Shown here: piece by piece, positions 1-64,000 of the stretch
Layout: the number at the start of each line of letters is the position of its first letter
Numbering within the stretch: the first letter of the stretch is position 1
Assembly (NCBI GenBank): GCA_049964835.1
Contig: JBMFWW010000001.1
Span: 131,589 to 195,588, forward strand
From: Candidatus Micrarchaeia archaeon
GTDB taxonomy: Archaea; Micrarchaeota; Micrarchaeia; Micrarchaeales; CABMGC01
Direction of reading: 5' to 3'
Length of the DNA stretch: 64,000 nucleotides
Made by a program: the position numbers and the translations under genes
The notes under the pieces: model-generated
What the model was told of the DNA's origin: nothing
The model's input: only the letters and a program-made list of their open reading frames with translations
The model's database searches: none

Positions 1-1
1 T

Positions 2-616
2 ACAAATGGCGTTCCAAATGTTGAAATAAAAATAATAAATGGTTCTAACAACTCAAGCGTAATATATGCTTCTACAAATTTTGGTTTTGACAAAATTGAG
101 GTATTTTCAAATAACAATCTTATGGCTATCGGAATTGGAAATATTTCATATAGTACCTCACTCATGAAGTCAGGTAATTACTCTCTTTTAGCTTGTGATG
201 TTACTACATATCCTGAACAATGTTCAACTCCAATAAATTTATCAGTAGGTCAAATTTCAAAAACCACACCTTCAGTTTCATCAGTGCCATTTTTAAACAT
301 AAAGTTGCCATTTCCACCAATATATCTTGTAGGAGTAATAATAGTAATAATTGCTGTAATATTCTATAAAAGAAGATCAAACGACTATGATTATCTTTAT
401 GGATCTAGGGAGGGAAAGAATGATTATGATTCAGGAGATGACGAGGCAATAAAAAAGACATCAACAACAAACACTACAAAAAAGATGACAGAAAGCAGTT
501 CAACAGATGATTCAGCAATAAAAGTATCTAAAAATCCAGATCAGTATAAATCTTCTGGATTTGACAATTCTAATAGTGAAAGTAAGTTTGGTTGGAGCTC
601 AGAACCTAAAGAGTAA
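2..616 (+). CDS. cell-surface protein, C-terminal part (5' end outside window)
   Basis: Frame is open from the window edge with no stop before the listed Met at 122. Asn/Ser/Thr-rich with N-x-S/T sequons. One C-proximal TM helix (IYLVGVIIVIIAVIFY) followed by KRR and a Ser/Asp-rich tail. Confidence 0.5.
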   Translation, partial: TNGVPNVEIKIINGSNNSSVIYASTNFGFDKIEVFSNNNLMAIGIGNISYSTSLMKSGNYSLLACDVTTYPEQCSTPINLSVGQISKTTPSVSSVPFLNIKLPFPPIYLVGVIIVIIAVIFYKRRSNDYDYLYGSREGKNDYDSGDDEAIKKTSTTNTTKKMTESSSTDDSAIKVSKNPDQYKSSGFDNSNSESKFGWSSEPKE

Positions 617-777
617 GTAAATAAAATCTTGCACTCCCTTCTTATAATACAAAATTTAGTCTATATTTCTACAGAACTTAAAAGTAGCTTTGCCAAAAGA
701 GGATTTAAATATTTTTGTACATATATAATTAAAGTCTATTTAATATTAATTTATACTTAATATTAGTCAGTGATTAA

Positions 778-1182
778 ATGAGTGAAGAGATAACATACGG
801 TTCAATGAAGGACGTAAAGACAGGTAGGTATATACTTATTGATGGTATTCCATGCAGGGTTGTAGATGTTGAAACATCAGCTCCTGGAAAACACGGCTCA
901 GCAAAGATGAGAGTAACGGGCATAGGTGTTTTTGATGGAAATAAGAGAACATTGCTTAAGCCAAGTAGCGGAGATATAGAGCTACCTCTAATATCAAAGA
1001 AAAAAGCACAGGTAGTTTCCATATCGGGAAATAATGCACAGGTTATGAATTTAGAAACATATGAAACTTATGATATACCCATACCGGAGGATATGCAAAA
1101 TGCAGTCAAACCTGGAGCGGAGGTAGAAATAATGGAGTATGGCGAAAAGAGAGCCATATCAAGAGTAACAGGAAGTGTTTAG
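778..1182 (+). CDS. eif5a: translation initiation factor 5A (aIF5A)
   Basis: 134 aa. The hypusine loop TSAPGKHGSAKMRV and the C-terminal OB-fold pattern are typical of aIF5A/eIF5A. Confidence 0.9.
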   Translation: MSEEITYGSMKDVKTGRYILIDGIPCRVVDVETSAPGKHGSAKMRVTGIGVFDGNKRTLLKPSSGDIELPLISKKKAQVVSISGNNAQVMNLETYETYDIPIPEDMQNAVKPGAEVEIMEYGEKRAISRVTGSV

Positions 1183-1497
1183 ATGGAAAATTTAGAAATA
1201 AAACTAAATGATAAAAAAGAGAATAAACTTTTAAAGAGGTATGAGTTAAGCTTTACAGCTTACTATAAAGGTGAGACGCCAAAAAAGGACACATTAAAAG
1301 AAGAGATATGCAAGATGCAAAACTTAAATCCTTCATTTACAACTATAACTAAGATAGATCAGCAGTACGGTGTTCAAGAGAGTATAGTATATGTAAATTC
1401 TTACCTAAGCGAGGCAGATATGTCAAGATATGAGCGTAAGAAAGAAGCAAAGGCAGATAAGGTAGCAAAAGCAGCTAATCCTGAAGCAAAAAAATAA
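1183..1497 (+). CDS. rps24e: 30S ribosomal protein S24e
   Basis: 104 aa. N-terminal NKLLKRYEL..F pattern of S24e. It starts directly at the aIF5A stop and precedes S27ae, the conserved S24e-S27ae pairing. Confidence 0.85.
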   Translation: MENLEIKLNDKKENKLLKRYELSFTAYYKGETPKKDTLKEEICKMQNLNPSFTTITKIDQQYGVQESIVYVNSYLSEADMSRYERKKEAKADKVAKAANPEAKK

Positions 1498-1508
1498 AGG
1501 TAGATTGA

Positions 1509-1667
1509 ATGGCAGAAAAAGCTGAAAAACCAACAAAAACAGAAAAGAAAAAAGTATTTGGATATAAGCCTGGGGAAAAGTTTTGTCCTAAATGTGGCGT
1601 AAGAATGGCATCACATCAAAATAGATATGCATGCGGAAGATGTCACTATACAGAGCTTAAAAAGTGA
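1509..1667 (+). CDS. rps27ae: 30S ribosomal protein S27ae (zinc ribbon)
   Basis: My own translation, below the ORF-track cutoff: [52 protein letters not shown]. CxxC...CxxC ribbon, positioned after S24e. Confidence 0.8.
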
Positions 1668-2526
1668 TTTTATAGTTTCTAACTCTAAGTTAAAAAAAGA
1701 TATAAAAACACGCAAAACAAATAATAAAAAAATTAATAGAACAGCAAGCAAGAAAGGTTCAAGGGAAGGTCAATTTATTAAATTAGGAACTTATAAAAAT
1801 CAATCAAGTTCTCCAAAGAACTCTAATTTTGTGGTAATACCTGAAAATACAACTCTTAAGAGTAAGGCAATAAATACAATCTTATTCATATGCATAGCAT
1901 TTGTACTTTTTTTATTTTTTAGTTTTATATTTAGCTTTTTATACCACTTAAACATTATAACAAACGTTGATGTTTTAGGAAGCTTGCCTATCGAACTTAC
2001 GTTTATATCAGCAGTACTTATTTATTTAATTACTATAAAGGGAATGAAAAAAGGTTTCGCAAAAGAGTTAGGTTTATCAAGAAGTACCTTAACAATCAAG
2101 AATTTGCTTCTAGGGGTTATGATCTTTTTAATACTAATCTTTGTTTTAATATTTATCTCATTAACTGCAAATTATACAAATACAACAATAACCGGTAATA
2201 GCAGTGCAATATTTGCAAGCGGTCCAGCTCCTCCACCTATATGGTTCTACTTTTTTGTAGCTATAATAGCTCCAATAATAGAGGAGATAACCTTTAGAGG
2301 CTTTTTCATAAAGCGTATAGGCATAATACCAAGCGCAATTATTTTTGCTCTTTTGCATTCTGGTTATTATACTAGCATATCATTTTTGTCATTATTGTCC
2401 TTGCTCCTCGCAGCATTTATCTTTGCAGTAGTTGCAGGAATTATATACAAGAAGACAAACTCAATATATCCATCTATAGTGGCGCATATATTAGAAAATA
2501 GTTTAGCTACCATTTCATTTTTGTAA
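1627..2526 (+). CDS. CPBP (CAAX-type) intramembrane protease family protein
   Basis: Polytopic protein with the family motifs [12 protein letters not shown] and HILEN. The listed start overlaps S27ae by 41 nt, so the true start is uncertain. Confidence 0.7.
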
Positions 2527-2606
2527 GGCTAAAATATCAGATCAAATAGCTAAGGAAAAATAGCTAAGGAAATAGTCTGAATGCAGTTTCTATTTTTATA
2601 ATTAAA

Positions 2607-3317
2607 CTATCTTATCTCTTCGTAGTAATCCTTTGATTTCTTGAATAATGCATACTTTACCATATTCCCAAAGTGGAATTTAAAGAATCCTAAAATACCC
2701 CAAGTCTTAATTCTTCTTATGCTTGTGAAAACAGTAGCATCATTAACAAATATTATTCTACCTAATTTTTTTAATCTTGTAGAAAGATCCCAATCTTCAT
2801 AAGTTATCAAGTTCTCGTTAAAGCCTTTTATTTTGAAGAACGCATCTCTTCTTACTGCAAAGTTTGAACCAACTACACTTGGTTTTCCAAGCGTTAACGC
2901 AGCTTTGACAAAAAATATTGAGACAAACTTGAAACCCAACCTTGTTATAACACCTGTTTTTTCAAGTGGAAGTATCGGCCCTGTTGCTGCAACAACAGTT
3001 TTATCTTCAAAAGCTTTTGCATAAGACTCAATGAGTTTTTTACTTGGCATAGTATCTGCATCAATAAAAATAAGTATCTCTCCTTTGGATTTTTTTGCTC
3101 CTGTATTTCTTGCACGACCAATACCCTTTCTTTTATCTACAATAACAAAATCAACATACGTTTTTGCTATGTTAACCGTTTTATCTATACTGCCTCCATC
3201 AACCAATATACTTTCGAAGTTCTTTCTTGTTTGAACTTTCAATCCTTTTATTGGATTGATTATATATTTTTCTTCGTTTTTTGCAGGTATTATTACACTA
3301 ATTTTTTTATTAACCAT
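2607..3317 (-). CDS. family-2 glycosyltransferase (dolichyl-phosphate sugar synthase-like)
   Basis: N-terminal ISVIIPAKNEE, and DGGS.D and FIDAD (DxD) motifs typical of GT2. Confidence 0.8.
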   Translation of the reverse strand: MVNKKISVIIPAKNEEKYIINPIKGLKVQTRKNFESILVDGGSIDKTVNIAKTYVDFVIVDKRKGIGRARNTGAKKSKGEILIFIDADTMPSKKLIESYAKAFEDKTVVAATGPILPLEKTGVITRLGFKFVSIFFVKAALTLGKPSVVGSNFAVRRDAFFKIKGFNENLITYEDWDLSTRLKKLGRIIFVNDATVFTSIRRIKTWGILGFFKFHFGNMVKYALFKKSKDYYEEIR

Positions 3318-3319
3318 AA

Positions 3320-3958
3320 TTATTCACTATGTAACGATTCAACTACCTCTGCAACTCCTCTTACTACAATATAAAGTAATAAAATTCCAGTTAAGATATA
3401 ACCAAAAAATATAGGAAAGTCTGAAACGTAAACAAATGTTAAATAAGAAAAGGTAAGGAATTTAACTACATTTACTCCACCTCTTCCTATGCTTGATGAG
3501 TATACAATTCTACCGAGTTTTGTCTTCATCTTGTTTGAGGTGCCCTTAGCTCCCATTATTGCATCTACAAATGAGTGCCTGAATATAACTATTAATATTA
3601 CAAAAAATGGTAGCACATTCAAATATATAAAAACTGACCAAAGCGCATACTCAATTGCACGATCTCCAGCAACATCCATTCTAGGTCCGTGCTTATGTTT
3701 TTTTGATATGCTTTCTTTAATCTCCTTTATTTTTTTCTTATTCTGAGAACTCTTTTTGAATGAGTTTATGTATGAAATAAAGCTTACTGTGTTTTTGCTT
3801 TCCTCTCTTATTGCAAGATAGCCGTCTACTCCATCAAGTATAAATGCTATTAAAAGCAAAAATATTATTAAAAGAGGATTAATTTTAAGTATTATTAAAT
3901 AAACAGAAATAAAGACAAGCAAAACCCTAAAAACAGTAGCAAAATCAGCACTTCTCAT
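3320..3958 (-). CDS. CDP-alcohol phosphatidyltransferase family protein with a Lys-rich insertion
   Basis: Polytopic. DGVDGYLAIR ... GPRMDVAGD matches D-x2-DG-x2-AR...G-x3-D-x3-D, but the two halves are separated by about 45 aa instead of about 8. Confidence 0.6.
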   Translation of the reverse strand: MRSADFATVFRVLLVFISVYLIILKINPLLIIFLLLIAFILDGVDGYLAIREESKNTVSFISYINSFKKSSQNKKKIKEIKESISKKHKHGPRMDVAGDRAIEYALWSVFIYLNVLPFFVILIVIFRHSFVDAIMGAKGTSNKMKTKLGRIVYSSSIGRGGVNVVKFLTFSYLTFVYVSDFPIFFGYILTGILLLYIVVRGVAEVVESLHSE

Positions 3959-4041
3959 TATTACATCCTAATAAAATATACATTACTATTTAACTCAAAA
4001 GGTTTATTAAGATTAATTTATATATTTCTAAAGAACTTAGT

Positions 4042-7000
4042 GTGGTCATAATGTTTGATTTTACAAAAAATGAGGAAAAGATTTTACTTTACTGGAAGGA
4101 AAAGGATATACCAAACAAAATACGATTGCATAATAAAGATAAAAAACCTTTTTACTTTCTTGATGGGCCTCCATATGCAAGTGGTAATCTACATCCTGGT
4201 CAGATATGGGTCAAATCAATAAAGGACGTATACGTAAGATTTAATAGGCTAAGAGGCTTTAATGTTCATGATAGAGCCGGATATGATGTTCATGGGCTTC
4301 CTATAGAAAATAAGGTTGAAAAAACATTAGGTATAACATCAAAGAAAGATATAGAGATTAAGGTTGGGGTTGAAAATTTCATTAAGTACTGCAAAGAGTA
4401 TGCCGATTCGTTAATACCAAAAATGACAAATGACTTTTTAAGATTTGGCAGTTCCCTCGATTTTGATAATCCATATCTTGCATACAAGAACGAGTTTATA
4501 GAAAATGCGTGGGATGTTCTTAAAAAAGCAGATGAAAAGGGTTATCTATACTCAGGAGTTAAACCTATGCTTTACTGCATACACTGCGGTACCGTTCTTG
4601 CTCAAGGTACACTTGAAATAGAGTACTCTGATGAAACTGACAATTCCATATTTGTAGGATTCAAAGTAAATAAAGAGTTATCAAAGCCAAAGATAGAGAT
4701 TTCAGAAAATACATACTTGTTAATATGGACCACTACTCCATGGACACTGCCCTCAAATGTTGCGGTAGCAGCAAATCCTAAAGAGTTATATGTTAAAGTA
4801 AAAGCAGGAGATAAATCATTAATATTCATAAAATCAAGATTCGATGCAGTATCTGATTTAATTGATGAAAATTTAATAATAGAAGCAGAGTTTTACGGAA
4901 GCGAGTTGAATGGCATATTCTATATAAATCCGCTTGAGGTTCAAATAAAAAAACAAGAAGAGTTAAGACCTATGCATAAGATTTTGCTTTCTGAAGAGCT
5001 TGTTTCGTCTACCGAAGGAAGCGGTCTTGTGCACATAGCTCCGGGCCACGGATCAGAGGATTACCAGCTAGGTTTGAAGAATGCATTACCAATATTCTCG
5101 CTAGTTAACTTAAATGGAGTATATACTGAAGAGGCTGGCACTTACGCAGGCTTAAAGGTTCCCGAAGAAGCAAACATAAAGATAATCGAAGTACTAAAAA
5201 GCAAAGGCTTGCTATTTGGTTCATTAAAAATAAGACATAGCTATCCTCACTGCTGGAGATGTAAGGAAAAGCTTCTCTTTCTAGTTACAAAGCAGTGGTT
5301 TTTCAATATACAGAAGATTAAAAGCAAGCTTATTAGCGAGTCTAGGAAGGTCAAATGGCATCCACAAGAAGCTAGCTCTTGGATGGAGGATATACTGTCT
5401 AATTCACCTGATTGGAGCATAGCAAGGCAAAGGTATTGGGGCATTCCGATACCTATATGGCAGTGCAATAGCTGTAATAGTTATACAATTATTGGTTCTA
5501 AAGCTGAACTTGAGTCGCTAGCTGTTAATGGGGATGTGGTAGCGTCAATGCAAAATCTACATAAACCATTCATAGATGAGATACTTATAAAATGCAGCAA
5601 GTGTAAAGCCAATATGTCAAGGGTACCTGACGTCTTTGATGTCTGGTATGACTCTGGTATAGCTTTCAAAGCAAGTCTATCCGAAGAAGAGTTTTCACGT
5701 TTATATCCTGCCGAATTTATTCTTGAAGGAAAGGATCAGCTTAGAGGATGGTTTTCCACATTATTAAAAATAAGCGTAATTTTATATGGAAAAGCACCAT
5801 TTAAAAATGTAATAATAGACGGAATGCTTCTTTCAGAAGATGGAAGAGAGATGCACAAAAGCCTTGGAAATTATATATCCTTAGAAGAGCTGCTAAAGTT
5901 CTCAAGTGCTGATGGTTATAGATTATGGTGTTCTAGCCATACACAATGGCTTGACCTTCAATTCAAAAAGGAGGAGATACGCGAGTCAGAAAAAAAGATA
6001 AGCACTATGTACAATATGTTCAATTTGTTAAATGAGTACTCATTGATGTTAAATTACATGCCCAAAAAGATAAAGAGGCCTTCACTAAAAAGTATTGACA
6101 AAAAGGAAGATTTATGGATATTATCCAGACTTAACTCTACAATCAAAAATGTTACCAACTCTTTAGAAAATTATGACATACAGGTCGCTAACTCTGAGTT
6201 ATCTAACTTTTTATTAAATGACTTAAGCAGATTCTATATAAAACTTGTAAAGAAAAAAATACTTTATTCAGACAAAAAAACTTCAAAGAGCTATGTCGAC
6301 TTGCTTAATTACATACTCTATCAGCTTAATTTAATAATATCTCCATTTATTCCATTTTCATCAGAGTATCTTTATCTAAATAATCAAGCTGCACTTTCAG
6401 ATAATAAGGAAAGTATATTCTTAAATACATGGCCATTGGCTTCTAAAAATTATATAAACTTAGATCTTGAAAAGGAGTTTGATATTGTTCTTGATGTTGT
6501 ATCTGGAATACTGAGTAGCAGAGAGCATTCTGGAGTAAAACTAAGGTGGCCATTATCTAAAGCTACAGTTGAGACCTTATCTGATGAGGTATCAAAAATC
6601 GTAAGCGTTTACTCAGAAATAATCTCAGATTATACAAATATTAAAGATATAATTGTAAAGAAAAAAGAGTCAATAAGTCTAGAAATTAAACCTAATTTTT
6701 CAAAGATAGGCCCTGAATTCAAAGATAAAAGCTCTGCAGTTTCAGAAGCCCTCAAAACCGCAGATCCCAAACTATTAAATGATGCAATAAATACTGGTGG
6801 CTACTACATATTACATACATCTAAAGGTCCGGTAAATATAACTAAAGATCATTTTATAACAATAGAAAATATAAAAAATGAAAACGGTGTTGAGTTCAAA
6901 TACGGTTTCATATATGTAGATACTCAAATAGATGCAAAGTTAAGAGAAGAGGCTCTTGTAAGAGAGTTTCAAAGAAGGGTTCAAATGCTTAGAAAGGAGC

Positions 7001-7203
7001 TTTTATTGAAAAAACCTGATAAAATAGAGCTCTATTACAACGCATCTTCCGAATTTGAAAAAATAATAAACAACTCATATAAAGAAATATCAGAGTATAT
7101 AAACGCTAAAAAGATACTTTCTAAATTATCAAATGAGGATATTCTTAAAAAAGAGTTTGAAATAGAAGATGAAAAGCTAACCCTTCAAATCAAGAAGGTG
7201 TAA
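4042..7203 (+). CDS. ileS: isoleucyl-tRNA synthetase
   Basis: 1053 aa. Class Ia architecture: PPYASGNLHPGQ (HIGH region), editing-domain TTPWTLPSN, zinc-site CWRC...CNSC, GREMHKSLGN (KMSKS region). GTG at 4042, first ATG at 4051. Confidence 0.95.
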   Translation: MVIMFDFTKNEEKILLYWKEKDIPNKIRLHNKDKKPFYFLDGPPYASGNLHPGQIWVKSIKDVYVRFNRLRGFNVHDRAGYDVHGLPIENKVEKTLGITSKKDIEIKVGVENFIKYCKEYADSLIPKMTNDFLRFGSSLDFDNPYLAYKNEFIENAWDVLKKADEKGYLYSGVKPMLYCIHCGTVLAQGTLEIEYSDETDNSIFVGFKVNKELSKPKIEISENTYLLIWTTTPWTLPSNVAVAANPKELYVKVKAGDKSLIFIKSRFDAVSDLIDENLIIEAEFYGSELNGIFYINPLEVQIKKQEELRPMHKILLSEELVSSTEGSGLVHIAPGHGSEDYQLGLKNALPIFSLVNLNGVYTEEAGTYAGLKVPEEANIKIIEVLKSKGLLFGSLKIRHSYPHCWRCKEKLLFLVTKQWFFNIQKIKSKLISESRKVKWHPQEASSWMEDILSNSPDWSIARQRYWGIPIPIWQCNSCNSYTIIGSKAELESLAVNGDVVASMQNLHKPFIDEILIKCSKCKANMSRVPDVFDVWYDSGIAFKASLSEEEFSRLYPAEFILEGKDQLRGWFSTLLKISVILYGKAPFKNVIIDGMLLSEDGREMHKSLGNYISLEELLKFSSADGYRLWCSSHTQWLDLQFKKEEIRESEKKISTMYNMFNLLNEYSLMLNYMPKKIKRPSLKSIDKKEDLWILSRLNSTIKNVTNSLENYDIQVANSELSNFLLNDLSRFYIKLVKKKILYSDKKTSKSYVDLLNYILYQLNLIISPFIPFSSEYLYLNNQAALSDNKESIFLNTWPLASKNYINLDLEKEFDIVLDVVSGILSSREHSGVKLRWPLSKATVETLSDEVSKIVSVYSEIISDYTNIKDIIVKKKESISLEIKPNFSKIGPEFKDKSSAVSEALKTADPKLLNDAINTGGYYILHTSKGPVNITKDHFITIENIKNENGVEFKYGFIYVDTQIDAKLREEALVREFQRRVQMLRKELLLKKPDKIELYYNASSEFEKIINNSYKEISEYINAKKILSKLSNEDILKKEFEIEDEKLTLQIKKV

Positions 7204-7249
7204 TAAATAGTAACTAAAAGTAAAGCAACAAAAATACATACCTTATTAT

Positions 7250-8254
7250 TTATCTTCTCCTGCTTTTTACTGTTGTACTATTTTTATGATGATGCATCTT
7301 ATGTCTAAAAATAACAAAGAATAAAACTACAATAATAACCGCAAATACTCCTACGTAAACCATTGCAGCATAATCTGGATTAAAATAAAGTATAGTGTTG
7401 TACTCTCCTTGATTTCCATTGCTATTGTTATTCGAATTAACAGCCGTAGAATTTTCCTTATTTATAGGGAAAAGTGTAAATGAGCCGGCCACACCGCTTA
7501 TTGTTTTTGTTTCTAAAGGCACTATCTGAGCCGGATTATAAAAAAATTCTCCATCAACACTTCCATTTTGTGCATCAATGTATATCCCCTTGTATAATTT
7601 AGTATAATAACTTGATGTGTTTATAATTGTTGGATAATAAGGTGTACTATTTACAACCTTCCAAACAAGATAATACGTAAGATTTCTTTCACTAGCATTG
7701 TAATTAGTGTTGTTATTTTTATTTGAATAAACACCAAAGATTCCATTTATCGTTCCATTAAATCCATACTCACTTGCTATTTTTTGGGCCTCACTTTGCG
7801 TTATATCTATAAAGTAAGGTTTAACTGGGCCTACATAAGAGATTACACTATTATTCTTGCCAAAAATTACCTCAATATTTAGCAATCTTAAAAGTTGAAT
7901 CGGCTCTGTACTTCCGCTATAAATAGGTTTTATTACAGAACCATTTATGAAAGGCACATTATAATTGAAAAGTATACTCGTATTTCCGTTGTATATGAAG
8001 TACTCGGAGTAGTTGATATATTTACTGTAATAGGACTCTCCAAAAAGCGTTTTTAAATAATTCTCCGATGCGTTAATATCTAATTTTGTTATATTTACAT
8101 TAACCGTTTTATTTCCAGAGCTTGTATTTGTTATATTAATCTGATGTAAATAACCTTCTGAAGGTGCGTAAAACTGTCCGCTATGCGAAAATGGCAGTAC
8201 AGAAAGCACCAATGCCACTATAGCAAAAGAATAAAATAATGAGTATTTTTTCAT
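7250..8254 (-). CDS. secreted, C-terminally anchored glycoprotein
   Basis: N-terminal signal-like helix, many N-x-S/T sequons, and a C-terminal TM (VYVGVFAVIIVVLFFVIF) plus a basic tail (RHKMHHHK...RRR). Confidence 0.6.
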   Translation of the reverse strand: MKKYSLFYSFAIVALVLSVLPFSHSGQFYAPSEGYLHQINITNTSSGNKTVNVNITKLDINASENYLKTLFGESYYSKYINYSEYFIYNGNTSILFNYNVPFINGSVIKPIYSGSTEPIQLLRLLNIEVIFGKNNSVISYVGPVKPYFIDITQSEAQKIASEYGFNGTINGIFGVYSNKNNNTNYNASERNLTYYLVWKVVNSTPYYPTIINTSSYYTKLYKGIYIDAQNGSVDGEFFYNPAQIVPLETKTISGVAGSFTLFPINKENSTAVNSNNNSNGNQGEYNTILYFNPDYAAMVYVGVFAVIIVVLFFVIFRHKMHHHKNSTTVKSRRR

Positions 8255-8420
8255 AGTAAATTTTATCCATTTAAGATATATAAATTTATGTATTGTTTTT
8301 TCTTTCCAAAGCTATATCTGTTAGCAATAAAAAATAAAAAAACGTTTAAATATTAAAAAATCACAACATATTGTTTAAGATTTAAATATTAAATTGAAAT
8401 TAAGTTAAATAGGTATTTAA

Positions 8421-8880
8421 ATGAAAGAATATGCACCAGAACAATTGCTTAAAGAGTCAAAATAAAGAAGTTGTTACATCCTGAAGTTGCAAGTAAATTT
8501 GGTTTACATTGGGTAGCTAAATCAAAAAACTACACTTGAACCTATAACGGAGATTTATAACTATCTAAGAAGTTTGGGTCTATCAAATCATAAAATTGCA
8601 AAAAATTCAACGCTTTTAGCATAGAAAAATTAGAAAATAATTTTAAATTCCTAACCGAAGAGATGCGACTTACTATTGAGAAGATCGCACAGCAAGCGTC
8701 TCTTCTAGGCAGAAATCCAGAAACTTTAAGAAAAAAGTATAGTGAATTAATAAAATATAAAGTAACTAATGAAAAATAACTGGTGATCCTCCACTTCTGG
8801 GTTTAAGAAGAGATATTGCACTTAAAAGATCAAAAAGAGGTCCAACAAACATAAATATGATAATTTCAAAGTCAAAGTGA
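8421..8880 (+). pseudogene. decayed gene for a helical-repeat protein (mTERF-like motif pattern)
   Basis: ATG at 8421 stops after 14 codons. Four further fragments lie in shifting frames: KLLHPEVASKFGLHWVAKS / ITEIYNYLRSLGLSNHKIAKNSTLLA / KLENNFKFLTEEMRLTIEKIAQQASLLGRNPETLRKKYSELIKY / GDPPLLGLRRDIALKRSKRG. Confidence 0.35.
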
Positions 8881-9009
8881 ATAATTCCCATTAATGCATT
8901 AATTTTTTAATTTAATATTTTAACAACGTGAGCGGGAAATCCCACACTCTTTAGAGGTGGGATGAAAGCGAACCGCAAAGTATATAAATATATAATACTA
9001 AATAATACT

Positions 9010-9126
9010 ATGCGATTGATAAGAAAGGTATGGAAGAAAGGAGCCACGAACCAACTTATGGTAACAATACCAAACGATGCAGGGATAAAAGAAGGGGATT
9101 ATGTCGAGATAAAAAAGGTAAAATGA
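9010..9126 (+). CDS. AbrB/SpoVT-like micro-protein (38 aa)
   Basis: My own translation: MRLIRKVWKKGATNQLMVTIPNDAGIKEGDYVEIKKVK. The pattern (x-V-T-I-P ... GIKEGDxVEI) is that of swapped-hairpin AbrB/VapB-type domains. Its TGA overlaps the next ATG (ATGATG), and an AT-rich TATA-like stretch lies upstream. Confidence 0.45.
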   Translation: MRLIRKVWKKGATNQLMVTIPNDAGIKEGDYVEIKKVK

Positions 9127-9413
9127 TGGAAGTAACAAGAGCCTACAAATACAGAATCTATCCCGATGCCAAAAGGCAGAGAGAGATAGACGAAAGGCTG
9201 TGGCTTGAAGACAGAGTATATCACTGCAACGTCTGTGGACTGACAATAGATAGGGACATAAACGCGTCAATAAACATATTGCATAGAGCAACTACCCTCG
9301 GGCAGAGGGGAAGTTACGCTCAGGGAGAGAGTGTAAGACCTCAACAGGAGGCTGTTCTCAAGGAACTGAGAACCGATAAAATACATCCTTTGCAGGATGC
9401 AGTGGTTGCATGA
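9126..9413 (+). pseudogene. tnpB: TnpB (OrfB_IS605) internal-deletion derivative, 95 aa
   Basis: MEVTRAYKYRIYPDAKRQREID is a TnpB N-terminus. It is joined directly to the C-terminal zinc-finger/RuvC-III region HCNVCGLTIDRDINASINIL. The central RuvC-I/II region of about 300 aa is missing. Confidence 0.65.
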
Positions 9414-9785
9414 ATGTAAAGGAAGCCCACGCCGTTTACGGGTGGGAGGATGTCACTTTACAGATGTTTACTATCTGAGATGGATTTAAATGGTGAGGTA
9501 ACATCATTAGTCATTTGAGGTGTTTTTTGGAGTGTAGGTTATAGTAGTAGTAATATTGGGCCTCAAACCGAAGAAATAGTAAGAAATTATATTAAATATT
9601 TGGACATTGGAATAAATGAAATTGACATTACTCTTTTATTTAAAAAGGATACTTAAAACTTGGCTTTGTTGATTTAGTCAGAGTTTATCAACAAAATTGG
9701 ACTTTTCAACAAAGCCTTAAAATTTTAGCTTTAGAAGAAGGCCATTGATAATGGTGTAAATTTTTACATTTTTGCGTAAAATAGC

Positions 9786-10247
9786 TCAGCTTTCTCGAAG
9801 TATTTTATTTATATCAGATCCTTTATCGTATTTAAGTGCAACAATTCCAAAGATTATAAGATAAAGCCATGCAAAAAGTGATATTCCTCTTCCATAACTG
9901 TACTGTAAGAATTGAATGTGACCAATTAAAAGCTGGGTTGTTATTCCGGGCATTATTATAAATGCGGATGAAAAAAATATTACTAAATTAAGTATGCTGT
10001 AAAATACAGCAGCTCCATACCACATTCTTAATCCTAATAAATATATGACACTTATTATTAAATAGAATGCAACTTCTGTTTCAAGCCAAAACGTAATAGT
10101 ATTTGTTGTTCCAGGACTGGCAAATAGATGACTGGCCACATTGAGCAAAGCAAAAAAAGCTAGCGAAAATCTTAACCAATGAATTTTATTGTGATCTATT
10201 CCATGCCAAAAACTATTTTTATTCATTGTCTTCATAAAATGTGACAC
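9786..10247 (-). CDS. small integral membrane protein (4 predicted TM helices)
   Basis: 153 aa, four long hydrophobic segments, no recognisable family. Confidence 0.5.
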   Translation of the reverse strand: MSHFMKTMNKNSFWHGIDHNKIHWLRFSLAFFALLNVASHLFASPGTTNTITFWLETEVAFYLIISVIYLLGLRMWYGAAVFYSILNLVIFFSSAFIIMPGITTQLLIGHIQFLQYSYGRGISLFAWLYLIIFGIVALKYDKGSDINKILRES

Positions 10248-10429
10248 CTATGAGAACTAGTCTGTAAAACTGATTTCCAATTAAGAAAATCAACCTTTAC
10301 AAACATCCATTTATTAATATATTATTCTTATCACTATTTTATATATCTTTTCATTACAATTTATTTGTAGTAAATTGGCAAATTAAATATCTTTGTGTTT
10401 ATAGTATTTTGTGGAGTTCCTCTTCTCTT

Positions 10430-10719
10430 TTTGTCGTCGTAAGACGATTTACCGTTAGACTCTTGAGCAACAGATACAACGAATGTATCGGTCACCTGCC
10501 AGGAGAACGAAAACATGGAAATATATTATTCAAAGAATAAAATACTAGAAGTTTGGGCAGCAGCCCTGGTCATAGTCCAGAAATATGGGCAATAGAAAGG
10601 AGTTTTTCAAGATTAAAAGGAGTTTTTGGTCTTTCAAAAATAAATTTGTTGGAATAAATAAGATCGCAATTCATGTATATTCTTGCCTTATTGCATACCT
10701 CATGAAATACGTGATGTAA
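10430..10719 (+). pseudogene. DDE transposase (IS4/IS5 superfamily) C-terminal remnant, frameshifted
   Basis: Translation gives IWAIERSFSRLKGVFGLSK, then a frameshift, then NKFVGINKIAIHVYSCLIAYLMKYVM*. This is the typical transposase C-terminal block (E-R-x-F-x-x-L-K). The region is GC-richer than its surroundings. Confidence 0.5.
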
Positions 10720-10825
10720 TGTGTTTGTATTTGACGAGGTGAGTGAATGAAAATGTCAAGTTCCTAATTCAAGGCATACAAAAAGTATTTTATAATTATA
10801 AGTTAAATATATTTTAAGTGATTAT

Positions 10826-11233
10826 ATGATAACAGGAATAGAAGTAAGTAAGGTTGAAGCGAAAAGAGAAAATCTCGAACCTATATCTAATATGAAGTTT
10901 AATATAAACTTCGATAATGTTGAAATAAAACAAGAATCAGTTAGTGTAGGTTTCACATTTGCTGCTGTTTATGAAACTGGTTCTGGAAATAAGCAAACAA
11001 AGGTTGGCGAGTTAGTAATTTCAGGAAAGGTTATGTCAAAGGAGTCAAAGAAAGATCTAGATGAGATAGATAGTACATGGAAAAATAAAAAGACATTGCC
11101 GTTAAGATTCGCAGAAGATGTAATAAATCTCGTAAACTTTGAATGCGGCTCAAGAGGAACATTAATTGCATACTCTATAGGTTTTGCTGCGCCATTGCCA
11201 ATATCCAGAGCAAAGCTTGAAGAAACAAAGTAA
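10826..11233 (+). CDS. hypothetical protein
   Basis: 135-aa ORF directly upstream of polB in the same orientation. No motif I can name with confidence. Confidence 0.45.
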   Translation: MITGIEVSKVEAKRENLEPISNMKFNINFDNVEIKQESVSVGFTFAAVYETGSGNKQTKVGELVISGKVMSKESKKDLDEIDSTWKNKKTLPLRFAEDVINLVNFECGSRGTLIAYSIGFAAPLPISRAKLEETK

Positions 11234-11263
11234 TTTTTATATATTTTTACGAGGAAGGGCTTT

Positions 11264-13672
11264 TTGGAGTTAGAAGGTATAATTATTGATATAGATTATT
11301 TCAATATATCAGAAAGGAGTATAATTCGTTTAACAATAAAATCAAAAGAAAAAATCTATACCTTGCTTGATAACTTCTTCCAGCCCTATTTCTATATTAT
11401 TCCAAACAACGATTCGATTTCTCTTTCTTCAATAAGCAACTTCAAAGATAATTTTGATGGTAGGGTAATAGCACCGTCAAAGGTTGAAGAAGTAAACATA
11501 AAATTAAAAGGAATTCTCACAAAAGTATTTAAGATCTATGTTAATAGCACAAGAGATGTAAACCATCTAAGTGAAGTATTAGCCGAATTTGGTCAAAGAT
11601 ACGAGTATGATATTCTATTTTGGAAAAGATATCTAATAGATAAAAATATAGTTCCTTTATCAGGAATAAAAGCAAGCGTTTCTGAGCTTGACGGTTCTCT
11701 TTATTTAGATAAAATAGAAAATATTTCTGATTATAATATAAATTTAAAGCATATTAGCTTCGATATTGAAACATACAACCCTCTAGGAGCCCCTAGGCCC
11801 TTAGTAGATCCAACTATAATGATAAGCTATACTGATGGAGAGCGAAAAGAGGTTCTTTCTACTAAACAGATAAAAAAGGATTTCTTAAGATACTTCAAAA
11901 CAGAAAAAGAAATGATTGATTATTTTACATCTATAATAAAAGAAAATGATTATGACTTTATTGTAGGATATAATTCATCTAATTTCGATTTGCCATATCT
12001 TATTAAAAGAGCTTCAGTAACTGGGGCATCATTTGAAATAGGAAGATATGGTGATGTTCCTAAACAAGAACATCATGGTTTATTAGAAGCAATAAAAATT
12101 CCAGGCAGGTCAAATGTAGACATATACAACGTAGCGAAATTTGTATCTATTGTTGGAGCATCTGAAAAACTAATACGCGCAAATAGATTTACACTTAGTG
12201 AAGTATACGCTGCTGTAACCGGAGACAAAAAACGTATGGTCGATAGACTAAACATCTGGCAAATTTGGGATGGTCCTCAAGAAGGTATAGAGGAACTTGC
12301 AGAATACTCACTTGCTGACTCATTAGCCTTAGATGAGTTATACAAATTTTTTATACCTTTAGAGATTGAACTTTCGAAGGTTTCCGGATCAACACTTGCA
12401 GAAACCTGCATATCAACAACAGGTCAATTAGTAGAGTATATGCTTATGAGATATGCACACGAGAACAACGAATTAATACCAAACAAGCCTTCAGACCGTG
12501 AGATAGTTTGGAGAAATGCTAATCCAATAGAGGGTGCATTTGTAAAAACTCCAGAAGCCGGTATTTATAACAATATAGCCGTTTTTGATTTTAGGGGTCT
12601 TTATCCATCAATAATTATAACTTATAATATAGATCCTTCTACATTAACAAAAAATCAAAATGCTGATGTTTTCAAATCACCAACAAACGCCTCATTCTTG
12701 AAAAAACCTTTAGGTGTAATACCAAAGGTTCTCAAACTTTTAATAGACCAAAGATCAGAAGTCAAAAAAGCCTATAAAAAAGATCCAGATAATAAATCAT
12801 TAGGCGCAAGATCAACAGCACTTAAAATACTTGCAAACTCTTTTTATGGATATCTTGGCTATGCAAGATCAAGATGGTACTCTAGAGAATCTGCAGAAAG
12901 TGTAACTGCTTTTGGAAGAGAGTACATTAAAAAAACAATGGAAACTGCAGAAAAACACGGATTTAAGGTATTATACTCAGATACAGACAGCATATTTTTA
13001 GAGTTAGCAGGAAAGTCAAAAGAGGAAGCTCTTTCATTTCAAAAAATAGTAAATGAGTCGCTTCCAGAATCCATGGAACTTGAGCTTGAGGATTTTTATA
13101 CTCGTGGAGTTTTTGTAGGAAAGAAAGGACCAAACTCAAAAGGTGCAAAGAAAAAGTATGCACTGCTTTCAGAATCTGGCAGAATAAAAATAAAAGGATT
13201 TGAACTTGTAAGAAGAGACTGGTCAGTTATTTCAAGAAATACGCAAAGATTAGTTTTAGAGACTATATTAAAAGAAGGAAGCAAAGAGAAAGCAATATCT
13301 ATAGTAAAAGATGTAATTAAAAACTTAAGAGAAGGCAATGTAGAAATAAAAGATTTAGTTATACAAACTCAATTAAGGAAAAAAATAGATAATTATGATT
13401 CTAAATCTCCAGAACTTGCCGCTGTTAAAAAGGCAATAGCAAAAGGTCAAAAAAAGAAGGTAGATATGGAAGGTGCAACAGTAGGTTATGTAATAACAAA
13501 AAATGGAAGTACTATATCTGAAAAGGCAGAACTAGAAGAGTTTGCAGAAAACTATGATGCTGAATACTATATTAATCATCAAATAATTCCATCAACTCTC
13601 AAAATTCTAAAAGAGTTGGGCATAACTGAAGAAGAACTTAAGGGTCTGGGTTCGCAAAAAAAACTAATGTGA
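11264..13672 (+). CDS. polB: family-B DNA polymerase
   Basis: Exonuclease motifs FDIET, NSSNFDLPYL and YSLADS. Polymerase motifs DFRGLYPSII, KILANSFYGYLGY and YSDTDS. TTG start. No intein-sized insertion. Confidence 0.95.
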   Translation: MELEGIIIDIDYFNISERSIIRLTIKSKEKIYTLLDNFFQPYFYIIPNNDSISLSSISNFKDNFDGRVIAPSKVEEVNIKLKGILTKVFKIYVNSTRDVNHLSEVLAEFGQRYEYDILFWKRYLIDKNIVPLSGIKASVSELDGSLYLDKIENISDYNINLKHISFDIETYNPLGAPRPLVDPTIMISYTDGERKEVLSTKQIKKDFLRYFKTEKEMIDYFTSIIKENDYDFIVGYNSSNFDLPYLIKRASVTGASFEIGRYGDVPKQEHHGLLEAIKIPGRSNVDIYNVAKFVSIVGASEKLIRANRFTLSEVYAAVTGDKKRMVDRLNIWQIWDGPQEGIEELAEYSLADSLALDELYKFFIPLEIELSKVSGSTLAETCISTTGQLVEYMLMRYAHENNELIPNKPSDREIVWRNANPIEGAFVKTPEAGIYNNIAVFDFRGLYPSIIITYNIDPSTLTKNQNADVFKSPTNASFLKKPLGVIPKVLKLLIDQRSEVKKAYKKDPDNKSLGARSTALKILANSFYGYLGYARSRWYSRESAESVTAFGREYIKKTMETAEKHGFKVLYSDTDSIFLELAGKSKEEALSFQKIVNESLPESMELELEDFYTRGVFVGKKGPNSKGAKKKYALLSESGRIKIKGFELVRRDWSVISRNTQRLVLETILKEGSKEKAISIVKDVIKNLREGNVEIKDLVIQTQLRKKIDNYDSKSPELAAVKKAIAKGQKKKVDMEGATVGYVITKNGSTISEKAELEEFAENYDAEYYINHQIIPSTLKILKELGITEEELKGLGSQKKLM

Positions 13673-14436
13673 AAAATATGGAGTATAATTTTAGTAATGT
13701 AAAACCCCCTTCCTCATATAGTTATTTTGATAGAAAATTAAGAAGAAAAAACAAGATAACAAAAGAAATGAAGGATTTACCGAAAACCTACAATTCAAAA
13801 AACTGTTATCATACGAATCCGATGACCTATTATTACAGAACCTTGAGAGAACTACAAGATCTTCCATTAAAAGCTAATAAAAATGATAAATTTTTGGATT
13901 GGGGTTGTTCAACTGGTGTATCTACGATAGCTATAGCAAATTCATTCAAAGAAGCAACAGTTATCGGTCTTGACATATCTGAAACAAGAGTAAAAATAGC
14001 ATTGCAGCGTACATTGGTTACATTAAAAAAAGGATACATTACAGTTTACAATTCATCTATAGCAAGTCTTGTTAAGGAAGAAATTCCTAATCCTGAATGT
14101 ATTAAAGTACCAAAGGCGTTTTTAGTTGCTGATGGGTTCAATTCACCATTCAAGGACAAAGAATTTAATACTGTATTTTGTATGAATAATATTTACTATA
14201 TATTAAACAAAGCAGATGAAGCAGACCTATCATTAAAAATGAGAGAGTTATTAAGAGTAATAAAAGAAAAAGGGCATTTACTAATAACTGGAACTGATGA
14301 TCTTATAAACCTAGAGATATTACTACTTGAGAAGAGAGATAACAAGATGCAACCCGTATGCTCTACATTTACATTAAATAATGAAACTTCAAGGAAAAGA
14401 ATGGAACTAATAATGAAAATGTGCAACAGATCTTAA
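13669..14436 (+). CDS. class I SAM-dependent methyltransferase
   Basis: Motif I FLDWGCSTGVSTIAIA and post-I GLDIS. The start overlaps the polB stop, and the first ATG is at 13678. Confidence 0.7.
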   Translation: MKNMEYNFSNVKPPSSYSYFDRKLRRKNKITKEMKDLPKTYNSKNCYHTNPMTYYYRTLRELQDLPLKANKNDKFLDWGCSTGVSTIAIANSFKEATVIGLDISETRVKIALQRTLVTLKKGYITVYNSSIASLVKEEIPNPECIKVPKAFLVADGFNSPFKDKEFNTVFCMNNIYYILNKADEADLSLKMRELLRVIKEKGHLLITGTDDLINLEILLLEKRDNKMQPVCSTFTLNNETSRKRMELIMKMCNRS

Positions 14437-14449
14437 ATTAGGAGATAAA

Positions 14450-15352
14450 ATGGAAGATAATATAAAAATATTAAAAGAAGCAGGAAAGATTTCTGTAGAT
14501 GCTTTAAATTATTCAAAATCAATAGTAAAAGAAGGAGTAAAGCTAATTGATGCTGCAGAAAAGATAGAGCTTTTTATAAAAGAGAAAGGCTATGGGCTTT
14601 CATTTCCAATAAATATATCAATAAATGAAAAGGCAGCACATTTTACACCTTCAAAAAAATCTGAACTAATTTTTAATAAAAATGATCTTGTTAAAATAGA
14701 TCTTGGTGCTAGATATGAAAACTCCTTATCAGATTGTGCAATAAGTATAGATCTCTCTGGAGAAAATCAAAAAATGGTAGACACTGCAGAAAAGGCATTA
14801 GAAGAAGCAATTTCATTAGTTAAATCAGGTAGAAAGGTTTGGGAGATAGGTGCAGCGATTGAAAATGTAGCTAAAAAAGCAGGATTTAAGCCAATAATGA
14901 ATCTGGGTGGCCATGGTATAGAAAGTGATGAACTTCACGCAGGGGTATTCATACCAAATTTTGACAATGGAGACGATACTGAGTTAGAAGAAGGTCAAAT
15001 AATATCTATAGAACCATTTATAACAAATGGTTTTGGTTATGTTGACGAAACAGATGACGTTCAAATATATCAATTAATATCTATAAATACAACTCCAAGA
15101 TCATCAGAATCAAGAACTGTCCTTGAGCACATCAAAAAGAATTATCTTACATATCCCTTTTCTTTAAGATGGCTTGAAAGTTCACTATCAGAGTTATCTG
15201 AATTTAAGATACTCAAAGCAATTTCAGAATTGGATTCTTTAGGTATGTTGGAAAAGTTCCCAGTTCTTATAGAGCGAAAGAAGGGAATAGTAGCACAGGC
15301 AGAAAAAGAGCTTTTAGTTGAAAAGGATTCATGCACAGTTTTAACTAAGTAA
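14450..15352 (+). CDS. map: methionine aminopeptidase, type 2 (archaeal)
   Basis: 300 aa. Pita-bread fold metal ligands in conserved context (KIDLGA, GHGIE, ISIEP), and a helical insertion typical of type 2. Confidence 0.9.
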   Translation: MEDNIKILKEAGKISVDALNYSKSIVKEGVKLIDAAEKIELFIKEKGYGLSFPINISINEKAAHFTPSKKSELIFNKNDLVKIDLGARYENSLSDCAISIDLSGENQKMVDTAEKALEEAISLVKSGRKVWEIGAAIENVAKKAGFKPIMNLGGHGIESDELHAGVFIPNFDNGDDTELEEGQIISIEPFITNGFGYVDETDDVQIYQLISINTTPRSSESRTVLEHIKKNYLTYPFSLRWLESSLSELSEFKILKAISELDSLGMLEKFPVLIERKKGIVAQAEKELLVEKDSCTVLTK

Positions 15353-15397
15353 ATAATAGTAATTTATAAAAATAAATTATTTATAAATAATATGTTA

Positions 15398-16300
15398 CTA
15401 CTTAACAAGAGTTACCCAATCAAATTCATCATTTTTTCCAGCAGTAGCATCTGCATAAGCTTCTGAAAGCATTTTTGTAAATGGTCCTATACTTCCCTTT
15501 CCTATAATTTTATTATCAACATATCCTATTGGAGTTATCTCGGCAGCAGTTCCTGCAAAAAATAATTCATCTGCATTATAAAGCTCTTCTCTATGAATTA
15601 GTCGTTCATTAACTACTATGCCTTTGTTTTCAGCTAGCTTTATTATCGTGTCCCTAGTGTAGCCCATAAGTATATCAGATTCTTCTGAAGGCGTTATCAG
15701 TTCATTATTTTTAACTAGGAATATGTTTTCTCCAGGACCCTCAGCTACAAAGCCTCTTACATCTAGCAGTATGGCTTCATTAGCCCCTAACGATTTTGCC
15801 TCATTAGACGCTATTATCGAGTTAAGGTAATTGCCACTAGCCTTAGCTTGAGGAGGAAGTATCTGTGAATTAATTCTTCTCCATGAAGAAACAATACATC
15901 TTATACCTTTATTTTCTGCTTTGAAGTATTTGCCAAACTCAACAGCAGCTATTCCTACACTTATTTTTTTACCCTCTACTCCTAGCCCTATTTTACTATC
16001 ATTATAAAATGCGAAAGGTCTTATATATCCAGATTTGATATTATTTTTCTTTACAACTTTTAGAACAGCATCACAAAGCTCATTCAATGTATAATTTATT
16101 TTCATGTCATATATTTTAGCACTTCTCAGAAATCTTTCCATATGGTTTCTAAGCCTAAAAACTCCCACCCCCATATCAGTTTCATAAGCTCTGATACCTT
16201 CAAAAACGCCACTTCCATACTGTAAAGAATGAGTTAGCATATCAAAAGATACATCTTTTCTTTGAAGAATCTTTCCATCAAACCAAACATAACCTTCCAT
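15398..16300 (-). CDS. ilvE: branched-chain amino acid aminotransferase
   Basis: 300 aa. Fold-type IV PLP enzyme pattern: FEGIRAY, RP..F, KASGNY, GENIF, GTAAE. Confidence 0.9.
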   Translation of the reverse strand: MEGYVWFDGKILQRKDVSFDMLTHSLQYGSGVFEGIRAYETDMGVGVFRLRNHMERFLRSAKIYDMKINYTLNELCDAVLKVVKKNNIKSGYIRPFAFYNDSKIGLGVEGKKISVGIAAVEFGKYFKAENKGIRCIVSSWRRINSQILPPQAKASGNYLNSIIASNEAKSLGANEAILLDVRGFVAEGPGENIFLVKNNELITPSEESDILMGYTRDTIIKLAENKGIVVNERLIHREELYNADELFFAGTAAEITPIGYVDNKIIGKGSIGPFTKMLSEAYADATAGKNDEFDWVTLVK

Positions 16301-16436
16301 CTAATCAATATTAAATATGCTATAATGTTTTTATATATATCTAGAAGATTGGTGTTGCAAAATGAATGTCATACTATGTTTATATGCTCTGCTATTTCAC
16401 ATAAGCTTATAAATTTTCATTTTTAATAATATAGAC

Positions 16437-17279
16437 ATGGCAACCTTCAGAACCTTCTTAATATCTGTTTTAGGCGCAGTTTTTTTCTTAGGTGTTGTTA
16501 ATGCAACTACCTATATAGCAATACAAAGTCCGGTAGTCGCAACACTTTACAATAATGGCAGTACTTACATTGGAAAGGTAGGCCCTGGAGAGAGTTTTTA
16601 CATACTCACAAATGCTTCTACTACAAATAAAACCGGTGCCTATGTAAACATAGGTTGGGATACGCTCACAGCGGTTAAATTGCCATCTGGTTGGTATGCA
16701 CAATCATCTCCTTCATATGCAAATCCTATGCGAATAAGAATAACAGTATCACCAAATTCAACAAATAGTAGATATGCTCTGGTTTTAAGAGCTGTAAACT
16801 TCAATAATTATTCAAAATTAGGCAATCTTACATTTACTGCTTATGTAAATGTGAGCACAAATGTTTTCACCGTTTCTGTAACTCCGAATACCGTTTATTC
16901 TGGAATAAATCAGCCGGTAAATTTATATATAAAAATAAATAACACTGGAATTTCAGATGATCCATTTATAATATCCTCAAAAGGACTTCCATCCTGGAAT
17001 GTTACCGACTCAGCGATATCCCTACATGGAAAAAGTACAGTTTTCAAATATCCAATTTTTGTTGGACAACCTGGATTATATAAATTAAATCTAACTGTGT
17101 CATCATCTTCAAGTAGTCTTTTAAGAGAATCATATCCTATTAATTTTGAAGTAAATACAACTGTTTTAAATGACTACAAAGCGATAGGCAGCGGTGTTCC
17201 TCTATCACCAATAATATTCGAACCTGCATATGCATTTATGTCATTTCTTCAATACATCTACTCATTAGTTTTTAATTAA
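16437..17279 (+). CDS. secreted sequon-rich surface protein
   Basis: Signal-like N-terminus (LISVLGAVFFLGVVNA), at least 10 N-x-S/T sequons, hydrophobic C-terminus. Confidence 0.55.
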   Translation: MATFRTFLISVLGAVFFLGVVNATTYIAIQSPVVATLYNNGSTYIGKVGPGESFYILTNASTTNKTGAYVNIGWDTLTAVKLPSGWYAQSSPSYANPMRIRITVSPNSTNSRYALVLRAVNFNNYSKLGNLTFTAYVNVSTNVFTVSVTPNTVYSGINQPVNLYIKINNTGISDDPFIISSKGLPSWNVTDSAISLHGKSTVFKYPIFVGQPGLYKLNLTVSSSSSSLLRESYPINFEVNTTVLNDYKAIGSGVPLSPIIFEPAYAFMSFLQYIYSLVFN

Positions 17280-17298
17280 ATATAAAAAAGCTGAGTAT

Positions 17299-17973
17299 TT
17301 GCCAAAAAAAGAAAATAAATTGTTAATTTATCCTTTAGAGTTAGAGTCTATTACAGACATTGCTAGACTTGCATACAATTTTGATTATACCTCAGATCCT
17401 GTTTTTCTAGATAAAAAATCTAAAATACTTTTCATTTTCGGAGAAAAAATACTTAATTCAAATATAATCTACTTTATTAAATTAAACAATTACAATGAAG
17501 AAGAGTTCATAAAATATATTTTATCTACCATTGGTAATGATGAAAAAGCCGAGTTAACAAGTAAAAAATCAGATGATATAAACACTTCGTTCTATATAAA
17601 TATAATAAAAATAGAAAATTACACATTTAAATTTAGCAAAACACCCAAAGATAAATCATTAAGTATAACTTTAAGCTCTCTTTCTGATTTAGTAAAACTC
17701 TCTTTATTAAAAAATCCGGATGACAACAAGATTAATAAACTCTATTCATTCAAAGAAGGTTCAAACTCTTTTTTATTTGGGATCGATTTAATAGACGCAT
17801 TACATGACGATAAAAAAATATTTTATATTTCTGAATACAAATCAACTGTAAATCCTAGTTTTATTGCATATGATTATAAAAATAACAAGATGGAATTTCA
17901 AAATAAGATTGGGGATCATCAATTTTTGTATGTAAAAATAATAAATTTAAAAAATAAGCCAATTTTCATTTGA
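17299..17973 (+). CDS. hypothetical protein
   Basis: 224-aa ORF with a TTG start. Lys/Asn-rich, no recognisable motif. Confidence 0.4.
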   Translation: MPKKENKLLIYPLELESITDIARLAYNFDYTSDPVFLDKKSKILFIFGEKILNSNIIYFIKLNNYNEEEFIKYILSTIGNDEKAELTSKKSDDINTSFYINIIKIENYTFKFSKTPKDKSLSITLSSLSDLVKLSLLKNPDDNKINKLYSFKEGSNSFLFGIDLIDALHDDKKIFYISEYKSTVNPSFIAYDYKNNKMEFQNKIGDHQFLYVKIINLKNKPIFI

Positions 17974-18020
17974 ATAAGAAGCTTTTAATATTTTTATGAT
18001 AAAATAAATATACTTATTCT

Positions 18021-18093
18021 GCCCGAATAGCTCAGTGGTAGAGCGAGTGGCTGTTAACCACTAGGTCGAAGGTTCGATCCCTTCTTCGGGCGA
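18021..18093 (+). tRNA. tRNA-Asn (GUU)
   Basis: Manual cloverleaf: acceptor GCCCGAA/TTCGGGC, D arm GCTC-AGTGGTA-GAGC, anticodon arm AGTGG-CTGTTAA-CCACT, T arm GAAGG-TTCGATC-CCTTC. Confidence 0.9.
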
Positions 18094-18109
18094 TGCAATT
18101 CATCTAGAA

Positions 18110-18418
18110 AGAACCAGTCTTAACTTCTCCGTTGCGTACATAATGAGTCATAATTACCAGTAACAAATATAACGTACATCTCTCCTAGTACCGGTTCATA
18201 TTGTGGAGCTGCCATCCAGTCAGCGGCAGATATATCGATAGCCCCTTTTTTATGTGTGCATTGATAATTCTGTTATGCTTTTCTGGAGGGAATCCATCTT
18301 TCATAGATGTATCAGCAAGTTTTGTCAAAGTCAGCTCTCCTCCAAAGCATTTATGGTAAAAAGTCATTGCTTTAGCACAGTCGCCATCAAATAAGAGAAA
18401 CGGAGTGGTTTGTAGCAT
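18110..18418 (-). pseudogene. VOC/PhnB-like (glyoxalase fold) gene, frameshifted
   Basis: The N-terminal 60 aa (MLQTTPFLLFDGDCAKAMTFYHKCFGGELT...NAHIKKG) match the PhnB-like pattern. The frame then breaks, and the remainder is readable in another frame (AIDISAADWMAAPQYEP...). Confidence 0.5.
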
Positions 18419-18655
18419 ATTTTCACCTTTTGGCTATAAAACTCAAATTATTTAAATCCTCCTTACCAGCAAATGTGCCTGACGCACATTTTGCTTTAGT
18501 TTTTAATTTATTTTTGCTGGAAAGATTCAATGAGCCAGAATAGCCGTATACTGGAACTCATCAGGCTATCACATTTAAAAAGTCAAAACAATTAATCCTT
18601 CATTAGCATATCTTGAGAAAAATATTGCTAAAAATTAAAAAGTATATTTTAATCT

Positions 18656-21600
18656 TCATCTTCTTTTGTCTTTATTCTTCTTTCTTCTTTTTGCAATTAT
18701 GAAGAAAATAATTATCACTATTATTATGATAAATATTGTTACATAACCTGTAGGTTTTGATATAGCAGAGATAGTTGCTGAGATAGCATTGTTTAAAGAA
18801 CCAGACTCAATCTTCAAAGAGGTCTGATTAGTTGTGTTTATTTGTTGCTGTGGTGTTGTATTTTGAGAAGTAGTTGTTGTGTTTACTACTTGGGTTGTGG
18901 TTGTTGCAAATGCAGTTGTTTTTGTTGTTGATTGTACTATGGTTGTACTTGTTGCTGTGCTCTGAGCTGTGGTTGTAATTTTGGTCGTTGTCGTACTTTT
19001 AGTTGTGGTAGTGTTTTGTGAAGTCGTATTTTTGTAATCAACAATCAATTCCTGCGAGTATGTATTTGTACTTTTTCCACATGCGTAATTAAATCCTAGT
19101 CCTTGCACATCATTTGTATAAATATAAATTGTATTTGCCATAGAAACTGTGCATGCAAATGTAACAGAAATTCCAGGTGATGATGTTGTATAAGTCGCAG
19201 GCAATTGGTTTTGGTAATAATTTTGAGATCCTACTGTAAATACAGGTTCTGCAGAGTTAAAGTCTGAGTTAATATTATCCGAAAGCTTGAAAGAATATGA
19301 TGGATTTCCTCCGCCATTATTGGGTTGTTGTATTTGTGGGATGGTTATTTTTGCTGTAGTTGTGTTAAGGGTAGTAGGATATGAATCTGTTGCGTATAAT
19401 TTAAAGTAATACGTTCCTGTTAATGTGTTTGCTGTTGTAATAAAGTTTGCAGATAATGATTGTGCTTCTCCAGATATTATTCCTACTTTAAGAAGAGTAT
19501 TTGCTTCAATTGCATTTGCTGCTGTTGGTATCGGATTAGTTACATTAGATACATACCATTGGTAAGTATAAGGGCTTAATCCACCAACTAATCCATTATC
19601 ATTTATAACTGCACTCTGTCCTAATGTAATACTCTGTGAAATTGGGTATAATTGCGATATTTCTGGCGGTGTATATTGTGTTGGAGTAGGTAATATATTA
19701 TTTGGCGGAGGTACACGTACTCTCGCAAATTCTATAAATGAATTCGTAGGTGTGCTTCCTGTGTTACCAAAGTCATCTCCTATATATAGGGTATTTGATG
19801 AAGAAAGTGGATTAATATTCTCTATTCCATTATATCCACCAGAATATAATGTTGGCGATATATAACCAGAAAAAGATGTGCCTGAAACTCCTGAAAAGTA
19901 TAAAGAATAATAATAAGGGACTGTAGAAACAGAACCTTGTTGATCATTTCCGTTTGAATATGATCCGGAGTTTTTGTATGCCAATGCGAATGCACTTCCT
20001 GACCATCCGGATTGTACTCCTTCTGCATTATTAGCACCAGTTGAGGTATTCCAATTTTGCAGATCTATACTTGCAAGATTTACGCCATTGTAATTATTTA
20101 TAACCGCAGCATCAAGCGTAGCAGGTTGTGTAGGTGTACCTTTATTATATGCAAAAGAAAAGCAAGGGAAACTACAGGATCCTACTATATTTATGGCATT
20201 TACTGTGTCTGAACCTATTCTGACTCCTGTTGCTTGAGAAATAGTAAATCCAGTCCCTACTGTAAAGTCAGACAAAGGAGTATCTCCATTGAAATATATT
20301 TCAAATACATTAGCTCCATTATCATACTGGGCATAATTTTGACTTAGATATGGCGCTTCTCCCGTGAAATTACCATCTATAAGCCCATTAGAAGTACTTC
20401 CAAATCCTAAATAAATTGTTGCGTGTGTTGGAGTGCCTATATCCGGTCCAAGAAATGTATTCGAAGGAGGCGTTTTAACCCAAAACACCACATTATTAGT
20501 TTTATATAATTGATTTGAAGGCGATTGTTGATCAATAATGTTTCCTTCAAGCCATGAATATGCTATTGTTCCATTGGAGAAATAAAATACGGTATTGTTT
20601 AGTGTGTTGCTTTCAATAGCGGTGTTCTGCAAAGCATTAAAGTTTATCATTACTGGAGTGTTTGCCGAAAAACCTTCAGGTTGGTCATTAGTAAGTGCAT
20701 AGTCTATCGAAGTTAATATGGGGACTCTTTTAATAACTACCGTATTCGAGATGACGCTTGAAGTTGTATCATTTGTATAAAGTGTGCTATATCCTAAAGG
20801 TAGTGCGTTGTATGGTAATGTTATTGTTGTTGTCCCAGAAGCAAGAACATTTCCATTGGAATTTTCTATTTCACAAGTATCTCCACTTGCACATGTTGCA
20901 GTTATAAGAGCATTGTCTGATGCAGAACCTACCACAACATCTATTGCATCAGATGTGATTGTATTTGATAATGTTATGCTTGGTATTGGGTAGATAAGAG
21001 ATGCCATTATACCATTTGGCGGATAAGCACGAGTGCGAACCCATTGAAAAAATGAGTTATCATTACTATCATATAAAGTAATATAAGGATATGAAGCACC
21101 TTCACTTCCTATTTGTGTGTAATTTTCATAAAAATAGCTATTAGAAGATGTTGAAAATAAAGAAAATACATAAAATCTATTCAAAGAAGCTGTGCCGGTT
21201 GCGGTTTTGCTAGAACTATATTGAAATTCATTTCCTGCGGTATTAATTCCTACGCCTGTATAACCATTTATTGTGGAGGGATCACTTCCAGTAGCTAGTA
21301 ATATGCCCCATGTTACAGATCCAGATGAAAGTTCTTGCGCATCTGTTTCAATAATTATTGGATTTGTAATGACTGTGTTATATCCTAATGGCCAGTCTGG
21401 CGGAGCACTGGGAGCTTCCATAGTAATTCCATTATCTTGAGTTACTGTTGGTTGATAATTTACCCAACCATTAGGTAAAACATTTCCAGCAAAATTCCAA
21501 TAATTCATAAATACATTCGCACCATTATCATATTCTGCATAACTTGGTGAAAGCTGTGGTGCTTCACCTGTGGTTTGAGCATTAAATAGACTGTTTGATG

Positions 21601-21994
21601 TTGGTGCAAAACCCATATAAATTGTATTTGTGGTATTTGCAGCTAAGAAGGCGTTTGCCGGAATTATTCTAAGCCAATAAATTGTATTTGTAGATGTATA
21701 TAAGCTATTAGAATTTGCTTCATTTGTCACATTTCCTTCAAGCCAGCTTGGTATTATCGTTCCATTTGAATAGAAGAACTCTATGTTTTGAAGATTTGGT
21801 GCTTCATAATTTTTATACTCTAAAGAATTTACGGATATCATTATCTGTGAGTTATAAGTAAATGCTGAACTTTGTGCGTTGTATAAATGCAATGCTTTAT
21901 AGCTAATAATAGAGTTCGGAGTAGAAACTGCTCCAACTCCTGCAATTGACAGCGCAAATACAGTCATTATCAATATTGAATAGTGGTCTTTCAT
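18656..21994 (-). CDS. large S-layer-like surface glycoprotein with duplicated N-terminal module, Thr-rich stalk and C-terminal anchor
   Basis: 1112 aa. Signal peptide, then two copies of a roughly 130-aa module (F[FY]SNGTI..SWLEGN ... GEAP.LS..YA.YDNGANVF) resembling DUF2341-type lectin-like domains. A poly-Thr region, a TM helix and a KRRKKNKDKRR tail follow. Confidence 0.7.
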   Translation of the reverse strand: MKDHYSILIMTVFALSIAGVGAVSTPNSIISYKALHLYNAQSSAFTYNSQIMISVNSLEYKNYEAPNLQNIEFFYSNGTIIPSWLEGNVTNEANSNSLYTSTNTIYWLRIIPANAFLAANTTNTIYMGFAPTSNSLFNAQTTGEAPQLSPSYAEYDNGANVFMNYWNFAGNVLPNGWVNYQPTVTQDNGITMEAPSAPPDWPLGYNTVITNPIIIETDAQELSSGSVTWGILLATGSDPSTINGYTGVGINTAGNEFQYSSSKTATGTASLNRFYVFSLFSTSSNSYFYENYTQIGSEGASYPYITLYDSNDNSFFQWVRTRAYPPNGIMASLIYPIPSITLSNTITSDAIDVVVGSASDNALITATCASGDTCEIENSNGNVLASGTTTITLPYNALPLGYSTLYTNDTTSSVISNTVVIKRVPILTSIDYALTNDQPEGFSANTPVMINFNALQNTAIESNTLNNTVFYFSNGTIAYSWLEGNIIDQQSPSNQLYKTNNVVFWVKTPPSNTFLGPDIGTPTHATIYLGFGSTSNGLIDGNFTGEAPYLSQNYAQYDNGANVFEIYFNGDTPLSDFTVGTGFTISQATGVRIGSDTVNAINIVGSCSFPCFSFAYNKGTPTQPATLDAAVINNYNGVNLASIDLQNWNTSTGANNAEGVQSGWSGSAFALAYKNSGSYSNGNDQQGSVSTVPYYYSLYFSGVSGTSFSGYISPTLYSGGYNGIENINPLSSSNTLYIGDDFGNTGSTPTNSFIEFARVRVPPPNNILPTPTQYTPPEISQLYPISQSITLGQSAVINDNGLVGGLSPYTYQWYVSNVTNPIPTAANAIEANTLLKVGIISGEAQSLSANFITTANTLTGTYYFKLYATDSYPTTLNTTTAKITIPQIQQPNNGGGNPSYSFKLSDNINSDFNSAEPVFTVGSQNYYQNQLPATYTTSSPGISVTFACTVSMANTIYIYTNDVQGLGFNYACGKSTNTYSQELIVDYKNTTSQNTTTTKSTTTTKITTTAQSTATSTTIVQSTTKTTAFATTTTQVVNTTTTSQNTTPQQQINTTNQTSLKIESGSLNNAISATISAISKPTGYVTIFIIIIVIIIFFIIAKRRKKNKDKRR

Positions 21995-22048
21995 GCTTAC
22001 TTATTTATAAGTAGTAATATAAACGTTTTGATATAACGGGCTTTGTTT

Positions 22049-22088
22049 AAAAACTCCAAATCTGTCCAAAAACTCCCTATTCTGTCCA
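22049..22088. promoter_or_regulatory. tandem direct repeat in a divergent promoter region
   Basis: AAAAACTCCAAATCTGTCCA immediately followed by AAAAACTCCCTATTCTGTCCA, between the divergent starts at 21994 (-) and 22181 (+). Confidence 0.3.
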
Positions 22089-22180
22089 TAAAGTGTCTAA
22101 AAAGTCAGCTTCCTTTTTATTAAGTTTAAAACTGTTGATTTGATGCGAAAGTTTTTAAATATAAACATCTTAAATCTTGT

Positions 22181-22570
22181 ATGGGAGATAGAGAAAACAA
22201 GGGTATTTTCAAAACGGTTATGTATTGTATAAACCAGATTATACAAAAACAGCATGAGAAAAAACAGAATTGGAAACCTTCTTCAATTTATGAACCATTA
22301 AGGGTAATGAGTAGTATAGATGATAAAGGGGAAGTAATAGAAGCTGTTCTTGAAAAAGTGCTAAGATATACTTATTGGAGTAGCATGTCAGGTCTTGAAG
22401 ATAAAAAAGAAAATTATGTTACTGTGAGTTGCATAATAACAAATCAAAAAGACAATGTTAAACTAACAATAAAACAGGATAATATAAAAACAAAAGAATC
22501 TAAGGAACATGCAGAAAAGAGTTGGAGCACAGTTGGAGAGAAATTTAAAGAGATAGCAGAAAAAATATAA
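22181..22570 (+). CDS. hypothetical protein
   Basis: 129-aa ORF upstream of the aIF-2B-family gene. No recognisable motif. Confidence 0.4.
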   Translation: MGDRENKGIFKTVMYCINQIIQKQHEKKQNWKPSSIYEPLRVMSSIDDKGEVIEAVLEKVLRYTYWSSMSGLEDKKENYVTVSCIITNQKDNVKLTIKQDNIKTKESKEHAEKSWSTVGEKFKEIAEKI

Positions 22571-22589
22571 GTACCAAAAGGCATCATAG

Positions 22590-23690
22590 ATGGGAATATA
22601 TACAACTATAAATCCGATACGATGGGACGATTCAAAAGAAGAGATAGTATGGCTTGACAACTCACAGATTCCGTGGCATGAAGTTTATAATTCTACAAAA
22701 GACCTTTCAAGATTGATAAGTGCAATAAACTCACTTGAGATAAGAGGGGCTCCAATTCTAGGTGAAGCTGGAGCATATGGAGTTGCTATGATAGCAAATA
22801 ATTCTTCAAACTCCAAATCAGAACTCCTTAAAAATGTAGAATTATTAGGAAATCAGCTTGCTCAGGCAAGGCCTACAGCAGTAAATTTAAGCTGGGGCGT
22901 CAAACAAGTACAAGAAGCTATTAAAAAGAATGCTGCTTTTGGGTTATCTTGTGAAGAGATAAAGGAGAAGGCAATAGCACTAGCTAAGGATATACAAAAA
23001 ACAAACATTCAAGCTACTTACGAGATAGGTAAACATGGAGCTAAGCTAATCCACGATGGCGATGTTCTTGTAACTGTGTGCAATGCAGGTACATTAGCTT
23101 GCGACGGCTTAGGAACATCAACAGCCCCAATGCGCGTTGCAGCATCTAAAGGCGTAAAGTTTAAGGTACTGACCACATATACTGCACCACTATATCAGGG
23201 CGCCAGATTAACAGCTTGGGAGCTTCATAAAGACAATATACCTGTACAAGTAATAACTGATAATATGGCTGCTCATTTAATGCGTGAAGAGAAGGCAACA
23301 GCAGTTTGGGCAGGAGCAGATAGAATAATTGGAAATAATACTAAGGAAAGCGGAGCAGTTTATAATAAGATAGGAACTTTTAGTCTTTCATTAATCGCAA
23401 AGGAACTTAAAATTAAGATGTATGTTGCTGCTCCTACATCGACTTTAGATCCTATCAGTACAATAAAAAGTGTAAAAATCGAACAAAGAAATCCTGAAGA
23501 AGTTTTTGTGTTACTTGGAGGCACAAAAGTAGTTCCCAAAGGTGTTGATGTTCTAAATCCAGCATTTGATATGACTCCTCCAAAGTACGTTTCTGCTATA
23601 ATCACAGAACTTGGTATTGCAAAGAGGCCGTATAATATATCCTTACCAACTTTATTATCAAATAAAAAGAGCATGATATCATTAAAATAA
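22590..23690 (+). CDS. aIF-2B alpha/beta/delta family isomerase (methylthioribose-1-phosphate or ribose-1,5-bisphosphate isomerase-like)
   Basis: 366 aa. N-terminal W.D....WLDNSQIP and EIRGAPILGEAGAYG motifs of the MtnA/aIF-2BI family. Confidence 0.85.
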   Translation: MGIYTTINPIRWDDSKEEIVWLDNSQIPWHEVYNSTKDLSRLISAINSLEIRGAPILGEAGAYGVAMIANNSSNSKSELLKNVELLGNQLAQARPTAVNLSWGVKQVQEAIKKNAAFGLSCEEIKEKAIALAKDIQKTNIQATYEIGKHGAKLIHDGDVLVTVCNAGTLACDGLGTSTAPMRVAASKGVKFKVLTTYTAPLYQGARLTAWELHKDNIPVQVITDNMAAHLMREEKATAVWAGADRIIGNNTKESGAVYNKIGTFSLSLIAKELKIKMYVAAPTSTLDPISTIKSVKIEQRNPEEVFVLLGGTKVVPKGVDVLNPAFDMTPPKYVSAIITELGIAKRPYNISLPTLLSNKKSMISLK

Positions 23691-23774
23691 TAACCTAAAT
23701 ACTAAAGCTCGTATAATTGAAGAAAGTAAAGAAAGGTATTTAATTTATCTAGTCGTATATAACTTGGTATTTTT

Positions 23775-24287
23775 ATGAAATCTACATATCTGATTGGTGT
23801 TACAATAATCATTATACTTATAATAATTGCTGCAGTATACTTTCTTTATTTGGTTCCTTCTCAAACAGTTCAGAAAGGGGATATTGTTTCCGTATATTAT
23901 ACTGGAAGTTTCACTAATGGAACCATATTTAATTCTAATGTAGGCCAACAACCGTTTAACTTTACCGTAGGTTCAAATGAAACCATAGTCGGATTTGACA
24001 ATGCTGTACTTGGAATGTCTTTAAATGAAAATAAAACCGTTACCCTACCTCCTAGTGAAGCTTATGGTTATGAAAATCCAAGTCTTATTGTTTCAGTTCC
24101 TTTATCTGATTTTGGCAATAAAACTATAAGTGTGGGCTCTGTAATAACAGAGAGATCAACAACAGGTCAGCAAAATAATGGAGTTGTAATATCTGTAAAT
24201 AAAACATACGCAAAAATCAACTTTAATTCACCACTTGCAGGACAAACATTAGTCTTTACAATACGTGTTGTAGGAATAAAAAGTTAG
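23775..24287 (+). CDS. membrane-anchored FKBP-type peptidyl-prolyl isomerase
   Basis: N-terminal TM helix, then GDIVSVYYTGSFTNGTIF.S......F.VG....I.GFD.AVLGM, the FKBP core. Confidence 0.8.
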   Translation: MKSTYLIGVTIIIILIIIAAVYFLYLVPSQTVQKGDIVSVYYTGSFTNGTIFNSNVGQQPFNFTVGSNETIVGFDNAVLGMSLNENKTVTLPPSEAYGYENPSLIVSVPLSDFGNKTISVGSVITERSTTGQQNNGVVISVNKTYAKINFNSPLAGQTLVFTIRVVGIKS

Positions 24288-24362
24288 AGCGTTAATAGAT
24301 AAACTTTAAAAATAAAAAAAGAAAAAATAAGAATAAAAAAGGAGTTGTTTTAAATTAAATAT

Positions 24363-24503
24363 TCACTTTCCACCAATCTTGAACATTTTTGTTCCACATG
24401 AAGAACATGTTCCTGTCATTGCCTTCTTACCATTCTTCATGGTAACTTCCTTTGCTCCTTTCATTTCACTTTTTGCTTTGCATTTAACACAATATGCTTC
24501 CAT
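24363..24503 (-). CDS. small zinc-ribbon protein (DUF5679-like), 46 aa
   Basis: My own translation: MEAYCVKCKAKSEMKGAKEVTMKNGKKAMTGTCSSCGTKMFKIGGK, with two CxxC pairs. It lies antisense to the listed ORF 24379..24573, which looks spurious. Confidence 0.6.
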   Translation of the reverse strand: MEAYCVKCKAKSEMKGAKEVTMKNGKKAMTGTCSSCGTKMFKIGGK

Positions 24504-24577
24504 ATTATCTCCATATAGTATAAGAACAGCATATTATAAAAATACTATACTTTTAAACTCAAAAAAACATTAAATAT

Positions 24578-25081
24578 TTAAATATCCCTTTTTGTCCTAA
24601 TAATATAATCAATAACTTCATTTTTTCTATCATCTAATAAAAATTCAGCCTTTATACTCTCTCCAGAAAGTACTCTTTTAAGCCAGTATTTATCATCTGA
24701 CCACATTTCATGAAAAGGGATAGCATTTCTATGAAACCATTTTGGCTTCATTTCTTCAGATTCCTTTGGAGTACCTTCCCATCTATGTATTAAAAATAGG
24801 TCAACACTTCCTGCACTTTTTGCATCATTAGGGTTATAAAATACTATATTCCCCTTATTTTCAAGTTCAGTAACTTTTACACTTATCTCCTCGAAAGTTT
24901 CTCTAATCATAGCATCTTCAGATCTTTCACTAGGTTCGAGCTTTCCCCCTATTCCATTTAATTTTCCAACTCCATATCCCCTTTTTTTTATAGCTAAAAG
25001 TACGTTATCCTCTTTAACTAAAAAACCTAAACAGTACTCCTTGTTTATCTTTGTTTTGTTTCTGTATTCAACAACATTCAT
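24578..25081 (-). CDS. NUDIX hydrolase
   Basis: Nudix box GGKLEPSERSEDAMIRETFEEISV (G-x5-E-x7-REUxEExGU). Confidence 0.85.
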   Translation of the reverse strand: MNVVEYRNKTKINKEYCLGFLVKEDNVLLAIKKRGYGVGKLNGIGGKLEPSERSEDAMIRETFEEISVKVTELENKGNIVFYNPNDAKSAGSVDLFLIHRWEGTPKESEEMKPKWFHRNAIPFHEMWSDDKYWLKRVLSGESIKAEFLLDDRKNEVIDYIIRTKRDI

Positions 25082-25215
25082 TTAAATCCCACGGCTAAAA
25101 TATATTTGTATTTTAGATATAAATGCATTATGATTGTATGTTGCTATTGCCTCTAATGGTTCTCATTGCAGTTTTCATACTGATATCTATAAGGACTATA
25201 TTTAACAAAGTAGGC

Positions 25216-25251
25216 GTAAACCCACATGCTTTAGCGGTGGGGGGATGTCAC
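25216..25251 (+). repeat. solo copy of the IS605-type terminal hairpin
   Basis: GTAAACCCACATGCTTTAGCGGTGGGGGGATGTCAC. It has the same CCCAC..TTTA..GTGGG hairpin and the same GGATGTCAC tail as 9426-9456. AAATCCCAC at 25084 also matches the left end at 8938. Confidence 0.5.
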
Positions 25252-25263
25252 TAGAATTATAAA

Positions 25264-25446
25264 TTACTCAACCGTCATTTCGTGCTCTTCAGCTTCAAAG
25301 TTTACTTTATGGTGTGTTCCATCACAAAACGGCTTTTTCTTAGAGTGTCCACATCTGCACAAAGCAAATTTTACAGCACCATCCACAGTTACAAGATTCG
25401 GTCCATTCTTAGCAGATTTTATTTTTATTTCCATATTTTCTACCAA
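25264..25446 (-). CDS. CDGSH iron-sulfur domain protein
   Basis: 60 aa, with CRCGHSKKKPFCDGTH matching the C-x-C-x2-S-x8-C-D-G-[ST]-H signature. Confidence 0.8.
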   Translation of the reverse strand: MVENMEIKIKSAKNGPNLVTVDGAVKFALCRCGHSKKKPFCDGTHHKVNFEAEEHEMTVE

Positions 25447-25471
25447 TTATATATAACACAATAACTTATTA

Positions 25472-25861
25472 TTACTTAATTAAATTAAATATCAATGGTA
25501 TTACAAATATTGCAAAGAACAAATCAAGTAAAACTATTGTCGTTATAAATACATACAATCTGTTTTTTTGATTTCCAAAGTAATATACAGAGTAAAGAAC
25601 TCTTATTACTGGTGTAGCTATTAGAACCATCAAGCCTAAAACTATGTATGAGAGGCCATCAAGAGAAAATAGGCCATAAAATATATTGTCTATGTTTATA
25701 AAACTTGTATTGATTTTAGACGTATGTGATGCTATTTGATTTAGAGAATAACCTAGCCCGCCGTTTTTTGCAAACAATAATGCCATTCCAATTAATATTA
25801 GCAGTATACTTGCAACTGAGCCAATTCTTAATATATACCCTATGCTTTTATTAGCGTCCAT
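25472..25861 (-). CDS. DUF1634-like membrane protein
   Basis: 129 aa, three TM helices, immediately downstream of and abutting the TauE/SafE gene. This pairing is known. Confidence 0.55.
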   Translation of the reverse strand: MDANKSIGYILRIGSVASILLILIGMALLFAKNGGLGYSLNQIASHTSKINTSFINIDNIFYGLFSLDGLSYIVLGLMVLIATPVIRVLYSVYYFGNQKNRLYVFITTIVLLDLFFAIFVIPLIFNLIK

Positions 25862-26719
25862 TTATATAACACCAATTCCTCTTAAAATCATCTGTACTCC
25901 TAAAATCAATATGACAATAACAAATAGCTCTCTAACAAAATTATTCTTTTCTTTATTTAGAAACTTAGAGCCAAAATAACTGCCAGTAAGTACACCTATT
26001 GCTGCAGCTCCTGCTATAAAAGGCTGCATGTATCCAAACTCCCAATATATCGCAGTTCCAGCAGCTGCAGTTACACCTATCATAAAATCACTTGTAGCAG
26101 CACTAACTTTTGGAGGCAGTTTCATCATATCATCTAAACTTAACACTTTAAGTGCACCCGATCCAACTCCAAGCAGTCCAGAGATTAAACCTGCAAATAA
26201 CATTATTAATTCTGAGTACCACCATCTTACACCATAATACTTTATTCTTTTTTTGAGCTGCTCGTCATAATAGGAGCCGTTCAATTGGAAAAGTTTGGTA
26301 GTTTTATCCGGTTTTATATTGATACTTTTCTTTTTTCTCATTAATTTTTTCATTGATGGATATATGGAGAAGATAAGTACTACTCCAAAAAGTATGAATA
26401 TTACTGAAAGATCCTTTGCCTTGTAAATTTGCGTTGCTATTAATACCCCAACTATGGCTCCTATTGTCGTTCCAACCTCTAAAGACATACCTATCTTAAT
26501 ATTAGTTATTTTATCTTTAACATAGGCACTAGCCGCACCGCTAGATGTAGCTATTGACGCTATAAGACTTGCTCCAGCAGCGTAGTATATAGGTATTCCA
26601 AAACCAAGAACCAGTAGTGGTGTTAAGATTACTGCCCCTCCAAGGCCCGTAAGTGAACCAATAAGCCCGGCAGCGATTCCTCCTATAATTATTAGCAAAA
26701 AGAATAATATTGGTAGCAT
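25862..26719 (-). CDS. TauE/SafE (DUF81) family anion exporter
   Basis: 285 aa, polytopic, Gly-rich repeated halves (GLIGSLTGLGGAV ... GLLGVGSGAL). Confidence 0.8.
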   Translation of the reverse strand: MLPILFFLLIIIGGIAAGLIGSLTGLGGAVILTPLLVLGFGIPIYYAAGASLIASIATSSGAASAYVKDKITNIKIGMSLEVGTTIGAIVGVLIATQIYKAKDLSVIFILFGVVLIFSIYPSMKKLMRKKKSINIKPDKTTKLFQLNGSYYDEQLKKRIKYYGVRWWYSELIMLFAGLISGLLGVGSGALKVLSLDDMMKLPPKVSAATSDFMIGVTAAAGTAIYWEFGYMQPFIAGAAAIGVLTGSYFGSKFLNKEKNNFVRELFVIVILILGVQMILRGIGVI

Positions 26720-26758
26720 TACGATCTAACTTTAATATGCTGATAATTAATAAATAAA

Positions 26759-27070
26759 CTACCTATTTTTATTTTCTTCAAGTATCTCCCCAAAACTTCT
26801 ACAAAAATACTCTGTAGTTTTATGTACCTCCTTTATTCCTATGCTAGTGAGTTTATAAATAATTATTTTATTTGTTTTTTTCCCTATTATTAATCCATTA
26901 TCACTAAGTTCTTTAAGTGCAGGATAAATTGTACTCGGCTTTGGCTTTTCTCCTCTTCTTTTACCTATTTCTTCAGCTATCTCATCCCCATACATTTCTT
27001 TTTTTGAGAGTAACCAAAGTATCTGGAAGGATAGCAATCCTTTCATGTTGCACCCTTTCGAAGTTTTCAT
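26759..27070 (-). CDS. PadR-family transcriptional regulator
   Basis: Winged-helix pattern ILWLLSKKEMYGDEIAEEI....G.KPKPSTIYPALKELSDNGLI. Confidence 0.75.
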   Translation of the reverse strand: MKTSKGCNMKGLLSFQILWLLSKKEMYGDEIAEEIGKRRGEKPKPSTIYPALKELSDNGLIIGKKTNKIIIYKLTSIGIKEVHKTTEYFCRSFGEILEENKNR

Positions 27071-27195
27071 AAATACATCTTATATTATTTTATTAAATTT
27101 ACTTTATACTTATTAAAGTTTTGTTTATCTTATTATATATTTGATATCCTATAAATATAATAACTAATATATGATATCATATATAAGGTGTGAAT

Positions 27196-27276
27196 ATGAA
27201 TGGAAATGGATGCTGTTGTTACGGCACAGATTTGAATGGAACGAGAAGCTTCCTTACAAAAGAAGGGCTTTGCTAA
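27196..27276 (+). pseudogene. 5' part of a small DUF5320-like gene, interrupted by the IS-derived element
   Basis: MNGNGCCCYGTDLNGTRSFLTKE, then 3 element-derived codons and a stop. AAGGTG lies 6 nt upstream of the ATG. The frame continues at 29661 once the element is removed. Confidence 0.65.
27256..27265. repeat. target-site duplication, left copy (ACAAAAGAAG)
   Basis: Identical 10-mer at 29651-29660, directly abutting the opposite inverted-repeat terminus. Confidence 0.7.
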
Positions 27277-27330
27277 ATAATTATCATTTTTGCATGAATA
27301 TTTTAGCACACTCTACTATTTATTAGCAGA
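27267..27330. repeat. 64-bp direct repeat, copy 1 (IS end including the transposase stop codon)
   Basis: Matches 29567-29630 at 63 of 64 positions (the mismatch is at 27301/29601). The offset is exactly 2300 bp. Confidence 0.9.
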
Positions 27331-27700
27331 CCAGGTTTTATCTTCAATTCATACATAGAATTTATTAGGACGGTTATGTTGTAAGCTATAAGTTTACACA
27401 ATACTTCGTTGGTCTGCGATACAAATTTCTTGCTTTTTAGGCAGTCACCAAACTTCACCTTTATTGCAAAGAATGTGGTTTCTACATTGCTTCTTGTATG
27501 GTAGTGGTTGGTATTTATTACCTCTTTAAAGGGATTTACTATTACGTAAAATCCATGAAGATAAAATTAACGTCTACAAAATAAGGACTCACATCTAAAA
27601 GCAGATAGATGAACTGGCGTAGATTGTACTATGACATTTTTACAATTTACTGCTTTGTATATCATCGGCGAATTTGCCAATTTGCAGGCATCACGCTCAG
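27303..27700 (-). pseudogene. DDE transposase remnant (C-terminal about 87 aa in frame, upstream part frameshifted, N-terminal half absent)
   Basis: FYLHGFYVIVNPFKEVINTNHYHTRSNVETTFFAIKVKFGDCLKSKKFVSQTNEVLCKLIAYNITVLINSMYELKIKPGLLINSRVC*. It contains Y-x2-R-x3-E-x6-K (YHTRSNVETTFFAIK). Confidence 0.7.
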
Positions 27701-27771
27701 GGCTTATTCAAATTACTATCAAATGATGCTAAGGAAAATTTTGCAGTAAAGGCCTTTCTAATTTTTATATT

Positions 27772-28209
27772 TTATATGCTTAGAAAGAACCATTTTTCTG
27801 GGGAGTTAATAAAGCCTATTTCTTTGTAAAATCTTTGTACAGTATACATATGTGAGCCAACAGCTACATAAACACTGCGAATATTTCGTTGCTTAAGAAT
27901 GGAAATTACCTTGTTTATTAATTGTGTACCAACCTTTCTCTTCCTATACTTTTCGCTGACAAATAGCTCTTCTATATATGTCACTCCCTTATTTTTAATA
28001 TGTTCATAATACACGGCCCAGACATAGCCTATTAATTTTTTGCCTGAAAGAGCAACAAAAACTATCTGGCCCGATTTATGCATATGTAATGAGAGATTTG
28101 ACTTATAAAATTCCTGTTCTTCGTCGCCTTTGTATAGCTCCCGAAAGTAGTGCGTTATCTCCTTCAAGTCTTTGTTTCTAGCCTTTCTTATAACGATTTG
28201 CTCCATCAT
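27772..28209 (-). CDS. GNAT-family N-acetyltransferase
   Basis: 145 aa. Typical beta4-alpha3 acetyl-CoA segment IEELFVSEKYRKRKVGTQLINKV. Starts 5 nt after the rSAM stop. Confidence 0.8.
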   Translation of the reverse strand: MMEQIVIRKARNKDLKEITHYFRELYKGDEEQEFYKSNLSLHMHKSGQIVFVALSGKKLIGYVWAVYYEHIKNKGVTYIEELFVSEKYRKRKVGTQLINKVISILKQRNIRSVYVAVGSHMYTVQRFYKEIGFINSPEKWFFLSI

Positions 28210-28214
28210 AAAAC

Positions 28215-29387
28215 CTAAGTTTCTAATTGATTTTTAATCTTATTATAGATATGTTCGTATATTTTGTAATTGGAGCATTCAGCAGAGTTAGTAGTTTTAG
28301 AATTAAGCAGGTACCTATCATAAGCACACCCGCCTTTACATTTATCATACCATTTACAACTTAGGCATACTTTCAGACTTTCTATCTGCTTCTGTAATAA
28401 TCTTCTATAGCCCTCTGTTGCGAATATCCCGCTTATAGACTCTATATTGTTTATATTAGCAATTTCGCTTTCACTTACAATTGTGTTACCTGTTCTTGGG
28501 AATTTATCACATGGGTATATGCTGCCATTTGGATATAAAGTAAATGTTGTATTTGCACAGATTCCTTGACCTATCTGGCAGATTTTAGAAGAATGCCCCA
28601 AAATTGTTCGCAAAATATCTTCAAATAGTAATATATGAATACTTGGATCATCTTTTTCAAACCAGATATCAAACAGTTCATTAACAAATTTAACATAGTT
28701 TTCAGTGGAATAAAGATAAGAAGTTAATTGTTCCTCAGTGTTCGAAAAAACAGGTTCTTGTGGTAGAAAATCAAACGTTTTTAGGTTGTTATTAACAAAA
28801 AAGTCAAATAACCTTTTCGGACCTATGCGAAAGGTATCATTGGTAATTACGGCGAGAGCACCAAATGGGATCTCGTATTTTTTAAGTAAATTTATGCCTC
28901 TAATTGTTTGTTCATATGAATCTCCGACTATTGCTGCTCTTTGTTTATTTTGTATTTCTTTTGGACCGTCTATACTTACGCCTACTTGAATTTTTTCCTC
29001 TTTAAAAAACTTCACCAATTCTTCATTAATCAGTGTCGCATTTGTTTGTATGCTGTTCTTAATTTTTATTTTTCTCTGTGAGAATAATTTTTTTTGAACA
29101 TTTACGATCTTTTTAAAAAAAGATAAACTCATCAATAAAGGCTCTCCACCGTGCCATATGAAATCAACACTACCTAAGTCGTCGTATTCCGATACTTTAG
29201 TGAAGAGTTCATTGATCAGTGAAAAATCCATATATTCAGTCGTAATCAGACCTCGAACTAGCGGACCTGAAACTCCACAGTATGAGCACCTTAAATTACA
29301 GTTGTTAGTTAATTTGACAATTATAGCTATGCCTAGATTACGATTATTAAAAAGAGCTTTATTAGACTCCAAGTAACTCTCATTCAA
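28215..29387 (-). CDS. radical SAM enzyme with full SPASM domain (anSME/peptide-maturase type)
   Basis: CNLRCSYC (Cx3Cx2C), GGEPLL, and the 7-Cys SPASM signature CANTTFTLYPNGSIYPC ... CLSCKWYDKCKGGC ... C. Confidence 0.85.
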   Translation of the reverse strand: MNESYLESNKALFNNRNLGIAIIVKLTNNCNLRCSYCGVSGPLVRGLITTEYMDFSLINELFTKVSEYDDLGSVDFIWHGGEPLLMSLSFFKKIVNVQKKLFSQRKIKIKNSIQTNATLINEELVKFFKEEKIQVGVSIDGPKEIQNKQRAAIVGDSYEQTIRGINLLKKYEIPFGALAVITNDTFRIGPKRLFDFFVNNNLKTFDFLPQEPVFSNTEEQLTSYLYSTENYVKFVNELFDIWFEKDDPSIHILLFEDILRTILGHSSKICQIGQGICANTTFTLYPNGSIYPCDKFPRTGNTIVSESEIANINNIESISGIFATEGYRRLLQKQIESLKVCLSCKWYDKCKGGCAYDRYLLNSKTTNSAECSNYKIYEHIYNKIKNQLET

Positions 29388-29399
29388 ATAGACCTACCT

Positions 29400-29513
29400 T
29401 TAGAGTGATTTGCTATGAAGATTATGCCCCCTCCATATATTTAATGAATCGCTGTTTTCTTCACGTAGAAGAGACATTAATATTTTACTTTTATTTGTTT
29501 TTTCTTTTTCCAT
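29400..29513 (-). CDS. candidate precursor peptide (37 aa)
   Basis: My own translation: MEKEKTNKSKILMSLLREENSDSLNIWRGHNLHSKSL. AAGGTGG lies 5 nt upstream of the ATG and TTTAAATA about 35 nt upstream. The stop is 12 nt before the rSAM start. Confidence 0.4.
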   Translation of the reverse strand: MEKEKTNKSKILMSLLREENSDSLNIWRGHNLHSKSL

Positions 29514-29566
29514 GGACCCACCTTATATTAATTTGGATAAAATCTATTTAAATCTTTTGGTTAATA

Positions 29567-29650
29567 GCTTTGCTAAATAATTATCATTTTTGCATGAATA
29601 CTTTAGCACACTCTACTATTTATTAGCAGAATGAGGTTTATTAGCAAAGC
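29567..29650. repeat. 84-bp MITE-like unit (64-bp repeat copy 2 plus 20-bp opposite IS end)
   Basis: Begins GCTTTGCTAA and ends TTAGCAAAGC. The first 64 bp duplicate 27267-27330. Confidence 0.7.
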
Positions 29651-29660
29651 ACAAAAGAAG

Positions 29661-29755
29661 AAAAGCTAGAAATACTGAAAGATTATAAGGATAAATTGGA
29701 AAAAGAAGCGAAAGGAGTATCTGAGAAAATAAAAGAACTACAACAAAATAACTAA
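29661..29755 (+). pseudogene. 3' part of the interrupted DUF5320-like gene
   Basis: In frame with 27196-27265 after element removal: ...EKLEILKDYKDKLEKEAKGVSEKIKELQQNN*. Confidence 0.6.
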
Positions 29756-29802
29756 ACTAATTTTTTCTTTTTTATTTTATTATTTTTATAACCTTTTATG
29801 AT

Positions 29803-30234
29803 TTACTCAATTTTTAATATTTTTTTGATAATTGAGCTTTTATACTTATCTTTTTTGTAGGGTTTAATTCTAACTATTTCTGACCTGATATTATTATTTT
29901 TAAGCCAGCGTCTTACTTCATCTTCATTTACATTTTGATCATATCCAAAAGCAAGAACTGCTGGCTTATACTTTTTTATTATCTTATATCTATCTTCTGG
30001 CGTTTTCAATTTTTTACCTATTATTGCATAATCAACTACTTTAAGTGCTTTTAGCATTTTTAATCTATCCCTCTCATTAAATAATGGGGTCTTTCCTTTA
30101 ATCACCTTAATACTTTCATCTCTTGAGATAACAACTAATAATTTATCTCCATGTTTGCGTGCCGATTCTAAATAACTTAAATGACCTGGGTGTAGTAAAT
30201 CAAAAGAACCGAAGGTAAGAACGAGTTTGCTCAT
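29803..30234 (-). CDS. ribL: cytidylyltransferase-fold FAD synthase (RibL-like)
   Basis: 143 aa. TFGSFDLLHPGHLSYLE (the (H/T)xGH nucleotidyltransferase motif) and ISRDESIK..KGK.P, as in archaeal RibL. Confidence 0.7.
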   Translation of the reverse strand: MSKLVLTFGSFDLLHPGHLSYLESARKHGDKLLVVISRDESIKVIKGKTPLFNERDRLKMLKALKVVDYAIIGKKLKTPEDRYKIIKKYKPAVLAFGYDQNVNEDEVRRWLKNNNIRSEIVRIKPYKKDKYKSSIIKKILKIE

Positions 30235-30443
30235 ATACGCATCAAATTAACATAGATAATAAAATAATAATAGAATTGACCATTTACAAAGTAATATAGC
30301 ATTTTGCAAATAAAAACTATTCGCAAAGCAAATCACTAATAAAACAGTTAGAACAATAGGTTATATAAATATTATCTTACCAAATAATAGTGCTAAATGG
30401 CTTGTTTTCCCGCAAGCACTGCAATTTTGCAGGAGGGATTTAA

Positions 30444-31076
30444 ATGGCATTGAATATAGAAGAATTTACAAAGTTTATTGCCGAGAATAAAGGCAAAAGG
30501 AAGTTTAAGCAAACTGTAGAGTTAGCTGTAAATTTCAAGGGTATTGACTTCACAAAGCAAAACAACAGACTTAACCTTGATATACTTCTTCCAAATGGTA
30601 ATGGTAGATCTATAAAGCTAGCAGTTTTTGCATCCGATAAAACATTATTGGAAGATGCATCTAAGAACAACATTGATGTAATAGATCCTAAAGAATTAGA
30701 TGCCATTGGAAAGGATCCGAAGAGACTTAATTCATTATTAGAATATGATTTATTTGCACAACCAAGTCTTATGCCTTCAATAGCAAAATCATTAGGTCAA
30801 TTTTTAGGTCCAAGGAATAAGATGCCAAGGCCCCTACTTCCTGGAATAACAATATCCTCTATAAAAAATGATTCTACTAAAAGAGTTAACATAAAAAGTA
30901 AAGGAAAGTACTTGCCAACTGTGCATTCGGTAGTTGGTACTGAAGATATGGATCCGGTTAAACTCTACCAAAATATAAATGAGGTATTGGATAATATAAA
31001 GAAAAAAATAGGCAGCAACAATGTCAGGTCAGCTTATGTTAAGCTTACAATGTCGAAGCCTATAAAAATAATGTGA
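30444..31076 (+). CDS. rpl1: 50S ribosomal protein L1
   Basis: 210 aa with the L1 pattern (F.QTVEL..N....D.....R; LGP.NKMP.P). GGAGGG lies upstream. Confidence 0.9.
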   Translation: MALNIEEFTKFIAENKGKRKFKQTVELAVNFKGIDFTKQNNRLNLDILLPNGNGRSIKLAVFASDKTLLEDASKNNIDVIDPKELDAIGKDPKRLNSLLEYDLFAQPSLMPSIAKSLGQFLGPRNKMPRPLLPGITISSIKNDSTKRVNIKSKGKYLPTVHSVVGTEDMDPVKLYQNINEVLDNIKKKIGSNNVRSAYVKLTMSKPIKIM

Positions 31077-31080
31077 GTTT

Positions 31081-31920
31081 ATGGTTATGATAAAATCCCA
31101 AAAAATAGAATTCGTAAATAAGCTTAAAAAAGAGATAAAAGAGCACAAAACTGTAGGGGTAATGTCAATTGAAAGAATGCCAGACAGATTATTTCAGAAA
31201 ATAAGAAATGAAGCAAAAGAGAAAAAGATTAAGACAATAGTTTCTAGGAAAAATCTTCTATTAAAGATACTGGATCAAGAAAATTTTAAGACTCTTGAGC
31301 CTTTTGTAACTGGCAATGTAGCAGTATTAATGACAAATGACTCTCCGTTTGAGCTTTATAGCCTTGTAAGTTCTAATAAGATAAGGCTTATAGCAAAACC
31401 AAATCAGATAGCAGACTCTGATATAGTTATAGAATCTGGAGAGACTTCATTGCAGCCAGGACAGGCAGTAACAGAACTCAAAACTGCAGGAATAGATGTT
31501 CAGATACAAAAAGGAAAGGTAACTATAGGCAAATCAAAAACTCTTGTTAAAAAAGGGGAAAAGATATCGTTGCAAGTATCAAAAGCATTAAAGCTTTTAG
31601 ATATACTTCCTTTTGAAGCAAAAGGAAATGTAGCGGCAATAGTAGAAGGAAAGCTTCTTTATACTCCGGAAATATTAAAAGTAAATAAAGAATTCATAAG
31701 TATTGAAATAGGAAAAATATTTAATTCAGCATATCTTGTCAGTTTGGAACTAGGAATAGTAACCGAATACAATGTAAAGGAGTTCATAAGGCGTGCATTT
31801 GTATCTGCATTGTCAGTGGGTACACAAGCTCAGATTCCAGAAGGAGAAGTAATACCAAAACTTATGGGCATTGCATTTTCAGCAGCTCAAAATTTAGACG
31901 GCATGGTAAAAAAAGAGTAA
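31081..31920 (+). CDS. rpl10: 50S ribosomal protein L10 (P0)
   Basis: 279 aa, positioned between L1 and L12. N-terminal K.E.V..L...I......V.....P pattern. Confidence 0.9.
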   Translation: MVMIKSQKIEFVNKLKKEIKEHKTVGVMSIERMPDRLFQKIRNEAKEKKIKTIVSRKNLLLKILDQENFKTLEPFVTGNVAVLMTNDSPFELYSLVSSNKIRLIAKPNQIADSDIVIESGETSLQPGQAVTELKTAGIDVQIQKGKVTIGKSKTLVKKGEKISLQVSKALKLLDILPFEAKGNVAAIVEGKLLYTPEILKVNKEFISIEIGKIFNSAYLVSLELGIVTEYNVKEFIRRAFVSALSVGTQAQIPEGEVIPKLMGIAFSAAQNLDGMVKKE

Positions 31921-31947
31921 TTAATTTGTTATATTAAAGGTGAAAAT

Positions 31948-32250
31948 ATGGAATACATATATGCAGCTCTCTTGCTTGATTCTGCAGGAAAAGAGATAAG
32001 CGAGTCAAGTCTCGAAAGTGTAGTAAAAGCAGCAGGCATAACCCCAAATGAAGCTATGGCTAAAGCGGTTGTAAGCTCATTGAAAGGCATAAACATAAAA
32101 GATGTTATAAAGAATGCGCAATCAATGCAAGTAGCAGCTCCGGCAGCATCAGCAGCTCCAGCGGGAAAAGCCGAAGAAAAGAAAGCTGAAAAAGAAGAGA
32201 AGGTAGGAGAGGAACAAGCAGCTGGCGGATTGGCAAGTCTTTTTGGATGA
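31948..32250 (+). CDS. rpl12: 50S ribosomal protein L12 (P1 stalk protein)
   Basis: MEYIYAALLL N-terminus, Ala/Glu/Lys hinge, and the conserved C-terminus GGLASLFG. Confidence 0.9.
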   Translation: MEYIYAALLLDSAGKEISESSLESVVKAAGITPNEAMAKAVVSSLKGINIKDVIKNAQSMQVAAPAASAAPAGKAEEKKAEKEEKVGEEQAAGGLASLFG

Positions 32251-32373
32251 GCCGATGCGTCAAATGTTGTTAAAACTTTAATAATAGTTAGCATAGCTTT
32301 TATTCGTTAAAGGGCGAAGCTAACATATTATTTATAAAGTTTTAACTCAATGCTTTAACTAATTGGTGTAATT

Positions 32374-32730
32374 ATGGAAGTATATGTAGAAAAACAGAAA
32401 TGTACTGGTTGTGCTCACTGTTTCGATGTTTGTCCTGTGGCTGTATTTGCAATGAAGAATAGAAATGATCCTGAGGTAAATTCAGATGTGGCTCCAGATT
32501 CAGACAAATGGAAAGGAACACACGATCAAAAAGTTTATGATAAATGGGCAAATGTCCAAGATGGACACAAACATTTTGCTGAGAACTTTGAAGGAGGAAG
32601 CGGAGGAATATCTGTAGGCATAAATGGGCCTTCTTGTATACTTTGTCAGGCATGCCTTGTAGAGTGTGAAGGGGAATGCATAGTAATAAAGGATGACTCT
32701 AATAATATCTACAAATCTATATACAAATAA
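32374..32730 (+). CDS. 2x[4Fe-4S]-type ferredoxin with a long central insertion
   Basis: CTGCAHCFDVCP and CILCQACLVEC motifs separated by about 65 aa instead of about 20. Confidence 0.75.
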   Translation: MEVYVEKQKCTGCAHCFDVCPVAVFAMKNRNDPEVNSDVAPDSDKWKGTHDQKVYDKWANVQDGHKHFAENFEGGSGGISVGINGPSCILCQACLVECEGECIVIKDDSNNIYKSIYK

Positions 32731-32749
32731 AATGTAAATATTTGATTTA

Positions 32750-33022
32750 ATGGATAAGATACGTTGCGCCCATATTCTAGTCGAAAAACATTCAACCGCG
32801 CTCGAGATACAAGAGAAATTAAAGAAAGGAGAACCATTCTCAAAACTTGCTGAGCAGTACTCACTTGATAGATCAAGAAAGCGTGGAGGAGATCTTGGTT
32901 TCTTTGGAAGAGGAGTAATGGTAAAACCTTTTGAAGAAGCAGCGTTCAAGTTAAAGGTTGGAGAAGTTTCAGATATAGTAAAGACTCAGTTTGGATATCA
33001 TCTAATAAAAAGAACGGAGTAA
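32750..33022 (+). CDS. parvulin-type peptidyl-prolyl isomerase
   Basis: 90 aa. CAHILV...GGDLGFF.RG.MV..FE.AAF.L..GEVS..V.T.FGYHLI is the PpiC/PinA core. Confidence 0.85.
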
Positions 33023-33031
33023 AAATATCTT

Positions 33032-33709
33032 TTAGAATCTTTTTTTAAGCATAAGATATGCCATTCCAAAACCATAGAACAGCTTTGATTTTGTAAGTTT
33101 TGAAGGGCCATGTTCTCTTTTGAAGTACTTTATGTCTACCTCTTTTATTTCATACTTTCTCTTAGCTAATTCGCCTGCAAAGAATCCTATACCTGTTCTG
33201 TATGGCTTTATATTTTTAATATCTTCAAATGCTTTTCTATCCATTACGAAAAGACCAGTAAGTACATCGTGTACCTTTTTCCCATAAAGCACACTAAATA
33301 TTAAGCTTAGAGAGCTATTTCCAAATCTAAGGTAGGCGCTCATAGCTCCTTCTTGTATATTATTTAATCTATTTCCAAGTACAAAATCAGCATTGCCAGA
33401 AGCTACAATTTCTACCGCTTCCTTCAAGCCCTTAGTTTCATGAGTTCCATCCGCATCAATACTAGCAAGTATACTACCTTTTGCGGCTCTAAGCCCGGTC
33501 ATTATTGCATTTTCAACTCCTCTGTCTTTTTGACGTATTACTATAACTCCTGCTTCTTTGAGTCTTTTCACATAAGCATCTGAACTCTTATCAACTATTA
33601 TTATTTCAATATCTTTACCTAAAAGTTTCCTCGCATCAGTTATAATTTTAAAAACACTTTCCTCTTCTATTGTCGGTATAACAAGACTAATTTTCTTTTT
33701 AACTTTCAT
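33032..33709 (-). CDS. family-2 glycosyltransferase (dolichol-phosphate mannosyltransferase-like)
   Basis: ISLVIPTIEEE, VDKSSD and IDADGTHE (DxD) motifs. Confidence 0.8.
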   Translation of the reverse strand: MKVKKKISLVIPTIEEESVFKIITDARKLLGKDIEIIIVDKSSDAYVKRLKEAGVIVIRQKDRGVENAIMTGLRAAKGSILASIDADGTHETKGLKEAVEIVASGNADFVLGNRLNNIQEGAMSAYLRFGNSSLSLIFSVLYGKKVHDVLTGLFVMDRKAFEDIKNIKPYRTGIGFFAGELAKRKYEIKEVDIKYFKREHGPSKLTKSKLFYGFGMAYLMLKKRF

Positions 33710-33748
33710 TAAATCATTCTTAGGATATATCTATACTTTAATACATAA

Positions 33749-34870
33749 TTATTTAAATTTAATCATATCATTCAATATATTTTTAATGTCATAAATATTA
33801 GCAGTTGTTTTGACTCCGTCTCTATCGAACTGCGTTCTTGAAGCTAAAAATCCTTTTTGCTCAAGTCTTTTTATTATTTTATCTGGAGATACAGAAACCG
33901 AACCTAAGGCTTTTGTTAATTTTGGAATAGAATAGAAAAATGCTACATCAAGCTCGTTAGATATTCTACTCAACATTTCATTGAATTTTTCATTATGCTC
34001 TATTACCTTGTTTTTTTCATTGAATAAAATAAATTCATCTAAAACTTTTTTATTATTTATACTGCCTAAATAAAAAGGCCCATAACTCTTCAAATCTTTT
34101 TTACAAAATTTACAGTTATGTTCTAAACTTGGCGCAATACCTTTTTTGTATTCAAAGGCTCTACAGTCAGTACAAAAAGAGGCAAAGCCGCACTCTTTCA
34201 CTGAAGAAACGGCCTTTTTTGCACCATGTTCTAATCTTACAAAAACGCGCATATAATGCATATCCGATATTGAAAGTATCGGTTCAATACCAAAATTAAA
34301 TGTTGCAGCAATCTTAACAATATACCCTATCAATATTCTTATGCCAGACTCTTTACAAAGTTCATTATGCATAGGTTCTGCAAAATAGCTCTTTAGGCAT
34401 GCATTAGAATGTGCACCACACAATACTGCCGTATCAGTAGCTGTTACCATTAAATATGTACCATCTTTAGCAACCTTTAGTATATCATTAATGTGAGGTT
34501 GTGGGGATCCGAACGGGTCAAGGTCTATAAATTCAAAAGACTCTTTTTCCTGCGAAGAGCAGTACTCTTGAATGCTAATATTTTTGATTTGCGCATCTAT
34601 GTTATTTAATTTTAAATTTTTCTTTGCATTTTCTGCAGCGTCTTTATTTATGTCTAGAAAGATTGCCTTTTTAATATTGGCCTCTTTGATATATCGTATG
34701 CCTCTCACTCCTGTAGCACAGGTGCTATCAAGTAGCGAGTCGTTTGGCTTACTAAAAAATTTTACAAAAAGAACAGAGATATCTCTCAACATTTTCATTT
34801 TTGGATTGTAAAAAACATCTCCAGAAAGAAGTATTGTAGATTTGCCTTCTATTATCTTATTTTTTTCCAT
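33749..34870 (-). CDS. trm1: tRNA (guanine26-N2)-dimethyltransferase
   Basis: 373 aa. VFYNP.M...RD, ATGVRGIRY, DLDPFGSP, and the Cys cluster C..C...C.FC of archaeal Trm1. Confidence 0.9.
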   Translation of the reverse strand: MEKNKIIEGKSTILLSGDVFYNPKMKMLRDISVLFVKFFSKPNDSLLDSTCATGVRGIRYIKEANIKKAIFLDINKDAAENAKKNLKLNNIDAQIKNISIQEYCSSQEKESFEFIDLDPFGSPQPHINDILKVAKDGTYLMVTATDTAVLCGAHSNACLKSYFAEPMHNELCKESGIRILIGYIVKIAATFNFGIEPILSISDMHYMRVFVRLEHGAKKAVSSVKECGFASFCTDCRAFEYKKGIAPSLEHNCKFCKKDLKSYGPFYLGSINNKKVLDEFILFNEKNKVIEHNEKFNEMLSRISNELDVAFFYSIPKLTKALGSVSVSPDKIIKRLEQKGFLASRTQFDRDGVKTTANIYDIKNILNDMIKFK

Positions 34871-35099
34871 GTAACTTCAATATTGCATCTAGTAATCCAT
34901 GCGCATAATTTATGCTTGCAAAAGCAGTATAATAATCCTCTTTAGATAAAAACGTAGAAGTATCTTTATAATACATACTGGCAAGTTCTATAATTTCCTG
35001 TTCGTCATCTGTTAATTTTAATGTCTCGCAAAGTTTTATGTTTTCTTCAAATATCTTTACATCTTTTAGTATTCTGTCTTTTATCTCCGTAAGCAACAC
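34857..35099 (-). CDS. DUF357-like small helical protein
   Basis: 80 aa. SMYYKDTSTFLSKEDYYTAFASINYAHGLLDA pattern. Overlaps the trm1 start by 14 nt. Confidence 0.5.
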   Translation of the reverse strand: MLLTEIKDRILKDVKIFEENIKLCETLKLTDDEQEIIELASMYYKDTSTFLSKEDYYTAFASINYAHGLLDAILKLHGKK

Positions 35100-35112
35100 C
35101 GATACGCTTAAC

Positions 35113-35856
35113 CTAATCTTCCATGTATGGCGCTAGATAGTAATTTACCTCAGCATCTCCTATGCTATACTTTAACTTTAATGGCTCGTTTGATTTTAGT
35201 GACAATGTTATTGTATTGCCTATTGGGCAGGACTTAACCATATTCTCTAAGAGTTCAAGATTAAATGTTGCATCTGCATTCTTTTTTGCTTCTACTTTTT
35301 TCATCATTCCTCCTTCCGTTTCATGCAACTCCTCTAATTCTCCACTCTCTCCTCTTGCAGTTACTGCAAACTGTTCTTTTGAAGCTTTAAATGAAATGTA
35401 AGAAGAGATAAGAGTTGCGTCCTTTATTATATCCTTAAGAGGTTCGCCAATCATCTCTACATGAGCATCAAAATCTACATTGGGCTCTTTTTCAACACTT
35501 TTTTTAACATCTACTAATTGTAATCTATATCTTCTTCTGCTACCCTGACCTATGAATTCGAGAGACAATTTATTGTCTACATCCTTCATTACCAAAGCTT
35601 CTCCATCTCTGGTTCTTGACAGTATCTTATTTAGATTGTCAATGTTTAGACCTAAGCTCACATTTTTATCTATGTTGAATTTAGAAAAGGCTTTGTTAGG
35701 CATAAAAAATGATATCATACTTATACTTGATGGATCCATAGCCTTTAAGCTTATTCCATCCTTATTTATTATAAAAAGCCCTTCATCAACAAGGCTCACT
35801 ATTGCTGAAACACACTCCTTCCAATACTTTGCATTATCTATTTTTATTTCTAACAT
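35113..35856 (-). CDS. pcn: DNA polymerase sliding clamp (PCNA)
   Basis: 247 aa, two-domain clamp pattern (MLEIKIDNAKYWKECVSAI..LVDE..F....DGISL.AMD.S), with the C-terminus YYLAP. Confidence 0.9.
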   Translation of the reverse strand: MLEIKIDNAKYWKECVSAIVSLVDEGLFIINKDGISLKAMDPSSISMISFFMPNKAFSKFNIDKNVSLGLNIDNLNKILSRTRDGEALVMKDVDNKLSLEFIGQGSRRRYRLQLVDVKKSVEKEPNVDFDAHVEMIGEPLKDIIKDATLISSYISFKASKEQFAVTARGESGELEELHETEGGMMKKVEAKKNADATFNLELLENMVKSCPIGNTITLSLKSNEPLKLKYSIGDAEVNYYLAPYMED

Positions 35857-36040
35857 AAATTACACCTATATTCTCTCCACTTTATGTATTATTTAATAGG
35901 GATAATAATATATAATATTCTGTAATTTCGGTATCAATACCTCTATATTCACTATTAATTATTTTTACTTTAATGCAAACCATCATTCCTTTAGGTGTAG
36001 TATTAAAAAGAAAGGATTAAATAAACAAATTATAGATATT

Positions 36041-38071
36041 TTGTTATGTTCACTTGTTAGAAAGGATTACTTTATGAACTTGCATAATAAGTTTTTTTTA
36101 ATGATTGCGTTTATTGCACTTACATCAATGCCTGGAATAGTTTTTGGTGGTTACTGGTTTCAGTTTGGCGCAAGAGGTGGCCAATATACAACATTAAATA
36201 ATGGTGCAAGCGTAAATATACAAACTGTAGTAAATCAAAACATAAAGTCCGGTTCTTCTGGCTACTGGATAGGGGAAAACCTTGCAAATGGAGCCTTTCT
36301 ACAAATTGGTTATTTGATAGAGAACCAAAGTGGAGTATATCCATCTTTTTGTAATGTTTCAGGCTGTGGAGGTTACCAAAATTTAACTAAAGGAAATGCG
36401 GAATGGTTCTATGAGTACTTTCCACCATCATTTTCTCAATCCTTTTTAGGTGCTATAGGGCCAGATGGTTCTGCAGGTAAAAATGGAACAATTAATAATT
36501 ACCGTTTTTATGTTAATGGAACTATTTGGAATTTTGTATTCGATGGAAGAATAGTGGGCAATATAACTTTGGGCTCAAACAATTCCGGTCAAAATATACC
36601 TCTTGCTTTTGGAGAGCTAGCCAATACATCAAACAGTAATACATTCTTGAAACCTGTTATTTTCAGCAACTTATCATTTTATAAAAACGGAGTTTTTCTT
36701 CAAGTTCCTCATGGATATACTTACATTGGTTATGGTGAGGGAAGCCAAACAGATTTAGCCAACCCTTACGGTATTCAAGAAATAGGTAATAGAGTAAATT
36801 ACTTTGAGGTAGGTTCGGACTTAATACAATATCCCGATAATACAAAGCTTTGGACACTTGGTTATTCATTAAAAACAATTTCTAATTATGGTAACTTTAA
36901 TTCTATACTAGGTTATGTGGCATACTCACAAGCAAATATAAATGTGCCAAATGAAATATATCTTGGGAATAATACTCGTGTTCTTTTTGTAGGTTGGGAT
37001 GGTACAGGCACAGGGTCATATACTGGTTTTTCTAATTATTCAAATGTTTACCTTGATCAAAATATAACAGAACAAGCTACATGGGAGAAACAGTATTATG
37101 TTACTATCTCATCAAAATATGGCAATGTAACTGGTTCTGGTTGGTACTCCCCAAATCAAACCTTAATTTATAAATTAAGTTCTAATATCTTCTATTTGAA
37201 TAATACTGCAAGGGTCATATTCGCAGGTTGGAATATAGGTGGTAAAAATCTGACCGGTATTACAAAAATAGCCGGCCCCATAAACATAAGCCCAATATGG
37301 AAAAACCAGTATTATATAAAAATTAATTCTACAATAAATGGCACAAATGAAAGTGGTTGGTATTATAAAAACAGTACTATAAATTTATCATTGAAAAAAC
37401 CAGTTCTAGAAAATACGCCATTTTATAGACTTTCATTTTATTCATGGAACAACGGCGCAAAGACCCAAAATCTAACTCTGAGGATATCTAGTCCACTAAC
37501 AATATATCCCATTTACAAAAAGGAGTACCTTACCAAGTTTAATGCAATTAATGTTTATGGTAATCCGATAAAAATAAATAACATATATTTAGACAATAAC
37601 ATTACTAACGACACTACCTATCTATATTCAGGAATTAAGTATACAATAAATAAAATTATTTACGATGGGGCAAGTATCTCTCTAAATAAATCAATATCAG
37701 TTAATTCAACTTCTTCTATAAATATAACTATGCCTTTATATAATCTAAGTCTAAAAACAACAGATCTGTTTGGAATTCCAGTAAATGCACTTGTAAATAT
37801 AAATTTCTATAATGGAACTTCAATTTCAGAATATACTGGCTCTTCTGGAACTTTGCTTTTCAAAAATGTTCCATACGGTTTTGCTACAGGTACTGTTTAT
37901 TATGGACAAATAAGTACTACCATAAATGCAGCTAATGGAGTACCAGTAAAAAGTATTTTTATCTCACTTCTAAATATAGTTATATTTATTCTAGTAATAG
38001 TAATTGCAGGAATCATTTTTGTATTAGCATCAAGAAAAATGCATAAGAAAAATGAAGAACTACATATCTAA
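36041..38071 (+). CDS. surface glycoprotein with repeated G-W-Y beta modules and a C-terminal anchor
   Basis: 676 aa. Signal/TM at the N-terminus (probable start at M12). At least three modules of the form YY[VI].I.S..G...GSGWY......I....(x)...R..F.GW. Many sequons. C-terminal TM plus SRKMHKK. Confidence 0.6.
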   Translation: MLCSLVRKDYFMNLHNKFFLMIAFIALTSMPGIVFGGYWFQFGARGGQYTTLNNGASVNIQTVVNQNIKSGSSGYWIGENLANGAFLQIGYLIENQSGVYPSFCNVSGCGGYQNLTKGNAEWFYEYFPPSFSQSFLGAIGPDGSAGKNGTINNYRFYVNGTIWNFVFDGRIVGNITLGSNNSGQNIPLAFGELANTSNSNTFLKPVIFSNLSFYKNGVFLQVPHGYTYIGYGEGSQTDLANPYGIQEIGNRVNYFEVGSDLIQYPDNTKLWTLGYSLKTISNYGNFNSILGYVAYSQANINVPNEIYLGNNTRVLFVGWDGTGTGSYTGFSNYSNVYLDQNITEQATWEKQYYVTISSKYGNVTGSGWYSPNQTLIYKLSSNIFYLNNTARVIFAGWNIGGKNLTGITKIAGPINISPIWKNQYYIKINSTINGTNESGWYYKNSTINLSLKKPVLENTPFYRLSFYSWNNGAKTQNLTLRISSPLTIYPIYKKEYLTKFNAINVYGNPIKINNIYLDNNITNDTTYLYSGIKYTINKIIYDGASISLNKSISVNSTSSINITMPLYNLSLKTTDLFGIPVNALVNINFYNGTSISEYTGSSGTLLFKNVPYGFATGTVYYGQISTTINAANGVPVKSIFISLLNIVIFILVIVIAGIIFVLASRKMHKKNEELHI

Positions 38072-38116
38072 ATACTAAAATTTATATTCTTTTACTTAAT
38101 ATGTATTTTGATTTAA

Positions 38117-38638
38117 ATGAAATTAGTTATGGTTATACCTCCTGGAGAGTTCAAAGATGAAACAGTTGTAAAGGTATCAGAAACAATGCAAAAATGGAAG
38201 GTAGATCTTTTAATAGCAAGCTCGACAAAAAATGAATGTAAGGGTTCTCATGGAGCAATGATAAAACCCAAACTGTTAATATCTGATATAAACAGCAATG
38301 ATTTTGACGGCATCATAATTTCAAATGGCTTAGGAATTGAAGATTATAAACTTTACGAATCAAGGCAACTTATAGATTTAATAAAGCACTTTAATGAAAA
38401 CAGAAAAATCATTTGTGGCATAGGTAATGGTCTTAAGATAATCTCGCGTGCAAATATAATATCAAACAAAAAAATTTGCTCGCTAAAAGATCCAGAGACA
38501 CTACGTTTTGTAAAACTTTTTAGAGGTATAGTTACTGAAAATGATGTTCAGATAGACCAAAATTTAATAACAGCAACATCAAGCGACAAGGTTTCAGAGT
38601 TCTCAAAAGCGATTATAGAAGTTTTGGAACTTTTATAA
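38117..38638 (+). CDS. DJ-1/PfpI family protein
   Basis: 173 aa. Flavodoxin-like fold pattern with nucleophile-elbow ICGIGNG, where the canonical sequence is AICHG. Confidence 0.65.
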   Translation: MKLVMVIPPGEFKDETVVKVSETMQKWKVDLLIASSTKNECKGSHGAMIKPKLLISDINSNDFDGIIISNGLGIEDYKLYESRQLIDLIKHFNENRKIICGIGNGLKIISRANIISNKKICSLKDPETLRFVKLFRGIVTENDVQIDQNLITATSSDKVSEFSKAIIEVLELL

Positions 38639-38962
38639 TCATTTAAAAATTTTGTTTTCTTGTCCACATACACATTTGTACAAAACAACCTTTTTACTAA
38701 CACGTACCTTTGAGTTAATTCCAGGAATTAATACTGCTAAGCAGTTTTTGCATATTTTTATCTTATTTTTCTTTATGGCTTTTGCTTTGTAATGCTTGTT
38801 TATTAATAAGGCGAGTTTAATATACCTTTTAGAAAGAGCAACAGACTCTTCATTGTTTTCAATGGTCTTTTCTTTTGCAAGTTGAAATAATCTATTTATC
38901 CTATATACGCTTATTTTCTTAATAATATTAATATTTTTTTTCATTTGAATCTTTCCTTTCAA
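38639..38962 (-). CDS. rnp4: RNase P protein component 4 (Rpp21/Rpr2)
   Basis: RINRLFQLA...LSKRYI.LA helical N-domain, plus the zinc ribbon CKNC...CVCG. Confidence 0.75.
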   Translation of the reverse strand: MKGKIQMKKNINIIKKISVYRINRLFQLAKEKTIENNEESVALSKRYIKLALLINKHYKAKAIKKNKIKICKNCLAVLIPGINSKVRVSKKVVLYKCVCGQENKIFK

Positions 38963-39048
38963 TTAATGTCAAAATTGTATATTTTATATATTTTGTTATA
39001 GTAATATATATTACGATTTGTAGGCTACTACTTACAAAAGGAGTTGTT

Positions 39049-39714
39049 ATGGAAAACTTCGTAATTATAGATTCGGATTCATTAGTTAAAGACAAAAAAG
39101 ATATTTCATATTATGTTTACGAGTCAATACGCAACATATACGGCATAATAACAAATATAAATCTAGAAAAGTACAAAGAACTAACCTCTAAAGAGACGGC
39201 AATTGAAATACTAAAAGAAAATGGTCTTTCTGATAGTGAGATAACTCCGAGATTAGACCGATATCTTGAAGATTTGCCTTATTCATACTATAATGTTGCA
39301 TGGAGTGATAAAATAGAATCATCTAATGGGGCAAAGCAGTTTTTAGAACTTCTCAATAAGAAAAAGATTGAAGTAGGTTTAATATCTAATGAGCCTACAG
39401 ATTTAGCAAAAATGAGGCTTAAAAAATTAGGGCTTGAAAAGCACTTTACATTTTATTCCGGAGCTGAAAATGGAATTACTCCATTGGAAATTCTTAAAAA
39501 TGGGCTAGCTCAGGCCGAATCTAATTATAATCTAGCTTCAGAACAGTGTGTTTTAATAAGCTCATCAAAACGTTTTCTAGAAGCGGGTAAGGCATTCAAT
39601 ACCTATACTGTAGGTATGGCATCATCACCAGAAGAGAAGGGCAGACTCATAAATGCACAGCCAGATGAGATACTTCCATCTTTTAAAGAAAAGCCAAAGG
39701 TTCTAAAACTTTAG
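39049..39714 (+). CDS. HAD-superfamily hydrolase-like protein
   Basis: Motif I IIDSDSL (DxDx[TL]), motif II LISNE, cap-domain-sized insert. The motif IV acidic residues are not obvious. Confidence 0.5.
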   Translation: MENFVIIDSDSLVKDKKDISYYVYESIRNIYGIITNINLEKYKELTSKETAIEILKENGLSDSEITPRLDRYLEDLPYSYYNVAWSDKIESSNGAKQFLELLNKKKIEVGLISNEPTDLAKMRLKKLGLEKHFTFYSGAENGITPLEILKNGLAQAESNYNLASEQCVLISSSKRFLEAGKAFNTYTVGMASSPEEKGRLINAQPDEILPSFKEKPKVLKL

Positions 39715-40586
39715 TTTTTGCATTCATCAATAATTTCAAGCATAACTCTATATCCTAGAAATTGGGTCATGCTGTTTAAATCATACTTTGGGCATATTTC
39801 CATTATATCAAAACCAAAAATGCCTTTATTAGCTATACTTTTAGAAATAGATATAAGCTGATTAGGATTAATTCCTGCAGGTTCTGGTTCTGTTACTCCA
39901 GGTGCAAAAGCCGGATCTAAAACATCCATATCTATTGATATATAAGTTTTATTTTTTAGTATTCTATTTATTTTTTTAATTGTATTTTTCAAACCTTCAT
40001 TCTCTATTTCTAAAGGTGTTACTATTTCTATTCCAAGTTTTTGAATATTTTTTATTTCTTCTGCTTCTGGAGTTCTAGTACCTACAATAACACTTGATTT
40101 TGGATCAAAGCCTGGAAGCTTCGATATATCATTCAATACAGAACCAAAGTATTTACCCCTTGAACTTATTAAGTCTGGATGCGCATCAAAGTAAGCAACA
40201 CCCCAACTTCCCCTAATATTAATAGAAGATAAAATCTTATATGTGATAGAGTGGTCCCCACCTATTGTTATTGGAATTTTTTTGTTTTTTTCTATCTTTT
40301 TAACAACTATTTTTAATTTTGATATATCCACATTACCAATATCATTGACCTTAGAACTTAACATTTTATTTTCAATTCCAAAACTTGAAAAGTTCTTATT
40401 TATTTTTACTCCTGCTACTTCATTTTTATTTAAAAATTCTCTCATAGATTCTGGGGCATATCTGCTTCCCTTCCTATATACACTACCATCATCACTCTTC
40501 ACTCCTAATATTATAAATTTAGCAGTATCAAAATTAGAATTACTTACAGGAAAAACTAGTTTCTTACTTTTATTATTTGTATTCAA
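39711..40586 (-). CDS. speB: agmatinase (ureohydrolase family)
   Basis: GGDHSITY, FDAHPD and SIDMDVLDPAFAPG Mn-binding motifs. Confidence 0.85.
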   Translation of the reverse strand: MNTNNKSKKLVFPVSNSNFDTAKFIILGVKSDDGSVYRKGSRYAPESMREFLNKNEVAGVKINKNFSSFGIENKMLSSKVNDIGNVDISKLKIVVKKIEKNKKIPITIGGDHSITYKILSSINIRGSWGVAYFDAHPDLISSRGKYFGSVLNDISKLPGFDPKSSVIVGTRTPEAEEIKNIQKLGIEIVTPLEIENEGLKNTIKKINRILKNKTYISIDMDVLDPAFAPGVTEPEPAGINPNQLISISKSIANKGIFGFDIMEICPKYDLNSMTQFLGYRVMLEIIDECKN

Positions 40587-40635
40587 AGAATCACTACTAA
40601 TTCTAAAATACTTAATAATATTAACTATTTGCTTT

Positions 40636-41763
40636 TTACATTATAAGGCTGGTACCTCTTGCAATAAACTCTGCTATATCTTTACTATTTGAATTAAGTT
40701 GCAGATTATTAGAAAGTTCTTGATATTGCCATTGAGTATCAAAAATCTTTTCCATAAATTCGATGCTAAATTCTGAAGACTGCCCATTAAGTTTTTTTAT
40801 TATATCCTCTATAAAAAATTCTGAAGTATCTTTTCCTCTAGGACACTGAGTTCTTAATTCAACACCATCTTTAACAAGTGTCCAACAACCTCTCATTCCA
40901 GTTGAAGCTTCCCTATCTGAATCTAAATACATTAATTCTATGTAAGCTCCAGACTCTAAGTAAATTCTTACTGCCTTTTTATCTACTGGAGCTCCCTTCG
41001 CTATTCTTACCGTTCCCTTTGCATTATTTGCGAACTTGCCTCCAAATAAAGAAATAGATGCTTCGATTCCAGTGGGGTTTTCTTTGTTGTAAGTAGAGTT
41101 TGTGATGTATAAATTCAATTTGTTTAATTTAACATTTTCAGCTGACATTCCTCTATATATTATTTCAAATGGATGTATCCAGTCCATGAACAAACCACCA
41201 CTTTCTTTTGAAAAAAGCCATGAACTTCTTCTCATATCCTCCTCTCTAGTAGGTTCATAAAATGTTGCAGCTATACCTATTATTTTTCCATATTCTTTCA
41301 ACATATCCTCTAAAATTTTCTCAAGTTCTATCGTAAGAAGCTTGTGCAGATAATGCAAGTGAAGATATGCCTTATCCTCTAACCTATTTTCCTTTATAAA
41401 ATTCACAACAGAATAAAACTCTTCCTTATTTACTCCCCATGTTTTTTCAGTTATCGTCATTTTACCTTTTTTAAGCGACTGTATTGTTTGTTTTGCATGA
41501 TAATCATTTGGATCTGATATATGCACTATGTCAAGACCTTCAAAAAATTCTTCTGGCAGAGGAGCATTAGGCTCCATTCTGTAATAATTTTCTTTGCTTA
41601 TTCCTACCATCCTCAATCGCTCTGCTTTTGAAGCTATATCACTAACACCTATAACCTTCGCAAGCCTAATCTGATCTGTTTTTACCATTCCTGCATACAA
41701 TCTTTCAAACCAATGTCCGAATCCTACCGCACCTAAATTATAAGCCATACAAAAACCACACAA
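40636..41763 (-). CDS. Gfo/Idh/MocA-like oxidoreductase
   Basis: N-terminal Rossmann segment LGAVGFG, and LDIVHISDPNDYHAKQTIQSLKKGKMTITEKTWG, which matches iDaV.I.tP...H......l..GKhv..EKP. Confidence 0.6.
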   Translation of the reverse strand: MCGFCMAYNLGAVGFGHWFERLYAGMVKTDQIRLAKVIGVSDIASKAERLRMVGISKENYYRMEPNAPLPEEFFEGLDIVHISDPNDYHAKQTIQSLKKGKMTITEKTWGVNKEEFYSVVNFIKENRLEDKAYLHLHYLHKLLTIELEKILEDMLKEYGKIIGIAATFYEPTREEDMRRSSWLFSKESGGLFMDWIHPFEIIYRGMSAENVKLNKLNLYITNSTYNKENPTGIEASISLFGGKFANNAKGTVRIAKGAPVDKKAVRIYLESGAYIELMYLDSDREASTGMRGCWTLVKDGVELRTQCPRGKDTSEFFIEDIIKKLNGQSSEFSIEFMEKIFDTQWQYQELSNNLQLNSNSKDIAEFIARGTSLIM

Positions 41764-41932
41764 TTTTATAACTCAAAACGCTTTCGTTTTTTGTTATTAG
41801 ATGTGAAAATATTATAACTTATAATATATTTATATTGTCTGTACCAATAAGAATAAGCAAATAAAACTACCTTAAATTGTATTTATAAAAGTATATTAAT
41901 CTGAAAAAACATAATTTTAAAAGTGGTAGCTA

Positions 41933-44419
41933 ATGAAATATAAAGTTAAAGATAGTGATGACGAGAAAAATAAAGTTTATCAAGAAGACATTAAAATTTT
42001 AAAAGATTTTGAATCTAAAATAAACAAAGATAAAATTCTATGCTTTTTGAAAGATATCGGTAGCGAAGCTTCGAAAGCATATATAGATGTTATTAAGGTT
42101 AAAAATGAAAAAACATTCTTTTTAGATGAAAAGTTAATGACTAAAGAAATGGCTAGGTTCCTTAAAGCTTTGGGGCCCCATTCTTATAGCTATTTAATAT
42201 CTATGTCAAGTTTTGAAGATAGAGAAAGATCACTTTCAGCAATGACCTCCCCCAGCCTTATAAATAATAAAGAAATTATAAATCTTGTAAATGTACTTGG
42301 AAGCAGCGCAACAAATTACTTTCATCATATATCAAAAACAGGTAATGTAGAAGTTTATACAAATCCTAAAGTAGTCAATCTTGCATATTCAATAAATGTT
42401 GATTTATTTTCGTATTATCTAATACTTTTAGAGTCAGAAAAATATCATAAAACAATGCTATCAGATAACTTCCAATACTTTCTTAAAAATTTAGAAACAG
42501 AAGTAGCAATTTCTTATTTGCATACACTTAATATAAATCCAAACAATGAAAATCTTCTATCCGATTTGATCATAGATAAAAAAAATATAAACTTTTTAAA
42601 CAATTTAAAAGTAGATTCTAACCTATTTTTTAATACCGCATTATATCAAAATCCCCAATTATTTATCAGCGAGAAATCATGTAATTTTATAAACAAATTA
42701 AATAAAAAAATTCAAGCAGGGTACCTCAAATCTTTAATATCTTTCAAATCAACTTTTTTGCTTTCTGAAGATGTACAAAATGAAACCATTGCTAATTTTG
42801 CAAACAAATTAGAGGAAACATCCTCTTTTTTCTTTGATTTTCTGTCCTATAAAAAAATAGGTAAAAAGCTTCTAGATCCTAATTTTTTAACAGAGGAAAA
42901 TTCAATTTTCATTAAGCAACTTGGTAATTATGAAGTTAAACAAAAAAATCTGGCTAGCTGTTATTTATACACAGTAGCTAATTCAAGTAATCCAAAATTA
43001 ATTATTAAAAAATCAACACGTGATTTTATACTCTCTTTAGATAAAGGTTTAGTAGAACCTTATTTATCAGCAATATTTATGACTAACTGTCCAGAGATAC
43101 TGACATCTAAAAGTTTTATAAATTTTACTAATAGTATAAGCAATAATACAAAAAAAGATAATTTTTTTAATTTAATACAAAACCAAACAAAAGAAAACCT
43201 TAGTATGTTTTTAGAGAATATAAAACGACTTAAAGACACAAAGATATTATCTGAACAAAGGCAAATAGCCATAGCGTTCTTTAAAAGTAGCTTAATAAAT
43301 ATCGTTACTGATAATAAATCTTTAGATTTTGTTTTTTCATATCTTTCTTCATTATCCCTTGATGAACTTTCACTACCAAAGCCTAAAATTGACAATATTA
43401 GTTTTTATGGCGATTTATTAAATGACCTATTGAATAAGAAATACAAATTAGATATAACTCTAAACCATTCGCAGTTAAGAAACTTATTTTCTGTACCTGA
43501 ATATTTAAGGTATGATTTATTAAAGGGCTTTAAAGAACATAACAAAATATCTGAAAGAATTTATCAACCAGAACGATTAAATCTTATAAAAATTTCACAA
43601 TTAGAAAAAAACGAAAGGATAAAAATTCTACTCAATTCAATTATAAAATATAATTTAAATGAGCCTAAAAATGAATATTCAGAATTTTTACTTTCGCAAA
43701 AACAAGTTAAAGTCGCAATAAACTTTTTTTCTCCTAAAAAATTTTTAGGCTTGAAAGAAAACATCAAAAAATTAATAGAAATTGAAGGATATACTAAGGC
43801 ATTTGAGATTTTAGAAGAGAGATATGGTAAAAATGAATTATTAAAAGGATTTTTTCAAATTCCAAAAATTACTGATTCGGAATTAGAAAAATATGGAAAA
43901 AACTCAACATTAAAATCATATTTAACTAAGAACATGCTTGATTTTGATGGGCGAGTCTTTCAAGCTTGCATATTTCTACCTAATGGAAAATATAATAAAT
44001 TAATATTAAACTACATAAAAGATCCGGCAATTATAATAAAATACGAAAAAGACGATCAAATAATTTCTGCTGCGATATGTCTTTTTCATAAAAATGAAAG
44101 AATATTTTTTGTTAATTCTGTAGAAGGTAAAAATACAGAACAAGTGCCATTATTATTTTATACTATCTACGAGGATTTACTAGAAAGAGCAAAAGAGCTT
44201 GGAGCTTTAAAAATTATATTCCTTTTAAATCCTTTAAATACATTTCCCAAAAAATTTATTGCTTTGATGAAAGATTTAGGTTTAGAATACAAACAAAGAA
44301 TACCCTATAATTTTAAGTATTTTAAAGGTGTAACTGACGTATCAACAAGTTTTTTCGAAGGTTACATAAAAACTTTTAGTGAAATAACTAATGATTTATA
44401 TACCTCTAAGCGGAATTAG
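41933..44419 (+). CDS. large hypothetical protein with at least 10 degenerate helical repeats and a possible GNAT-like C-terminal domain
   Basis: 828 aa. A recurring roughly 35-40-aa unit has the core F[LI]K.LG......Y[LI]... (FLKDIGSEASKAYIDVI, FLKALGPHSYSYLISM, LVNVLGSSATNYFHHI, FLKNLETEVAISYLHTL, FINKLNKKIQAGYLKSLI, and others). Confidence 0.5.
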   Translation: MKYKVKDSDDEKNKVYQEDIKILKDFESKINKDKILCFLKDIGSEASKAYIDVIKVKNEKTFFLDEKLMTKEMARFLKALGPHSYSYLISMSSFEDRERSLSAMTSPSLINNKEIINLVNVLGSSATNYFHHISKTGNVEVYTNPKVVNLAYSINVDLFSYYLILLESEKYHKTMLSDNFQYFLKNLETEVAISYLHTLNINPNNENLLSDLIIDKKNINFLNNLKVDSNLFFNTALYQNPQLFISEKSCNFINKLNKKIQAGYLKSLISFKSTFLLSEDVQNETIANFANKLEETSSFFFDFLSYKKIGKKLLDPNFLTEENSIFIKQLGNYEVKQKNLASCYLYTVANSSNPKLIIKKSTRDFILSLDKGLVEPYLSAIFMTNCPEILTSKSFINFTNSISNNTKKDNFFNLIQNQTKENLSMFLENIKRLKDTKILSEQRQIAIAFFKSSLINIVTDNKSLDFVFSYLSSLSLDELSLPKPKIDNISFYGDLLNDLLNKKYKLDITLNHSQLRNLFSVPEYLRYDLLKGFKEHNKISERIYQPERLNLIKISQLEKNERIKILLNSIIKYNLNEPKNEYSEFLLSQKQVKVAINFFSPKKFLGLKENIKKLIEIEGYTKAFEILEERYGKNELLKGFFQIPKITDSELEKYGKNSTLKSYLTKNMLDFDGRVFQACIFLPNGKYNKLILNYIKDPAIIIKYEKDDQIISAAICLFHKNERIFFVNSVEGKNTEQVPLLFYTIYEDLLERAKELGALKIIFLLNPLNTFPKKFIALMKDLGLEYKQRIPYNFKYFKGVTDVSTSFFEGYIKTFSEITNDLYTSKRN

Positions 44420-44497
44420 AAAATAAGATTCATGTAATGTTTATATATTTACATAAAGATATAAAAAATTTCAAATATAATCATATATGGTTTATTT

Positions 44498-46021
44498 ATG
44501 AAAACAAGTCCCATAGTTTTAATAATACGCGATGGTTGGGGATACAGAAAAGAAGAGGAGTTCAATGCTACTATCCTTGGAAATATTCCTTTTACAAAAA
44601 TGTTAATGCAAAGCTATCCAAATACCTTACTTGATGCATCTGGAGAAGCAGTTGGACTTCCTGAAGGTTATATGGGTAATTCTGAAGTAGGACATATGAC
44701 TATAGGCGCGGGAAAGATATTTTTTCAGTCATTGCCACGCATAAACAAGGAAATAAAAGATGGCGAGTTTTTTAAAAATAAGGCACTTATTCAAGCAGTA
44801 AATAATTGTAAAAATAATAAAAGCACAATGCACATACTTGGAATTCTTCAAAAATCAGGCGTTCATGCACATATGGATCATTGCATTGCTCTTTTAGATT
44901 TATGCAAGAAAGAAGGCCTTTCTGATGTTGTAATTCATATAATATCCGATGGCAGAGATGCTCCAATAACTGAAACTGAAAATAATCTAAAAATACTGCT
45001 AGATCACATAAAATCAATAGGAATAGGTAGAGTAGCGACAATTTCTGGCAGATACTATTCTATGGATAGAGATAAAAAATGGGATAGAACAAAATTAGCT
45101 TATGATTGCATAGCAAAAGGAGAAAGCAGCTTTACTTTTGATAATCCAATAAAATGTTTAGAAGAGTGCTATGCAAATAACGAGACCGACGAATTCATAA
45201 AGCCTAGAAAGGCATTATGGTACTCTGGAATAAATAATAATGACAGTGTTGTATTTTATAATTTTAGAACCGACAGAACACGTCAGCTTACTATGTCATT
45301 AATTGAAGAAAATTTTGAAGGTTGGCAAAGAACCCCCCTAGAAATATGTTTCGTAGCTATGACTGAGTTTTATACACCTATGGATAAACGGGCATATATC
45401 GCTTATCCTCCTGAACCTGTAGTAAATCTTCTAGGAGATGTTATTTCTCAAAATGGATTATCACAATTAAGAATCAGCGAAACTGAAAAATATGCACATG
45501 TAACTTTCTTCTTTAATGGTCAGTTTGAGCAGCCAAAAAAAGGAGAAGATAGAATATTAATACCAAGTCCAAAAGTTGCAACATACGACTTAAAACCAGA
45601 GATGTCGGTAAATGAGCTTGGAGATAGAATTGTAGAAGAAATTAAAAAAGACAAATACGATGTTATAATAACAAACTTTGTAAATGCCGATATGGTTGGT
45701 CATACTGGAGTATGGTCATCTATTCTAGAAGCGGTTAAATCTGTAGATATTAATATCAAAAAAGTAGTAGATGCTACTCTAAATAAAAATGGTACTGTAT
45801 TGATATCAGCAGATCATGGCTGTTGTGAAGATAAAACAGAAGCGTTTAAGACAAGTCATACAACAAATAAAGTTCCATTCATACTGGTAACAAATGATCA
45901 GTCACTAAGAAAGGTAAAATTAAAGGAAGGAAAAGGCCTTCAAGATATAGCTCCAACTATATTGAAACTCTTAAATATAGAAAAGCCAGCCGAAATAACT
46001 GGAGAGAGCATCATACCGTAA
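44498..46021 (+). CDS. gpmI: 2,3-bisphosphoglycerate-independent phosphoglycerate mutase (GpmI type)
   Basis: 507 aa. IRDGWG, GNSEVGHMTIGAG, and NFVNADMVGHTG and SADHG metal-site motifs. Confidence 0.9.
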   Translation: MKTSPIVLIIRDGWGYRKEEEFNATILGNIPFTKMLMQSYPNTLLDASGEAVGLPEGYMGNSEVGHMTIGAGKIFFQSLPRINKEIKDGEFFKNKALIQAVNNCKNNKSTMHILGILQKSGVHAHMDHCIALLDLCKKEGLSDVVIHIISDGRDAPITETENNLKILLDHIKSIGIGRVATISGRYYSMDRDKKWDRTKLAYDCIAKGESSFTFDNPIKCLEECYANNETDEFIKPRKALWYSGINNNDSVVFYNFRTDRTRQLTMSLIEENFEGWQRTPLEICFVAMTEFYTPMDKRAYIAYPPEPVVNLLGDVISQNGLSQLRISETEKYAHVTFFFNGQFEQPKKGEDRILIPSPKVATYDLKPEMSVNELGDRIVEEIKKDKYDVIITNFVNADMVGHTGVWSSILEAVKSVDINIKKVVDATLNKNGTVLISADHGCCEDKTEAFKTSHTTNKVPFILVTNDQSLRKVKLKEGKGLQDIAPTILKLLNIEKPAEITGESIIP

Positions 46022-46073
46022 TCTTTAAATGAATTAGGATATAATACTCTCGTAGCATTAATTATTGATTTAA

Positions 46074-46577
46074 ATGTTTCCGATTAACAATGGCTCTAAA
46101 TATTTATCAAATGATCCTAAACTTTTAATAGGAATGTCTGCTGTAATATTTTTATTTATTATTATTGCCGTTTTTATAACTAATGGCGATTATCAATACG
46201 CAATTGTGCTATTTTTTATATTTATAATATTTTTAATAGCAATCTTATTTATTTCTGTTAAGAAAGGAAATATACAAAAAAATAAAATTGTTAGATCATC
46301 ATTAATACTTGTATTCGCATTCTCATTATTTTTTGGTTTAGTGTTAGTTACTTTAGGTATAATCTCACTTTATCCACCAATTTATTTTGTAGTGTTAGTT
46401 ATTTCGGGTACAAGCTCATCTTATCCACCATCACCTTATCCACCAATTTCTGTTTTAATAGGCATACTTTTAATAATAACGTCTGAAATAATTCGAAGAA
46501 AGGCACACATTACAAAACAAGAAATTTGGGGTGTTCCAAAAGATAATAAGAAAAAGGTAGAAAGTTCCAAACATTAA
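46074..46577 (+). CDS. integral membrane protein
   Basis: 167 aa, four hydrophobic helices, with a repeated YPP(I/S) motif in the loops. Confidence 0.5.
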   Translation: MFPINNGSKYLSNDPKLLIGMSAVIFLFIIIAVFITNGDYQYAIVLFFIFIIFLIAILFISVKKGNIQKNKIVRSSLILVFAFSLFFGLVLVTLGIISLYPPIYFVVLVISGTSSSYPPSPYPPISVLIGILLIITSEIIRRKAHITKQEIWGVPKDNKKKVESSKH

Positions 46578-47035
46578 ATATATAACTGTGGACAAGCTAC
46601 AGATATGTGTAGTAGAATGGCAAGCGAAATAAAGATCAAAGGCCTTGTCCAAAGAAGCATCCTACATTTAGCAGATGCAACAGTTAGGAGCGCTATAACT
46701 GATTTAGGTTATCCTCTTACTGGAATTCCTAGGACAGAAATGCGACAGTTACTAAAAAATGCATTACGTATGTTAAATACTGGAGCAAGCAATATGTAAA
46801 TAACAAATAGAATTGAGTCTGAGTTTCTTGCAAGAAGGGCATACGCTTATAATTGTATCAATAATACTGCTGATTTTTTTATCAAATTTTACATATACTT
46901 TTGTATAGATATCTACATACGAAAATGCTAAATTTATAGTATGTCATTTCTTCAAAAACTCTTAAATAATCAGTTAATAAAAATCTTTATAAAAATTCTA
47001 TTTTTCAATAACAACAAAGAAGCAGAAAAAGAAGA

Positions 47036-47050
47036 AGAAGCAAGCTTGAA
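47036..47050 (-). other. 3' strand of the pre-23S processing stem
   Basis: GAAGCAAGCTTGAA is the reverse complement of TTCAAGCTTGCTTC at 49921-49935, so the pair brackets the whole 23S gene. Confidence 0.6.
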
Positions 47051-47084
47051 TTTTGAAATCTTAAAAGATTTCAAGTTTAGGATT

Positions 47085-49915
47085 TAGTTGCGGTGCGCTC
47101 ACAGATCGCCGAAGCTTTCCGTTTACACGCCCGCTCTATCAAAGTTATGTACTATAACCTCCCTAAGTGTCTCGTTTCGGATATGGCTTCATCCTTAGAT
47201 GCTTTCAGGATTTATCCATTTAGCGCGTGGCTACCCGGCACTGCCATAATGACAACCGGTACACTAGAGGCGCCGTTGTCTCGTTCCTCTCGTACTAAAG
47301 ACGACTTATCCTCTGACACTAACACTCTCAGTAGTTGCTACCGTACTGTCTCGCGACGTACTGAACTCAGCTCATGTATCTTTTTAATGGACGAGCAGTC
47401 CAACCCTTGGCGGCTCCTGCACCGCCAGGATAAGATAAGCCCATATCGGTGTATCAAACGGCGGGGTCGATGTGAACTCTCACCCGCCACGAACCGGTTA
47501 CCTCCAGAGTAACTTTTCTGACAGCATGGTGGCCCATTAAAGGCCATCCAGAGTTCGTTAAGCCCCTGTTTCCAGTCTGCATCTCATGCTTTGCGAGATA
47601 CAGTCAGCCCTGCATTTGCCTTTATGCTTAACGGTGGGTTCCCAACCCACCTAAGCAGAGCATCGGTCACTTTCGTTTTTTTATCAAAAGCAACCGCCCA
47701 GTCTAACTATCCACCTGCAGTTGTCCCGCGCTGCGGTAAGTCATGTAAGAAATGAAGAGTGGTGTTGCATTGTTGCTCCATGTACGCCAAAACATACACT
47801 TCGACGCTCCCACTTACGCTACGCATCATCTCTCACATAACAGCAACAGGCTATAGTCAAGTTTCATGGAGACTTCGCTACCCACTGAGAGAACGTGGCA
47901 TGTACACCACGTAGTGAGTTCACCAGGTCCAAGGTTGGGACAGTGGGACAGACGTTACGCCCTTCATGCAAGTCACCTATTAAGTGACGAGGTATTACGC
48001 TACCTAAAGAGAGTCAGAGTTACTCCCGCTCTTTGCTAGGGCTTAGTCCCGTTGAAATGGGGTTTCGCTGACTAGCGGTGAGCAGGCGTCACCCACTATA
48101 CTAAGCCTTACGGCTGTGCGGTGAGTTGTGTTTTTGATAAACAGTCGCCGTCCCCTTGTTATTGCAATCTGCGTTTACTAAACGCAGACATGGCTTGTCG
48201 AAAACTTACGCCACTATTTTGCCGATTTCCCTAACCTTGGTTCTCCTGACACGCCTTGGCTTTCTTGGCCAGCAGCACCTGTACTGGTTCTAGGTACGAT
48301 CTAATACAATCGTTGCGTACTCCCTTTTCACGGGCTCAGGAATTCAGTCATATAGTTCATTTAGCTGTTTCTCCTCATAATGAGACTCCACAGCCATTTG
48401 CACTTTGTTTCAGACCTATCCCCAAGCGTCAGAAGTACACCTTGTGTTGCCACTCCTATGTATTAGGCATATGAATATTAACATATTTCCCTTTTGCACA
48501 CGAGTAATTAGCTGTGTGCTTAGGATCGGCTAACTCCCAGCTGACGATCATTGCAAGGAAAACCTTGTGCTTCCGGCGTAATGGATTTTCACCATTATAT
48601 GCTATTACTAACACCAGGATTTTCACTGCTATGTGATCCACCTGATCTTATGATCAAGCTTCTAATCCCATAGCACGCCCCCCTACACATCTTTCGATGC
48701 CCAGGTCTCGGTACTTAGTTTAGCCCCGTATATCTTCAGATAACAAAACCTCAATCGGTACGCTATGACGCGTTTTTTAAAGGATGGCTGCTTCTGAGCC
48801 TACCTCCCGACTGTCTAAGATTATGTCGTCTTTAGTTACACTTAACTAAGATTTAGGGACCTTAACCAAGGTCACTGTCGTTCCAGTCTCGTCCGTCTAG
48901 CTTACCCAAACGAACCGACTCCTGAGGTCTACGCAGCACATATATTCGGAGTTTGAGAAGAAGGTGGAACCTTTCGATCCCGAAACTTCTAATCGGTAGC
49001 TCTACCCTATGTGCGAGCTCGCTCAAGGCTATACTAAATATACTTCGGAGGGGACCCGCTATTGCCATGTTCGAGTGGTCTATCGCCCCTACCCGCAGCT
49101 CACCCAGCCAGATATACTAGGATTGGTTGCGGACCTCCATCGGCTGTAAAGCCGACTTCGTCCTGGCCGCGCGTAGATCACAATGGCTTCGGGTCGTAAA
49201 GATGTGACTTAGATATTTTCATATCCTGCGCCTCATTGCTTGCGCGCACTCGCTTTCACTTCGCCTTTCGGCTTGCCACACCCATACACTCCCTGGCTCT
49301 TGCTTCGAGAAGAAAGACAGAACATTGATCCACATACTTTGCTGTATGCTTTCGCATCTTCGCTTCGCATGCCTCATTTCTTTCACGCCCTATCTTCTCG
49401 TAACCACCTAGTTTCAGATCATTTCACTCCCACACGTGTGGGTGCTTTTCAGCTTTCGCTCGCGCTACTTGTTCGCTATCGGTCTCTAGTCAATATTTAG
49501 GGTTGGGGTTTAATGCCCCCGTCTTCACTCGACATACCAAAGCCGAGTTACTCATACACGACACAACTGATTTAATTTCGATTACGAGGCTGTCACTCTC
49601 TATGGCCATTCTTTCCAAAATGTTCACCTCACTAAACCAGTTTAAAAGTCGCACCACATCTCCTTACATTTGCATATAAGGATTCAGTTTGCCCTACGCC
49701 GTTTTCATTCGTATTACTTACGGCATCGCTTTTGCTTTCTTCTCCTGCGGGTACTAAGTTCTTTCAGTTCCCCGCGTATGCATGCACCACTATTCATAGT
49801 GCAATCGGCTATCCCAGGTTCAACGTTCGACATGCAACTACCCTGGGCTTTTCGCAGCTTGCCACGGCCTTTGACGCTACTAGAGCCAAGCCATCCCCTA
49901 GGTGGCTTAAAATTA
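47085..49915 (-). rRNA. rrl: 23S ribosomal RNA (ends approximate, +/-20 nt)
   Basis: The reverse complement contains the sarcin-ricin loop AGTACGAGAGGAAC (plus strand GTTCCTCTCGTACT near 47285), CTGAAAGCATCTAAG near the 3' end, and TAAGCCACCTAGGGGATGGCTTGGC at the 5' end. It is a GC-rich block with only short spurious ORFs. Confidence 0.9.
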
Positions 49916-49920
49916 TAATT

Positions 49921-49935
49921 TTCAAGCTTGCTTCT
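49921..49935 (-). other. 5' strand of the pre-23S processing stem
   Basis: Complementary to 47036-47050 (15 bp perfect, extendable with mismatches). Confidence 0.6.
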
Positions 49936-50248
49936 CCTCAAATCAATTGCCTATTGGCAATCTCACTGGCATTATGGCGCATAAGCTCTAAGTTAGATAC
50001 TTTGTATTTATTCTAGCAAAACTAGCCTTAAAAACACAGTAGCCTATTATGAGCTAATGGTTGCCATAAAAGCACCGGAATATATTTGTAGAAAAAGATT
50101 TATATACATTTAGGCTCAACGAAGGTATTAAATGACAGGGCAGTCCAATTAAATATTACATTTATTTCTTTTGCAAAAGCGCATGTGTAGAAAACAATTA
50201 ATAAATGCAAAAATAAAAATTAAGATGCAAGCAAAATGGTTTGTTAAA

Positions 50249-51463
50249 ATGGAAAAATCTGAAATAGCAAAAAAAGTTTCAGAACATAGATTAGAGATAA
50301 TAAACACCATGCTAAAAATGCTCTCGATAAAATCAATATCTCCTTCAAGTGGAGGAATAGGAGAATCTAATAGAGCTACATATTTGGAAAAACTTCTTAT
50401 CTCCTTTGGTTTAAAGACACAAAGATATGATTATAAGGACAAAACAGGGTGTGTTCGTCCGAATATAATAACTACATTTGGTTTTGAAAAAAACAATCGT
50501 CATATCTGGCTGGTTGCGCATATGGACACTGTAGCTCCAGGAGAGATTAAATTATGGAAAAAAGATCCTTTCGAGCCTTATGTTTCAGATGGAAAGATAT
50601 ATGGTAGAGGGAGCTCTGATAATGGACAGGATCTCATTGCATCTATATATACTATAAAGATACTTTCAGAACTTACTAAAACTCCAAAATATGGAATAGG
50701 CATAGCTCTTGTAGCAGATGAGGAAATGGGCAGTGAGTATGGAATACAAAAATTGATATCTGCCAATTTATTTAAAAAAGATGATCTTGTAATAGTTCCT
50801 GATGCCGGAGATGAAAAGGGACTGTGGATAGAGGTTGCAGAAAAAGGAATGTTATGGTTAAAATTTACAGTTACTGGAAAACAGATACATGCAAGCATAC
50901 CTAATGAAGGAGTAAACGCCTATTTACATTCTATGGAGTTTTTGATAACTCTAAGGCAGGAGCTACAAAAAAAATTCAATTCAAGAAATGAACTATTTTC
51001 ACCTGATTACTCTACCTTTGAAGTTACAAAACACGAAGCAAATGTAGAAAGTATAAACATAATTCCAGGAACCGAGATTTCATACATGGACTGCAGAGTC
51101 CTTCCAGAATACAAAATAGCAGATATACTTTTATTTGTAAAGAAGAGTGCAGAACAATTTTGTATGAGGAATAGCGGAGTAAAAATAAATGTAGAGGCTG
51201 TAAACAAAGAAGAGGCGGCAATACCTACTAATTCAAATTCAGAGATAGTTAAATTGATGTCCTCTGCAGTTGAGTCTTCTTTAGGCATAAAACCAAAAAT
51301 TATCGGTATAGGTGGAGGAACATGTGCTGCGTTTTTTAGAAAAGCAGGTATAGATGCAGTTGCATGGAGTATAGACAATCAGATGGCTCATCAGATAAAC
51401 GAATACTGTTATATTGAGAGCATATTGAAGGATATTGAGGTTTTTATTTCACTATTTGTGTAA
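50249..51463 (+). CDS. M20-family metallopeptidase (ArgE/DapE-like)
   Basis: HMDTVAPGE, W..DPF, GRGSSDNGQ and ADEEMGS motifs. I prefer the ATG at 50249 (MEKSEIAKK) over the listed upstream start at 50171. Confidence 0.8.
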   Translation: MEKSEIAKKVSEHRLEIINTMLKMLSIKSISPSSGGIGESNRATYLEKLLISFGLKTQRYDYKDKTGCVRPNIITTFGFEKNNRHIWLVAHMDTVAPGEIKLWKKDPFEPYVSDGKIYGRGSSDNGQDLIASIYTIKILSELTKTPKYGIGIALVADEEMGSEYGIQKLISANLFKKDDLVIVPDAGDEKGLWIEVAEKGMLWLKFTVTGKQIHASIPNEGVNAYLHSMEFLITLRQELQKKFNSRNELFSPDYSTFEVTKHEANVESINIIPGTEISYMDCRVLPEYKIADILLFVKKSAEQFCMRNSGVKINVEAVNKEEAAIPTNSNSEIVKLMSSAVESSLGIKPKIIGIGGGTCAAFFRKAGIDAVAWSIDNQMAHQINEYCYIESILKDIEVFISLFV

Positions 51464-51483
51464 ATTGTAAATTTCTAGCAATT

Positions 51484-53208
51484 TTATTCTTTCTTTTCTT
51501 TTATAGCAGATGCAAGAGCAGCTATAAAGGCCATTATTATTCCTACAATCAAAACTGTTTTTAGACCGTCTGAAAAAGGTTGAGATATAAGATTAGGGAA
51601 AAATTCATCTCCTACTATTACACTTGAGTTTGCTTTAGGAATGCTACTTAAAACACTAGCAGGTATTAATGTTTTCATAGGGTTATATCCTAGCAATGCG
51701 GCAAAAAGAGCCGATGTCGGTGGAAGTTGTGATATCTGATTTGCAACATTAACCGGAACATTTTGATTTATTAATCCTTTATATAATGCGGCTGGCAATG
51801 CTGTATTTAATCCTATGGCAAGAACGCTAAAAAATATTATTATGCTGAACATAAACGACATGTTCATTAATGTTGCTCTCATTCCAGCACTTGCTCCTCT
51901 ATGTTCTGGAGGTACAGAGCTCATTACATAAGATGTATTTGGTGCTGAAAACATTCCTTGTCCTAAGCCCATAACAAAAGTTATTATTGCAAAGATTACA
52001 AAGTCAAAGTTAACAGGAAGCATAAAAATTGCAAAGAATCCTATTACATTGAGCATCATTCCTGTAGTCGCAAGAAATCTTGGACCATATTCGTCAGATA
52101 ATTTTCCTGCAATTGGACCCATGATTAAAAATCCTAATAATAAAGGAATTAAATCAATGCCAGCTTGCAATGGCGTATTTATAAAATCTATTCCGTGCAA
52201 GGGTAACCATATTCCTTGGAGCCATATTATCAACATAAACTGCAGTCCTCCTCTAGAAATTCCTGCTAAGAACATACTTAAATTTCCAGCTGTGAAGGCG
52301 CGTATCTTAAATAAATCTAAGTGGAACATAGGGTCCTTTACTTTTGTCTCTACAAAGATAAACAGTAACATCAGTACAAATCCTAAAATTATACCTGAAA
52401 TTACAAATGGGTTTGACCATCCCATACTGCTATTGCCATATGGTAAAAGACCATATGTAAGTGATATTAATATAGAAAGTAAAGATGCGGCAAAAAGAGT
52501 ATTGCCTATATAATCTATCTTTTGATTCTTTTTGATAATTGCTATTTCATGCAAGTTCCAATAAGCCCAAAAAGCTCCTAGTATTCCTACTGGTACGCTT
52601 ATTAAAAAGATAAGATGCCAATCTATAGCGGATAAAACTCCTCCCAGTATTAATCCAAGCAGGCTGCCTACGGTTACTGCAACCATATTCAATCCAAGAG
52701 CCGTTCCTCTTTGGTTTTTTGGGAAAGCGTCGGTTATTATCGCGCTTCCATTTGCAAAAAGAAAACCTCCTCCAAATCCTTGAACAAGCCTAAAAATTAT
52801 GAGTAGCATAACTGCAAGAACTCCTGTAAATGAATATGATATTATATATAACATTGTAGATCCTGCGGCGAAGATAGCAAAGCCAAGATTGTAAAGTTTA
52901 ACCCTTCCAAACATATCTGACAGTCTTCCTATAGTCACTACAACAACTGAGGACATTATCATATATCCTAAAAGCAACCATATTAATAATGTTATATTTC
53001 CAGGAGTAAGCGGATTTATTCCAAGTCCGTTAAATATTGCAGGCAGTGATATTATCAATATGGAGCTATCTATTGTTGCCATAAGCACTCCTAGCGTAGT
53101 ATTTGCAAGAGCTATCCACTTGTAGTTTTTTCCGAATCTCTCTTCTTTCTTACGCTCTTCTAAATCATAGTTTGAATATCTTTCTTGGTTATTTTCAAGA
53201 ACCTCCAT
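51484..53208 (-). CDS. MFS transporter, 14-TM DHA2 (EmrB/QacA)-like
   Basis: 574 aa. GRLSDMFGR motif between TM2 and TM3. About 14 hydrophobic segments. Confidence 0.85.
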   Translation of the reverse strand: MEVLENNQERYSNYDLEERKKEERFGKNYKWIALANTTLGVLMATIDSSILIISLPAIFNGLGINPLTPGNITLLIWLLLGYMIMSSVVVVTIGRLSDMFGRVKLYNLGFAIFAAGSTMLYIISYSFTGVLAVMLLIIFRLVQGFGGGFLFANGSAIITDAFPKNQRGTALGLNMVAVTVGSLLGLILGGVLSAIDWHLIFLISVPVGILGAFWAYWNLHEIAIIKKNQKIDYIGNTLFAASLLSILISLTYGLLPYGNSSMGWSNPFVISGIILGFVLMLLFIFVETKVKDPMFHLDLFKIRAFTAGNLSMFLAGISRGGLQFMLIIWLQGIWLPLHGIDFINTPLQAGIDLIPLLLGFLIMGPIAGKLSDEYGPRFLATTGMMLNVIGFFAIFMLPVNFDFVIFAIITFVMGLGQGMFSAPNTSYVMSSVPPEHRGASAGMRATLMNMSFMFSIIIFFSVLAIGLNTALPAALYKGLINQNVPVNVANQISQLPPTSALFAALLGYNPMKTLIPASVLSSIPKANSSVIVGDEFFPNLISQPFSDGLKTVLIVGIIMAFIAALASAIKEKKE

Positions 53209-53552
53209 GGCTACACTAATTTAATTATAAATTATATTTAGTTTAATTTTAAACTATATCTTATTAAAGTTAAAATATAAATATATATTAGTCATTCAAA
53301 ACAAAGTATAAAATATGTTTATATTAAACGTTTAAAGTTTCTAGGTTCTGGAATGAAACATAATCTTTTTTGAATTGTGAGTTTGGAATTATTATCTGTT
53401 TTATAAAAGAAGGCTATATGAAGACCAACTATAATATATATCAAGAATATGTAAGAATATGCATAAGCTTTGGATAAACCTTTCTACATGCATAAGTAAA
53501 GAAAGGATTAAATACTTTACAGCTCTAAATCATATTCACATTTGATATAGTT

Positions 53553-53846
53553 ATGGACTATGATAATAAGAATATAGTTCTCAACGAACTCATAGGTCTG
53601 AAGGTTTTAGTAATAAGCTGCCTCGACAAAAAGCAAAAAGGTATTCGTGGAATCGTAATAGACGAAACAAAAAATACTATAATTATAAAATCAGGAAAGG
53701 ATAAGAAGTCATTGATTAAAAAAAATTCAATGTTTAGATTCTATTACGGAAAACAGCACTTCGATGTCGAAGGCAAAGAAATAAATTTCAGACCCGATGA
53801 ACGAATAGAGAAAGGTCTTAAATACTATAGAAAAAGAAAGGAATGA
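53553..53846 (+). CDS. rnp1: RNase P protein component 1 (Rpp29)
   Basis: LIGLKVLVISCLDKKQKGIRGIVIDETKNTIII matches the Rpp29 Sm-like core. It sits directly upstream of S17, as in other archaea. Confidence 0.8.
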   Translation: MDYDNKNIVLNELIGLKVLVISCLDKKQKGIRGIVIDETKNTIIIKSGKDKKSLIKKNSMFRFYYGKQHFDVEGKEINFRPDERIEKGLKYYRKRKE

Positions 53847-53864
53847 ATATTAAACTGGTGTATA

Positions 53865-54152
53865 ATGTTGGAATGCAATGATATTAAATGTCCTATACAT
53901 GGCAATCTAAGTACTAGAGGCATTAGGCTTTCAGGAAAGGTTGTTAGTGCAAAGGCAAAGAAAACAGCTATAGTAGAAATTGACTATACAAAGTATATTT
54001 ACAAATACGAAAGATATTTAAGAAAAAGATCAAGAATACCTGCATATAATCCTGATTGTATTGCAGCTAAAGAAGGAGATACAGTAAATATAGATGAAAC
54101 TAGGCGTCTTAGTAAGACAAAGTCATTTGTAGTTACTAAAATAATAAATTAA
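53865..54152 (+). CDS. rps17: 30S ribosomal protein S17
   Basis: CPIHGNLSTRG...GKVVSAKAKKTAIV...RRLSKTKSFVV. Confidence 0.9.
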   Translation: MLECNDIKCPIHGNLSTRGIRLSGKVVSAKAKKTAIVEIDYTKYIYKYERYLRKRSRIPAYNPDCIAAKEGDTVNIDETRRLSKTKSFVVTKIIN

Positions 54153-54162
54153 AGTGTTTATA

Positions 54163-54567
54163 ATGAGAGGAGTATCATCAAAAATCATGAAAACCTTAAT
54201 ACCTGGAAGCGTTCTTGCATGCGCAGATAACAGCGGTGCTTATGAATTTAGAATAATACACATAATAGGTAAAGGAGGTGGAGGCAGACACGGAAAGCTT
54301 GCTTCTGCAGGGATAGGAGATATAGTTTCTGCAAGTGTAAGAAAAGGAACACCTACATACTTAAAAAAACCAGTTCGTGTGGTAATAGTGAGGCAAAAAG
54401 CTCCACTAAGGAGATCAAATGGTTTACATATAAGATTTGAAGATAATGCAGGAGTAATGGTAAGTGAAGACAACATGCCAATAGGAACTGAAATAAAAGG
54501 AGCAATAGCGAGAGAGGTCGCAGAGAGATTTACAAATATAAAGGGCGTAGCCTCAAGAATAGTGTGA
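54163..54567 (+). CDS. rpl14: 50S ribosomal protein L14
   Basis: ADNSGA....I......G....A.IGD.V...V..G pattern. ATG at 54163, within the listed ORF. Confidence 0.9.
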   Translation: MRGVSSKIMKTLIPGSVLACADNSGAYEFRIIHIIGKGGGGRHGKLASAGIGDIVSASVRKGTPTYLKKPVRVVIVRQKAPLRRSNGLHIRFEDNAGVMVSEDNMPIGTEIKGAIAREVAERFTNIKGVASRIV

Positions 54568-54571
54568 AATT

Positions 54572-54934
54572 ATGAAGAGCAGTAAACCAAGAAAACAAAG
54601 ATTATACCGGTATACAGCACCTGCACACATACGTCAAGCTTTTGTGCATGTAAGAATTTCAAAGGATCTTTCAAAAAAGCTAGGTATTAAAAAAAGGAGC
54701 ACGCAGATTAAAAAGGGAGATACTGTAAAGATAATGGCCGGTTCAAATAAAGGAAAAACCGGAAAGGTTAATATTGTAAACACAAAAAGAGGCATAATAT
54801 ATCTAGAAAATATAACAAGAAGAAATGCAAAGGGAAAGGAATTGCAAATACCAATCAAAAGTTCCAATGTATACATAACAGATTTGGAATTGAATGATAA
54901 ACTTAGAAAACAAAAACTAGGTTTGAAAGAATAA
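54572..54934 (+). CDS. rpl24: 50S ribosomal protein L24
   Basis: SSKPRKQR N-terminus and the KOW motif IKKGDTVKIMAGSNKGKTGKV. Confidence 0.9.
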   Translation: MKSSKPRKQRLYRYTAPAHIRQAFVHVRISKDLSKKLGIKKRSTQIKKGDTVKIMAGSNKGKTGKVNIVNTKRGIIYLENITRRNAKGKELQIPIKSSNVYITDLELNDKLRKQKLGLKE

Positions 54935-54947
54935 ACATGTGATATAA

Positions 54948-55628
54948 ATGGGAGTAAAGGCAAACAGAAGACATATAAAAAGACTTGCTTCGAGCAAGTA
55001 TATGGGAATAAGCAAGAAAAGCTCTTCTTATGTAGCTAAGCCTCTTCCAGGAAGGCATACAAAAGAGTCTAGCATAGCATTAAAGACTATACTTACTGAG
55101 AAATTAAAGTTACTTTCTTCTTCAAGAGAAGCAGAAAACGTAATAAAAGAAAAGAACATAACGGTAAATCATAAAATAATAACAAAACCTCTTTATCCAG
55201 TGGGCTTTGGAGATATAATACACATAGAAAAATTAAATGAGTCATTTTTAGTTGGCAGAGATAAGAATGGCAAGATAACTCTTGAAAAGCATAAAGAAGG
55301 TAAGCAATTATTCAAAATAACTGGAAAGTACATTGCAAAAGGCAAAAAACAGATGTTAAGACTTCATGATGGTTCAATAATAAATCCTGAAAACATAAAG
55401 GATGCAAATGTAAATGATTCTGTAGATATCAAAGATGGTAAAATATCATCTATAATAAAACTTGAGGAAGGCGGCAAATGTCTTGTAATAAAAGGCACTC
55501 ACGCATCTGAAACAGGAATAATTAGAAAAATAATTAAGGGAACGGAGACAAGATCCTCTTTAGTATCAGTGTCTTCAGGAAAGGAGAACTTCGAGACTAC
55601 ACTCGAAAATATAATGGCAATAAATTGA
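54948..55628 (+). CDS. rps4e: 30S ribosomal protein S4e
   Basis: HIKRLASSKYMGISKK...YVAKP.PGRH pattern, in operon position. Confidence 0.9.
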   Translation: MGVKANRRHIKRLASSKYMGISKKSSSYVAKPLPGRHTKESSIALKTILTEKLKLLSSSREAENVIKEKNITVNHKIITKPLYPVGFGDIIHIEKLNESFLVGRDKNGKITLEKHKEGKQLFKITGKYIAKGKKQMLRLHDGSIINPENIKDANVNDSVDIKDGKISSIIKLEEGGKCLVIKGTHASETGIIRKIIKGTETRSSLVSVSSGKENFETTLENIMAIN

Positions 55629-55636
55629 TGATCTAA

Positions 55637-56155
55637 ATGGCAGATAATCCAATGAAAAATATATATCTTGAAAAGGTAGTAATAAACATAGGTATAGGTC
55701 TTAATGAGAATATGGTTGAGAATGCAAAAGCATTAATCAAAAAATTAACTGATCATAATTCTGGAATAACGGTATCAAAAAGAAGAAATCCTGAATTAAA
55801 GCTTAAAAAAGGTCAACATATAGGTGTTGTCTCTACAATAAGGGGCAAAGAAGCATCAGAGTTTCTAAAAAGAGCTCTCGATGCAAATAACAATTTAGTA
55901 AGTAAAAATGCAATAGCTAACAACTCTCTTAACTTTGGTGTTAAGGAGTACATATACTTTGCAGGAGTAAAGTATGATCCTAAGGTAGGAATACTCGGAA
56001 TGAATGTAAACGCATCATTTGCAAGAAAAGGCGCAAGAGTAGCGAAAAGAAAAAGAAAGACATCAAAGCCAAGTATAAAGCATGGAAAGATAACAAAGGA
56101 AGAGATATTAAAATATTTAAGTGATACTTTAAAATTAAAAATACAGGAATCATGA
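55637..56155 (+). CDS. rpl5: 50S ribosomal protein L5
   Basis: NPMKNIYLEKVVINIGIG pattern, in operon position. Confidence 0.9.
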   Translation: MADNPMKNIYLEKVVINIGIGLNENMVENAKALIKKLTDHNSGITVSKRRNPELKLKKGQHIGVVSTIRGKEASEFLKRALDANNNLVSKNAIANNSLNFGVKEYIYFAGVKYDPKVGILGMNVNASFARKGARVAKRKRKTSKPSIKHGKITKEEILKYLSDTLKLKIQES

Positions 56156-56165
56156 GTATGGTTGA

Positions 56166-56321
56166 ATGAAGATTAATTTCGAACAAAAATTCAAAGGCAA
56201 AGGCGTAAGAAGATGTAGATTCTGCGGAAACGCTAGAGGAATAATTAGAAGTTACAATCTACGTGTATGTAGAAGATGTTTCAGGGAGTCGGGACGAAAG
56301 CTTGGCTTTGAAAAGTATTAG
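56166..56321 (+). CDS. rps14: 30S ribosomal protein S14 (zinc type)
   Basis: My own translation: MKINFEQKFKGKGVRRCRFCGNARGIIRSYNLRVCRRCFRESGRKLGFEKY. CxxC...CxxC, positioned between L5 and S8. Confidence 0.85.
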   Translation: MKINFEQKFKGKGVRRCRFCGNARGIIRSYNLRVCRRCFRESGRKLGFEKY

Positions 56322-56329
56322 TGAGTATT

Positions 56330-56710
56330 ATGGATGTTCTTGCAGACACATTAAATAAAATAAAGGTTTCAGAAAATACAGGTAGTTATGAATGTTTAGT
56401 ACCTTCAACTAAACTTATACGTGCAGTATTGAAAACAATAAAAGACAATAATTATATAGACGATTATGAGATAATTAAAGAAGGAAAATTTGAAATGATA
56501 AAAATAAAGTTATCAAAAAAGATTAATGATATAGGCGTAATAAAGCCTAGGCATGCAGTATCTACAAAGGAGTACCAAATATATGAAAAGAGATACATTC
56601 CAAGCAAAGATTTTGGAATACTAATAATGTCAACACCACAAGGTGTCATGACAAACAAAGACGCAAAGCAAAAAAATACGGGCGGTAGATTATTAGCATA
56701 TTTATATTAA
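56330..56710 (+). CDS. rps8: 30S ribosomal protein S8
   Basis: MDVLADTLNKIK N-terminus and GG.LLAY at the C-terminus. I prefer the ATG at 56330 over the listed GTG at 56321. Confidence 0.9.
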   Translation: MDVLADTLNKIKVSENTGSYECLVPSTKLIRAVLKTIKDNNYIDDYEIIKEGKFEMIKIKLSKKINDIGVIKPRHAVSTKEYQIYEKRYIPSKDFGILIMSTPQGVMTNKDAKQKNTGGRLLAYLY

Positions 56711-56729
56711 GATTAATGATGTTGATTTA

Positions 56730-57254
56730 ATGCAAGAGATTGATATACAAAATGGAGTAACAGTTTCAATAGATAAAAATAAGGTTACCATTAAGGGTAA
56801 ACTTGGTTCTTGCACAAAAACATTTAACGAAAGACTTTTTTCAATAAATCATGAAGGACAAAAACTAAAGTTAATTACAACAAATAATAAAAAACTTTTG
56901 AAAAAGGCCGCATTGGCAGAACAAGCGTTTGGATCAGAACTAAAGAACTCAATTAAAGGAGTGCAAGAAGGTCTAGAAACAAAAATGACAATTTTATATG
57001 CACACTTTCCAATGTCTTTAGATATAAAAGGAAAGACGGTTTTTGTAAAGAACATATTTGGGGAGAGATTTCCAAGAGAAACTACGATAGTTGGTGATAC
57101 AAAAATAGAGGTAAAAGGCCAATCCGTAGTAGTAAAAGGAGTTGATGCTTACGATGTTGGTCAGACAGTTGCAAATCTTAGAAAGATATGTTATGCTAGA
57201 GGAAATGATACAAGAGTGTTCCAAGATGGTATCTATAAAATACTTGAAGAATGA
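56730..57254 (+). CDS. rpl6: 50S ribosomal protein L6
   Basis: Two-domain L6 pattern (V.I....V.IKG.LG; YAHFP), in operon position. Confidence 0.9.
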   Translation: MQEIDIQNGVTVSIDKNKVTIKGKLGSCTKTFNERLFSINHEGQKLKLITTNNKKLLKKAALAEQAFGSELKNSIKGVQEGLETKMTILYAHFPMSLDIKGKTVFVKNIFGERFPRETTIVGDTKIEVKGQSVVVKGVDAYDVGQTVANLRKICYARGNDTRVFQDGIYKILEE

Positions 57255-57266
57255 TTGTGATTATGT

Positions 57267-57623
57267 ATGAACATTAAAAAGAAATCAAAATTTGTAGTTC
57301 CAAACTATGGCGCAAAGAGCAGAAAAGGTGTTAAGAATAGATGGCGCCATCAAAGAGGCATAGACAACAAAAAAAGAATAATGAGAAGCGGATATGGAGC
57401 TATACCAAAAATAGGCTATAAAAACGATGCAATAAAGAGAAATCTTGATAAAAACGGATTACAAAAAGTTATAGTAAGCAATCATAATGAGCTAAAAGAA
57501 GCAATGCAGATACCAAACGTTTCAATAGTTTTGCATCATGCTCTTTCAAAAAGGAAAAAATTAGAGATACAAAAACAGGCAGAAAGTTCTGGTCTTAAGA
57601 TATCAAATAGGGTGAAACAATGA
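57267..57623 (+). CDS. rpl32e: 50S ribosomal protein L32e
   Basis: RWRHQRGIDNKKR....GYGA.P.IGY pattern. Confidence 0.85.
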   Translation: MNIKKKSKFVVPNYGAKSRKGVKNRWRHQRGIDNKKRIMRSGYGAIPKIGYKNDAIKRNLDKNGLQKVIVSNHNELKEAMQIPNVSIVLHHALSKRKKLEIQKQAESSGLKISNRVKQ

Positions 57624-58114
57624 CGATAAAATTTGCAAAAAGAGTAGCTTCAGAGATCCTCAAAAGAGGAGGAAGTTCAATAAGGATAAATCCTTCAAGT
57701 ATAGATGATGCTAAAAAAGCAATGACCAGAGAGGATGTAAGAGCTCTAGTTAAAACTGGAGGCATATACGCAATAAAGCAAAAAGAAAATAAAAGTATTA
57801 ATTCAAAGTTGCTTAAAATCAGAAGAAGTAAAGGAAGAGGAAGAGGTCAAGGTAAAAGAAAAGGTACCCTAAAGGCAAGAAATGGAGAAAAATGGCTAAA
57901 GAAAGTAAGGTCACAAAGATTCCTTTTACTTCAATTAAAGAATATGGGTAAGTTAGACAATGCGTTATATAACAAATATTACATGCTTATAAAAGGCAAT
58001 AGCTTTTCTGACAAAGGTTCACTTCTTCTTCATTTAAGAGAAAGAGGTATAAATATTACAGAAGAGGAGTCAAAAGTAATAAAAGAGCAGATGTCTGCAA
58101 GATACAAAAAATAG
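57620..58114 (+). CDS. rpl19e: 50S ribosomal protein L19e
   Basis: KRVASEILKRGGSSIRINP N-terminus and an RGRGQGKRKG stretch. ATGA overlap with L32e. Confidence 0.9.
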   Translation: MTIKFAKRVASEILKRGGSSIRINPSSIDDAKKAMTREDVRALVKTGGIYAIKQKENKSINSKLLKIRRSKGRGRGQGKRKGTLKARNGEKWLKKVRSQRFLLLQLKNMGKLDNALYNKYYMLIKGNSFSDKGSLLLHLRERGINITEEESKVIKEQMSARYKK

Positions 58115-58122
58115 TTGAGTTT

Positions 58123-58689
58123 ATGGCAAAAATAGTCAAAGTAACATTTAAAAGAAAAAGAAATAAGCTTACAAATTATAAAAAGAGGCTGGCGCTAGTA
58201 AAGAGCAATTTAAATAGAATTGTAATAAGAAGTACGAATAAAAGAGTACTCGCTCAAATAGTAAAATACTCAGAAAAAGGAGATATAGTTTTAGTATCTG
58301 CTTATTCAAATGAGCTTTCTAAGTTCGGATGGCCATCAAGAAGCAATAAGCCTACAGCATATCTTACTGGCTTGCTTCTTGCTCAGAAAGCATCAGAAAA
58401 GAAACTTGAGGGAGAAGAGTACATACTTGATATAGGTCTTTCAGTTCCTGTTAAAAATTCAACACCATTTGTATTTATGCAGGGTTGTATAGACGGCGGT
58501 TTAAAGCTTCGTTCAGGTAGCAAAATAGAAGAAAAGAATTACAAATTCCAAGATTCGTATATAAACAAATTAAAGGAAAATAAAGCCCTTTATGAAAAAC
58601 AGTTTAGTGGCTATATAAAACAAAAAATATCGCCTGAAGAGTTAAATAAATTATTTAATTCTGTAAAAGAAAAAATGTTAAACGCGTGA
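58123..58689 (+). CDS. rpl18: 50S ribosomal protein L18
   Basis: FKRKRNKLTNYKKRL..VKS...R.V.R.TNK pattern. Confidence 0.9.
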   Translation: MAKIVKVTFKRKRNKLTNYKKRLALVKSNLNRIVIRSTNKRVLAQIVKYSEKGDIVLVSAYSNELSKFGWPSRSNKPTAYLTGLLLAQKASEKKLEGEEYILDIGLSVPVKNSTPFVFMQGCIDGGLKLRSGSKIEEKNYKFQDSYINKLKENKALYEKQFSGYIKQKISPEELNKLFNSVKEKMLNA

Positions 58690-58693
58690 TTAT

Positions 58694-59341
58694 TTGGAAG
58701 AAAAAAGATTTGAGACAGTTTCAGAGTTTGCATGGTCACCAAAGACAAAGTTAGGTGTACTTGTGAGCGAAGGTAAAATTACAAATATAGACGAAATATT
58801 TGCTACTGGCAAACCTATAAAAGAGGTAGGCATAGTAGACAAGCTTATTCCAAATATAGAAGATAAGGTACTTGAAATAGCATCTGTGCAACGTATGACT
58901 AAAAACAACAGAAGGCAAAAGTTCAGGGTTACCGTTGTTGTTGGAGATAGGGCCGGACATGTTGGTGTAGGCGTTGGAAAGGATGTAGAAGTAAGGCCAG
59001 CAATAGATACTGCAATAAGAAATGCAAAAAAGAATATTGTTTCAATAAAATTAGGTTGTGGTTCATGGGAATGCAACTGTGGAACTCCGCACACACTTCC
59101 ACTTACAATAAGGGCAAAGGTCGGAAGTTCAGAAGTTATACTAAAACCAGCTCCAAGAGGAGTAGGTATTGTAGCTGCAAAAACAATGAAAACTGTAATT
59201 GAACTTGCAGGAGTAAAAGATGTATGGACTTATTCTCGTGGAAGAACAAGAGACAAGTATAACGTTGCAGTAGCTACTCAAAAAGCACTAAAGAAAATAA
59301 GTGAAATTAGAAATTCATATGTAGTAAAGGTACTACAATAA
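58694..59341 (+). CDS. rps5: 30S ribosomal protein S5
   Basis: VQRMTKNNRRQKFRVTVVVGDRAGHVGVGVGK and GVGIVAA patterns. TTG start. Confidence 0.9.
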   Translation: MEEKRFETVSEFAWSPKTKLGVLVSEGKITNIDEIFATGKPIKEVGIVDKLIPNIEDKVLEIASVQRMTKNNRRQKFRVTVVVGDRAGHVGVGVGKDVEVRPAIDTAIRNAKKNIVSIKLGCGSWECNCGTPHTLPLTIRAKVGSSEVILKPAPRGVGIVAAKTMKTVIELAGVKDVWTYSRGRTRDKYNVAVATQKALKKISEIRNSYVVKVLQ

Positions 59342-59409
59342 ACTCTCTTTCTAATGCCACATTTATAAATCTTTATAAATCAGTTTATTCTAATTATTTT
59401 ATATTTTAA

Positions 59410-59480
59410 GCCTTGATGGTGTAGCGGCAGCATAAGGGACTGTGGATCCCTAGGTCCGGGTTCGACACCCGGTCAAGGCC
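59410..59480 (+). tRNA. tRNA-His (GUG)
   Basis: Manual cloverleaf: acceptor GCCTTGA/TCAAGGC, U8, anticodon arm AGGGA-CTGTGGA-TCCCT, T arm CCGGG-TTCGACA-CCCGG, discriminator C. The base at -1 is A, not G. Confidence 0.85.
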
Positions 59481-59546
59481 ATACCTAAATAAAATCTACT
59501 ATGTTATTTATATTTATATCTTGTTTATGTATTCTTATTGGTATAA

Positions 59547-60653
59547 ATGTTCATAGCTGTGTTTTCAGTAGGTGCAATAGATGCACTAGTGCCTGTATTA
59601 ATAATAATTGTTTTCATAGCGGCAGCAGGTGGCATAAGTAGAGGATTTAGTCTCTTCAATTTATTTGGTATTGGTACACTTATAAAAACAGGTCCATCTG
59701 GAAAAGGTTCACTATCCCAAAAAACAATGAAAAAAAGCTATTTACATTACGGCCAGAAACCACTATCAATTAAAAAAACAGAGATTAAAACAGATGAAAA
59801 TAAAAAGAATTATAGACTTAAAAAGGACTTCGAAAAGAACTTTTCTAATAACAGAGGCAAAGCGGCTCAAATAAATGTTGCTTCAAATCCAAAAAATGCA
59901 GCTATTATTGAAAATGAAGGCAAAGGCGCTGAGAATAAAAATAAAGGAAAATCTATTCTTCCATTTGCAGGAAAAACCTTACTTAATCTAACATCGCCTC
60001 TTCTAAAAGGGTCAATTCTTGCGGGGGGTGGATTTATAAATATGGTAGCTAAAAAACGTGATTACCATAAAAAAAATATATTTTACAAATACGAAACCAA
60101 AACCCTAAAAAGTGGCAAGGAAAACTTCTCATCCTACAATAATGACAGTGAGAATACATTAATACAAGAAGGTTTAGCTTCTACTATTGCTATTAGGAAA
60201 AAAATATTAGAAGACAGAAGACGCATTGCTCGCGATAAAAAACTATCAGATGCAAAAAAGAAATTTATGATTGCAAATTCAAATGCTGCAAACAGATTCT
60301 TTTTAGAGAGAGAAAATGAGTTTAGAACTGCACAAAAAGCAGTAGATAAGATGCGAGAGGAGTATGTACAAAAGTCAGCGAGAATACAAAGCATAGCAGA
60401 TAGCAAAGAAAGGGAAGCGGCTCAAAAAGAGTTAGATGAAAGTACCTTTGCCAATTTCTCAAAAACTTATAATAAATTATTCGATACAAGAAAGGATTAC
60501 GCTGCCAAGGAATTATCATCTAAATTATTTGAGAAAGGCAAAGTTTACGGTAATTATAAATACAAATTGAATCTATTTGGAAAAGGTGAAGATAAAGAAG
60601 GGGAAAGTGGATATTCTATAATAGAGTTCAATTTAGATCGCGAAGAAAAATAA
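59547..60653 (+). CDS. N-terminally anchored Lys-rich coiled-coil protein
   Basis: 368 aa. One N-terminal TM helix (ALVPVLIIIVFIAAAGG), then a charged, heptad-like region (KKILEDRRRIARDKKLSDAKKKF...REEYVQKSARIQ...). Confidence 0.55.
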   Translation: MFIAVFSVGAIDALVPVLIIIVFIAAAGGISRGFSLFNLFGIGTLIKTGPSGKGSLSQKTMKKSYLHYGQKPLSIKKTEIKTDENKKNYRLKKDFEKNFSNNRGKAAQINVASNPKNAAIIENEGKGAENKNKGKSILPFAGKTLLNLTSPLLKGSILAGGGFINMVAKKRDYHKKNIFYKYETKTLKSGKENFSSYNNDSENTLIQEGLASTIAIRKKILEDRRRIARDKKLSDAKKKFMIANSNAANRFFLERENEFRTAQKAVDKMREEYVQKSARIQSIADSKEREAAQKELDESTFANFSKTYNKLFDTRKDYAAKELSSKLFEKGKVYGNYKYKLNLFGKGEDKEGESGYSIIEFNLDREEK

Positions 60654-60668
60654 TTTATACTTTAAAAT

Positions 60669-61946
60669 GTGATAGCACATATGCAAAAAGAACGCATGAT
60701 AAGATTTTCAATTATTTTGGTAGCTTTGCTTTTAAGTTTGGATTATGCCTCTCCGTTATTATGTAGTTCTACCGTTTTGAGTTCTAATACTTATTCTGAG
60801 ATAGCTAATTTTTCAAGTTATTCAACAGGAGTTGCACTTTATATCTCTGCATTTGCACTTCTTGCATCACTTTTTTTTATATCAATTGTATATATAATAA
60901 ACAAGATATTTCCGTATGAGCGTTTAAACTCATTTATTAATAGCGAATACAAAGAAATAGTAAAAACATTTTTGATAATAATCATAATATACGCGGCTCT
61001 TTCTTTTGCTAGTGGACTTGCAGTTTCACTTACTGGTCAATCTGTAAGCAATGGTTTTTCTACAAACTTAGGGAATTTATTATATAACGCTGAAATTTAT
61101 CTCTGTAATACAAATAATATTTTAACTAACGGGGCAGAAAATCTGATAAGTGTTGCTCTTGCCGATGGTTTATTTAAAGGTTTAGTTATAAACTGGGGTG
61201 GTTTACCATTGCCTCCAGTTCCTTTGCCGCCTCCTGCAGGAGACTTACTGCCTGTTGTAAAATCAGGCGTTCAGTTTAATTTGCTTACAAATAATATATT
61301 CCAAACTGATTTTGTTTCTGGTACACAGTTTGTAACTTCAGTAATGAATGATATTTTAAATAATGTTTACTTTCCAGCAGTAACTCTAATAACCGTACAA
61401 ATAACTGTACTGCCTTTATTTGAAATAATAGGGTTATGGATACTAATACCTCTGGGATTAATACTTCGTGCATTACCATTTGTAAGAGAAATAGGTGGTA
61501 CCTTACTGGCCTTTGGTATAGGAATAGCTTTAGTGTGGCCTTCAATGTTGGTTCTATTCAATGTTCCTGTATCTAACTTTTTCTACGGATACTTCTCAAC
61601 AAATAACTTAACACCTACAACATCCTGCTCAAGCTTAGGTTTAATATCAGTAGTTTGCAACGCAATTAATTCATTTGGTTATTATGTTCCTGAAGCTGCG
61701 CTTAGCTCTGTAGCTTATGGTTCATTTACAAATCAAATAAACTCATTTTCAATAGCATTTTCTACATTATCTTCAATATATCCTGGGCTTAATTATATAC
61801 TTCAAAATTCATTATATCTAATAATTCAAGTATTCATTTTACTTATCTTTGATTTGGTCATAGCATTTACAATAACGGATAACATAGCGCATATTTTGGG
61901 CGGAAGCATAAGGCTTTCGGTTACAAATAAATTGAAGTTGATATGA
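60669..61946 (+). CDS. polytopic membrane protein, paralogue 1 of a tandem family
   Basis: 425 aa. Signal-like N-terminus, a TM pair around a K/E loop, a large loop with PLPPVPLPPPAG, a conserved LILRALPFVREIGGTLLAFGIGIALVWP block, and a C-terminal TM. GTG at 60669, ATG at 60681. Confidence 0.6.
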   Translation: MIAHMQKERMIRFSIILVALLLSLDYASPLLCSSTVLSSNTYSEIANFSSYSTGVALYISAFALLASLFFISIVYIINKIFPYERLNSFINSEYKEIVKTFLIIIIIYAALSFASGLAVSLTGQSVSNGFSTNLGNLLYNAEIYLCNTNNILTNGAENLISVALADGLFKGLVINWGGLPLPPVPLPPPAGDLLPVVKSGVQFNLLTNNIFQTDFVSGTQFVTSVMNDILNNVYFPAVTLITVQITVLPLFEIIGLWILIPLGLILRALPFVREIGGTLLAFGIGIALVWPSMLVLFNVPVSNFFYGYFSTNNLTPTTSCSSLGLISVVCNAINSFGYYVPEAALSSVAYGSFTNQINSFSIAFSTLSSIYPGLNYILQNSLYLIIQVFILLIFDLVIAFTITDNIAHILGGSIRLSVTNKLKLI

Positions 61947-63220
61947 TGTTTACATTTATTTCGTTATTTACTGCAACCGCTACAACAACCACATGCAATC
62001 TAGGCAATATCAATGCTAATAATTGGATATTCATAAATGCTATGGTAATACTTGCTATGTTTTCTATCGGAGCGTTAATATATGCTATAAGCAATCTAAT
62101 GCCCGCAAAATCAGCTCAGAAATTAAAAGGCGAAGTAATCTATGAATTAAGTGAGGGAATAATAAGTTTATTGATATTTTTATCATTGATATCTTTAGTA
62201 TATGCTTCTTGTTCCGTAGGTTCTGCGATTTCAGGCCAGGCAAACTACCAGAATTTATTTCAAGCAGATGAATACTATGTGGGCAATCTTCTTTTTGTAA
62301 AAGGTCCTGCTTTAATAGCAGAGTTAAGTTTTCAAGGCATAATGGTTTCCATAGATGGAAATATCGTAACATTTCTTATAAATCAAGTTACCGACTCGCT
62401 TAATACTGCTCTAGGAAATAAAGGCAGTCTTTTTAGCACAGGTAGTCCAGCCTCTTCAAGTTCTTCAGGAGCATCAACTTCCGGATCTGGAGCGGCACAA
62501 ATAAGTACTGGATCTAGTATCTCACCTAATGTAGGATTCGGAGTTCAATTAACGAGTTCAGCTGATGTTGATGGTTTATTTGATACTTATGCGGGTACAT
62601 ATGCAACATATGGTGTCATAATATTAGTAACATTTGGACTTCTTTTTATACTATACTTTTTATTTCCAATAGTAAGCATACTTTCATTTGCATTGGTCGT
62701 TCCAGTAGCTTTGATATTACGTTCATTTGCTTTCTTAGGTCCAAGCATAAGAGGCATAGCGAATACGCTACTGGCACTAGCCATAGCATTTTACATAGTA
62801 TTTCCTCTAACTGTAAGTATGAATAGTTATATCATAAACTGGATGTACTGCACTAACGGTGTAACAGTATGTAATCCATATATAGCCTATACTGGCAATT
62901 ACAAAATAGCCAAAGTCCCTATAAGTTATCTATTAAAGCAAAACTCTGTTAACTTTTTGAATTATGGTGGCTTTTCATTAAGCCTTCCAGTAGACTTTTA
63001 TGGTATATTGACTACTACATCTGGAGGAGTAGGAGCTGCTGTAACTAATCTTTTTGAAGGAATAGTTAATACTCCAGTGCAGCTTGAAAACTTTTCAGGT
63101 CTAGTTGCTGAGTACTTTTTTGAAGGTGTCCTGTTAGTTGCAATTGATTTGATGATAACTCTTGCATTTGCACAAGGTTTAAACAAAGCTTTAAATCAAA
63201 TACCTTCGTTAATTAAATAG
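61943..63220 (+). CDS. polytopic membrane protein, paralogue 2
   Basis: 425 aa with the same architecture. The LILRSFAFLGPSIRGIANTLLALAIAFYIVFP block aligns with paralogue 1. ATGA overlap with the preceding stop. Confidence 0.6.
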   Translation: MMFTFISLFTATATTTTCNLGNINANNWIFINAMVILAMFSIGALIYAISNLMPAKSAQKLKGEVIYELSEGIISLLIFLSLISLVYASCSVGSAISGQANYQNLFQADEYYVGNLLFVKGPALIAELSFQGIMVSIDGNIVTFLINQVTDSLNTALGNKGSLFSTGSPASSSSSGASTSGSGAAQISTGSSISPNVGFGVQLTSSADVDGLFDTYAGTYATYGVIILVTFGLLFILYFLFPIVSILSFALVVPVALILRSFAFLGPSIRGIANTLLALAIAFYIVFPLTVSMNSYIINWMYCTNGVTVCNPYIAYTGNYKIAKVPISYLLKQNSVNFLNYGGFSLSLPVDFYGILTTTSGGVGAAVTNLFEGIVNTPVQLENFSGLVAEYFFEGVLLVAIDLMITLAFAQGLNKALNQIPSLIK

Positions 63221-63227
63221 TGTTAAT

Positions 63228-64000
63228 ATGAAAAGTAAAAGTATTAAAAATAAAGTTTTATTCATTTTACTTTCATTAGTTACACTATTTTATATATTTA
63301 ATTCAGTTGCAGCAGCAACTACTAAATATAATTTAGAAACACCGGCTTCACAGTTCTCTTTCTGGTTTCCTGTTATAATAGTAGCGGTATTTGTAAGTTT
63401 TGGTGTTGTTTTACTTTATTACATTCTTGGTTATGTTCTTAATAATAAAAGCATAATAAAAGGCGCAAAATCAGAGATAGAGCGTGTACTAAGCACAGTT
63501 GTAATACTTGTTATGGTAATAATACTTTTGAACTATTTCGGTCAAGCAACAAACGCTACCTCATCAATATCAAAAAGCTCTATTCAAACAATATGTCAGC
63601 AGCTAAACAATCCAAATACTGACAACTCTCTTGCATTTGTAAGTTCTGCAGAGTCTGTAAACTCGCCAACCTATAATATCTGTTCTGGAATAATACAAGG
63701 TGCAGGCGGTAGTGATATCACGTCAAATATAGATTATGGACTAGCTTCTGTTTATATTATAATTTCAAATTTAACAAATCAGGCAGCTAACAATCTTAAT
63801 GCAATTTACGTATACAGAACATACACCGGTTTTCTTTCAAATTTCAAAGCTACTGATGGTTTGTGTTATCCAGAAAATGCTTGTTTGCTTGGTACTTCTG
63901 TAACAACACTAAATGTTATATACTCATATTCTCCATTTGCAGGATATAATCCATTAGTTACAAAATCTACAGAGTTTGTATCAAATCAATCTACCTTAAT
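63228..64000 (+). CDS. membrane protein, paralogue 3 (3' end outside window)
   Basis: My own translation is open from ATG 63228 to the window end: MKSKSIKNKVLFILLSLVTLFYIFNSVAAA...VLLYYILGYVLNNKSIIKGAKSEIERVLSTVVILVMVIILL... It has the same signal, TM, K/E loop and TM layout as paralogues 1 and 2. Confidence 0.55.
   Translation, partial: MKSKSIKNKVLFILLSLVTLFYIFNSVAAATTKYNLETPASQFSFWFPVIIVAVFVSFGVVLLYYILGYVLNNKSIIKGAKSEIERVLSTVVILVMVIILLNYFGQATNATSSISKSSIQTICQQLNNPNTDNSLAFVSSAESVNSPTYNICSGIIQGAGGSDITSNIDYGLASVYIIISNLTNQAANNLNAIYVYRTYTGFLSNFKATDGLCYPENACLLGTSVTTLNVIYSYSPFAGYNPLVTKSTEFVSNQSTL

Follow-up and report, generated by a model that had tools for sequence, protein, structure and literature searches.

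An IS-derived element with an intact peptide cassette interrupts a conserved small gene in a Micrarchaeia archaeon

The window, i.e., the whole stretch of 64,000 nucleotides of Micrarchaeia archaeon DNA that was analysed, contains a 2,385-bp element (27266-29650) that is flanked on both sides by ACAAAAGAAG and splits a 54-codon gene. The element is composed, in this order, of a 241-bp IS stub, about 145 nt of unknown DNA, a three-gene cargo, and an 84-bp MITE-like unit. The features of the locus are as follows:

26759-27070, minus strand: PadR-family regulator (Pfam PF03551, E 1.2e-10), divergent from the interrupted small gene
27196-27276, plus strand: small gene, 5' fragment; 23 codons of its own, followed by G-L-C-stop contributed by the element end
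27256-27265 (or 9 bp, 27257-27265): target-site duplication, left copy, ACAAAAGAAG, from the sequence; single copy at the empty site of L001
27266-27280, plus strand: left terminal inverted repeat GGCTTTGCTAAATAA, the IS 3' end in transposase orientation
27266-27506, minus strand: IS 3' stub, 241 bp; terminal repeat, short untranslated stretch, and last 67 transposase codons
27267-27341, plus strand: direct repeat copy 1, 75 nt, 92% identical to copy 2
27303-27506, minus strand: transposase remnant with its stop codon; corresponds to residues 274-340 of the 340-aa reconstruction
27507-27650, no strand: non-coding DNA of unknown origin, about 145 nt, separating the IS stub from the cassette flank
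27651-27771, minus strand: cassette 3' flank, common to a second cassette copy in L003
27772-28209, minus strand: GNAT N-acetyltransferase, 145 aa (Pfam PF00583, E 5.9e-18)
28215-29387, minus strand: radical-SAM/SPASM peptide maturase of 390 aa with a CX3CX2C motif; its TTG start follows AAAGGTAGG
29400-29513, minus strand: 37-aa precursor peptide MEKEKTNKSKILMSLLREENSDSLNIWRGHNLHSKSL with the core WRGHNLHSKSL; family conserved beside rSAM genes
29514-29565, minus strand: cassette upstream region; putative A/T-rich TATA-like TTTAAATA and GGTGG before the ATG, from sequence only
29566-29650, plus strand: MITE-like unit, 84-85 bp, in which direct repeat copy 2 is joined to the inverted terminus; has both IS ends, non-coding
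29567-29641, plus strand: direct repeat copy 2, 75 nt, within the MITE-like unit
29637-29650, minus strand: right terminal inverted repeat TTTATTAGCAAAGC (minus strand GCTTTGCTAATAAA), by similarity to the left end
29651-29660: target-site duplication, right copy, ACAAAAGAAG, from the sequence
29661-29755, plus strand: small gene, 3' fragment EKLEILKDYKDKLEKEAKGVSEKIKELQQNN, then stop; conserved in 63 homologues

Read from ATG 27196, the small gene runs into the element and terminates at TAA 27274-27276 after three foreign codons (G-L-C), exactly as an earlier sequence-only reading of this DNA had described the left junction. When the element and one duplication copy were removed, 29661-29755 was in frame with 27196-27265, and joining 27265 to 29661 gave the 54-aa protein that this reading had restored. 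The search for uninterrupted orthologues that it had proposed yielded 63 homologues of 39-77 aa spanning the junction; in an alignment of 16 sequences, R17, F19, and TKEE21-24, which lie across the junction, were invariant. The small gene and its PadR neighbour, correctly described before as divergent, also form a pair at L001, a syntenic relative that is 72-81% identical to the window across 22467-32826. There the site is empty: the gene is uninterrupted and the 10-mer occurs once, so that the empty-site allele that had been suggested as a further check is at hand. A resemblance of the joined protein to DUF5320 stayed below threshold: the Pfam model (PF17253) gave 13.8 bits (E 0.14) at a gathering threshold of 27, and one of 16 family members reached E 0.0058. 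One homologue of the 54-aa protein carries the NCBI name DUF5320.

The 10-mer at 27256-27265 is repeated exactly at 29651-29660, as previously noted. Besides these two copies, ACAAAAGAAG occurs only once more in the 64 kb, and, given the base composition, an identical 10-mer at two fixed positions has a chance probability of p ~3e-6. The bases bordering the two copies are unlike (T/C before, G/A after), so no longer local repeat includes the 10-mer; the sequence-only reading had raised such a repeat against itself, and we rejected it. The flanks are identical over 10 bp; a duplication of 9 bp fits if 29651 (A) is counted as the terminal base of the element. No other duplication could be read among the IS-related copies examined, including L014. 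By its GC content, the element does not stand out from its flanks. Based on the flanking 10-mers, the 63 homologues, and the empty site in L001, the insertion of an IS-derived element into a conserved 54-codon gene next to PadR is real.

The left terminus GGCTTTGCTAAATAA has the same sequence as the ends of L002 and L012, both IS copies, and resembles the terminus of IS903, GGCTTTGTTGAATAAATC. In blastn, 27265-27506 was 98.8% identical to positions 832-1073 of L002 and 97.1% identical to L012. The remnant (27306-27506) was 97% identical to residues 274-340 of the transposase reconstructed from L002, in a single tblastn match (E 6e-38); it retains the YHTRSNVE...K block and is devoid of both catalytic D regions. 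The transposase sequence is cut sharply at 27506/7. Of the 87-aa ORF that had been taken for a transposase C-terminus, the last 67 aa are indeed transposase, but the preceding 21 residues are unrelated. The frameshifted upstream part that had been reported was absent anywhere in the window, both in blastn and in tblastn with the reconstructed protein, and the whole 64 kb represents the transposase by residues 274-340 only. Not just the N-terminal half but about 80% of the protein is gone from the element. As there is no second transposase sequence in the window, an ordinary compound transposon built from two IS was rejected. The adjoining 27507-27650 showed no similarity to the IS copies and no Rfam match, and the similarity to L003 ends here.

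Compared with NCBIfam models, the remnant matched the IS5-family model NF033579 with E 5.7e-11 and the IS4 model NF033592 with E 0.087. With the 340-aa reconstruction, NF033579 gave E 4e-33 across positions 2-288 of its 289 and scored 115 bits against a curated cut-off of 140 bits that also lies above P0210 and P0212 (133 bits each); the match of the reconstruction to NF033592 was far weaker (E 7.8e-8). The transposase fits the IS5 model better than those of other IS families, and neither remnant nor reconstruction qualified as IS4. The ends in the window (left), L002, L012, and L029 read GGCTTTGCTAA, and those of IS903 in L020, the Klebsiella plasmid CP110606, read GGCTTTGTTGAATAAATC; all are of the GGCTTTG type, the right end in the window lacking the first G. 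With IS903 (IS5 family, IS903 group) the window IS shares a DDE_Tnp_1 IS5-family transposase and a terminus like GGCTTTG(Y)T(R)AATAA, and the 9-bp duplication made by IS903 is compatible with CAAAAGAAG in the window. It differs from IS903 in that the reconstructed protein is only 23% identical to IS903-type transposases over 91-93% of its length, that the full-length archaeal relatives have 400-445 aa, and that the duplication in the window is 10 bp, unless the right terminal base is assigned to the element. From these comparisons, the transposase of the element is assigned to the IS5 family with IS903-like ends and not to IS4-like elements. Since the termini are IS903-like and IS903 duplicates 9 bp, the earlier argument that 10 bp fits IS4-like elements was a wrong inference. 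One of the three archaeal relatives scanned, P0213, has an N-terminal SWIM zinc finger.

Searching for IS copies that share the ends, another check proposed earlier, recovered the IS copies L002 and L012 and the MITE-like L014, but no intact IS with its 5' end. Such an end was not obtained via P0064, P0069, P0070, or P0073: L002 is a contig of 1,095 bp that breaks off 13 nt before the start codon and thus misses the 5' end, L016, L029, and L021-L028 are 5'-truncated or pseudogenised copies, and L012, from the genome scan, is also truncated. The excess of 3' fragments has to be read with caution because the query was itself a C-terminal fragment. The 20-nt end pattern was present at 11 loci in the genome and metagenome scans, of which only L009, L012, and L014 are real; the others were discarded as chance 20-mers. 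In viral contigs, neither the DNA pattern nor the transposase gave a match, and an intact transposase gene turned up neither in the window nor in the collections scanned.

The left and right termini, GGCTTTGCTAAATAA and TTTATTAGCAAAGC, are inverted copies of each other apart from a 1-nt indel. While these inverted termini had been recognised before, the 75-nt direct repeat had been understated: its two copies are 92% identical, with one mismatch in the first 64 nt and longest shared exact runs of 34 and 29 nt. The right terminus has no terminal G as found in the IS copies (TGCTTTGC or GCTTTGC vs. GGCTTTGC); this base is either missing or, if the duplication is counted as 9 bp, replaced. L014 has a terminus of this type at its right end, and L021 and L029 each have one at the 3' end. 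The 84 bp at 29566-29650 are short and non-coding and have IS-derived inverted ends, 64-75 nt being the IS 3' end, as expected of a MITE. A free-standing relative of 101 bp (88% identity) lies between unrelated flanks in a Micrarchaeia genome (L014, 5638-5740), where no recognisable target duplication was seen. Besides this further copy, one degenerate solo end was seen in L009. As no 5' end of an intact IS was recovered, recognition of the right terminus depends solely on its inverted similarity and on the copy in L014.

The three ORFs of the cargo, encoding GNAT, rSAM/SPASM, and the 37-aa peptide, are all intact and in the same orientation; Pfam and NCBIfam matches and uninterrupted reading frames agree here with the earlier description. 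The maturase matched Radical_SAM (PF04055, E 1.9e-19) and SPASM (PF13186, E 2.8e-5), its motif being CNLRCSYC. Against the NCBIfam models of anSME, DynA, DarW, and DarE it reached E values of 1e-58 to 1e-69, all under the curated cut-offs, and against the PDB structure of anSME (4K37) E 2e-47; full-length rSAM homologues come no closer than 58% identity, and the nearest ones are uncharacterised. The GNAT showed a weak match to HaaN, the acetyltransferase of a cyclophane RiPP (E 0.0011). Directly upstream of rSAM genes that are 57-58% identical, L004, L017, L018, and L019 encode peptides of the pattern KSKIL.(A/S)LLR...WRGH[NS]LHSKS[YFL]; the precursor is thus conserved in five loci, as expected of an rSAM/SPASM RiPP cassette. 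A partial cassette without IS ends is present at another locus in L003 (GCA_023270015.1), where blastn homology covers 27679-28858 at 91.4% identity and the alignment reaches to about 27650. Scans with Rfam and for promoters and terminators added nothing. The cargo looks functional, and its product might be a cross-linked, possibly N-acetylated, small peptide.

We consider the element probably, with some reservation, to be a non-autonomous composite that derives from an archaeal IS5-family IS with IS903-like ends and moved as one unit. The cognate IS transposase would have recognised the two outermost termini (27266 and 29650), and one cut-and-paste event would have moved the whole stretch, creating the duplication and inactivating the small gene. 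An intact copy elsewhere may have supplied this transposase in trans, or the element may itself have carried the gene and lost it since; present-day movement would be possible only with transposase provided in trans by an intact copy. It is plausible that the element can be mobilised in this way. That the transposase of IS903 works mainly in cis would make an efficient supply in trans less likely. The end-pattern search detected no second composite copy in the window, the GTDB genome contigs, or the JGI metagenome contigs, and we therefore infer movement as a unit from one insertion. Exact-sequence queries with three proteins of the window (rSAM, PadR, and ribosomal L12) gave no match, so the collection queried did not include the source genome. 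Also counted against unit transposition were the unrecovered IS 5' end, the right terminus without its terminal G, the L014 copy without a recognisable duplication, and the 75-nt direct repeats, which are also the expected remnant of homologous integration into a resident MITE. As to the sequence-only reading, its junctions, duplication, restored gene, PadR neighbour, and cargo stand, and so does its view of an IS-derived element with intact cargo and no working transposase; the transposase anatomy, the IS4 family, and the architecture had to be given up, as the element is not an IS with its N-terminal half swapped for cargo, and the DUF5320 resemblance was not confirmed.

The homologous integration just mentioned is part of an alternative that we regard as unlikely but worth weighing, in which the element was assembled in place. 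A MITE, or a full IS, would have inserted first, and stub and cargo would have arrived later by recombination across the 64-75 nt, either by Campbell-type integration of a circular or extrachromosomal DNA of ~2.3 kb carrying one IS 3' end or by gene conversion from another locus; the duplication would then date from the first insertion, and the composite itself would never have transposed. The start-to-start distance of 2,300 bp between the 75-nt repeats is exactly what would result if a resident MITE recombined by one crossover with a circle of the same sequence, the MITE is known as an independent element in L014, and the missing second composite copy also agrees with assembly in place. However, this route needs an unobserved donor that already joined the IS stub to the cassette, no MITE-only allele was seen, the sole relative found (L001) having a fully empty site, and 64 nt with a mismatch are a short substrate for recombination.

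A single IS4-like IS, with its N-terminal half replaced by cargo, a frameshifted remnant, and a 10-bp duplication, as originally proposed, is improbable. It agrees with remnant and cargo lying co-oriented inside inverted termini with a duplication, but the preference for the IS5 model (E 5.7e-11 vs. 0.087 for IS4), the IS903-like termini, and the absent frameshifted sequence speak against it; moreover, the right end carries a second full 64-75-nt 3'-terminal copy, for which a simple internal replacement does not account. An assembly artefact, by which a cassette from elsewhere was threaded into the small gene via the repeated IS end, is very improbable: while the window probably stems from a metagenome-assembled genome, the L002 contig is short (1,095 bp) and 5'-cut, and a repeat flanks the cargo, the shared exact runs of 34 and 29 nt are below the usual final k-mers, the two outer junctions are exact and keep the register of the target duplication, and base composition is uniform across the junctions.

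Taken as a composite that moved as one unit, the element comes closest, in ISfinder terms, to the mobile insertion cassettes (MICs) defined by ISfinder/ISsaga (PMC3129680; PMC5444012), among them MIC231 of Bacillus cereus. Like these, the window element has IS-type inverted termini at both ends and a target duplication, here with an empty site in L001, around three intact passenger ORFs, and no transposase gene, only 67 C-terminal codons being left; MICs rely for movement on the cognate transposase from another copy, and the same may apply here. It differs from a MIC in its unequal ends (a 241-bp IS stub with 67 transposase codons vs. a whole MITE), its DPANN-type archaeal host, its peptide-modification cargo, and the single copy known. 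MITE-bounded composites, such as integron mobilisation units and the class 1 integrons and blaPER-1 flanked by MITEs (works listed among the references of PMC5444012), resemble the window element in that a miniature IS derivative supplies the terminus for adjacent genes; they have a MITE at each end, while the window element has one MITE and one truncated IS. IS with passenger genes (transporter IS) are comparable in that relatives of the window IS also hold extra ORFs, two in L029 and one in L021, between the transposase stop codon and the terminal repeat. A transporter IS, however, keeps an intact transposase and a compound transposon has two full IS copies, and the window element has neither. 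As this type of element is already known, the locus is a clear case and not a new principle, and the understanding of transposition is unchanged by it. It is a clean natural case of accessory genes on the move in reduced DPANN genomes, with filled and empty sites both at hand, and shows a terminal sequence that an archaeal IS5-family element has in common with enterobacterial IS903.

With the cyclophane or cross-link rSAM-SPASM RiPP systems (DynA, DarE, HaaB/HaaN, HtkB; PMC9055067, PMC11499958) the cargo shares an anSME-like rSAM/SPASM protein and a GNAT, with a short precursor beside them whose C-terminal core is aromatic-rich. The core in the window contains the triplets W-R-G, H-N-L, and H-S-K; unlike those systems, the window maturase misses every curated NCBIfam cut-off. 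It is conceivable, though doubtful, that a DPANN (Micrarchaeia-like) IS903-like IS routinely sheds its transposase and that its MITE-capped cassettes shuttle an undescribed cyclophane-type RiPP set with the core WRGHNLHSKS[LYF] from genome to genome. If true, ultra-small symbiotic archaea would harbour a peptide natural-product cluster borne on a transposon, and our searches found no such case. The locus draws attention to a conserved, uncharacterised precursor and rSAM-SPASM family in mobile contexts in several uncultivated archaea; besides the window element, these contexts are an island in L004 that is flanked by an integrase and the decayed L003 copy.

The ORF starting at ATG 27196 encodes MNGNGCCCYGTDLNGTRSFLTKE followed by a foreign G-L-C, and stops at 27274-27276. 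The 10-mer ACAAAAGAAG was found at both 27256-27265 and 29651-29660, with one further copy in the whole 64 kb; given the base composition of the window, two fixed positions would carry the same 10-mer with a probability of about 3e-6. The bases immediately beyond the two copies are unlike, and the repeat therefore is exactly 10 nt; that it is a piece of a longer local repeat is ruled out by the outer flanking bases. The 2,385 bp between the copies (27266-29650) start with GGCTTTGCTAAATAA and end with TTTATTAGCAAAGC, inverted copies of each other apart from a one-base indel and the outermost G, which is missing on the right. The left end shows the full GGC terminus, the right end GC and then A; the junction is ambiguous and may represent either a right terminus without its last base plus a 10-bp duplication, or a mismatched terminal A plus a 9-bp duplication. 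A 9-bp duplication is typical of IS903.

Joining 27265 to 29661 in silico gave a 54-aa protein, for which 63 homologues of 39-77 aa were retrieved among 5.8 billion proteins, mostly from archaeal, Diapherotrites and Nanoarchaeota bins and with up to 72% identity over 100% of the query. In an alignment of 16 sequences, the residues straddling the junction (R17, F19, and T21-K-E-E24) were invariant. The closest homologue is encoded on contig L001, which is collinear with window positions 22467-32826, with 72-81% nucleotide identity and genes in the same order (FKBP, DUF5679, NUDIX, CDGSH, DUF1634, TauE; PadR, small gene, cytidylyltransferase; ribosomal proteins L1, L10, L12). The sequence-only reading had proposed searching for an empty-site allele and for uninterrupted orthologues beside PadR, and L001 provides both: its small gene adjoins PadR, and at the insertion point it reads CTTCCTAACAAAAGAAGAAAAGATAGA, a single 10-mer without any element. 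ORF disruption, the two 10-mers, the homologues and the empty site thus agree on an element between 9- or 10-bp duplications splitting a small gene; this core observation holds and is now strongly supported by comparison, and the element is, judging from the sequence comparison, an insertion into a real gene. The suggested DUF5320 resemblance proved weak (E 0.14 for the joined protein; E 0.006 for one of 16 family members), with one homologue so named at NCBI. Present in L001 (2827-3981, 6814-8369) and absent from the window (24600-25260, 30240-30440) are a gene for a CitMHS transporter and two paired genes for 119 and 380 aa. By this alignment, several small blocks other than the IS-derived element have been gained or lost in this neighbourhood.

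The 87-aa minus-strand ORF by the left end matched the C-terminus of the IS5-family model NF033579 with an E value of 5.7e-11, versus 0.087 for the IS4 model. Its closest relative, P0064 (97% identical), is encoded on the 1,095-bp contig L002, an IS copy in which a frameshift divides the transposase into ORFs of 213 and 130 aa and whose end, ...TTATTTAGCAAAGCC, is followed by unrelated DNA. The same insertion, 5'-truncated, adjoins a tRNA gene in a Candidatus Micrarchaeia genome (L012), where the IS is reduced to its final ~375 bp; one IS insertion beside a tRNA gene is seen in two independent assemblies (L002 1035-1095, L012 4200-4340). The two L002 ORFs were joined by hand into a 340-aa transposase reconstruction, which matched NF033579 end to end (E 4e-33) at 115 bits, below the curated cut-off of 140. 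In tblastn, 91-93% of its length aligned at 23% identity with an IS5-family element abundant on Klebsiella plasmids. In CP110606 this element, which we take to be IS903, has the ends GGCTTTGTTGAATAAATC and GATTTATTCAACAAAGCC and a flanking 9-bp duplication, GAACTCCAG. As the archaeal termini resemble these ends they are IS903-like, and the earlier IS4-like assignment gives way: by sequence similarity, the element is IS5/IS903-like.

Full-length transposase relatives in a library of 1.84 billion proteins measured 400-445 aa, and one of the three scanned carried an N-terminal SWIM zinc finger; judged by eye, a pseudogenised copy in the more distant relative L021 seemingly encodes a similar motif. 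All IS copies reached were damaged (5'-truncated, frameshifted or pseudogenised), which may reflect the use of a C-terminal fragment as query, and none of them yielded the 5' end of an intact IS, each being truncated or broken by a contig end. In two more distant copies, there are ORFs between transposase stop codon and terminal repeat: L029 (150-2118) holds ORFs of 48 and 380 aa and L021 (4000-5520) one of 62 aa on the other strand, the transposase being truncated or pseudogenised in each. These two loci suggest that the IS family tolerates passenger DNA; in L029, however, the terminal repeat could be that of an independent MITE. In L016 (36-2907), a FokI-like restriction endonuclease gene has a DDE_Tnp_1_5 fragment on one side and, on the other, a member of the same IS family that is truncated at its 5' end.

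Identity of the window to L002 (98.8%, 27265-27506) stops abruptly. When all 64 kb were searched with the reconstruction by sensitive tblastn, residues 274-340 matched at 27506-27306 (97%, E 6e-38) and nothing else rose above noise. Consequently, 67 of the 87 ORF residues are transposase, both catalytic D regions are gone, and the window holds neither another transposase copy nor a frameshifted upstream part. The transposase remnant described from sequence is thus present, in a shorter and sharply truncated form, while the frameshifted part described with it is not. In transposase orientation, the composite reads:

29566-29650, MITE-like unit
upstream region of the cassette
29400-29513, minus, 37-aa precursor ORF
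28215-29387, minus, rSAM/SPASM gene
27772-28209, minus, GNAT gene
27507-27650, about 145 nt matching neither the IS nor the second cassette copy in L003
27266-27506, minus, IS stub

A 75-nt direct repeat (27267-27341 and 29567-29641) has one difference in its first 64 nt. The final 84 bp are a second IS 3' terminus, oriented like the left end and joined to the inverted TTTATTAGCAAAGC; by sequence, this is MITE anatomy, and the MITE forms the second end. In another Micrarchaeia genome, both termini recur in a 101-bp relative at 88% identity (L014, 5638-5740) in unrelated flanks, with no recognisable target duplication, and a degenerate solo end occurs in L009. The inverted terminus has the form GCTTTGCTAATAAA(C/T)C, and so does the 3' terminus in L021 and L029.

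On the simplest reading, a single transposable unit has its two ends at the outermost termini (27266 and 29650), and an IS5-family transposase, supplied by an intact copy elsewhere or by the element's own gene before its deletion, would have excised and inserted all 2,385 bp, with duplication of 9 or 10 bp of target. We consider such transposition as a unit the probable course; mobilisation in trans, proposed earlier, can stand only as a hypothesis. Because neither a second composite copy nor a MITE-only allele was found, the element could also have been assembled in place, by a single crossover between a resident MITE and a circle of ~2.3 kb carrying the IS 3' end and the cassette. Two direct repeats around the cargo are also the expected trace of this crossover, the main rival, which we regard as less likely than transposition as a unit. 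Misassembly is unlikely, since the copies of the repeat share exact runs of no more than 34 and 29 nt. In ISfinder terms, the nearest category is the mobile insertion cassette, or else a MITE-capped composite (PMC3129680, PMC5444012). The element belongs to an already known kind; what makes it notable is its host lineage, a clean pairing of filled with empty site, and a conserved, uncharacterised peptide cassette as cargo.

Besides a CX3CX2C motif, the rSAM protein has a SPASM domain. Its closest matches are anaerobic sulfatase maturase, DynA, DarW and DarE, at E 1e-58 to 1e-69 and in no case reaching the curated cut-off, and it matched the anSME structure 4K37 in PDB with an E value of 2e-47; the GNAT protein weakly matched the cyclophane-RiPP acetyltransferase HaaN (E 0.0011). 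A small ORF precedes the rSAM gene in four of the four closest full-length homologues placed (57-58% identity). The precursor ORFs, each directly upstream of an anSME/DynA-like rSAM-SPASM gene, are:

window 29400-29513, minus
L004 7836-7967
L017 ~4797-4960
L018 ~1007-1140
L019 3-134

They make up a conserved archaeal precursor family with a leader and C-terminal core in common, ...KSKIL.ALLRD...L(T/I)WRGH(N/S)LHSKS(Y/F), the last core position being Y/F/L with the window included; this comparison marks the 37-aa ORF as a genuine gene. The core holds W-R-G, H-N-L and H-S-K triplets, and cyclophane cross-links of the His-x-Lys and Trp-x-x types are made by HtkB-, WprB- and DarE-type enzymes (PMC11499958, PMC11851443, PMC9055067). 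By analogy, the cassette product would therefore probably be a cross-linked, perhaps acetylated, peptide.

A second, 5'-truncated cassette copy (L003; GCA_023270015.1, JAGDXZ010000008.1, 10023-11203), 91.4% identical over window positions 27679-28858, retains the 3' 55% of the rSAM gene together with the GNAT gene and the next 93 bp downstream. Its locus is an unrelated one, following a tRNA-synthetase gene, with a scaffold gap (run of N) just upstream and no IS termini nearby; the cassette is thus present in different genomic contexts. In L004, L017, L018 and L019 the downstream partner is not a GNAT but a PPDK_N/PEP-utilizers protein of 641-659 aa (broken by the contig end in L019). In L004 (GCA_021792775.1; 1674-2987 and 6745-12163), the peptide, rSAM and PEP-utilizer genes lie between two tyrosine-integrase genes, with toxin-antitoxin pairs and an IS605 OrfB/TnpB gene close by, which places the cassette family again in a mobile context.

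What the first reader, a model, noticed from the sequence alone, without database searches (positions are those of the whole stretch)
27772..29566. Compact peptide / radical SAM-SPASM / GNAT cassette: candidate archaeal RiPP-type system
Three minus-strand genes are separated by gaps of only 12 and 5 nt.
- First gene: a 37-aa ORF (29513-29400, MEKEKTNKSKILMSLLREENSDSLNIWRGHNLHSKSL). AAGGTGG lies 5 nt upstream of its ATG, and a TTTAAATA box lies about 35 nt upstream.
- Second gene: a 390-aa radical SAM enzyme with CNLRCSYC and a complete 7-Cys SPASM signature (C-x15-C containing G-x4-C, then CLSCKWYDKCKGGC, then a distal C).
- Third gene: a 145-aa GNAT.
SPASM enzymes (AlbA, StrB, PqqE, MftC, anSME) act on peptide or protein substrates, and GNATs N-acetylate RiPPs such as microviridin and goadsporin. 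The peptide has no Cys, which excludes sactipeptide or ranthipeptide thioether chemistry. Its C-terminal WRGHNLHSK stretch offers Trp, His and Lys, as used in Lys-Trp (streptide-like) or three-residue cyclophane crosslinks. No sulfatase gene, the other classic SPASM substrate, is nearby. Radical-SAM RiPPs are essentially uncharacterised in archaea, and this one sits inside a mobile element.
Basis: partly seen in the sequence, partly recalled or inferred. Interest (0 to 1): 0.8.

Follow-up and report, generated by a model that had tools for sequence, protein, structure and literature searches.

The report
Micrarchaeal WRG-peptide radical-SAM cassette
A tiny symbiotic archaeon (Micrarchaeota) carries a three-gene cassette in which a 37-residue peptide with an invariant Trp-Arg-Gly motif is almost certainly cross-linked by a neighbouring radical-SAM enzyme and then probably acetylated; this is a previously undescribed family of modified peptides found only in this archaeal lineage.

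Summary
Three intact minus-strand genes (37-aa ORF, 390-aa radical SAM/SPASM enzyme, 145-aa GNAT) lie 12 and 5 nt apart.

The enzyme has a small, exclusive clade of about 14 relatives (43-58% identity), all from Candidatus Micrarchaeota (DPANN) MAGs or unbinned metagenome contigs. All 15 distinct loci recovered carry a small ORF beside the enzyme. These ORFs share a leader motif (S/N)(K/R)I(L/V)xxL and an invariant core W-R-G followed by His (13 of 15) or Arg. Arg and Ser codons switch family while the residue is kept, so selection acts on the protein.

The enzyme reaches no curated family cut-off. It scores 235 bits on the anSME model (cut-off 349), 219 on DynA, 210 on DarW and 198 on DarE. 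Its fold matches anSME and the triceptide synthase ChlB about equally well. No sulfatase was found among the larger window ORFs scanned.

The GNAT follows the enzyme in 8 of 15 loci. Elsewhere a PEP-synthase/rifampin-phosphotransferase-like enzyme or a pentapeptide-repeat protein takes its place.

The cassette is bracketed by a direct repeat (64 nt near-identical within a 75-nt match) derived from a decayed IS5-like transposase. It is not an intact mobile element.

Best reading: a new, archaea-restricted rSAM RiPP family with a Trp-centred cross-link. The exact chemistry is unknown.

The parts
29545..29559 (-). Archaeal promoter-like BRE/TATA element. TTTAAATA is at 29545-29552 and a purine-rich CAAAAGA lies just upstream.
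   Evidence: Read directly. No transcript data are available. The spacing would put the transcription start only a few nt before the ATG.
29518..29524 (-). Shine-Dalgarno-like AAGGTGG, 4 nt before the peptide ATG.
   Evidence: Read directly.
29400..29513 (-). Precursor peptide gene (37 aa): MEKEKTNKSKILMSLLREENSDSLNIWRGHNLHSKSL. The leader is roughly residues 1-26 (29436-29513) and holds the conserved SKIL..LL motif. The core is W27-L37 (29403-29435) and holds the invariant W-R-G followed by H.
   Evidence: ORF. Homologous ORFs lie beside every close rSAM homologue. Alignment A3 gives the invariant residues I11, W27, R28 and G29. Third-position and codon-family changes keep Arg and Ser.
28215..29387 (-). 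Radical SAM/SPASM peptide maturase (390 aa, TTG start). The CX3CX2C motif is encoded at 29277-29300. The eight auxiliary-cluster cysteines (C270 to C371) are encoded at 28275-28580. There is no N-terminal RRE domain.
   Evidence: Pfam, NCBIfam, family alignment, PDB sequence search, AF2 model with pLDDT 81, fold search and NJ clade.
27772..28209 (-). GNAT N-acetyltransferase (145 aa), 5 nt after the rSAM stop codon. It is a probable tailoring or self-protection enzyme.
   Evidence: Pfam. Orthologues (43-86% identity) lie directly behind, or overlap, the rSAM gene in L003, L171, L011, L012 and L008. A further 144-aa GNAT follows the rSAM in L176. L006 has a divergent GNAT in the same position. 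P0121 is 100% identical and named as from Candidatus Micrarchaeia.
29567..29641 (+). Upstream copy of the direct repeat. The core 29567-29630 is 64 nt with one mismatch. It is a solo remnant of the 3' end of an IS.
27267..27341 (+). Downstream copy of the direct repeat. It overlaps the last codons of the transposase remnant.
27306..27566 (-). Decayed C-terminal fragment (about 87 aa) of an IS5-like DDE transposase, downstream of the GNAT.
   Evidence: Translation. It matches Pfam DDE_Tnp_1 positions 155-200 of 200 with E 0.0014, which is below the gathering score. A 56%-identical remnant lies downstream of the GNAT in L012.

Best explanation
The cassette is a minimal RiPP pathway that belongs to a family confined to Micrarchaeota. 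The steps below are marked as shown or inferred.

1. The 37-aa product is a precursor peptide. It has a Lys-rich leader with a short conserved helix-type motif, (S/N)(K/R)I(L/V)xxLL. Sixteen to nineteen residues further on lies the core W-R-G-H-x-L-x-S (shown by comparison of 15 loci).

2. The RRE-less radical SAM/SPASM enzyme binds the leader directly, as the structurally similar ChlB does (inferred).

3. The enzyme cleaves SAM at its CX3CX2C cluster. It abstracts a hydrogen from an sp3 carbon inside the invariant W-R-G-(H/R) stretch, and the resulting radical adds to the Trp27 indole. The two fully Cys-ligated auxiliary clusters take up the electron. The result is a Trp-centred macrocyclic cross-link with a mass change of -2 Da (inferred).

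4. In the window's peptide the in-register H-N-L and H-S-K triplets could give one or two further His-based three-residue cyclophanes (inferred).

5. The GNAT, which is probably translationally coupled, then acetylates the product at a core Lys or at the new N-terminus. This either tailors the peptide or neutralises it inside the producer (inferred).

6. The leader is removed, and any export carried out, by housekeeping functions, as happens with minimal darobactin clusters (inferred).

In short, gene integrity, domain content, conservation of the peptide and its adjacency to the enzyme, and lineage restriction are shown. The peptide being the substrate, the type and site of the cross-link, the GNAT's target and the biological role are inferred.
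For: - The peptide is adjacent to the enzyme in 15 of 15 distinct loci of an exclusive 14-protein clade.
- I11, W27, R28 and G29 are invariant. Position +3 is His in the 12 aligned WRGH sequences, and also in L170, which was not aligned. It is Arg in the other 2.
- Coding-level conservation is visible. Arg is AGG versus CGT and Ser is AGC versus TCA, and differences are enriched at third positions.
- No WRG(H/R) peptide lies beside the rSAM gene in any of about 150 more distant rSAM loci.
- The enzyme has all three cluster-binding Cys sets invariant.
- Its best curated HMM hits are anSME 235, DynA 219, DarW 210, DarE 198, YhhB 167 and GrrM 153 bits, which are mostly peptide cross-linkers.
- The fold matches anSMEcpe (TM 0.79) and the triceptide synthase ChlB in complex with its leader (TM 0.77).
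- The sister clade sits behind ORFs with tandem W-x-R repeats.
- There are precedents for a cyclophane or ether RiPP paired with an N-acetyltransferase. One is the class IV daropeptide cluster, which has an N-acetyltransferase in place of transporters, and darA plus darE alone are sufficient for production (PMC9055067). Another is NCBIfam's HaaN model.
- Trp-Arg and His-Lys rSAM cross-links are established chemistry (PMC11851443, PMC11499958).
- GNAT genes overlap or abut the rSAM gene in 8 loci.
Against: - There is no biochemical or expression evidence.
- The invariant triplet W-R-G has Gly at the third position. Gly lacks the C-beta used in canonical triceptide links, so the site and type of cross-link cannot be read from precedent.
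- The best single HMM and PDB hit is a protein maturase (anSME), not a RiPP enzyme.
- The cassette has no protease, exporter or RRE.
- The GNAT is replaced by other enzymes in about half of the loci, and its homologues also occur alone. Its link to the peptide is therefore weaker than the rSAM's.
- The family is small and comes only from MAGs and unbinned metagenome contigs. In L003 the cassette is truncated, and in L014 the rSAM is frameshifted.
Confidence: 0.72

Rival explanations
1. The enzyme modifies the peptide but does not make a Trp cyclophane. It would perform another radical chemistry on the W-R-G-(H/R) stretch. Candidates are C-alpha chemistry on Gly29, an ether link (DarE/DarW-like, with oxygen inserted), epimerisation, or oxidation or hydroxylation of Arg or His.
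For: Gly at the third position cannot give the canonical aromatic-to-C-beta link. The closest curated models include ether-forming DarW and DarE and the oxidising anSME. The catalytic-base Asp of anSME aligns with the invariant D294 in the C-D motif. SPASM enzymes are known to perform many different reactions (PMC11851443 introduction).
Against: An invariant Trp next to an sp3-rich partner is the hallmark of cyclophane and daropeptide substrates. The sister clade has W-x-R repeats. The ether case is only a variant of the main explanation.
Confidence: 0.2
2. The product is not a secreted bioactive peptide. It would be a peptide-derived cofactor or an intracellular or intercellular signal, analogous to PQQ or mycofactocin. 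A host-dependent DPANN cell would use it, and the GNAT or phosphotransferase would complete its maturation.
For: The cassette has no exporter, protease or immunity gene. The invariant part is very short (W-R-G-H), as in cofactor precursors. The genomes are small and reduced; L014 comes from an 853-kb chromosome.
Against: Distribution is patchy even within Micrarchaeota. The genomic context differs in every locus, often next to integrases, IS605 OrfB, PIN or AbiEii genes. Decayed copies exist. This is the pattern of an accessory trait, not of a cofactor. No candidate cofactor-dependent enzyme is linked to the cassette.
Confidence: 0.12
3. The rSAM is an anSME-type protein maturase that acts on a sulfatase or another protein encoded elsewhere. 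The small ORF would be unrelated, for example a regulatory upstream ORF.
For: The best HMM hit is TIGR03942 at 235 bits. The best PDB hit is anSMEcpe, E 2e-47 and 30% identity. The best fold match is also anSMEcpe.
Against: The score is well below the model's cut-off of 349. Scores on DynA, DarW and DarE are nearly as high. The peptide co-occurs 15 of 15 times with an invariant core that lacks the C/S-x-P-x-R sulfatase motif. No sulfatase domain was found among the window ORFs scanned. anSMEcpe is the most distant sequence in the comparison.
Confidence: 0.04
4. The GNAT, like the PEP-synthase/rifampin-phosphotransferase-like enzyme and the pentapeptide-repeat protein that replace it in relatives, is a self-protection device rather than a biosynthetic tailoring enzyme. 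On this reading the peptide is a toxin or antibiotic, and the partner gene neutralises it or shields its target inside the producer.
For: All three alternative partners belong to families best known from antibiotic resistance. The GNAT hits AAC and streptothricin acetyltransferase models. The second partner hits RIF_Ptrans_rph at E 1.7e-37 to 4e-47. The third hits Qnr-type pentapeptide models. It is easier to explain the swapping of unrelated enzymes in one slot by a shared protective role than by shared chemistry.
Against: All hits are far below the family cut-offs. N-acetyltransferases are genuine tailoring enzymes in cyclophane RiPPs, as with HaaN and the class IV daropeptides (PMC9055067). 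GNAT homologues also occur without the cassette.
Confidence: 0.3

Closest known systems
Daropeptides and dynobactin (DarA/DarE, DarW, DynA)
   Same: The maturase is an RRE-less rSAM/SPASM enzyme of the anSME-like branch, and CNLRCSYC here compares with CNLRCTYC in DarE. The precursor is short and has a Trp-initiated C-terminal core. The window's H-S-K-S-L tail resembles the W-S-K-S-F of darobactin. A two-gene minimal cluster suffices. Class IV daropeptide clusters carry an N-acetyltransferase and no transporter (PMC9055067). HMM scores are 198-219 bits.
   Different: The scores are far below the cut-offs of 450-650. The invariant core is W-R-G-(H/R), not W-x-W-x-K. The H-S-K tail is not conserved in the family. 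The host is a DPANN archaeon without an outer membrane or BamA, whereas the known producers are proteobacteria. The chemistry is untested.
Triceptides (three-residue cyclophane RiPPs: XyeB, GrrM/OscB, YhhB, HaaB, HtkB, ChlB)
   Same: The enzyme architecture is the same and the fold matches ChlB with TM 0.77. Aromatic residues are spaced every third position (W27, H30, H33). The H-x-L/V and H-x-K triplets resemble the HAA, HNR and HTK motifs (PMC11499958). A GNAT tailoring enzyme, HaaN, is known in this class.
   Different: The only invariant triplet has Gly at X3, which cannot form the defining aromatic-to-C-beta bond. Two family members end at W-R-G-R-S with no His triplet. All triceptide HMMs score below their cut-offs.
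Anaerobic sulfatase-maturing enzyme (anSME)
   Same: It is the best single sequence, HMM and structure match. It shares the eight-Cys auxiliary cluster ligation and the C-D motif.
   Different: The score is below the family cut-off. The substrate appears to be a dedicated small peptide lacking the sulfatase motif. No sulfatase was found in the window ORFs scanned.
WprB (Trp-C5 to Arg-C-gamma cross-link on WPR motifs)
   Same: Trp and Arg lie together in the conserved motif. The WprB study notes archaeal members with a single WxR/K motif (PMC11851443).
   Different: WprB belongs to the StrB/WgkB branch, lacks the Aux I cysteines (it has a twitch domain) and needs the chaperone WprC. Here all eight auxiliary cysteines are present and there is no WprC-like gene. 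The motif order is W-R-G, not W-x-R.

Membership tests
Radical SAM superfamily | CX3CX2C motif binding the SAM-cleaving 4Fe-4S cluster, and a partial TIM-barrel core | tested here: met
   C30/C34/C37 are invariant. Pfam PF04055 scores 70.9 bits against a cut-off of 29.5. The AF2 model aligns to rSAM structures.
SPASM subfamily | C-terminal seven-Cys motif, CX9-15GX4C ... CX2CX5CX3C ... C, for two auxiliary clusters | tested here: met
   C277, G288-x4-C293, C341/C344/C350/C354 and C371 are present, plus C270. All are invariant. PF13186 scores 24.7 bits against a cut-off of 21.5.
RiPP pathway (generic) | A small gene-encoded precursor with leader and core, genetically linked to its modifying enzyme across relatives | tested here: met
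   The peptide is adjacent in 15 of 15 loci. The alignment shows a leader motif and an invariant core.
RiPP pathway (generic) | The peptide is actually modified by the enzyme | not testable with these tools
   This needs co-expression and mass spectrometry.
anSME (TIGR03942) | Score at or above the curated cut-off | tested here: not met
   234.9 bits against a cut-off of 349.45. The PRK13758 model gives 201.6 against 441.
anSME (TIGR03942) | A Cys/Ser-type sulfatase substrate is encoded in the genome | tested here: inconclusive
   No sulfatase domain was found in the flanking ORFs or in most window ORFs above 350 aa. One ORF of 425 aa (61943-63220) and many smaller ORFs were not scanned, and the rest of the genome is not available.
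Darobactin/daropeptide maturases (DarE NF038005, DarW NF041300) and DynA (NF041298) | Score at or above the curated cut-off | tested here: not met
   DarE 197.8 against 650, DarW 210.1 against 650, DynA 219.2 against 450.
Darobactin/daropeptide | Precursor core W-x-W/F-x-K/R with an aromatic-aliphatic ether cross-link | tested here: not met
   The core is W-R-G-(H/R). There is no second aromatic residue at +2. The ether link itself cannot be tested here.
Triceptides (3-CyFE) | Omega1-X2-X3 motif with a link from the aromatic ring to C-beta of X3 | tested here: inconclusive
   The invariant W-R-G has Gly (no C-beta) at X3. H-x-L/V is present in 12 of 14 aligned peptides but absent from the W-R-G-R-S peptides. 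The bond itself cannot be tested.
Triceptides (XyeB, GrrM/OscB, YhhB, FxsB, AmcB models) | Score at or above the curated cut-off | tested here: not met
   XyeB 116 against 450, GrrM/OscB 153 against 310, YhhB 167 against 445, FxsB 109 against 370, AmcB 137 against 425.
Streptide (StrB) type Lys-Trp cross-link | Conserved Lys and Trp in a KxxxW-type core, and an rSAM with an N-terminal RRE | tested here: not met
   Lys after the Trp is not conserved. The enzyme has only about 22 residues before the core domain, and no StrB-type model appears among the 25 best NCBIfam hits shown.
WprB type | Twitch domain lacking the Aux I cysteines, and a WprC chaperone gene | tested here: not met
   All eight auxiliary cysteines are present. 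No extra small gene is conserved in the cassette. The criteria are taken from PMC11851443.
HaaN cyclophane-RiPP N-acetyltransferase (NF041716) | Score at or above the curated cut-off | tested here: not met
   18.9 bits against a cut-off of 250. The generic GNAT fold is met: PF00583 scores 65.7 bits.
Insertion sequence or composite transposon | An intact transposase gene with terminal inverted repeats bounding the unit | tested here: not met
   Only an 87-aa C-terminal DDE_Tnp_1 fragment is present, with two direct (not inverted) copies of its 3' end. No other copy exists in the window.

The most novel reading that the evidence does not exclude
A DPANN-specific toxin or host-interaction peptide carrying a cross-link type not yet described. 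The link would be Trp joined to Gly C-alpha, to the adjacent Arg side chain, or to the +3 His/Arg, because the canonical X3 C-beta is missing. Its variable neighbour gene (GNAT, rifampin-phosphotransferase-like enzyme or pentapeptide-repeat protein) would act as interchangeable self-immunity. This would be the first functional natural-product pathway in ultra-small symbiotic archaea and a possible mediator of the Micrarchaeota-host relationship.
Probability: 0.2. Interest if true: 0.8.

Novelty: new variant of a known kind. Interest (0 to 1): 0.6.

Why it matters
Radical-SAM cross-linked peptides such as darobactin, dynobactin and the triceptides are a fast-growing source of new antibiotic scaffolds and new enzyme chemistry. 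In the literature I could search, nearly all studied examples are bacterial.

This study defines a compact, clearly delimited family in Micrarchaeota, which are ultra-small, host-dependent archaea with reduced genomes. It gives the family 14 natural precursor variants, an invariant W-R-G motif that does not fit the known motif rules, and naturally swapped partner enzymes.

The minimal two- or three-gene size makes heterologous testing straightforward. A positive result would add a new cross-link motif. It would also give a first handle on what chemical tools DPANN archaea use on their hosts or competitors.

Tried and rejected
- **Rfam:** searches of the whole window at gathering thresholds, and of the cassette flanks and the ORF-poor stretch 8200-10900 at E up to 0.1, found no RNA family that explains the non-coding flanks.
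- **Peptide search:** phmmer of the 37-aa peptide against 1.84 billion representatives found only one true relative, P0130. Most of these small ORFs are not gene-called. That relative does sit in front of an rSAM-GNAT pair.
- **Metagenome scan:** the rSAM profile added only one new close locus, L090. The family is rare.
- **WprB supplement:** the supplementary tables that list the archaeal WxR/K precursors are not held, so overlap with this family could not be checked.
- **'Intact mobile element':** rejected, because there are no further copies of the repeat and no full transposase in the window.
- **GNAT as an exclusive pathway marker:** rejected, because homologues at 43-45% identity stand alone in L173 and L175.
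- **Sactipeptide or ranthipeptide chemistry:** rejected, because no Cys is conserved in the peptides.
- **Peptide-enzyme complex model:** not attempted. The structure tool takes single chains only and restricts input to window sequences and database hits.
Full report
**Observation**

- The 37-aa ORF is at 29400-29513.
- The 390-aa ORF with a TTG start is at 28215-29387.
- The 145-aa ORF is at 27772-28209.
- The gaps between them are 12 and 5 nt.

Pfam assigns Radical_SAM and SPASM to the middle protein and GNAT to the last. The small ORF matches no Pfam or NCBIfam model.

The CNLRCSYC motif and the SPASM cysteines are present, and an eighth cysteine, C270, would complete the ligation of the first auxiliary cluster as in anSME. 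All of these cysteines are invariant in the family alignment.

Reading one search gives two small corrections. AAGGTGG lies 4 nt before the peptide ATG. The TTTAAATA box, preceded by a purine-rich BRE-like stretch, ends 31 nt before the ATG.

**Organism and setting**

The window carries an archaeal 23S rRNA gene and two tRNA genes. It also carries ribosomal-protein-sized ORFs next to the cassette and housekeeping genes such as a class I tRNA synthetase (IleRS-like), family B DNA polymerase, Trm1 and iPGM.

The GNAT is 100% identical to a protein that NCBI names as from a Candidatus Micrarchaeia MAG, on a 216-kb contig. All named genomes holding close relatives of the rSAM are Candidatus Micrarchaeota MAGs, apart from one record titled only 'uncultured archaeon'. 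The host is therefore a DPANN archaeon, and the cassette lies in the chromosome among core genes.

**Is the small ORF real?**

The rSAM has a small set of close relatives (43-58% identity, plus a 93%-identical fragment). Identity then drops sharply to 37% or less. In a rough NJ tree the 14 family proteins form an exclusive clade.

I recovered the DNA around these relatives from genome and metagenome collections. Each of the 15 distinct loci has a small ORF next to the rSAM gene. In 14 loci it lies directly upstream on the same strand. In L172 it is divergent.

The 14 different peptide sequences align with four invariant residues: I11 in a leader motif (S/N)(K/R)I(L/V)xxL(L), and W27, R28 and G29. 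The next residue is His in 12 sequences and Arg in 2. L170, which was not in the alignment, also has His.

Selection acts on the protein sequence. Between the window and L001 the Arg codon is AGG versus CGT and a Ser codon is AGC versus TCA, and differences are enriched at third positions.

No WRG(H/R) peptide lies beside the rSAM gene in any of about 150 more distant rSAM loci. An exhaustive phmmer search with the peptide found one further relative. That relative lies in front of an rSAM-GNAT pair.

The small ORF is therefore a conserved gene, genetically tied to this enzyme clade.

**What is the enzyme?**

No curated family claims it.

| NCBIfam model | Score (bits) | Cut-off (bits) |
|---|---|---|
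| anSME (TIGR03942) | 235 | 349 |
| DynA | 219 | 450 |
| DarW | 210 | 650 |
| DarE | 198 | 650 |
| YhhB | 167 | 445 |
| GrrM/OscB | 153 | 310 |

Ten relatives and neighbours tested also reach no cut-off.

The closest solved structure by sequence is anSMEcpe (E 2e-47, about 30% identity), followed by the triceptide synthase ChlB. An AF2 model (pLDDT 81, pTM 0.83) superposes about equally on anSMEcpe (TM 0.79) and on ChlB bound to its precursor's leader (TM 0.77).

There is no N-terminal RRE. The catalytic core starts about 22 residues into the protein.

The sister clade in the NJ tree contains enzymes from Larkinella and Paracoccaceae. Those genes sit behind 150-190-aa ORFs carrying tandem W-x-R-(I/F) repeats such as NLRIWFRIWVRFWFRII. 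These look like Trp-Arg cyclophane-type substrates.

anSMEcpe is farther from the window enzyme than any of the 117 homologues compared. No sulfatase domain was found in the flanking ORFs or in most of the window's larger ORFs. The peptide also lacks the sulfatase C/S-x-P-x-R motif.

The refutation condition, 'clusters firmly with sulfatase maturases', is therefore not met.

**Likely mechanism**

By analogy with DarE, DynA, the triceptide synthases and WprB (PMC9055067, PMC11499958, PMC11851443), I infer the following.
1. The enzyme binds the leader directly.
2. It abstracts a hydrogen from an sp3 carbon within W-R-G-(H/R).
3. It joins that carbon to the Trp27 indole, with a mass change of -2 Da.

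The exact bond cannot be predicted. The invariant third residue is Gly, which lacks the C-beta used in all triceptides. The candidate partners are the Arg28 side chain, Gly29 C-alpha, or C-beta of the +3 His or Arg.

In the window's peptide, aromatic residues recur every third position (W27, H30, H33). The H-x-(L/V) triplet is present in 12 of 14 peptides. H-S-K resembles both the HTK motif of HtkB and the W-S-K of darobactin. One or two additional His cyclophanes are therefore plausible. They cannot be the defining chemistry, because two family members end at W-R-G-R-S.

**Partner genes**

A GNAT follows the rSAM gene in 8 of 15 loci, often overlapping it or only 0-5 nt away. Orthologues are 43-86% identical. 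L006 has a divergent GNAT in the same slot.

In five loci the slot is taken by a 641-659-aa protein with PPDK_N and PEP-utilizers domains. It resembles PEP synthase and rifampin phosphotransferase.

In the W-R-G-R-S loci a pentapeptide-repeat protein follows the rSAM. In L004 the same kinase-like enzyme lies beyond it.

GNAT homologues at 43-45% identity also occur without the rSAM. The core system is therefore peptide plus rSAM, and the GNAT is an accessory.

There are precedents for a tailoring role. One is the class IV daropeptide cluster, which has an N-acetyltransferase and no transporter, and darA plus darE alone suffice for darobactin production (PMC9055067). Another is the HaaN model.

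All three alternative partners belong to resistance-type families. That keeps a self-protection role open.

One weak hint concerns the GNAT's target. All eight GNAT-linked peptides have a Lys after WRGH, whereas four of the eight others I tallied have none.

**Mobility**

The cassette is bracketed by a direct repeat at 27267-27341 and 29567-29641. The central 64 nt differ at one position.

The repeat is the 3' end of a decayed IS5-like DDE transposase gene. An 87-aa remnant of that gene lies downstream of the GNAT. A related remnant lies in the same position in L012.

No intact transposase and no further repeat copy exist in the window.

In the 91%-identical relative L003, homology covers only window 27679-28858. 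The peptide gene and the 5' half of the rSAM gene are missing there.

The flanking genes differ in every locus and often include integrases, IS605 OrfB, PIN or AbiEii genes. The cassette thus behaves as an accessory, IS-associated gene set, but it is not an intact mobile element.

**Comparison and novelty**

The system works like the anSME-branch RiPP maturase systems (daropeptides, dynobactin, triceptides) but fails the membership tests for each of them.

The literature I could search mentions DPANN RiPP clusters only as antiSMASH counts (PMC12153355). One note records archaeal members of the unrelated WprB cluster (PMC11851443). I found no description of a W-R-G precursor family.

I rate it a new variant of a known kind. 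It is a clearly delimited, archaea-restricted rSAM RiPP family whose core motif falls outside the known rules.

Interest is moderate to high (0.6). New rSAM RiPP families are found regularly, so the finding is not revolutionary. It does offer a very small and directly testable system, in a lineage where no natural-product chemistry has been characterised.

Noticed in passing
window 47065-49922 (-): A complete archaeal 23S rRNA gene stands alone. No 16S or 5S rRNA gene is detected anywhere in the 64-kb window, so the rRNA genes appear unlinked. Several listed ORFs inside it (for example 47093-47512) are spurious.
   Followed up: partly
window 8913-8968; L011:2153-2207: A 57-nt stretch is 88% identical between the window and a distantly related Micrarchaeota contig. 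It lies inside an ORF-poor stretch (about 8255-9785). No Rfam family matches it, and its nature is unknown.
   Followed up: partly
L001:7230-9155, L002:7222-9147, L170:2387-4366, L090:1636-3627, L004:6824-8758: In relatives the GNAT slot is occupied by a 641-659-aa PPDK_N plus PEP-utilizers protein. It resembles PEP synthase and rifampin phosphotransferase and has an uncharacterised C-terminal domain of about 240 aa. It may be a peptide phosphotransferase or an inactivating enzyme.
   Followed up: partly
L004:6248-6823, L013:5288-5692: A pentapeptide-repeat protein follows the rSAM gene in the W-R-G-R-S subtype. In L004 its start overlaps the rSAM stop codon. It has weak Qnr, HetL and Alr5209 hits. 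Such proteins are target-protection factors in some peptide-antibiotic clusters.
   Followed up: partly
L018-L022, L025-L028 (about 3400-3930); L016, L017, L023: The sister clade of rSAM enzymes (Larkinella, Paracoccaceae, Caldilineaceae, Bathyarchaeia and others) lies behind 150-190-aa ORFs with tandem W-x-R-(I/F) repeats or with Trp every fourth residue. This looks like an uncharacterised family of large precursors.
   Followed up: no
L172:1250-1380 (-) and 2797-3783 (+): In this higher-GC member the WRGH peptide gene is divergent from the rSAM gene. A second, different radical SAM gene follows the first.
   Followed up: partly
L003:5690-6022; L014:3971-5133: These are decayed copies. L003 lacks the peptide gene and the 5' half of the rSAM gene, and has an N-run nearby. 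In L014 the rSAM is split into two frames. The cassette is evidently being lost in some lineages, or the assemblies are imperfect.
   Followed up: partly
window 18656-21994 (-), 36041-38071, 41933-44419, 59547-61946: These are large ORFs (368-1112 aa) with no significant Pfam domain. The 1112-aa protein has only weak C-terminal Stevor/Rifin-like hits, probably from a membrane-anchor region. They are candidate DPANN surface or host-interaction proteins.
   Followed up: no
window 25472-27070 (-): A PadR-family regulator, a TauE/SafE-type exporter and a DUF1634 protein form a small same-strand group just downstream of the IS remnant. I found no evidence linking the exporter to the peptide, because the group is not conserved next to the cassette in other loci.
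   Followed up: partly

Follow-up and report, generated by a model that had tools for sequence, protein, structure and literature searches.

A conserved Micrarchaeota operon of paralogous membrane proteins and a VirB4/HerA-type ATPase: a probable reduced machine of type IV secretion ancestry

The operon downstream of tRNA-His

The DNA analysed here – a 64,000-nt window from the genome of a Candidatus Micrarchaeia archaeon – ends in four tightly packed genes on one strand, the last of them incomplete (Table 1). Genes 1 and 2 are separated by 15 nt if gene 2 begins at a GTG, or by 27 nt if it begins at the ATG at 60681, an alternative start that gives a product of 421 aa and agrees with NCBI record ACP5M9_01070 (421 aa). 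Direct reading of the sequence shows that genes 2 and 3 overlap by an ATGA (61943-61946) and that 7 nt (63221-63227) lie between genes 3 and 4. An earlier, sequence-only reading of this DNA had given the same coordinates, gaps and overlap, and had seen a common architecture in genes 2-4; all of this held when the ORFs and sequence were read again. Inspection also revealed a TATA-like element, ATTTATATTTATAT, some 30-40 nt upstream of the ATG of gene 1, and the operon promoter probably falls, to judge from sequence alone, within the AT-rich stretch that precedes this gene. The tRNA-His gene bounds the operon on its upstream side; it is conserved as a neighbour but does not count among the machine's own components.

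Table 1. Features of the window, and further genes of the operon as found in relatives
Feature	Position	Strand	Description	Basis
tRNA-His (GTG)	59410..59480	+		ARAGORN; Rfam 57.7 bits
AT-rich intergenic stretch	59481..59546	+		sequence inspection
Gene 1	59547..60653	+	368 aa	ORF
Gene 2	60669..61946	+	425 aa from GTG; family g2	ORF
Gene 3	61943..63220	+	425 aa; family g3	ORF
Gene 4	63228..64000	+	first 257 codons, cut by window edge; family g4	translation
g2-g7			six ordered paralogous 5-TM membrane proteins (genes 2, 3 and 4 of the window are g2, g3 and g4)	
g8, g9			paralogous; two TM helices each; VirB4-N-terminal-domain-like soluble part	
g10			single, very conserved VirB4/CedB/HerA-type ATPase	
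g11			small protein copying the ATPase C-terminal domain	
g12			Zn-ribbon membrane protein	
g13			coiled-coil protein, probable winged-helix end	
g14			bitopic surface protein of ~790 aa	

Comparison with related genomes reveals that an operon of 13-14 genes, chromosomal and conserved in Micrarchaeota, begins here, the window holding its 5′ end. In relatives whose gene 3 is 68% identical, S5 and tRNA-His are followed by g1, six membrane proteins, two proteins of ~275 aa, a DUF87 ATPase and more genes. Gene order is constant in every relative with enough contig: complete loci of the same order were obtained from 52 of 80 species representatives, the remainder being cut by contig ends or split. 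By synteny with these relatives, g5-g14 are expected past the window edge in the present genome. In some more distant relatives the operon is headed by one to three TrbC/VirB2-like pilin genes together with a gene for a 243-aa polytopic protein.

The sequence-only reading had proposed looking downstream for a VirB4/HerA-type ATPase and profiling the gene set across genomes. Such an ATPase occurs in all relatives whose contigs reach far enough and is carried by at least 236 species-representative genomes, the cluster keeping the same order wherever the contig suffices. The best 80 of the 236 carriers (at least 64% identical) are almost all Micrarchaeota, and include Mancarchaeum and A_DKE, a cultured Ca. 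Micrarchaeum. Across the sampled Micrarchaeota the cluster is widespread, collinear and apparently single-copy, the ATPase being 65-86% identical across lineages in which the membrane components are only 27-67% identical. We found no paper describing this Micrarchaeota cluster.

The sequence-only reading took the adjacent tRNA gene to be a classic integration site, to be recognised by an integrase or a partial tRNA-His repeat further along. That the genes are part of a mobile element, conjugative or otherwise, which integrated at tRNA-His has some initial appeal – the operon begins 66 nt past the tRNA gene, and parts of it look like conjugation proteins – but we consider it very improbable. 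The S5 / tRNA-His / gene 1 junction persists in relatives whose proteins are as little as 43% identical (L001, L087), and the window's clade shares its downstream neighbours, Topo VI-B and a KH protein, with A_DKE. GC content shows no shift (0.31-0.35 in the cluster, 0.30-0.34 in the flanking ribosomal genes), and searches of the window and of relatives turned up no att-like second copy of the tRNA-His 3′ end. Pfam scans of cluster genes returned no integrase, relaxase or VirD4 domain; for the last two, NCBIfam was scanned as well and the loci covered were L001 and L075, the ATPase giving only a marginal, P-loop-level match to TrwB/VirD4. No IMG/VR viral contig carries the ATPase, and its presence in so many species representatives further counts against insertion. 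The junction is vertically inherited, and the integration-site claim is rejected. The lack of a relaxase, coupling protein and integrase among the cluster genes scanned indicates that the operon is not a self-transmissible element.

Gene 1 encodes a protein with a single N-terminal hydrophobic segment (residues 1-38) followed by a basic tail (pI 9.8). Lysine and arginine make up 21-22% throughout, and acidic residues reach 18% in residues 181-368 only: the earlier description of the protein as Lys/Glu-rich suits the C-terminal half and not the rest. A membrane anchor of ~60 aa at the N-terminus is conserved (..GAIDALVPVLIII..SRGFSLFNLFG..). Orthologues of 41% identity occupy the same position in L001-L004 and a homologue is found in L087; most of the lineages examined, A_DKE included, lack the gene at their loci. 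In another clade the anchor alone occurs on basic proteins of 400-811 aa encoded between g7 and g8 (domain E ~1e-26). Pfam and NCBIfam scans of gene 1 gave no family match. Its product may be a clade-specific accessory protein, anchored in the membrane with its long basic tail in the cytoplasm.

A family of six paralogous membrane proteins

Sequence comparison shows genes 2 and 3 and the truncated gene 4 to be true paralogues. BLASTP aligns genes 2 and 3 (E = 2e-5) on the very membrane block by which the sequence-only reading had related them, and family profiles built from relatives match across families: the g7 profile finds gene 2 (1e-19), the gene 4 fragment (5e-16) and gene 3 (5e-7), the g5 profile finds gene 2 (1e-26) and the gene 4 fragment (2e-11), and the g2 profile finds gene 2 at 1e-149 and the gene 4 fragment at 6.5e-10. 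When the six orthologue families were compared all against all with HHalign, 15 of 15 pairs scored 97-99.7% probability (98.6-99.7% for the g2 family against the other five). The paralogy first read from the window is thus confirmed, while the count is revised: three tandem copies become six (g2-g7), the window stopping inside the third. Gene 3 is 100% identical to NCBI ACP5M9_01075 from a Candidatus Micrarchaeia archaeon; gene 2 is 69% identical to its counterpart in L001, and gene 4 is 68% identical over 256 aa (E = 1e-123) to an L001 orthologue of 480 aa. At 50% clustering the family comprises 929 representatives, and some of its members carry PKD, SprB or PamR-like insertions.

The earlier verdict that the window proteins could be assigned to no known family agrees with our Pfam and NCBIfam scans, in which they matched neither TrbL/VirB6, nor CedA, nor other curated models; for genes 2-4 nothing was returned against CedA at E <= 1. 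None of the six paralogues matched a curated family, and Pfam TrbL/VirB6 was matched neither by 111 members of the g3 family nor by 94 members of the other families. The NCBIfam Ced_CedA model was matched by 2 of 94 paralogues from relatives (best E = 5.3e-6).

In the AlphaFold2 model of gene 3 (pLDDT 84.7, pTM 0.79), the signal peptide is followed by a hairpin like that of VirB2 pilin; next come an exposed helical domain, which carries a Ser-rich loop predicted to be disordered, and the last three TM helices. Taken together, AlphaFold2 helices and positive-inside loop charges predict that the paralogues have five TM helices, N-out and C-in, and that a large loop joins TM2 to TM3. The exposed domains are acidic and evolve fast; the most conserved motif, Arg-x(6-9)-Arg / Gly / Pro, falls in the cytoplasmic loop between TM3 and TM4, and P254, R260 and P288 of gene 3 are invariant. 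VirB6 of A. tumefaciens has five TM helices, N-out and C-in. The same topology is described for CedE (PMC11868833). Foldseek found no significant neighbour of the gene 3 model in the PDB (TTYH2 came top with E = 0.048; TrwI/VirB6, 7o3v_F, ranked 16 with E = 5.9), and nothing was found among PDB sequences with a paralogue profile. The pilin of relatives aligns to residues 6-87 of gene 3 and matches the g3 family by HHalign at 89% (E = 2e-6); against the five other families all values were below 15%, the similarity being significant for g3 only. The paralogues and the pilin have the same Cys after the signal peptide.

The paralogues may be channel subunits of VirB6/CedA type or, instead, pilin-derived structural proteins of the same machine. 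In the second reading a VirB2-like hairpin has been lengthened by an exposed domain plus a trio of TM helices, and the proteins serve as a pilus base, tip or host-recognising adhesin set. The pilin-like hairpin with its shared Cys, the fast evolution of the acidic exposed domains, the insertions in some members and the want of a significant VirB6 match by sequence or fold are all in keeping with the latter. Against it, two members match the CedA model, and the top conserved motif is cytoplasmic – a position that suits contact with an ATPase module over a purely external role. Furthermore, CedA and VirB6 themselves have pilin-like N-termini, resembling CedA1 and VirB2 respectively (PMC9905601), so that the two readings are not exclusive. 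We regard the pilin-derived structural reading as unlikely; genes 2-4 are probably CedA/VirB6-like membrane subunits, with homology only weakly shown.

The ATPase, its partners and the pilins

Pfam places the ATPase (g10) with DUF87 (5e-14), AAA_10 (1e-11) and the TraG P-loop domain (3e-8). Among NCBIfam models the best is CedD (2e-18 to 2.5e-20), followed by VirB4-like CD1110 (1e-17) and, third, CedB (3e-16), with VirB4_plasma (5e-16), HerA (2e-14 to 5e-10) and TraC and VirB4_CagE (~1e-10) also matched, all scores being far below the curated cut-offs and HerA about level with VirB4. The CedD match amounts to 66.6-72.7 bits against an equivalog cut-off of 600, and that to CedB to 59-62 bits against 700: on these profile scores the ATPase is related to CedB and CedD, not orthologous. 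In the PDB it matches VirB4 (4ag5; 2e-7, residues 58-327), with HerA structures and models scoring as well as VirB4 ones. It also matches 439 plasmid records, 240 of them predicted conjugative, and most of the plasmid matches listed carry a TraC or VirB4 annotation.

VirB4 likeness extends to the two genes that precede the ATPase. With the AlphaFold2 model of g8 (pLDDT 75) as query, the best six Foldseek matches in the PDB all fall on TrwK/VirB4 of R388, with probabilities of 0.96-1.00 over 170-174 aligned columns and E = 6.7e-3 to 0.1, all above 0.001. On the VirB4_plasma model, which has 894 positions, residues 6-260 of g9 cover positions 24-276 (E = 2e-4) and the ATPase covers 512-808. The pilins that head the operon in two independent loci (L005 and L089) match Pfam TrbC/VirB2 at 3.5e-6, 1.4e-5 and 2.9e-5, scores of 24.6-27.6 bits that fall just under the gathering score of 27.9 (3.5e-6 corresponds to 27.6 bits). 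L089 gives a T4SS_pilin match at ~1e-3 as well, and such a match (~1e-3) is the only one of the pilin of L013, which sits after g12. No pilin gene was found in the 64-kb window, and in the closest relatives none turned up in the ~5 kb that follow the cluster.

The parity of HerA and VirB4 scores bears on a further possibility, namely that a HerA-type ATPase drives a lineage-specific membrane machine unrelated to type IV secretion systems (T4SS) – for defence, DNA repair or novel export – and that the weak T4SS likeness reflects generic features of FtsK/HerA ATPases and TM hairpins. Every match does lie far under the curated cut-offs, and the membrane proteins are without significant known relatives. 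However, three independent component types agree: the TrbC pilin, the VirB4-NTD-like g8/g9 and the ATPase, which matches the C-terminal part of VirB4 collinearly. Pfam results for the cluster genes contain no NurA, nuclease or defence-type partner, and the wide, collinear, apparently single-copy conservation is unlike that of defence islands. We think it quite unlikely that the machine is of this kind. HerA-NurA repair and HerA defence were rejected specifically, the neighbouring genes including no NurA, nuclease or effector and the partners all being membrane proteins. A type IV pilus or archaellum was likewise discarded: the ATPase is of HerA/VirB4 type, not PilB/FlaI, and the N-termini of the pilin and paralogues are by inspection Sec-like with a downstream Cys, not prepilin.

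The sequence-only reading's comparison of the paralogues to VirB6/TrbL- or CedA-type subunits stands in part. The VirB4/HerA-type ATPase, the VirB4-NTD-like proteins, the pilins and the CedA matches favour it; the Pfam TrbL/VirB6 scans and the Foldseek comparison with TrwI/VirB6 do not.

A proposed transfer machine and its parallels

Our data point to the operon probably encoding a reduced chromosomal T4SS-derived machine, akin in kind to the archaeal Ced and Ted DNA import systems. As to assembly, substrate and direction of transfer, we infer the following. Proteins g8 and g9 would tether the ATPase hexamer to the membrane, the three proteins together making up a split VirB3-VirB4. The ATPase would dock onto a platform of the six CedA/VirB6-like paralogues, each of which has a Sec signal peptide, a pilin-like hairpin, a large exposed domain that evolves fast, and another three TM helices. 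This platform would serve as the channel; it would also pull pilin out of the membrane and nucleate from it a pilus of conjugative type or a short tube. By analogy with Ced, Ted and the T4SS of Patescibacteria, the machine could effect contact-dependent transfer between Micrarchaeon and host, the cargo most likely being DNA or other macromolecules and the direction import. It may plausibly serve in cell-cell contact, as the sequence-only reading had suggested. If true, a conjugation-like apparatus may link tiny host-dependent Micrarchaeota to their hosts.

Ced of the Sulfolobales (CedA/CedE, CedA1, CedB/CedD; PMC9905601, PMC11868833) is likewise archaeal and chromosomal. Both systems have a VirB4/HerA-clade ATPase, polytopic membrane proteins of about five TM helices with a pilin-like N-terminus, and a two-helix VirB2-like pilin; both are without a relaxase, coupling protein or outer-membrane complex; and in both the VirB4-NTD-bearing components are duplicated (CedB and CedD in Ced, the VirB4-NTD-like g8 and g9 here). 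Yet the Micrarchaeota ATPase, at 60-73 bits, falls an order of magnitude under the 600-700 equivalog cut-offs of Ced orthologues. Unlike Ced, the cluster has separate VirB4-NTD-like proteins and a single ATPase, six ordered CedA-like paralogues rather than one or two, and the additional conserved g11-g14. Whereas Ced operates in free-living Crenarchaea, the cluster belongs to host-dependent nano-archaea and is known from genes alone.

Ted of the Thermoproteales (TedA, TedB, TedC; PMC9905601) offers a similarly minimal set of VirB6-, VirB4- and VirB2-like components, the likeness seen being one of component set and not of sequence. The signal peptide of the Ted pilin is Sec-type and cleavable, a feature predicted for the Micrarchaeota pilins and paralogues as well. 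Ted has one VirB6-like protein, and its loci often include ParA, HerA and Rad50 genes (PMC9905601), which are lacking from the Micrarchaeota cluster.

The bacterial T4SS of R388 has an inner-membrane complex of TrwM/VirB3, TrwK/VirB4, TrwI/VirB6 and VirB2 pilin (PDB 7o41, 7o3v, 8rtd). Here the soluble domain of g8 has its six best structural matches in TrwK/VirB4, the ATPase is collinear with the VirB4 C-terminal domain and the pilin resembles TrbC/VirB2, whereas the paralogues have no significant match to TrwI/VirB6. In contrast to bacterial T4SS, the cluster spreads its VirB4-like parts over three genes and has no counterparts of VirB5, 7, 8, 9, 10 or 11, VirD4 or the relaxase.

Two further systems share the host-dependent setting or the archaeal lineage. 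In Nanohaloarchaeota, also DPANN, a part in host interaction has been proposed for VirB4-like ATPases: SPEARE proteins, with an adjacent VirB4/TraG-like ATPase (PMC10266531). In SPEARE, however, giant surface proteins with Ig repeats carry the ATPase domain as a fusion, and neither a six-paralogue array nor a pilin is reported (PMC10266531). The chromosomal T4SS of Patescibacteria/CPR, derived from MPF-FATA, is likewise free of a relaxase, radiation-wide and housed in ultra-small host-dependent cells (PMC12102498). It differs in being bacterial and detectable by standard T4SS profiles, with an unsplit VirB4 and no six-fold paralogue array. It possesses VirB4, VirB3, VirB6 and VirB2-like pilins, and in one cultured strain its components are reported to be essential for epibiotic growth (PMC12102498).

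Six ordered membrane paralogues beside the ribosomal protein genes

The four co-directional genes with which the window ends had been read, from sequence alone, as one for an anchored coiled-coil protein and three for tandem polytopic paralogues. ORF coordinates confirmed all four (see table), and both the ATGA overlap between genes 2 and 3 and the 7-nt gap before gene 4 can be seen directly in the sequence. None of the proteins matches a Pfam or NCBIfam model (0/4) and database names are uniformly 'hypothetical protein'. The gene 3 protein is 100% identical to ACP5M9_01075, from a 'Candidatus Micrarchaeia archaeon' MAG (216-kb contig), and its homologues form a small set within Micrarchaeota. 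A profile search of the protein database with the paralogue alignment returned the same 12 proteins and no others, a metagenome scan with gene 3 gave no match, and in an exhaustive profile search the paralogue family amounted, after clustering at 50%, to 929 representatives.

Coordinates and sizes of features in the window and in loci of relatives (L numbers)
Feature	Locus	Coordinates	Strand	Size	Remarks
23S rRNA gene	window	47065-49922	-		complete, archaeal
Ribosomal-protein operon	window	54154-59341			ends with S5
tRNA-His	window	59410-59480	+
Gene 1	window	59547-60653	+	368 aa	ORF
Gene 2	window	60669-61946	+	425 aa	ORF, from GTG; NCBI call ACP5M9_01070, 421 aa, ATG at 60681
Genes 2/3 overlap	window	61943-61946			ATGA
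Gene 3	window	61943-63220	+	425 aa	ORF
Gap before gene 4	window	63221-63227		7 nt
Gene 4	window	from 63228	+		ORF, cut at window end
g8, g9	relatives			~275 aa each	after the six paralogues
g10	relatives			~500 aa	ATPase, after g9
g11	L001	18566-18874		~100 aa	after g10
g12	relatives			~130-150 aa	Zn-ribbon membrane protein
g13	relatives			~242 aa	coiled-coil protein, weak winged-helix matches
g14	relatives			~790 aa	N-terminal anchor, large exposed part, second TM segment, conserved C-terminal part
Protein with gene 1 anchor	L050	6947-8161			between g7 and g8
Protein with gene 1 anchor	L062	6141-8255			between g7 and g8
Proteins with gene 1 anchor	L063, L067, L068, L070-L072				between g7 and g8
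Three pilin genes	L005	6412-7782			tandem, TrbC/VirB2-like
Carbamoyltransferase, PMT_2-type glycosyltransferase	L005	816-4270	-
Carbamoyltransferase, PMT_2-type glycosyltransferase	L089	3841-7436	-

A critical question is whether the membrane proteins are paralogues, and how many there are. Pairwise BLASTP gave a weak link between genes 2 and 3 (E = 2e-5, on the block that the sequence-only reading had quoted) and none between these and the truncated gene 4. Profiles and HHalign show that the paralogy is real, but the number is six, not three. This is apparent from the locus of a relative (L001, 68% identity) that begins with the same S5 / tRNA-His / gene 1 arrangement and carries six similar membrane proteins, g2-g7, of 415, 416, 480, 412, 370 and 362 aa, which all-against-all BLASTP joins into one network. 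Profiles built from 86 loci cross-match among all six families; HHalign connects 15/15 pairs at 97-99.7% probability over 205-324 columns; and the same profiles match all three window paralogues, the gene 4 fragment at 5e-16. The common core reads G..LI.R(A/S)F...R..GG..IA..I....I.P, with its Arg, Gly and Pro invariant or nearly so. Given that each paralogue keeps its position, the six-fold duplication appears older than the split of the sampled lineages. Unusually long paralogues occur in some relatives (for example g4 of L048, 975 aa; g2 of L045, 623 aa; g5 of L041, 645 aa), and single members match PKD, SprB-repeat or 'CPR pilus PamR' adhesin-type models, which would fit an insertion of domains into the exposed loop.

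Upstream of the tRNA and genes 1-4 lie the L6 / L32e / L19e / L18 / S5 ribosomal protein genes. Archaea usually have L30 / L15 / SecY genes next after S5; here the operon ends with S5 and is followed by tRNA-His and the membrane-machine cluster, a junction found also in L001 and L087. The 23S rRNA gene (Rfam 2275 bits) stands alone, with neither 16S nor 5S detected in the whole 64 kb, and the rRNA genes thus appear to be unlinked.

The tRNA gene had been viewed as a classic integration site, a suggestion that we reject. The S5 / tRNA-His / gene 1 junction is common to relatives with a gene 3 only 43% identical, and downstream a Topo VI-B and a KH protein gene (other strand) are shared by the window's clade and the cultured Ca. 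Micrarchaeum A_DKE. The tRNA 3' end is not repeated elsewhere in the window, nor in relatives to about 5 kb past g14; cluster GC (0.31-0.35) is the same as that of the adjoining ribosomal genes; and no integrase, relaxase or coupling protein was found among the cluster genes scanned. A search of IMG/VR with the ATPase gave 0 contigs. We also reject HerA-NurA repair, a defence island, an integrated element and a virus. Conservation at this position throughout relatives with no ATPase or integrase nearby had been named as a sign against a transfer system; only the first half of this is observed, since an ATPase belongs to the cluster.

A probable VirB4-like motor and candidate pilins

The cluster beyond gene 4 was reconstructed from the loci of relatives. 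A scan for the ATPase, with one genome per GTDB species, recovered 236 loci. Among the best 80 no locus falls below 64% identity, and nearly all are labelled Micrarchaeota; these 80 include a Mancarchaeum and A_DKE, in which the genes lie at about 801-822 kb of NZ_CP060530.1. Profile annotation of the best 80 showed the order g2 to g14 to be constant wherever the contig allows, with g3 to g10 complete and collinear in 52/80; in a few genomes the cluster is split. Across lineages the ATPase is 65-86% identical and the membrane and surface parts 27-67%: the motor is conserved and the exposed parts evolve fast. Seven contigs (L015, L020, L080, L027, L078, L079 and L086) bear other labels – Saccharimonadales bacterium, 'bacterium', Methanothrix or Marsarchaeota – and encode an ATPase with 65-75% identity to that of Micrarchaeota, along with as many of the cluster genes as they have room for; probably these are contigs of Micrarchaeota that were mis-binned or mislabelled.

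The VirB4/HerA-type ATPase that was to be sought downstream was found in relatives as g10, with Walker A GITGAGKS and Walker B LVVLDEAW motifs in the alignment. It matches DUF87/HerA-central (5e-14), AAA_10 (1e-11) and TraG P-loop (3e-8) in Pfam. NCBIfam matches, all far under curated cut-offs, are to CedD (2e-18 to 2.5e-20), VirB4-like CD1110 (1e-17), CedB (3e-16), mycoplasma-ICE VirB4 (5e-16), HerA (2e-14), and TraC and VirB4_CagE (about 1e-10). Among PDB sequences, HerA chains cover the Walker-B half, and residues 58-327 align with the C-terminal domain of T. pseudethanolicus VirB4 (4ag5). A search of plasmids returned 439 records, 240 of them predicted conjugative, and most matches listed are annotated TraC or VirB4. 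Together these place g10 in the VirB4/Ced/HerA neighbourhood, as an orthologue of no named family. A type IV pilus or archaellum system was rejected, the ATPase being of the wrong class, as was a T7SS-like system, the FtsK/SpoIIIE match being at the P-loop only (E = 0.0065).

The two proteins encoded before the ATPase, g8 and g9, are paralogues of one another; each has a pair of TM helices at the N-terminus and a soluble domain of alpha/beta type. For an AlphaFold2 model of a g8 orthologue (pLDDT 75) the six best PDB matches are all TrwK/VirB4 of plasmid R388 (probability 0.96-1.00 over 170-174 columns), although the E-values, 6.7e-3 to 0.1, are modest. Independently of this, the mycoplasma VirB4 model, 894 positions long, aligns at positions 24-276 with g9 residues 6-260 (E = 2e-4) and at positions 512-808 with g10. 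The sequence signal is thin: of 42 g8/g9 sequences, only 2 match a VirB4 or CedB model at E <= 0.01. From these alignments and the structural model, we read g8/g9 and g10 as a putative VirB3-VirB4 unit split into three genes. The small g11 duplicates, as a protein of its own, the final ~60 residues of the ATPase (profile E 1e-5 to 1e-11 against many ATPases). Profile searches of PDB sequences gave no match for g8/g9, g13 or the pilins; those for g14 hit only two AI-designed TIM-barrel proteins (E about 5e-4, ~40 residues), which we take as chance.

Pilin genes, one to three in number and of 134-179 aa, head the operon in two distant lineages (L005, L089), their products comprising a signal peptide and a two-helix hairpin; in L013 the pilin gene follows g12. 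Pilins of L005 and L089 match Pfam TrbC/VirB2 at 3.5e-6 to 2.9e-5, just below the gathering score, and those of L089 and L013 match T4SS_pilin at about 1e-3. A conserved 243-aa polytopic protein is encoded after each pilin gene. The mature parts of the three tandem L005 pilins are nearly identical, the third having a Gly-rich, Cys-containing C-terminal extension. The TrbC-like pilin gene(s) of L005 and L089 have, next to them on the upstream side, divergent genes for a carbamoyltransferase and a PMT_2-type glycosyltransferase, and a link to pilin or surface glycosylation is possible.

Gene 3 and the VirB6/CedA question

The AlphaFold2 model of gene 3, from a 111-sequence alignment, is all-helical and confident (pLDDT 84.7, pTM 0.79), and topology was assigned from its helices and the loop charges. 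The chain is predicted to start with a Sec-type signal peptide and a Cys that is nearly invariant; TM1 and TM2 follow, joined by a short cytoplasmic loop of positive charge. TM2 runs into an exposed helical domain, after which come a disordered stretch rich in Ser/Gly (residues 161-208), recognized earlier from sequence alone as a low-complexity loop, and a long TM3. From there the chain passes through the cytoplasmic loop with the conserved Arg...Arg, then TM4, an exposed segment that contains Cys, and TM5, and ends in a positive cytoplasmic tail. Gene 3 is thus predicted to be a five-TM protein, N-out and C-in, with a large exposed loop between TM2 and TM3. VirB6 of A. tumefaciens is likewise N-out / 5-TM / C-in, with a large central periplasmic loop. 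Five TM helices have also been described for CedE (PMC11868833).

A loose likeness of these proteins to VirB6/TrbL- or CedA-type channel subunits had been proposed from size and topology. The N-terminal hairpin of gene 3 is pilin-like: residues 31-114 of the relatives' pilin align by phmmer to residues 6-87 of gene 3, and HHalign joins pilin and g3 family at 89% probability (E = 2e-6), the other five paralogue families all falling below 15%; channel proteins with a pilin-like N-terminus have been reported for CedA/CedA1 and VirB6/VirB2 (PMC9905601). In an NCBIfam scan of 94 members of those five families the CedA model was the sole recurrent match (2/94, best E = 5.3e-6). The match was found neither in 9 concatenated g2 members nor in all 85 remaining N-terminal hairpins, and lies either in the TM3-TM5 core or was suppressed by concatenation. 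Pfam TrbL/VirB6 matched no window or relative paralogue scanned, the g3-family profile matched no PDB sequence, and the gene 3 model had no significant neighbour among PDB structures (TTYH2 best, E = 0.048; TrwI/VirB6, E = 5.9). TTYH2 was rejected as a homologue, having only a general '5 TM plus exposed helical bundle' look in common. Cluster context lends good support to genes 2-4 having both the position and the working of a VirB6/CedA subunit; as members of the VirB6/CedA family itself they are candidates only, the Pfam, PDB-sequence and structural searches having given no significant match to VirB6.

A candidate machine for host contact

We think it likely that the cluster encodes a T4SS-derived transfer machine with genes 2-4 as membrane subunits; DNA as its main cargo is a possibility that we rather doubt. 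Composition, order, paralogy, distribution, family neighbourhoods and topology are shown by the analysis; docking, conduit and cell contact we infer as follows. A hexamer of the ATPase, anchored by g8/g9, would dock beneath the six-paralogue platform, the contact being the paralogues' conserved cytoplasmic Arg loop; the platform would handle the VirB2-like pilin and form a conduit; and the variable exposed domains, with PKD, SprB or PamR-like insertions in some members from other lineages, would touch the partner cell.

With neither relaxase nor coupling protein among the cluster genes scanned, the nearest working analogues are Ced/Ted, which import DNA (PMC9905601, PMC11868833), and the T4SS of Patescibacteria, reported as essential for epibiotic growth (PMC12102498). 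In Sulfolobales, CedB and CedD each hold part of the VirB4-like N-terminal domain (PMC11868833), which the split g8/g9 and g10 recall. Compared with such T4SS-like systems, a VirB4 in three genes and a fixed array of six paralogues are unusual, and bear on how these machines are assembled and evolve. For a different DPANN phylum, VirB4-like ATPases have been noted whose architecture is very unlike this one (PMC10266531). Literature searches, in which subscription journals fell outside scope so that an earlier description is possible, found no account of the cluster; type IV pili and Sec/Tat are all that the genome paper on Mia14 lists, and the A_DKE paper is silent on it. In our reading the cluster is a probable T4SS/Ced-like machine, distinguished by a VirB4 split over three genes and by six membrane paralogues in fixed order.

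The cluster is a concrete candidate for the means by which minimal-genome DPANN archaea draw lipids, nucleotides and other building blocks from their hosts. Conservation is wide among the Micrarchaeota sampled and extends to A_DKE; a highly conserved motor is combined with a fast-evolving surface; and the parts are of conjugation type, those needed for self-transfer being absent. Patescibacteria have a chromosomal T4SS and the present cluster has conjugation-type parts, in both cases in ultra-small symbionts, a parallel suggesting that the bacterial and the archaeal radiation each kept a reduced conjugation machine.

That the paralogues are always six points to a possible pseudo-sixfold ring, matching a hexameric ATPase. 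The cultured DPANN archaeon ARM-1 belongs to Micrarchaeota. By cryo-ET, host-derived nanotubes enter its cell at a 21-nm barrel-like docking platform (PMC11329633). A hetero-hexameric paralogue ring on the VirB4-like ATPase might, with g14, form an envelope-spanning port for cytoplasmic exchange with the host, of which that barrel-like platform may be the structure; we consider this improbable. If true, it would amount to a dedicated inter-species conduit made from conjugation parts, an archaeal counterpart of the T4SS of Patescibacteria.

Gene 1 is not a universal component of the cluster. Full-length orthologues occur in the window's clade only (L001-L004), with a homologue in L087 and C-terminal parts in L007-L010, where the start of the locus cuts the gene. 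Its product has a single hydrophobic N-terminal segment and a basic tail (pI 9.8); K+R is 21-22% throughout and D+E 18% in the C-terminal half only, the half to which the earlier description as Lys/Glu-rich applies. We take gene 1 to encode an accessory subunit, anchored in the membrane and with a long basic tail in the cytoplasm; a part in nucleic-acid binding is speculation. The ~60-aa N-terminal anchor recurs (domain E about 1e-26) in another Micrarchaeota clade on other proteins, which are very basic, of low complexity and 400-811 aa long.
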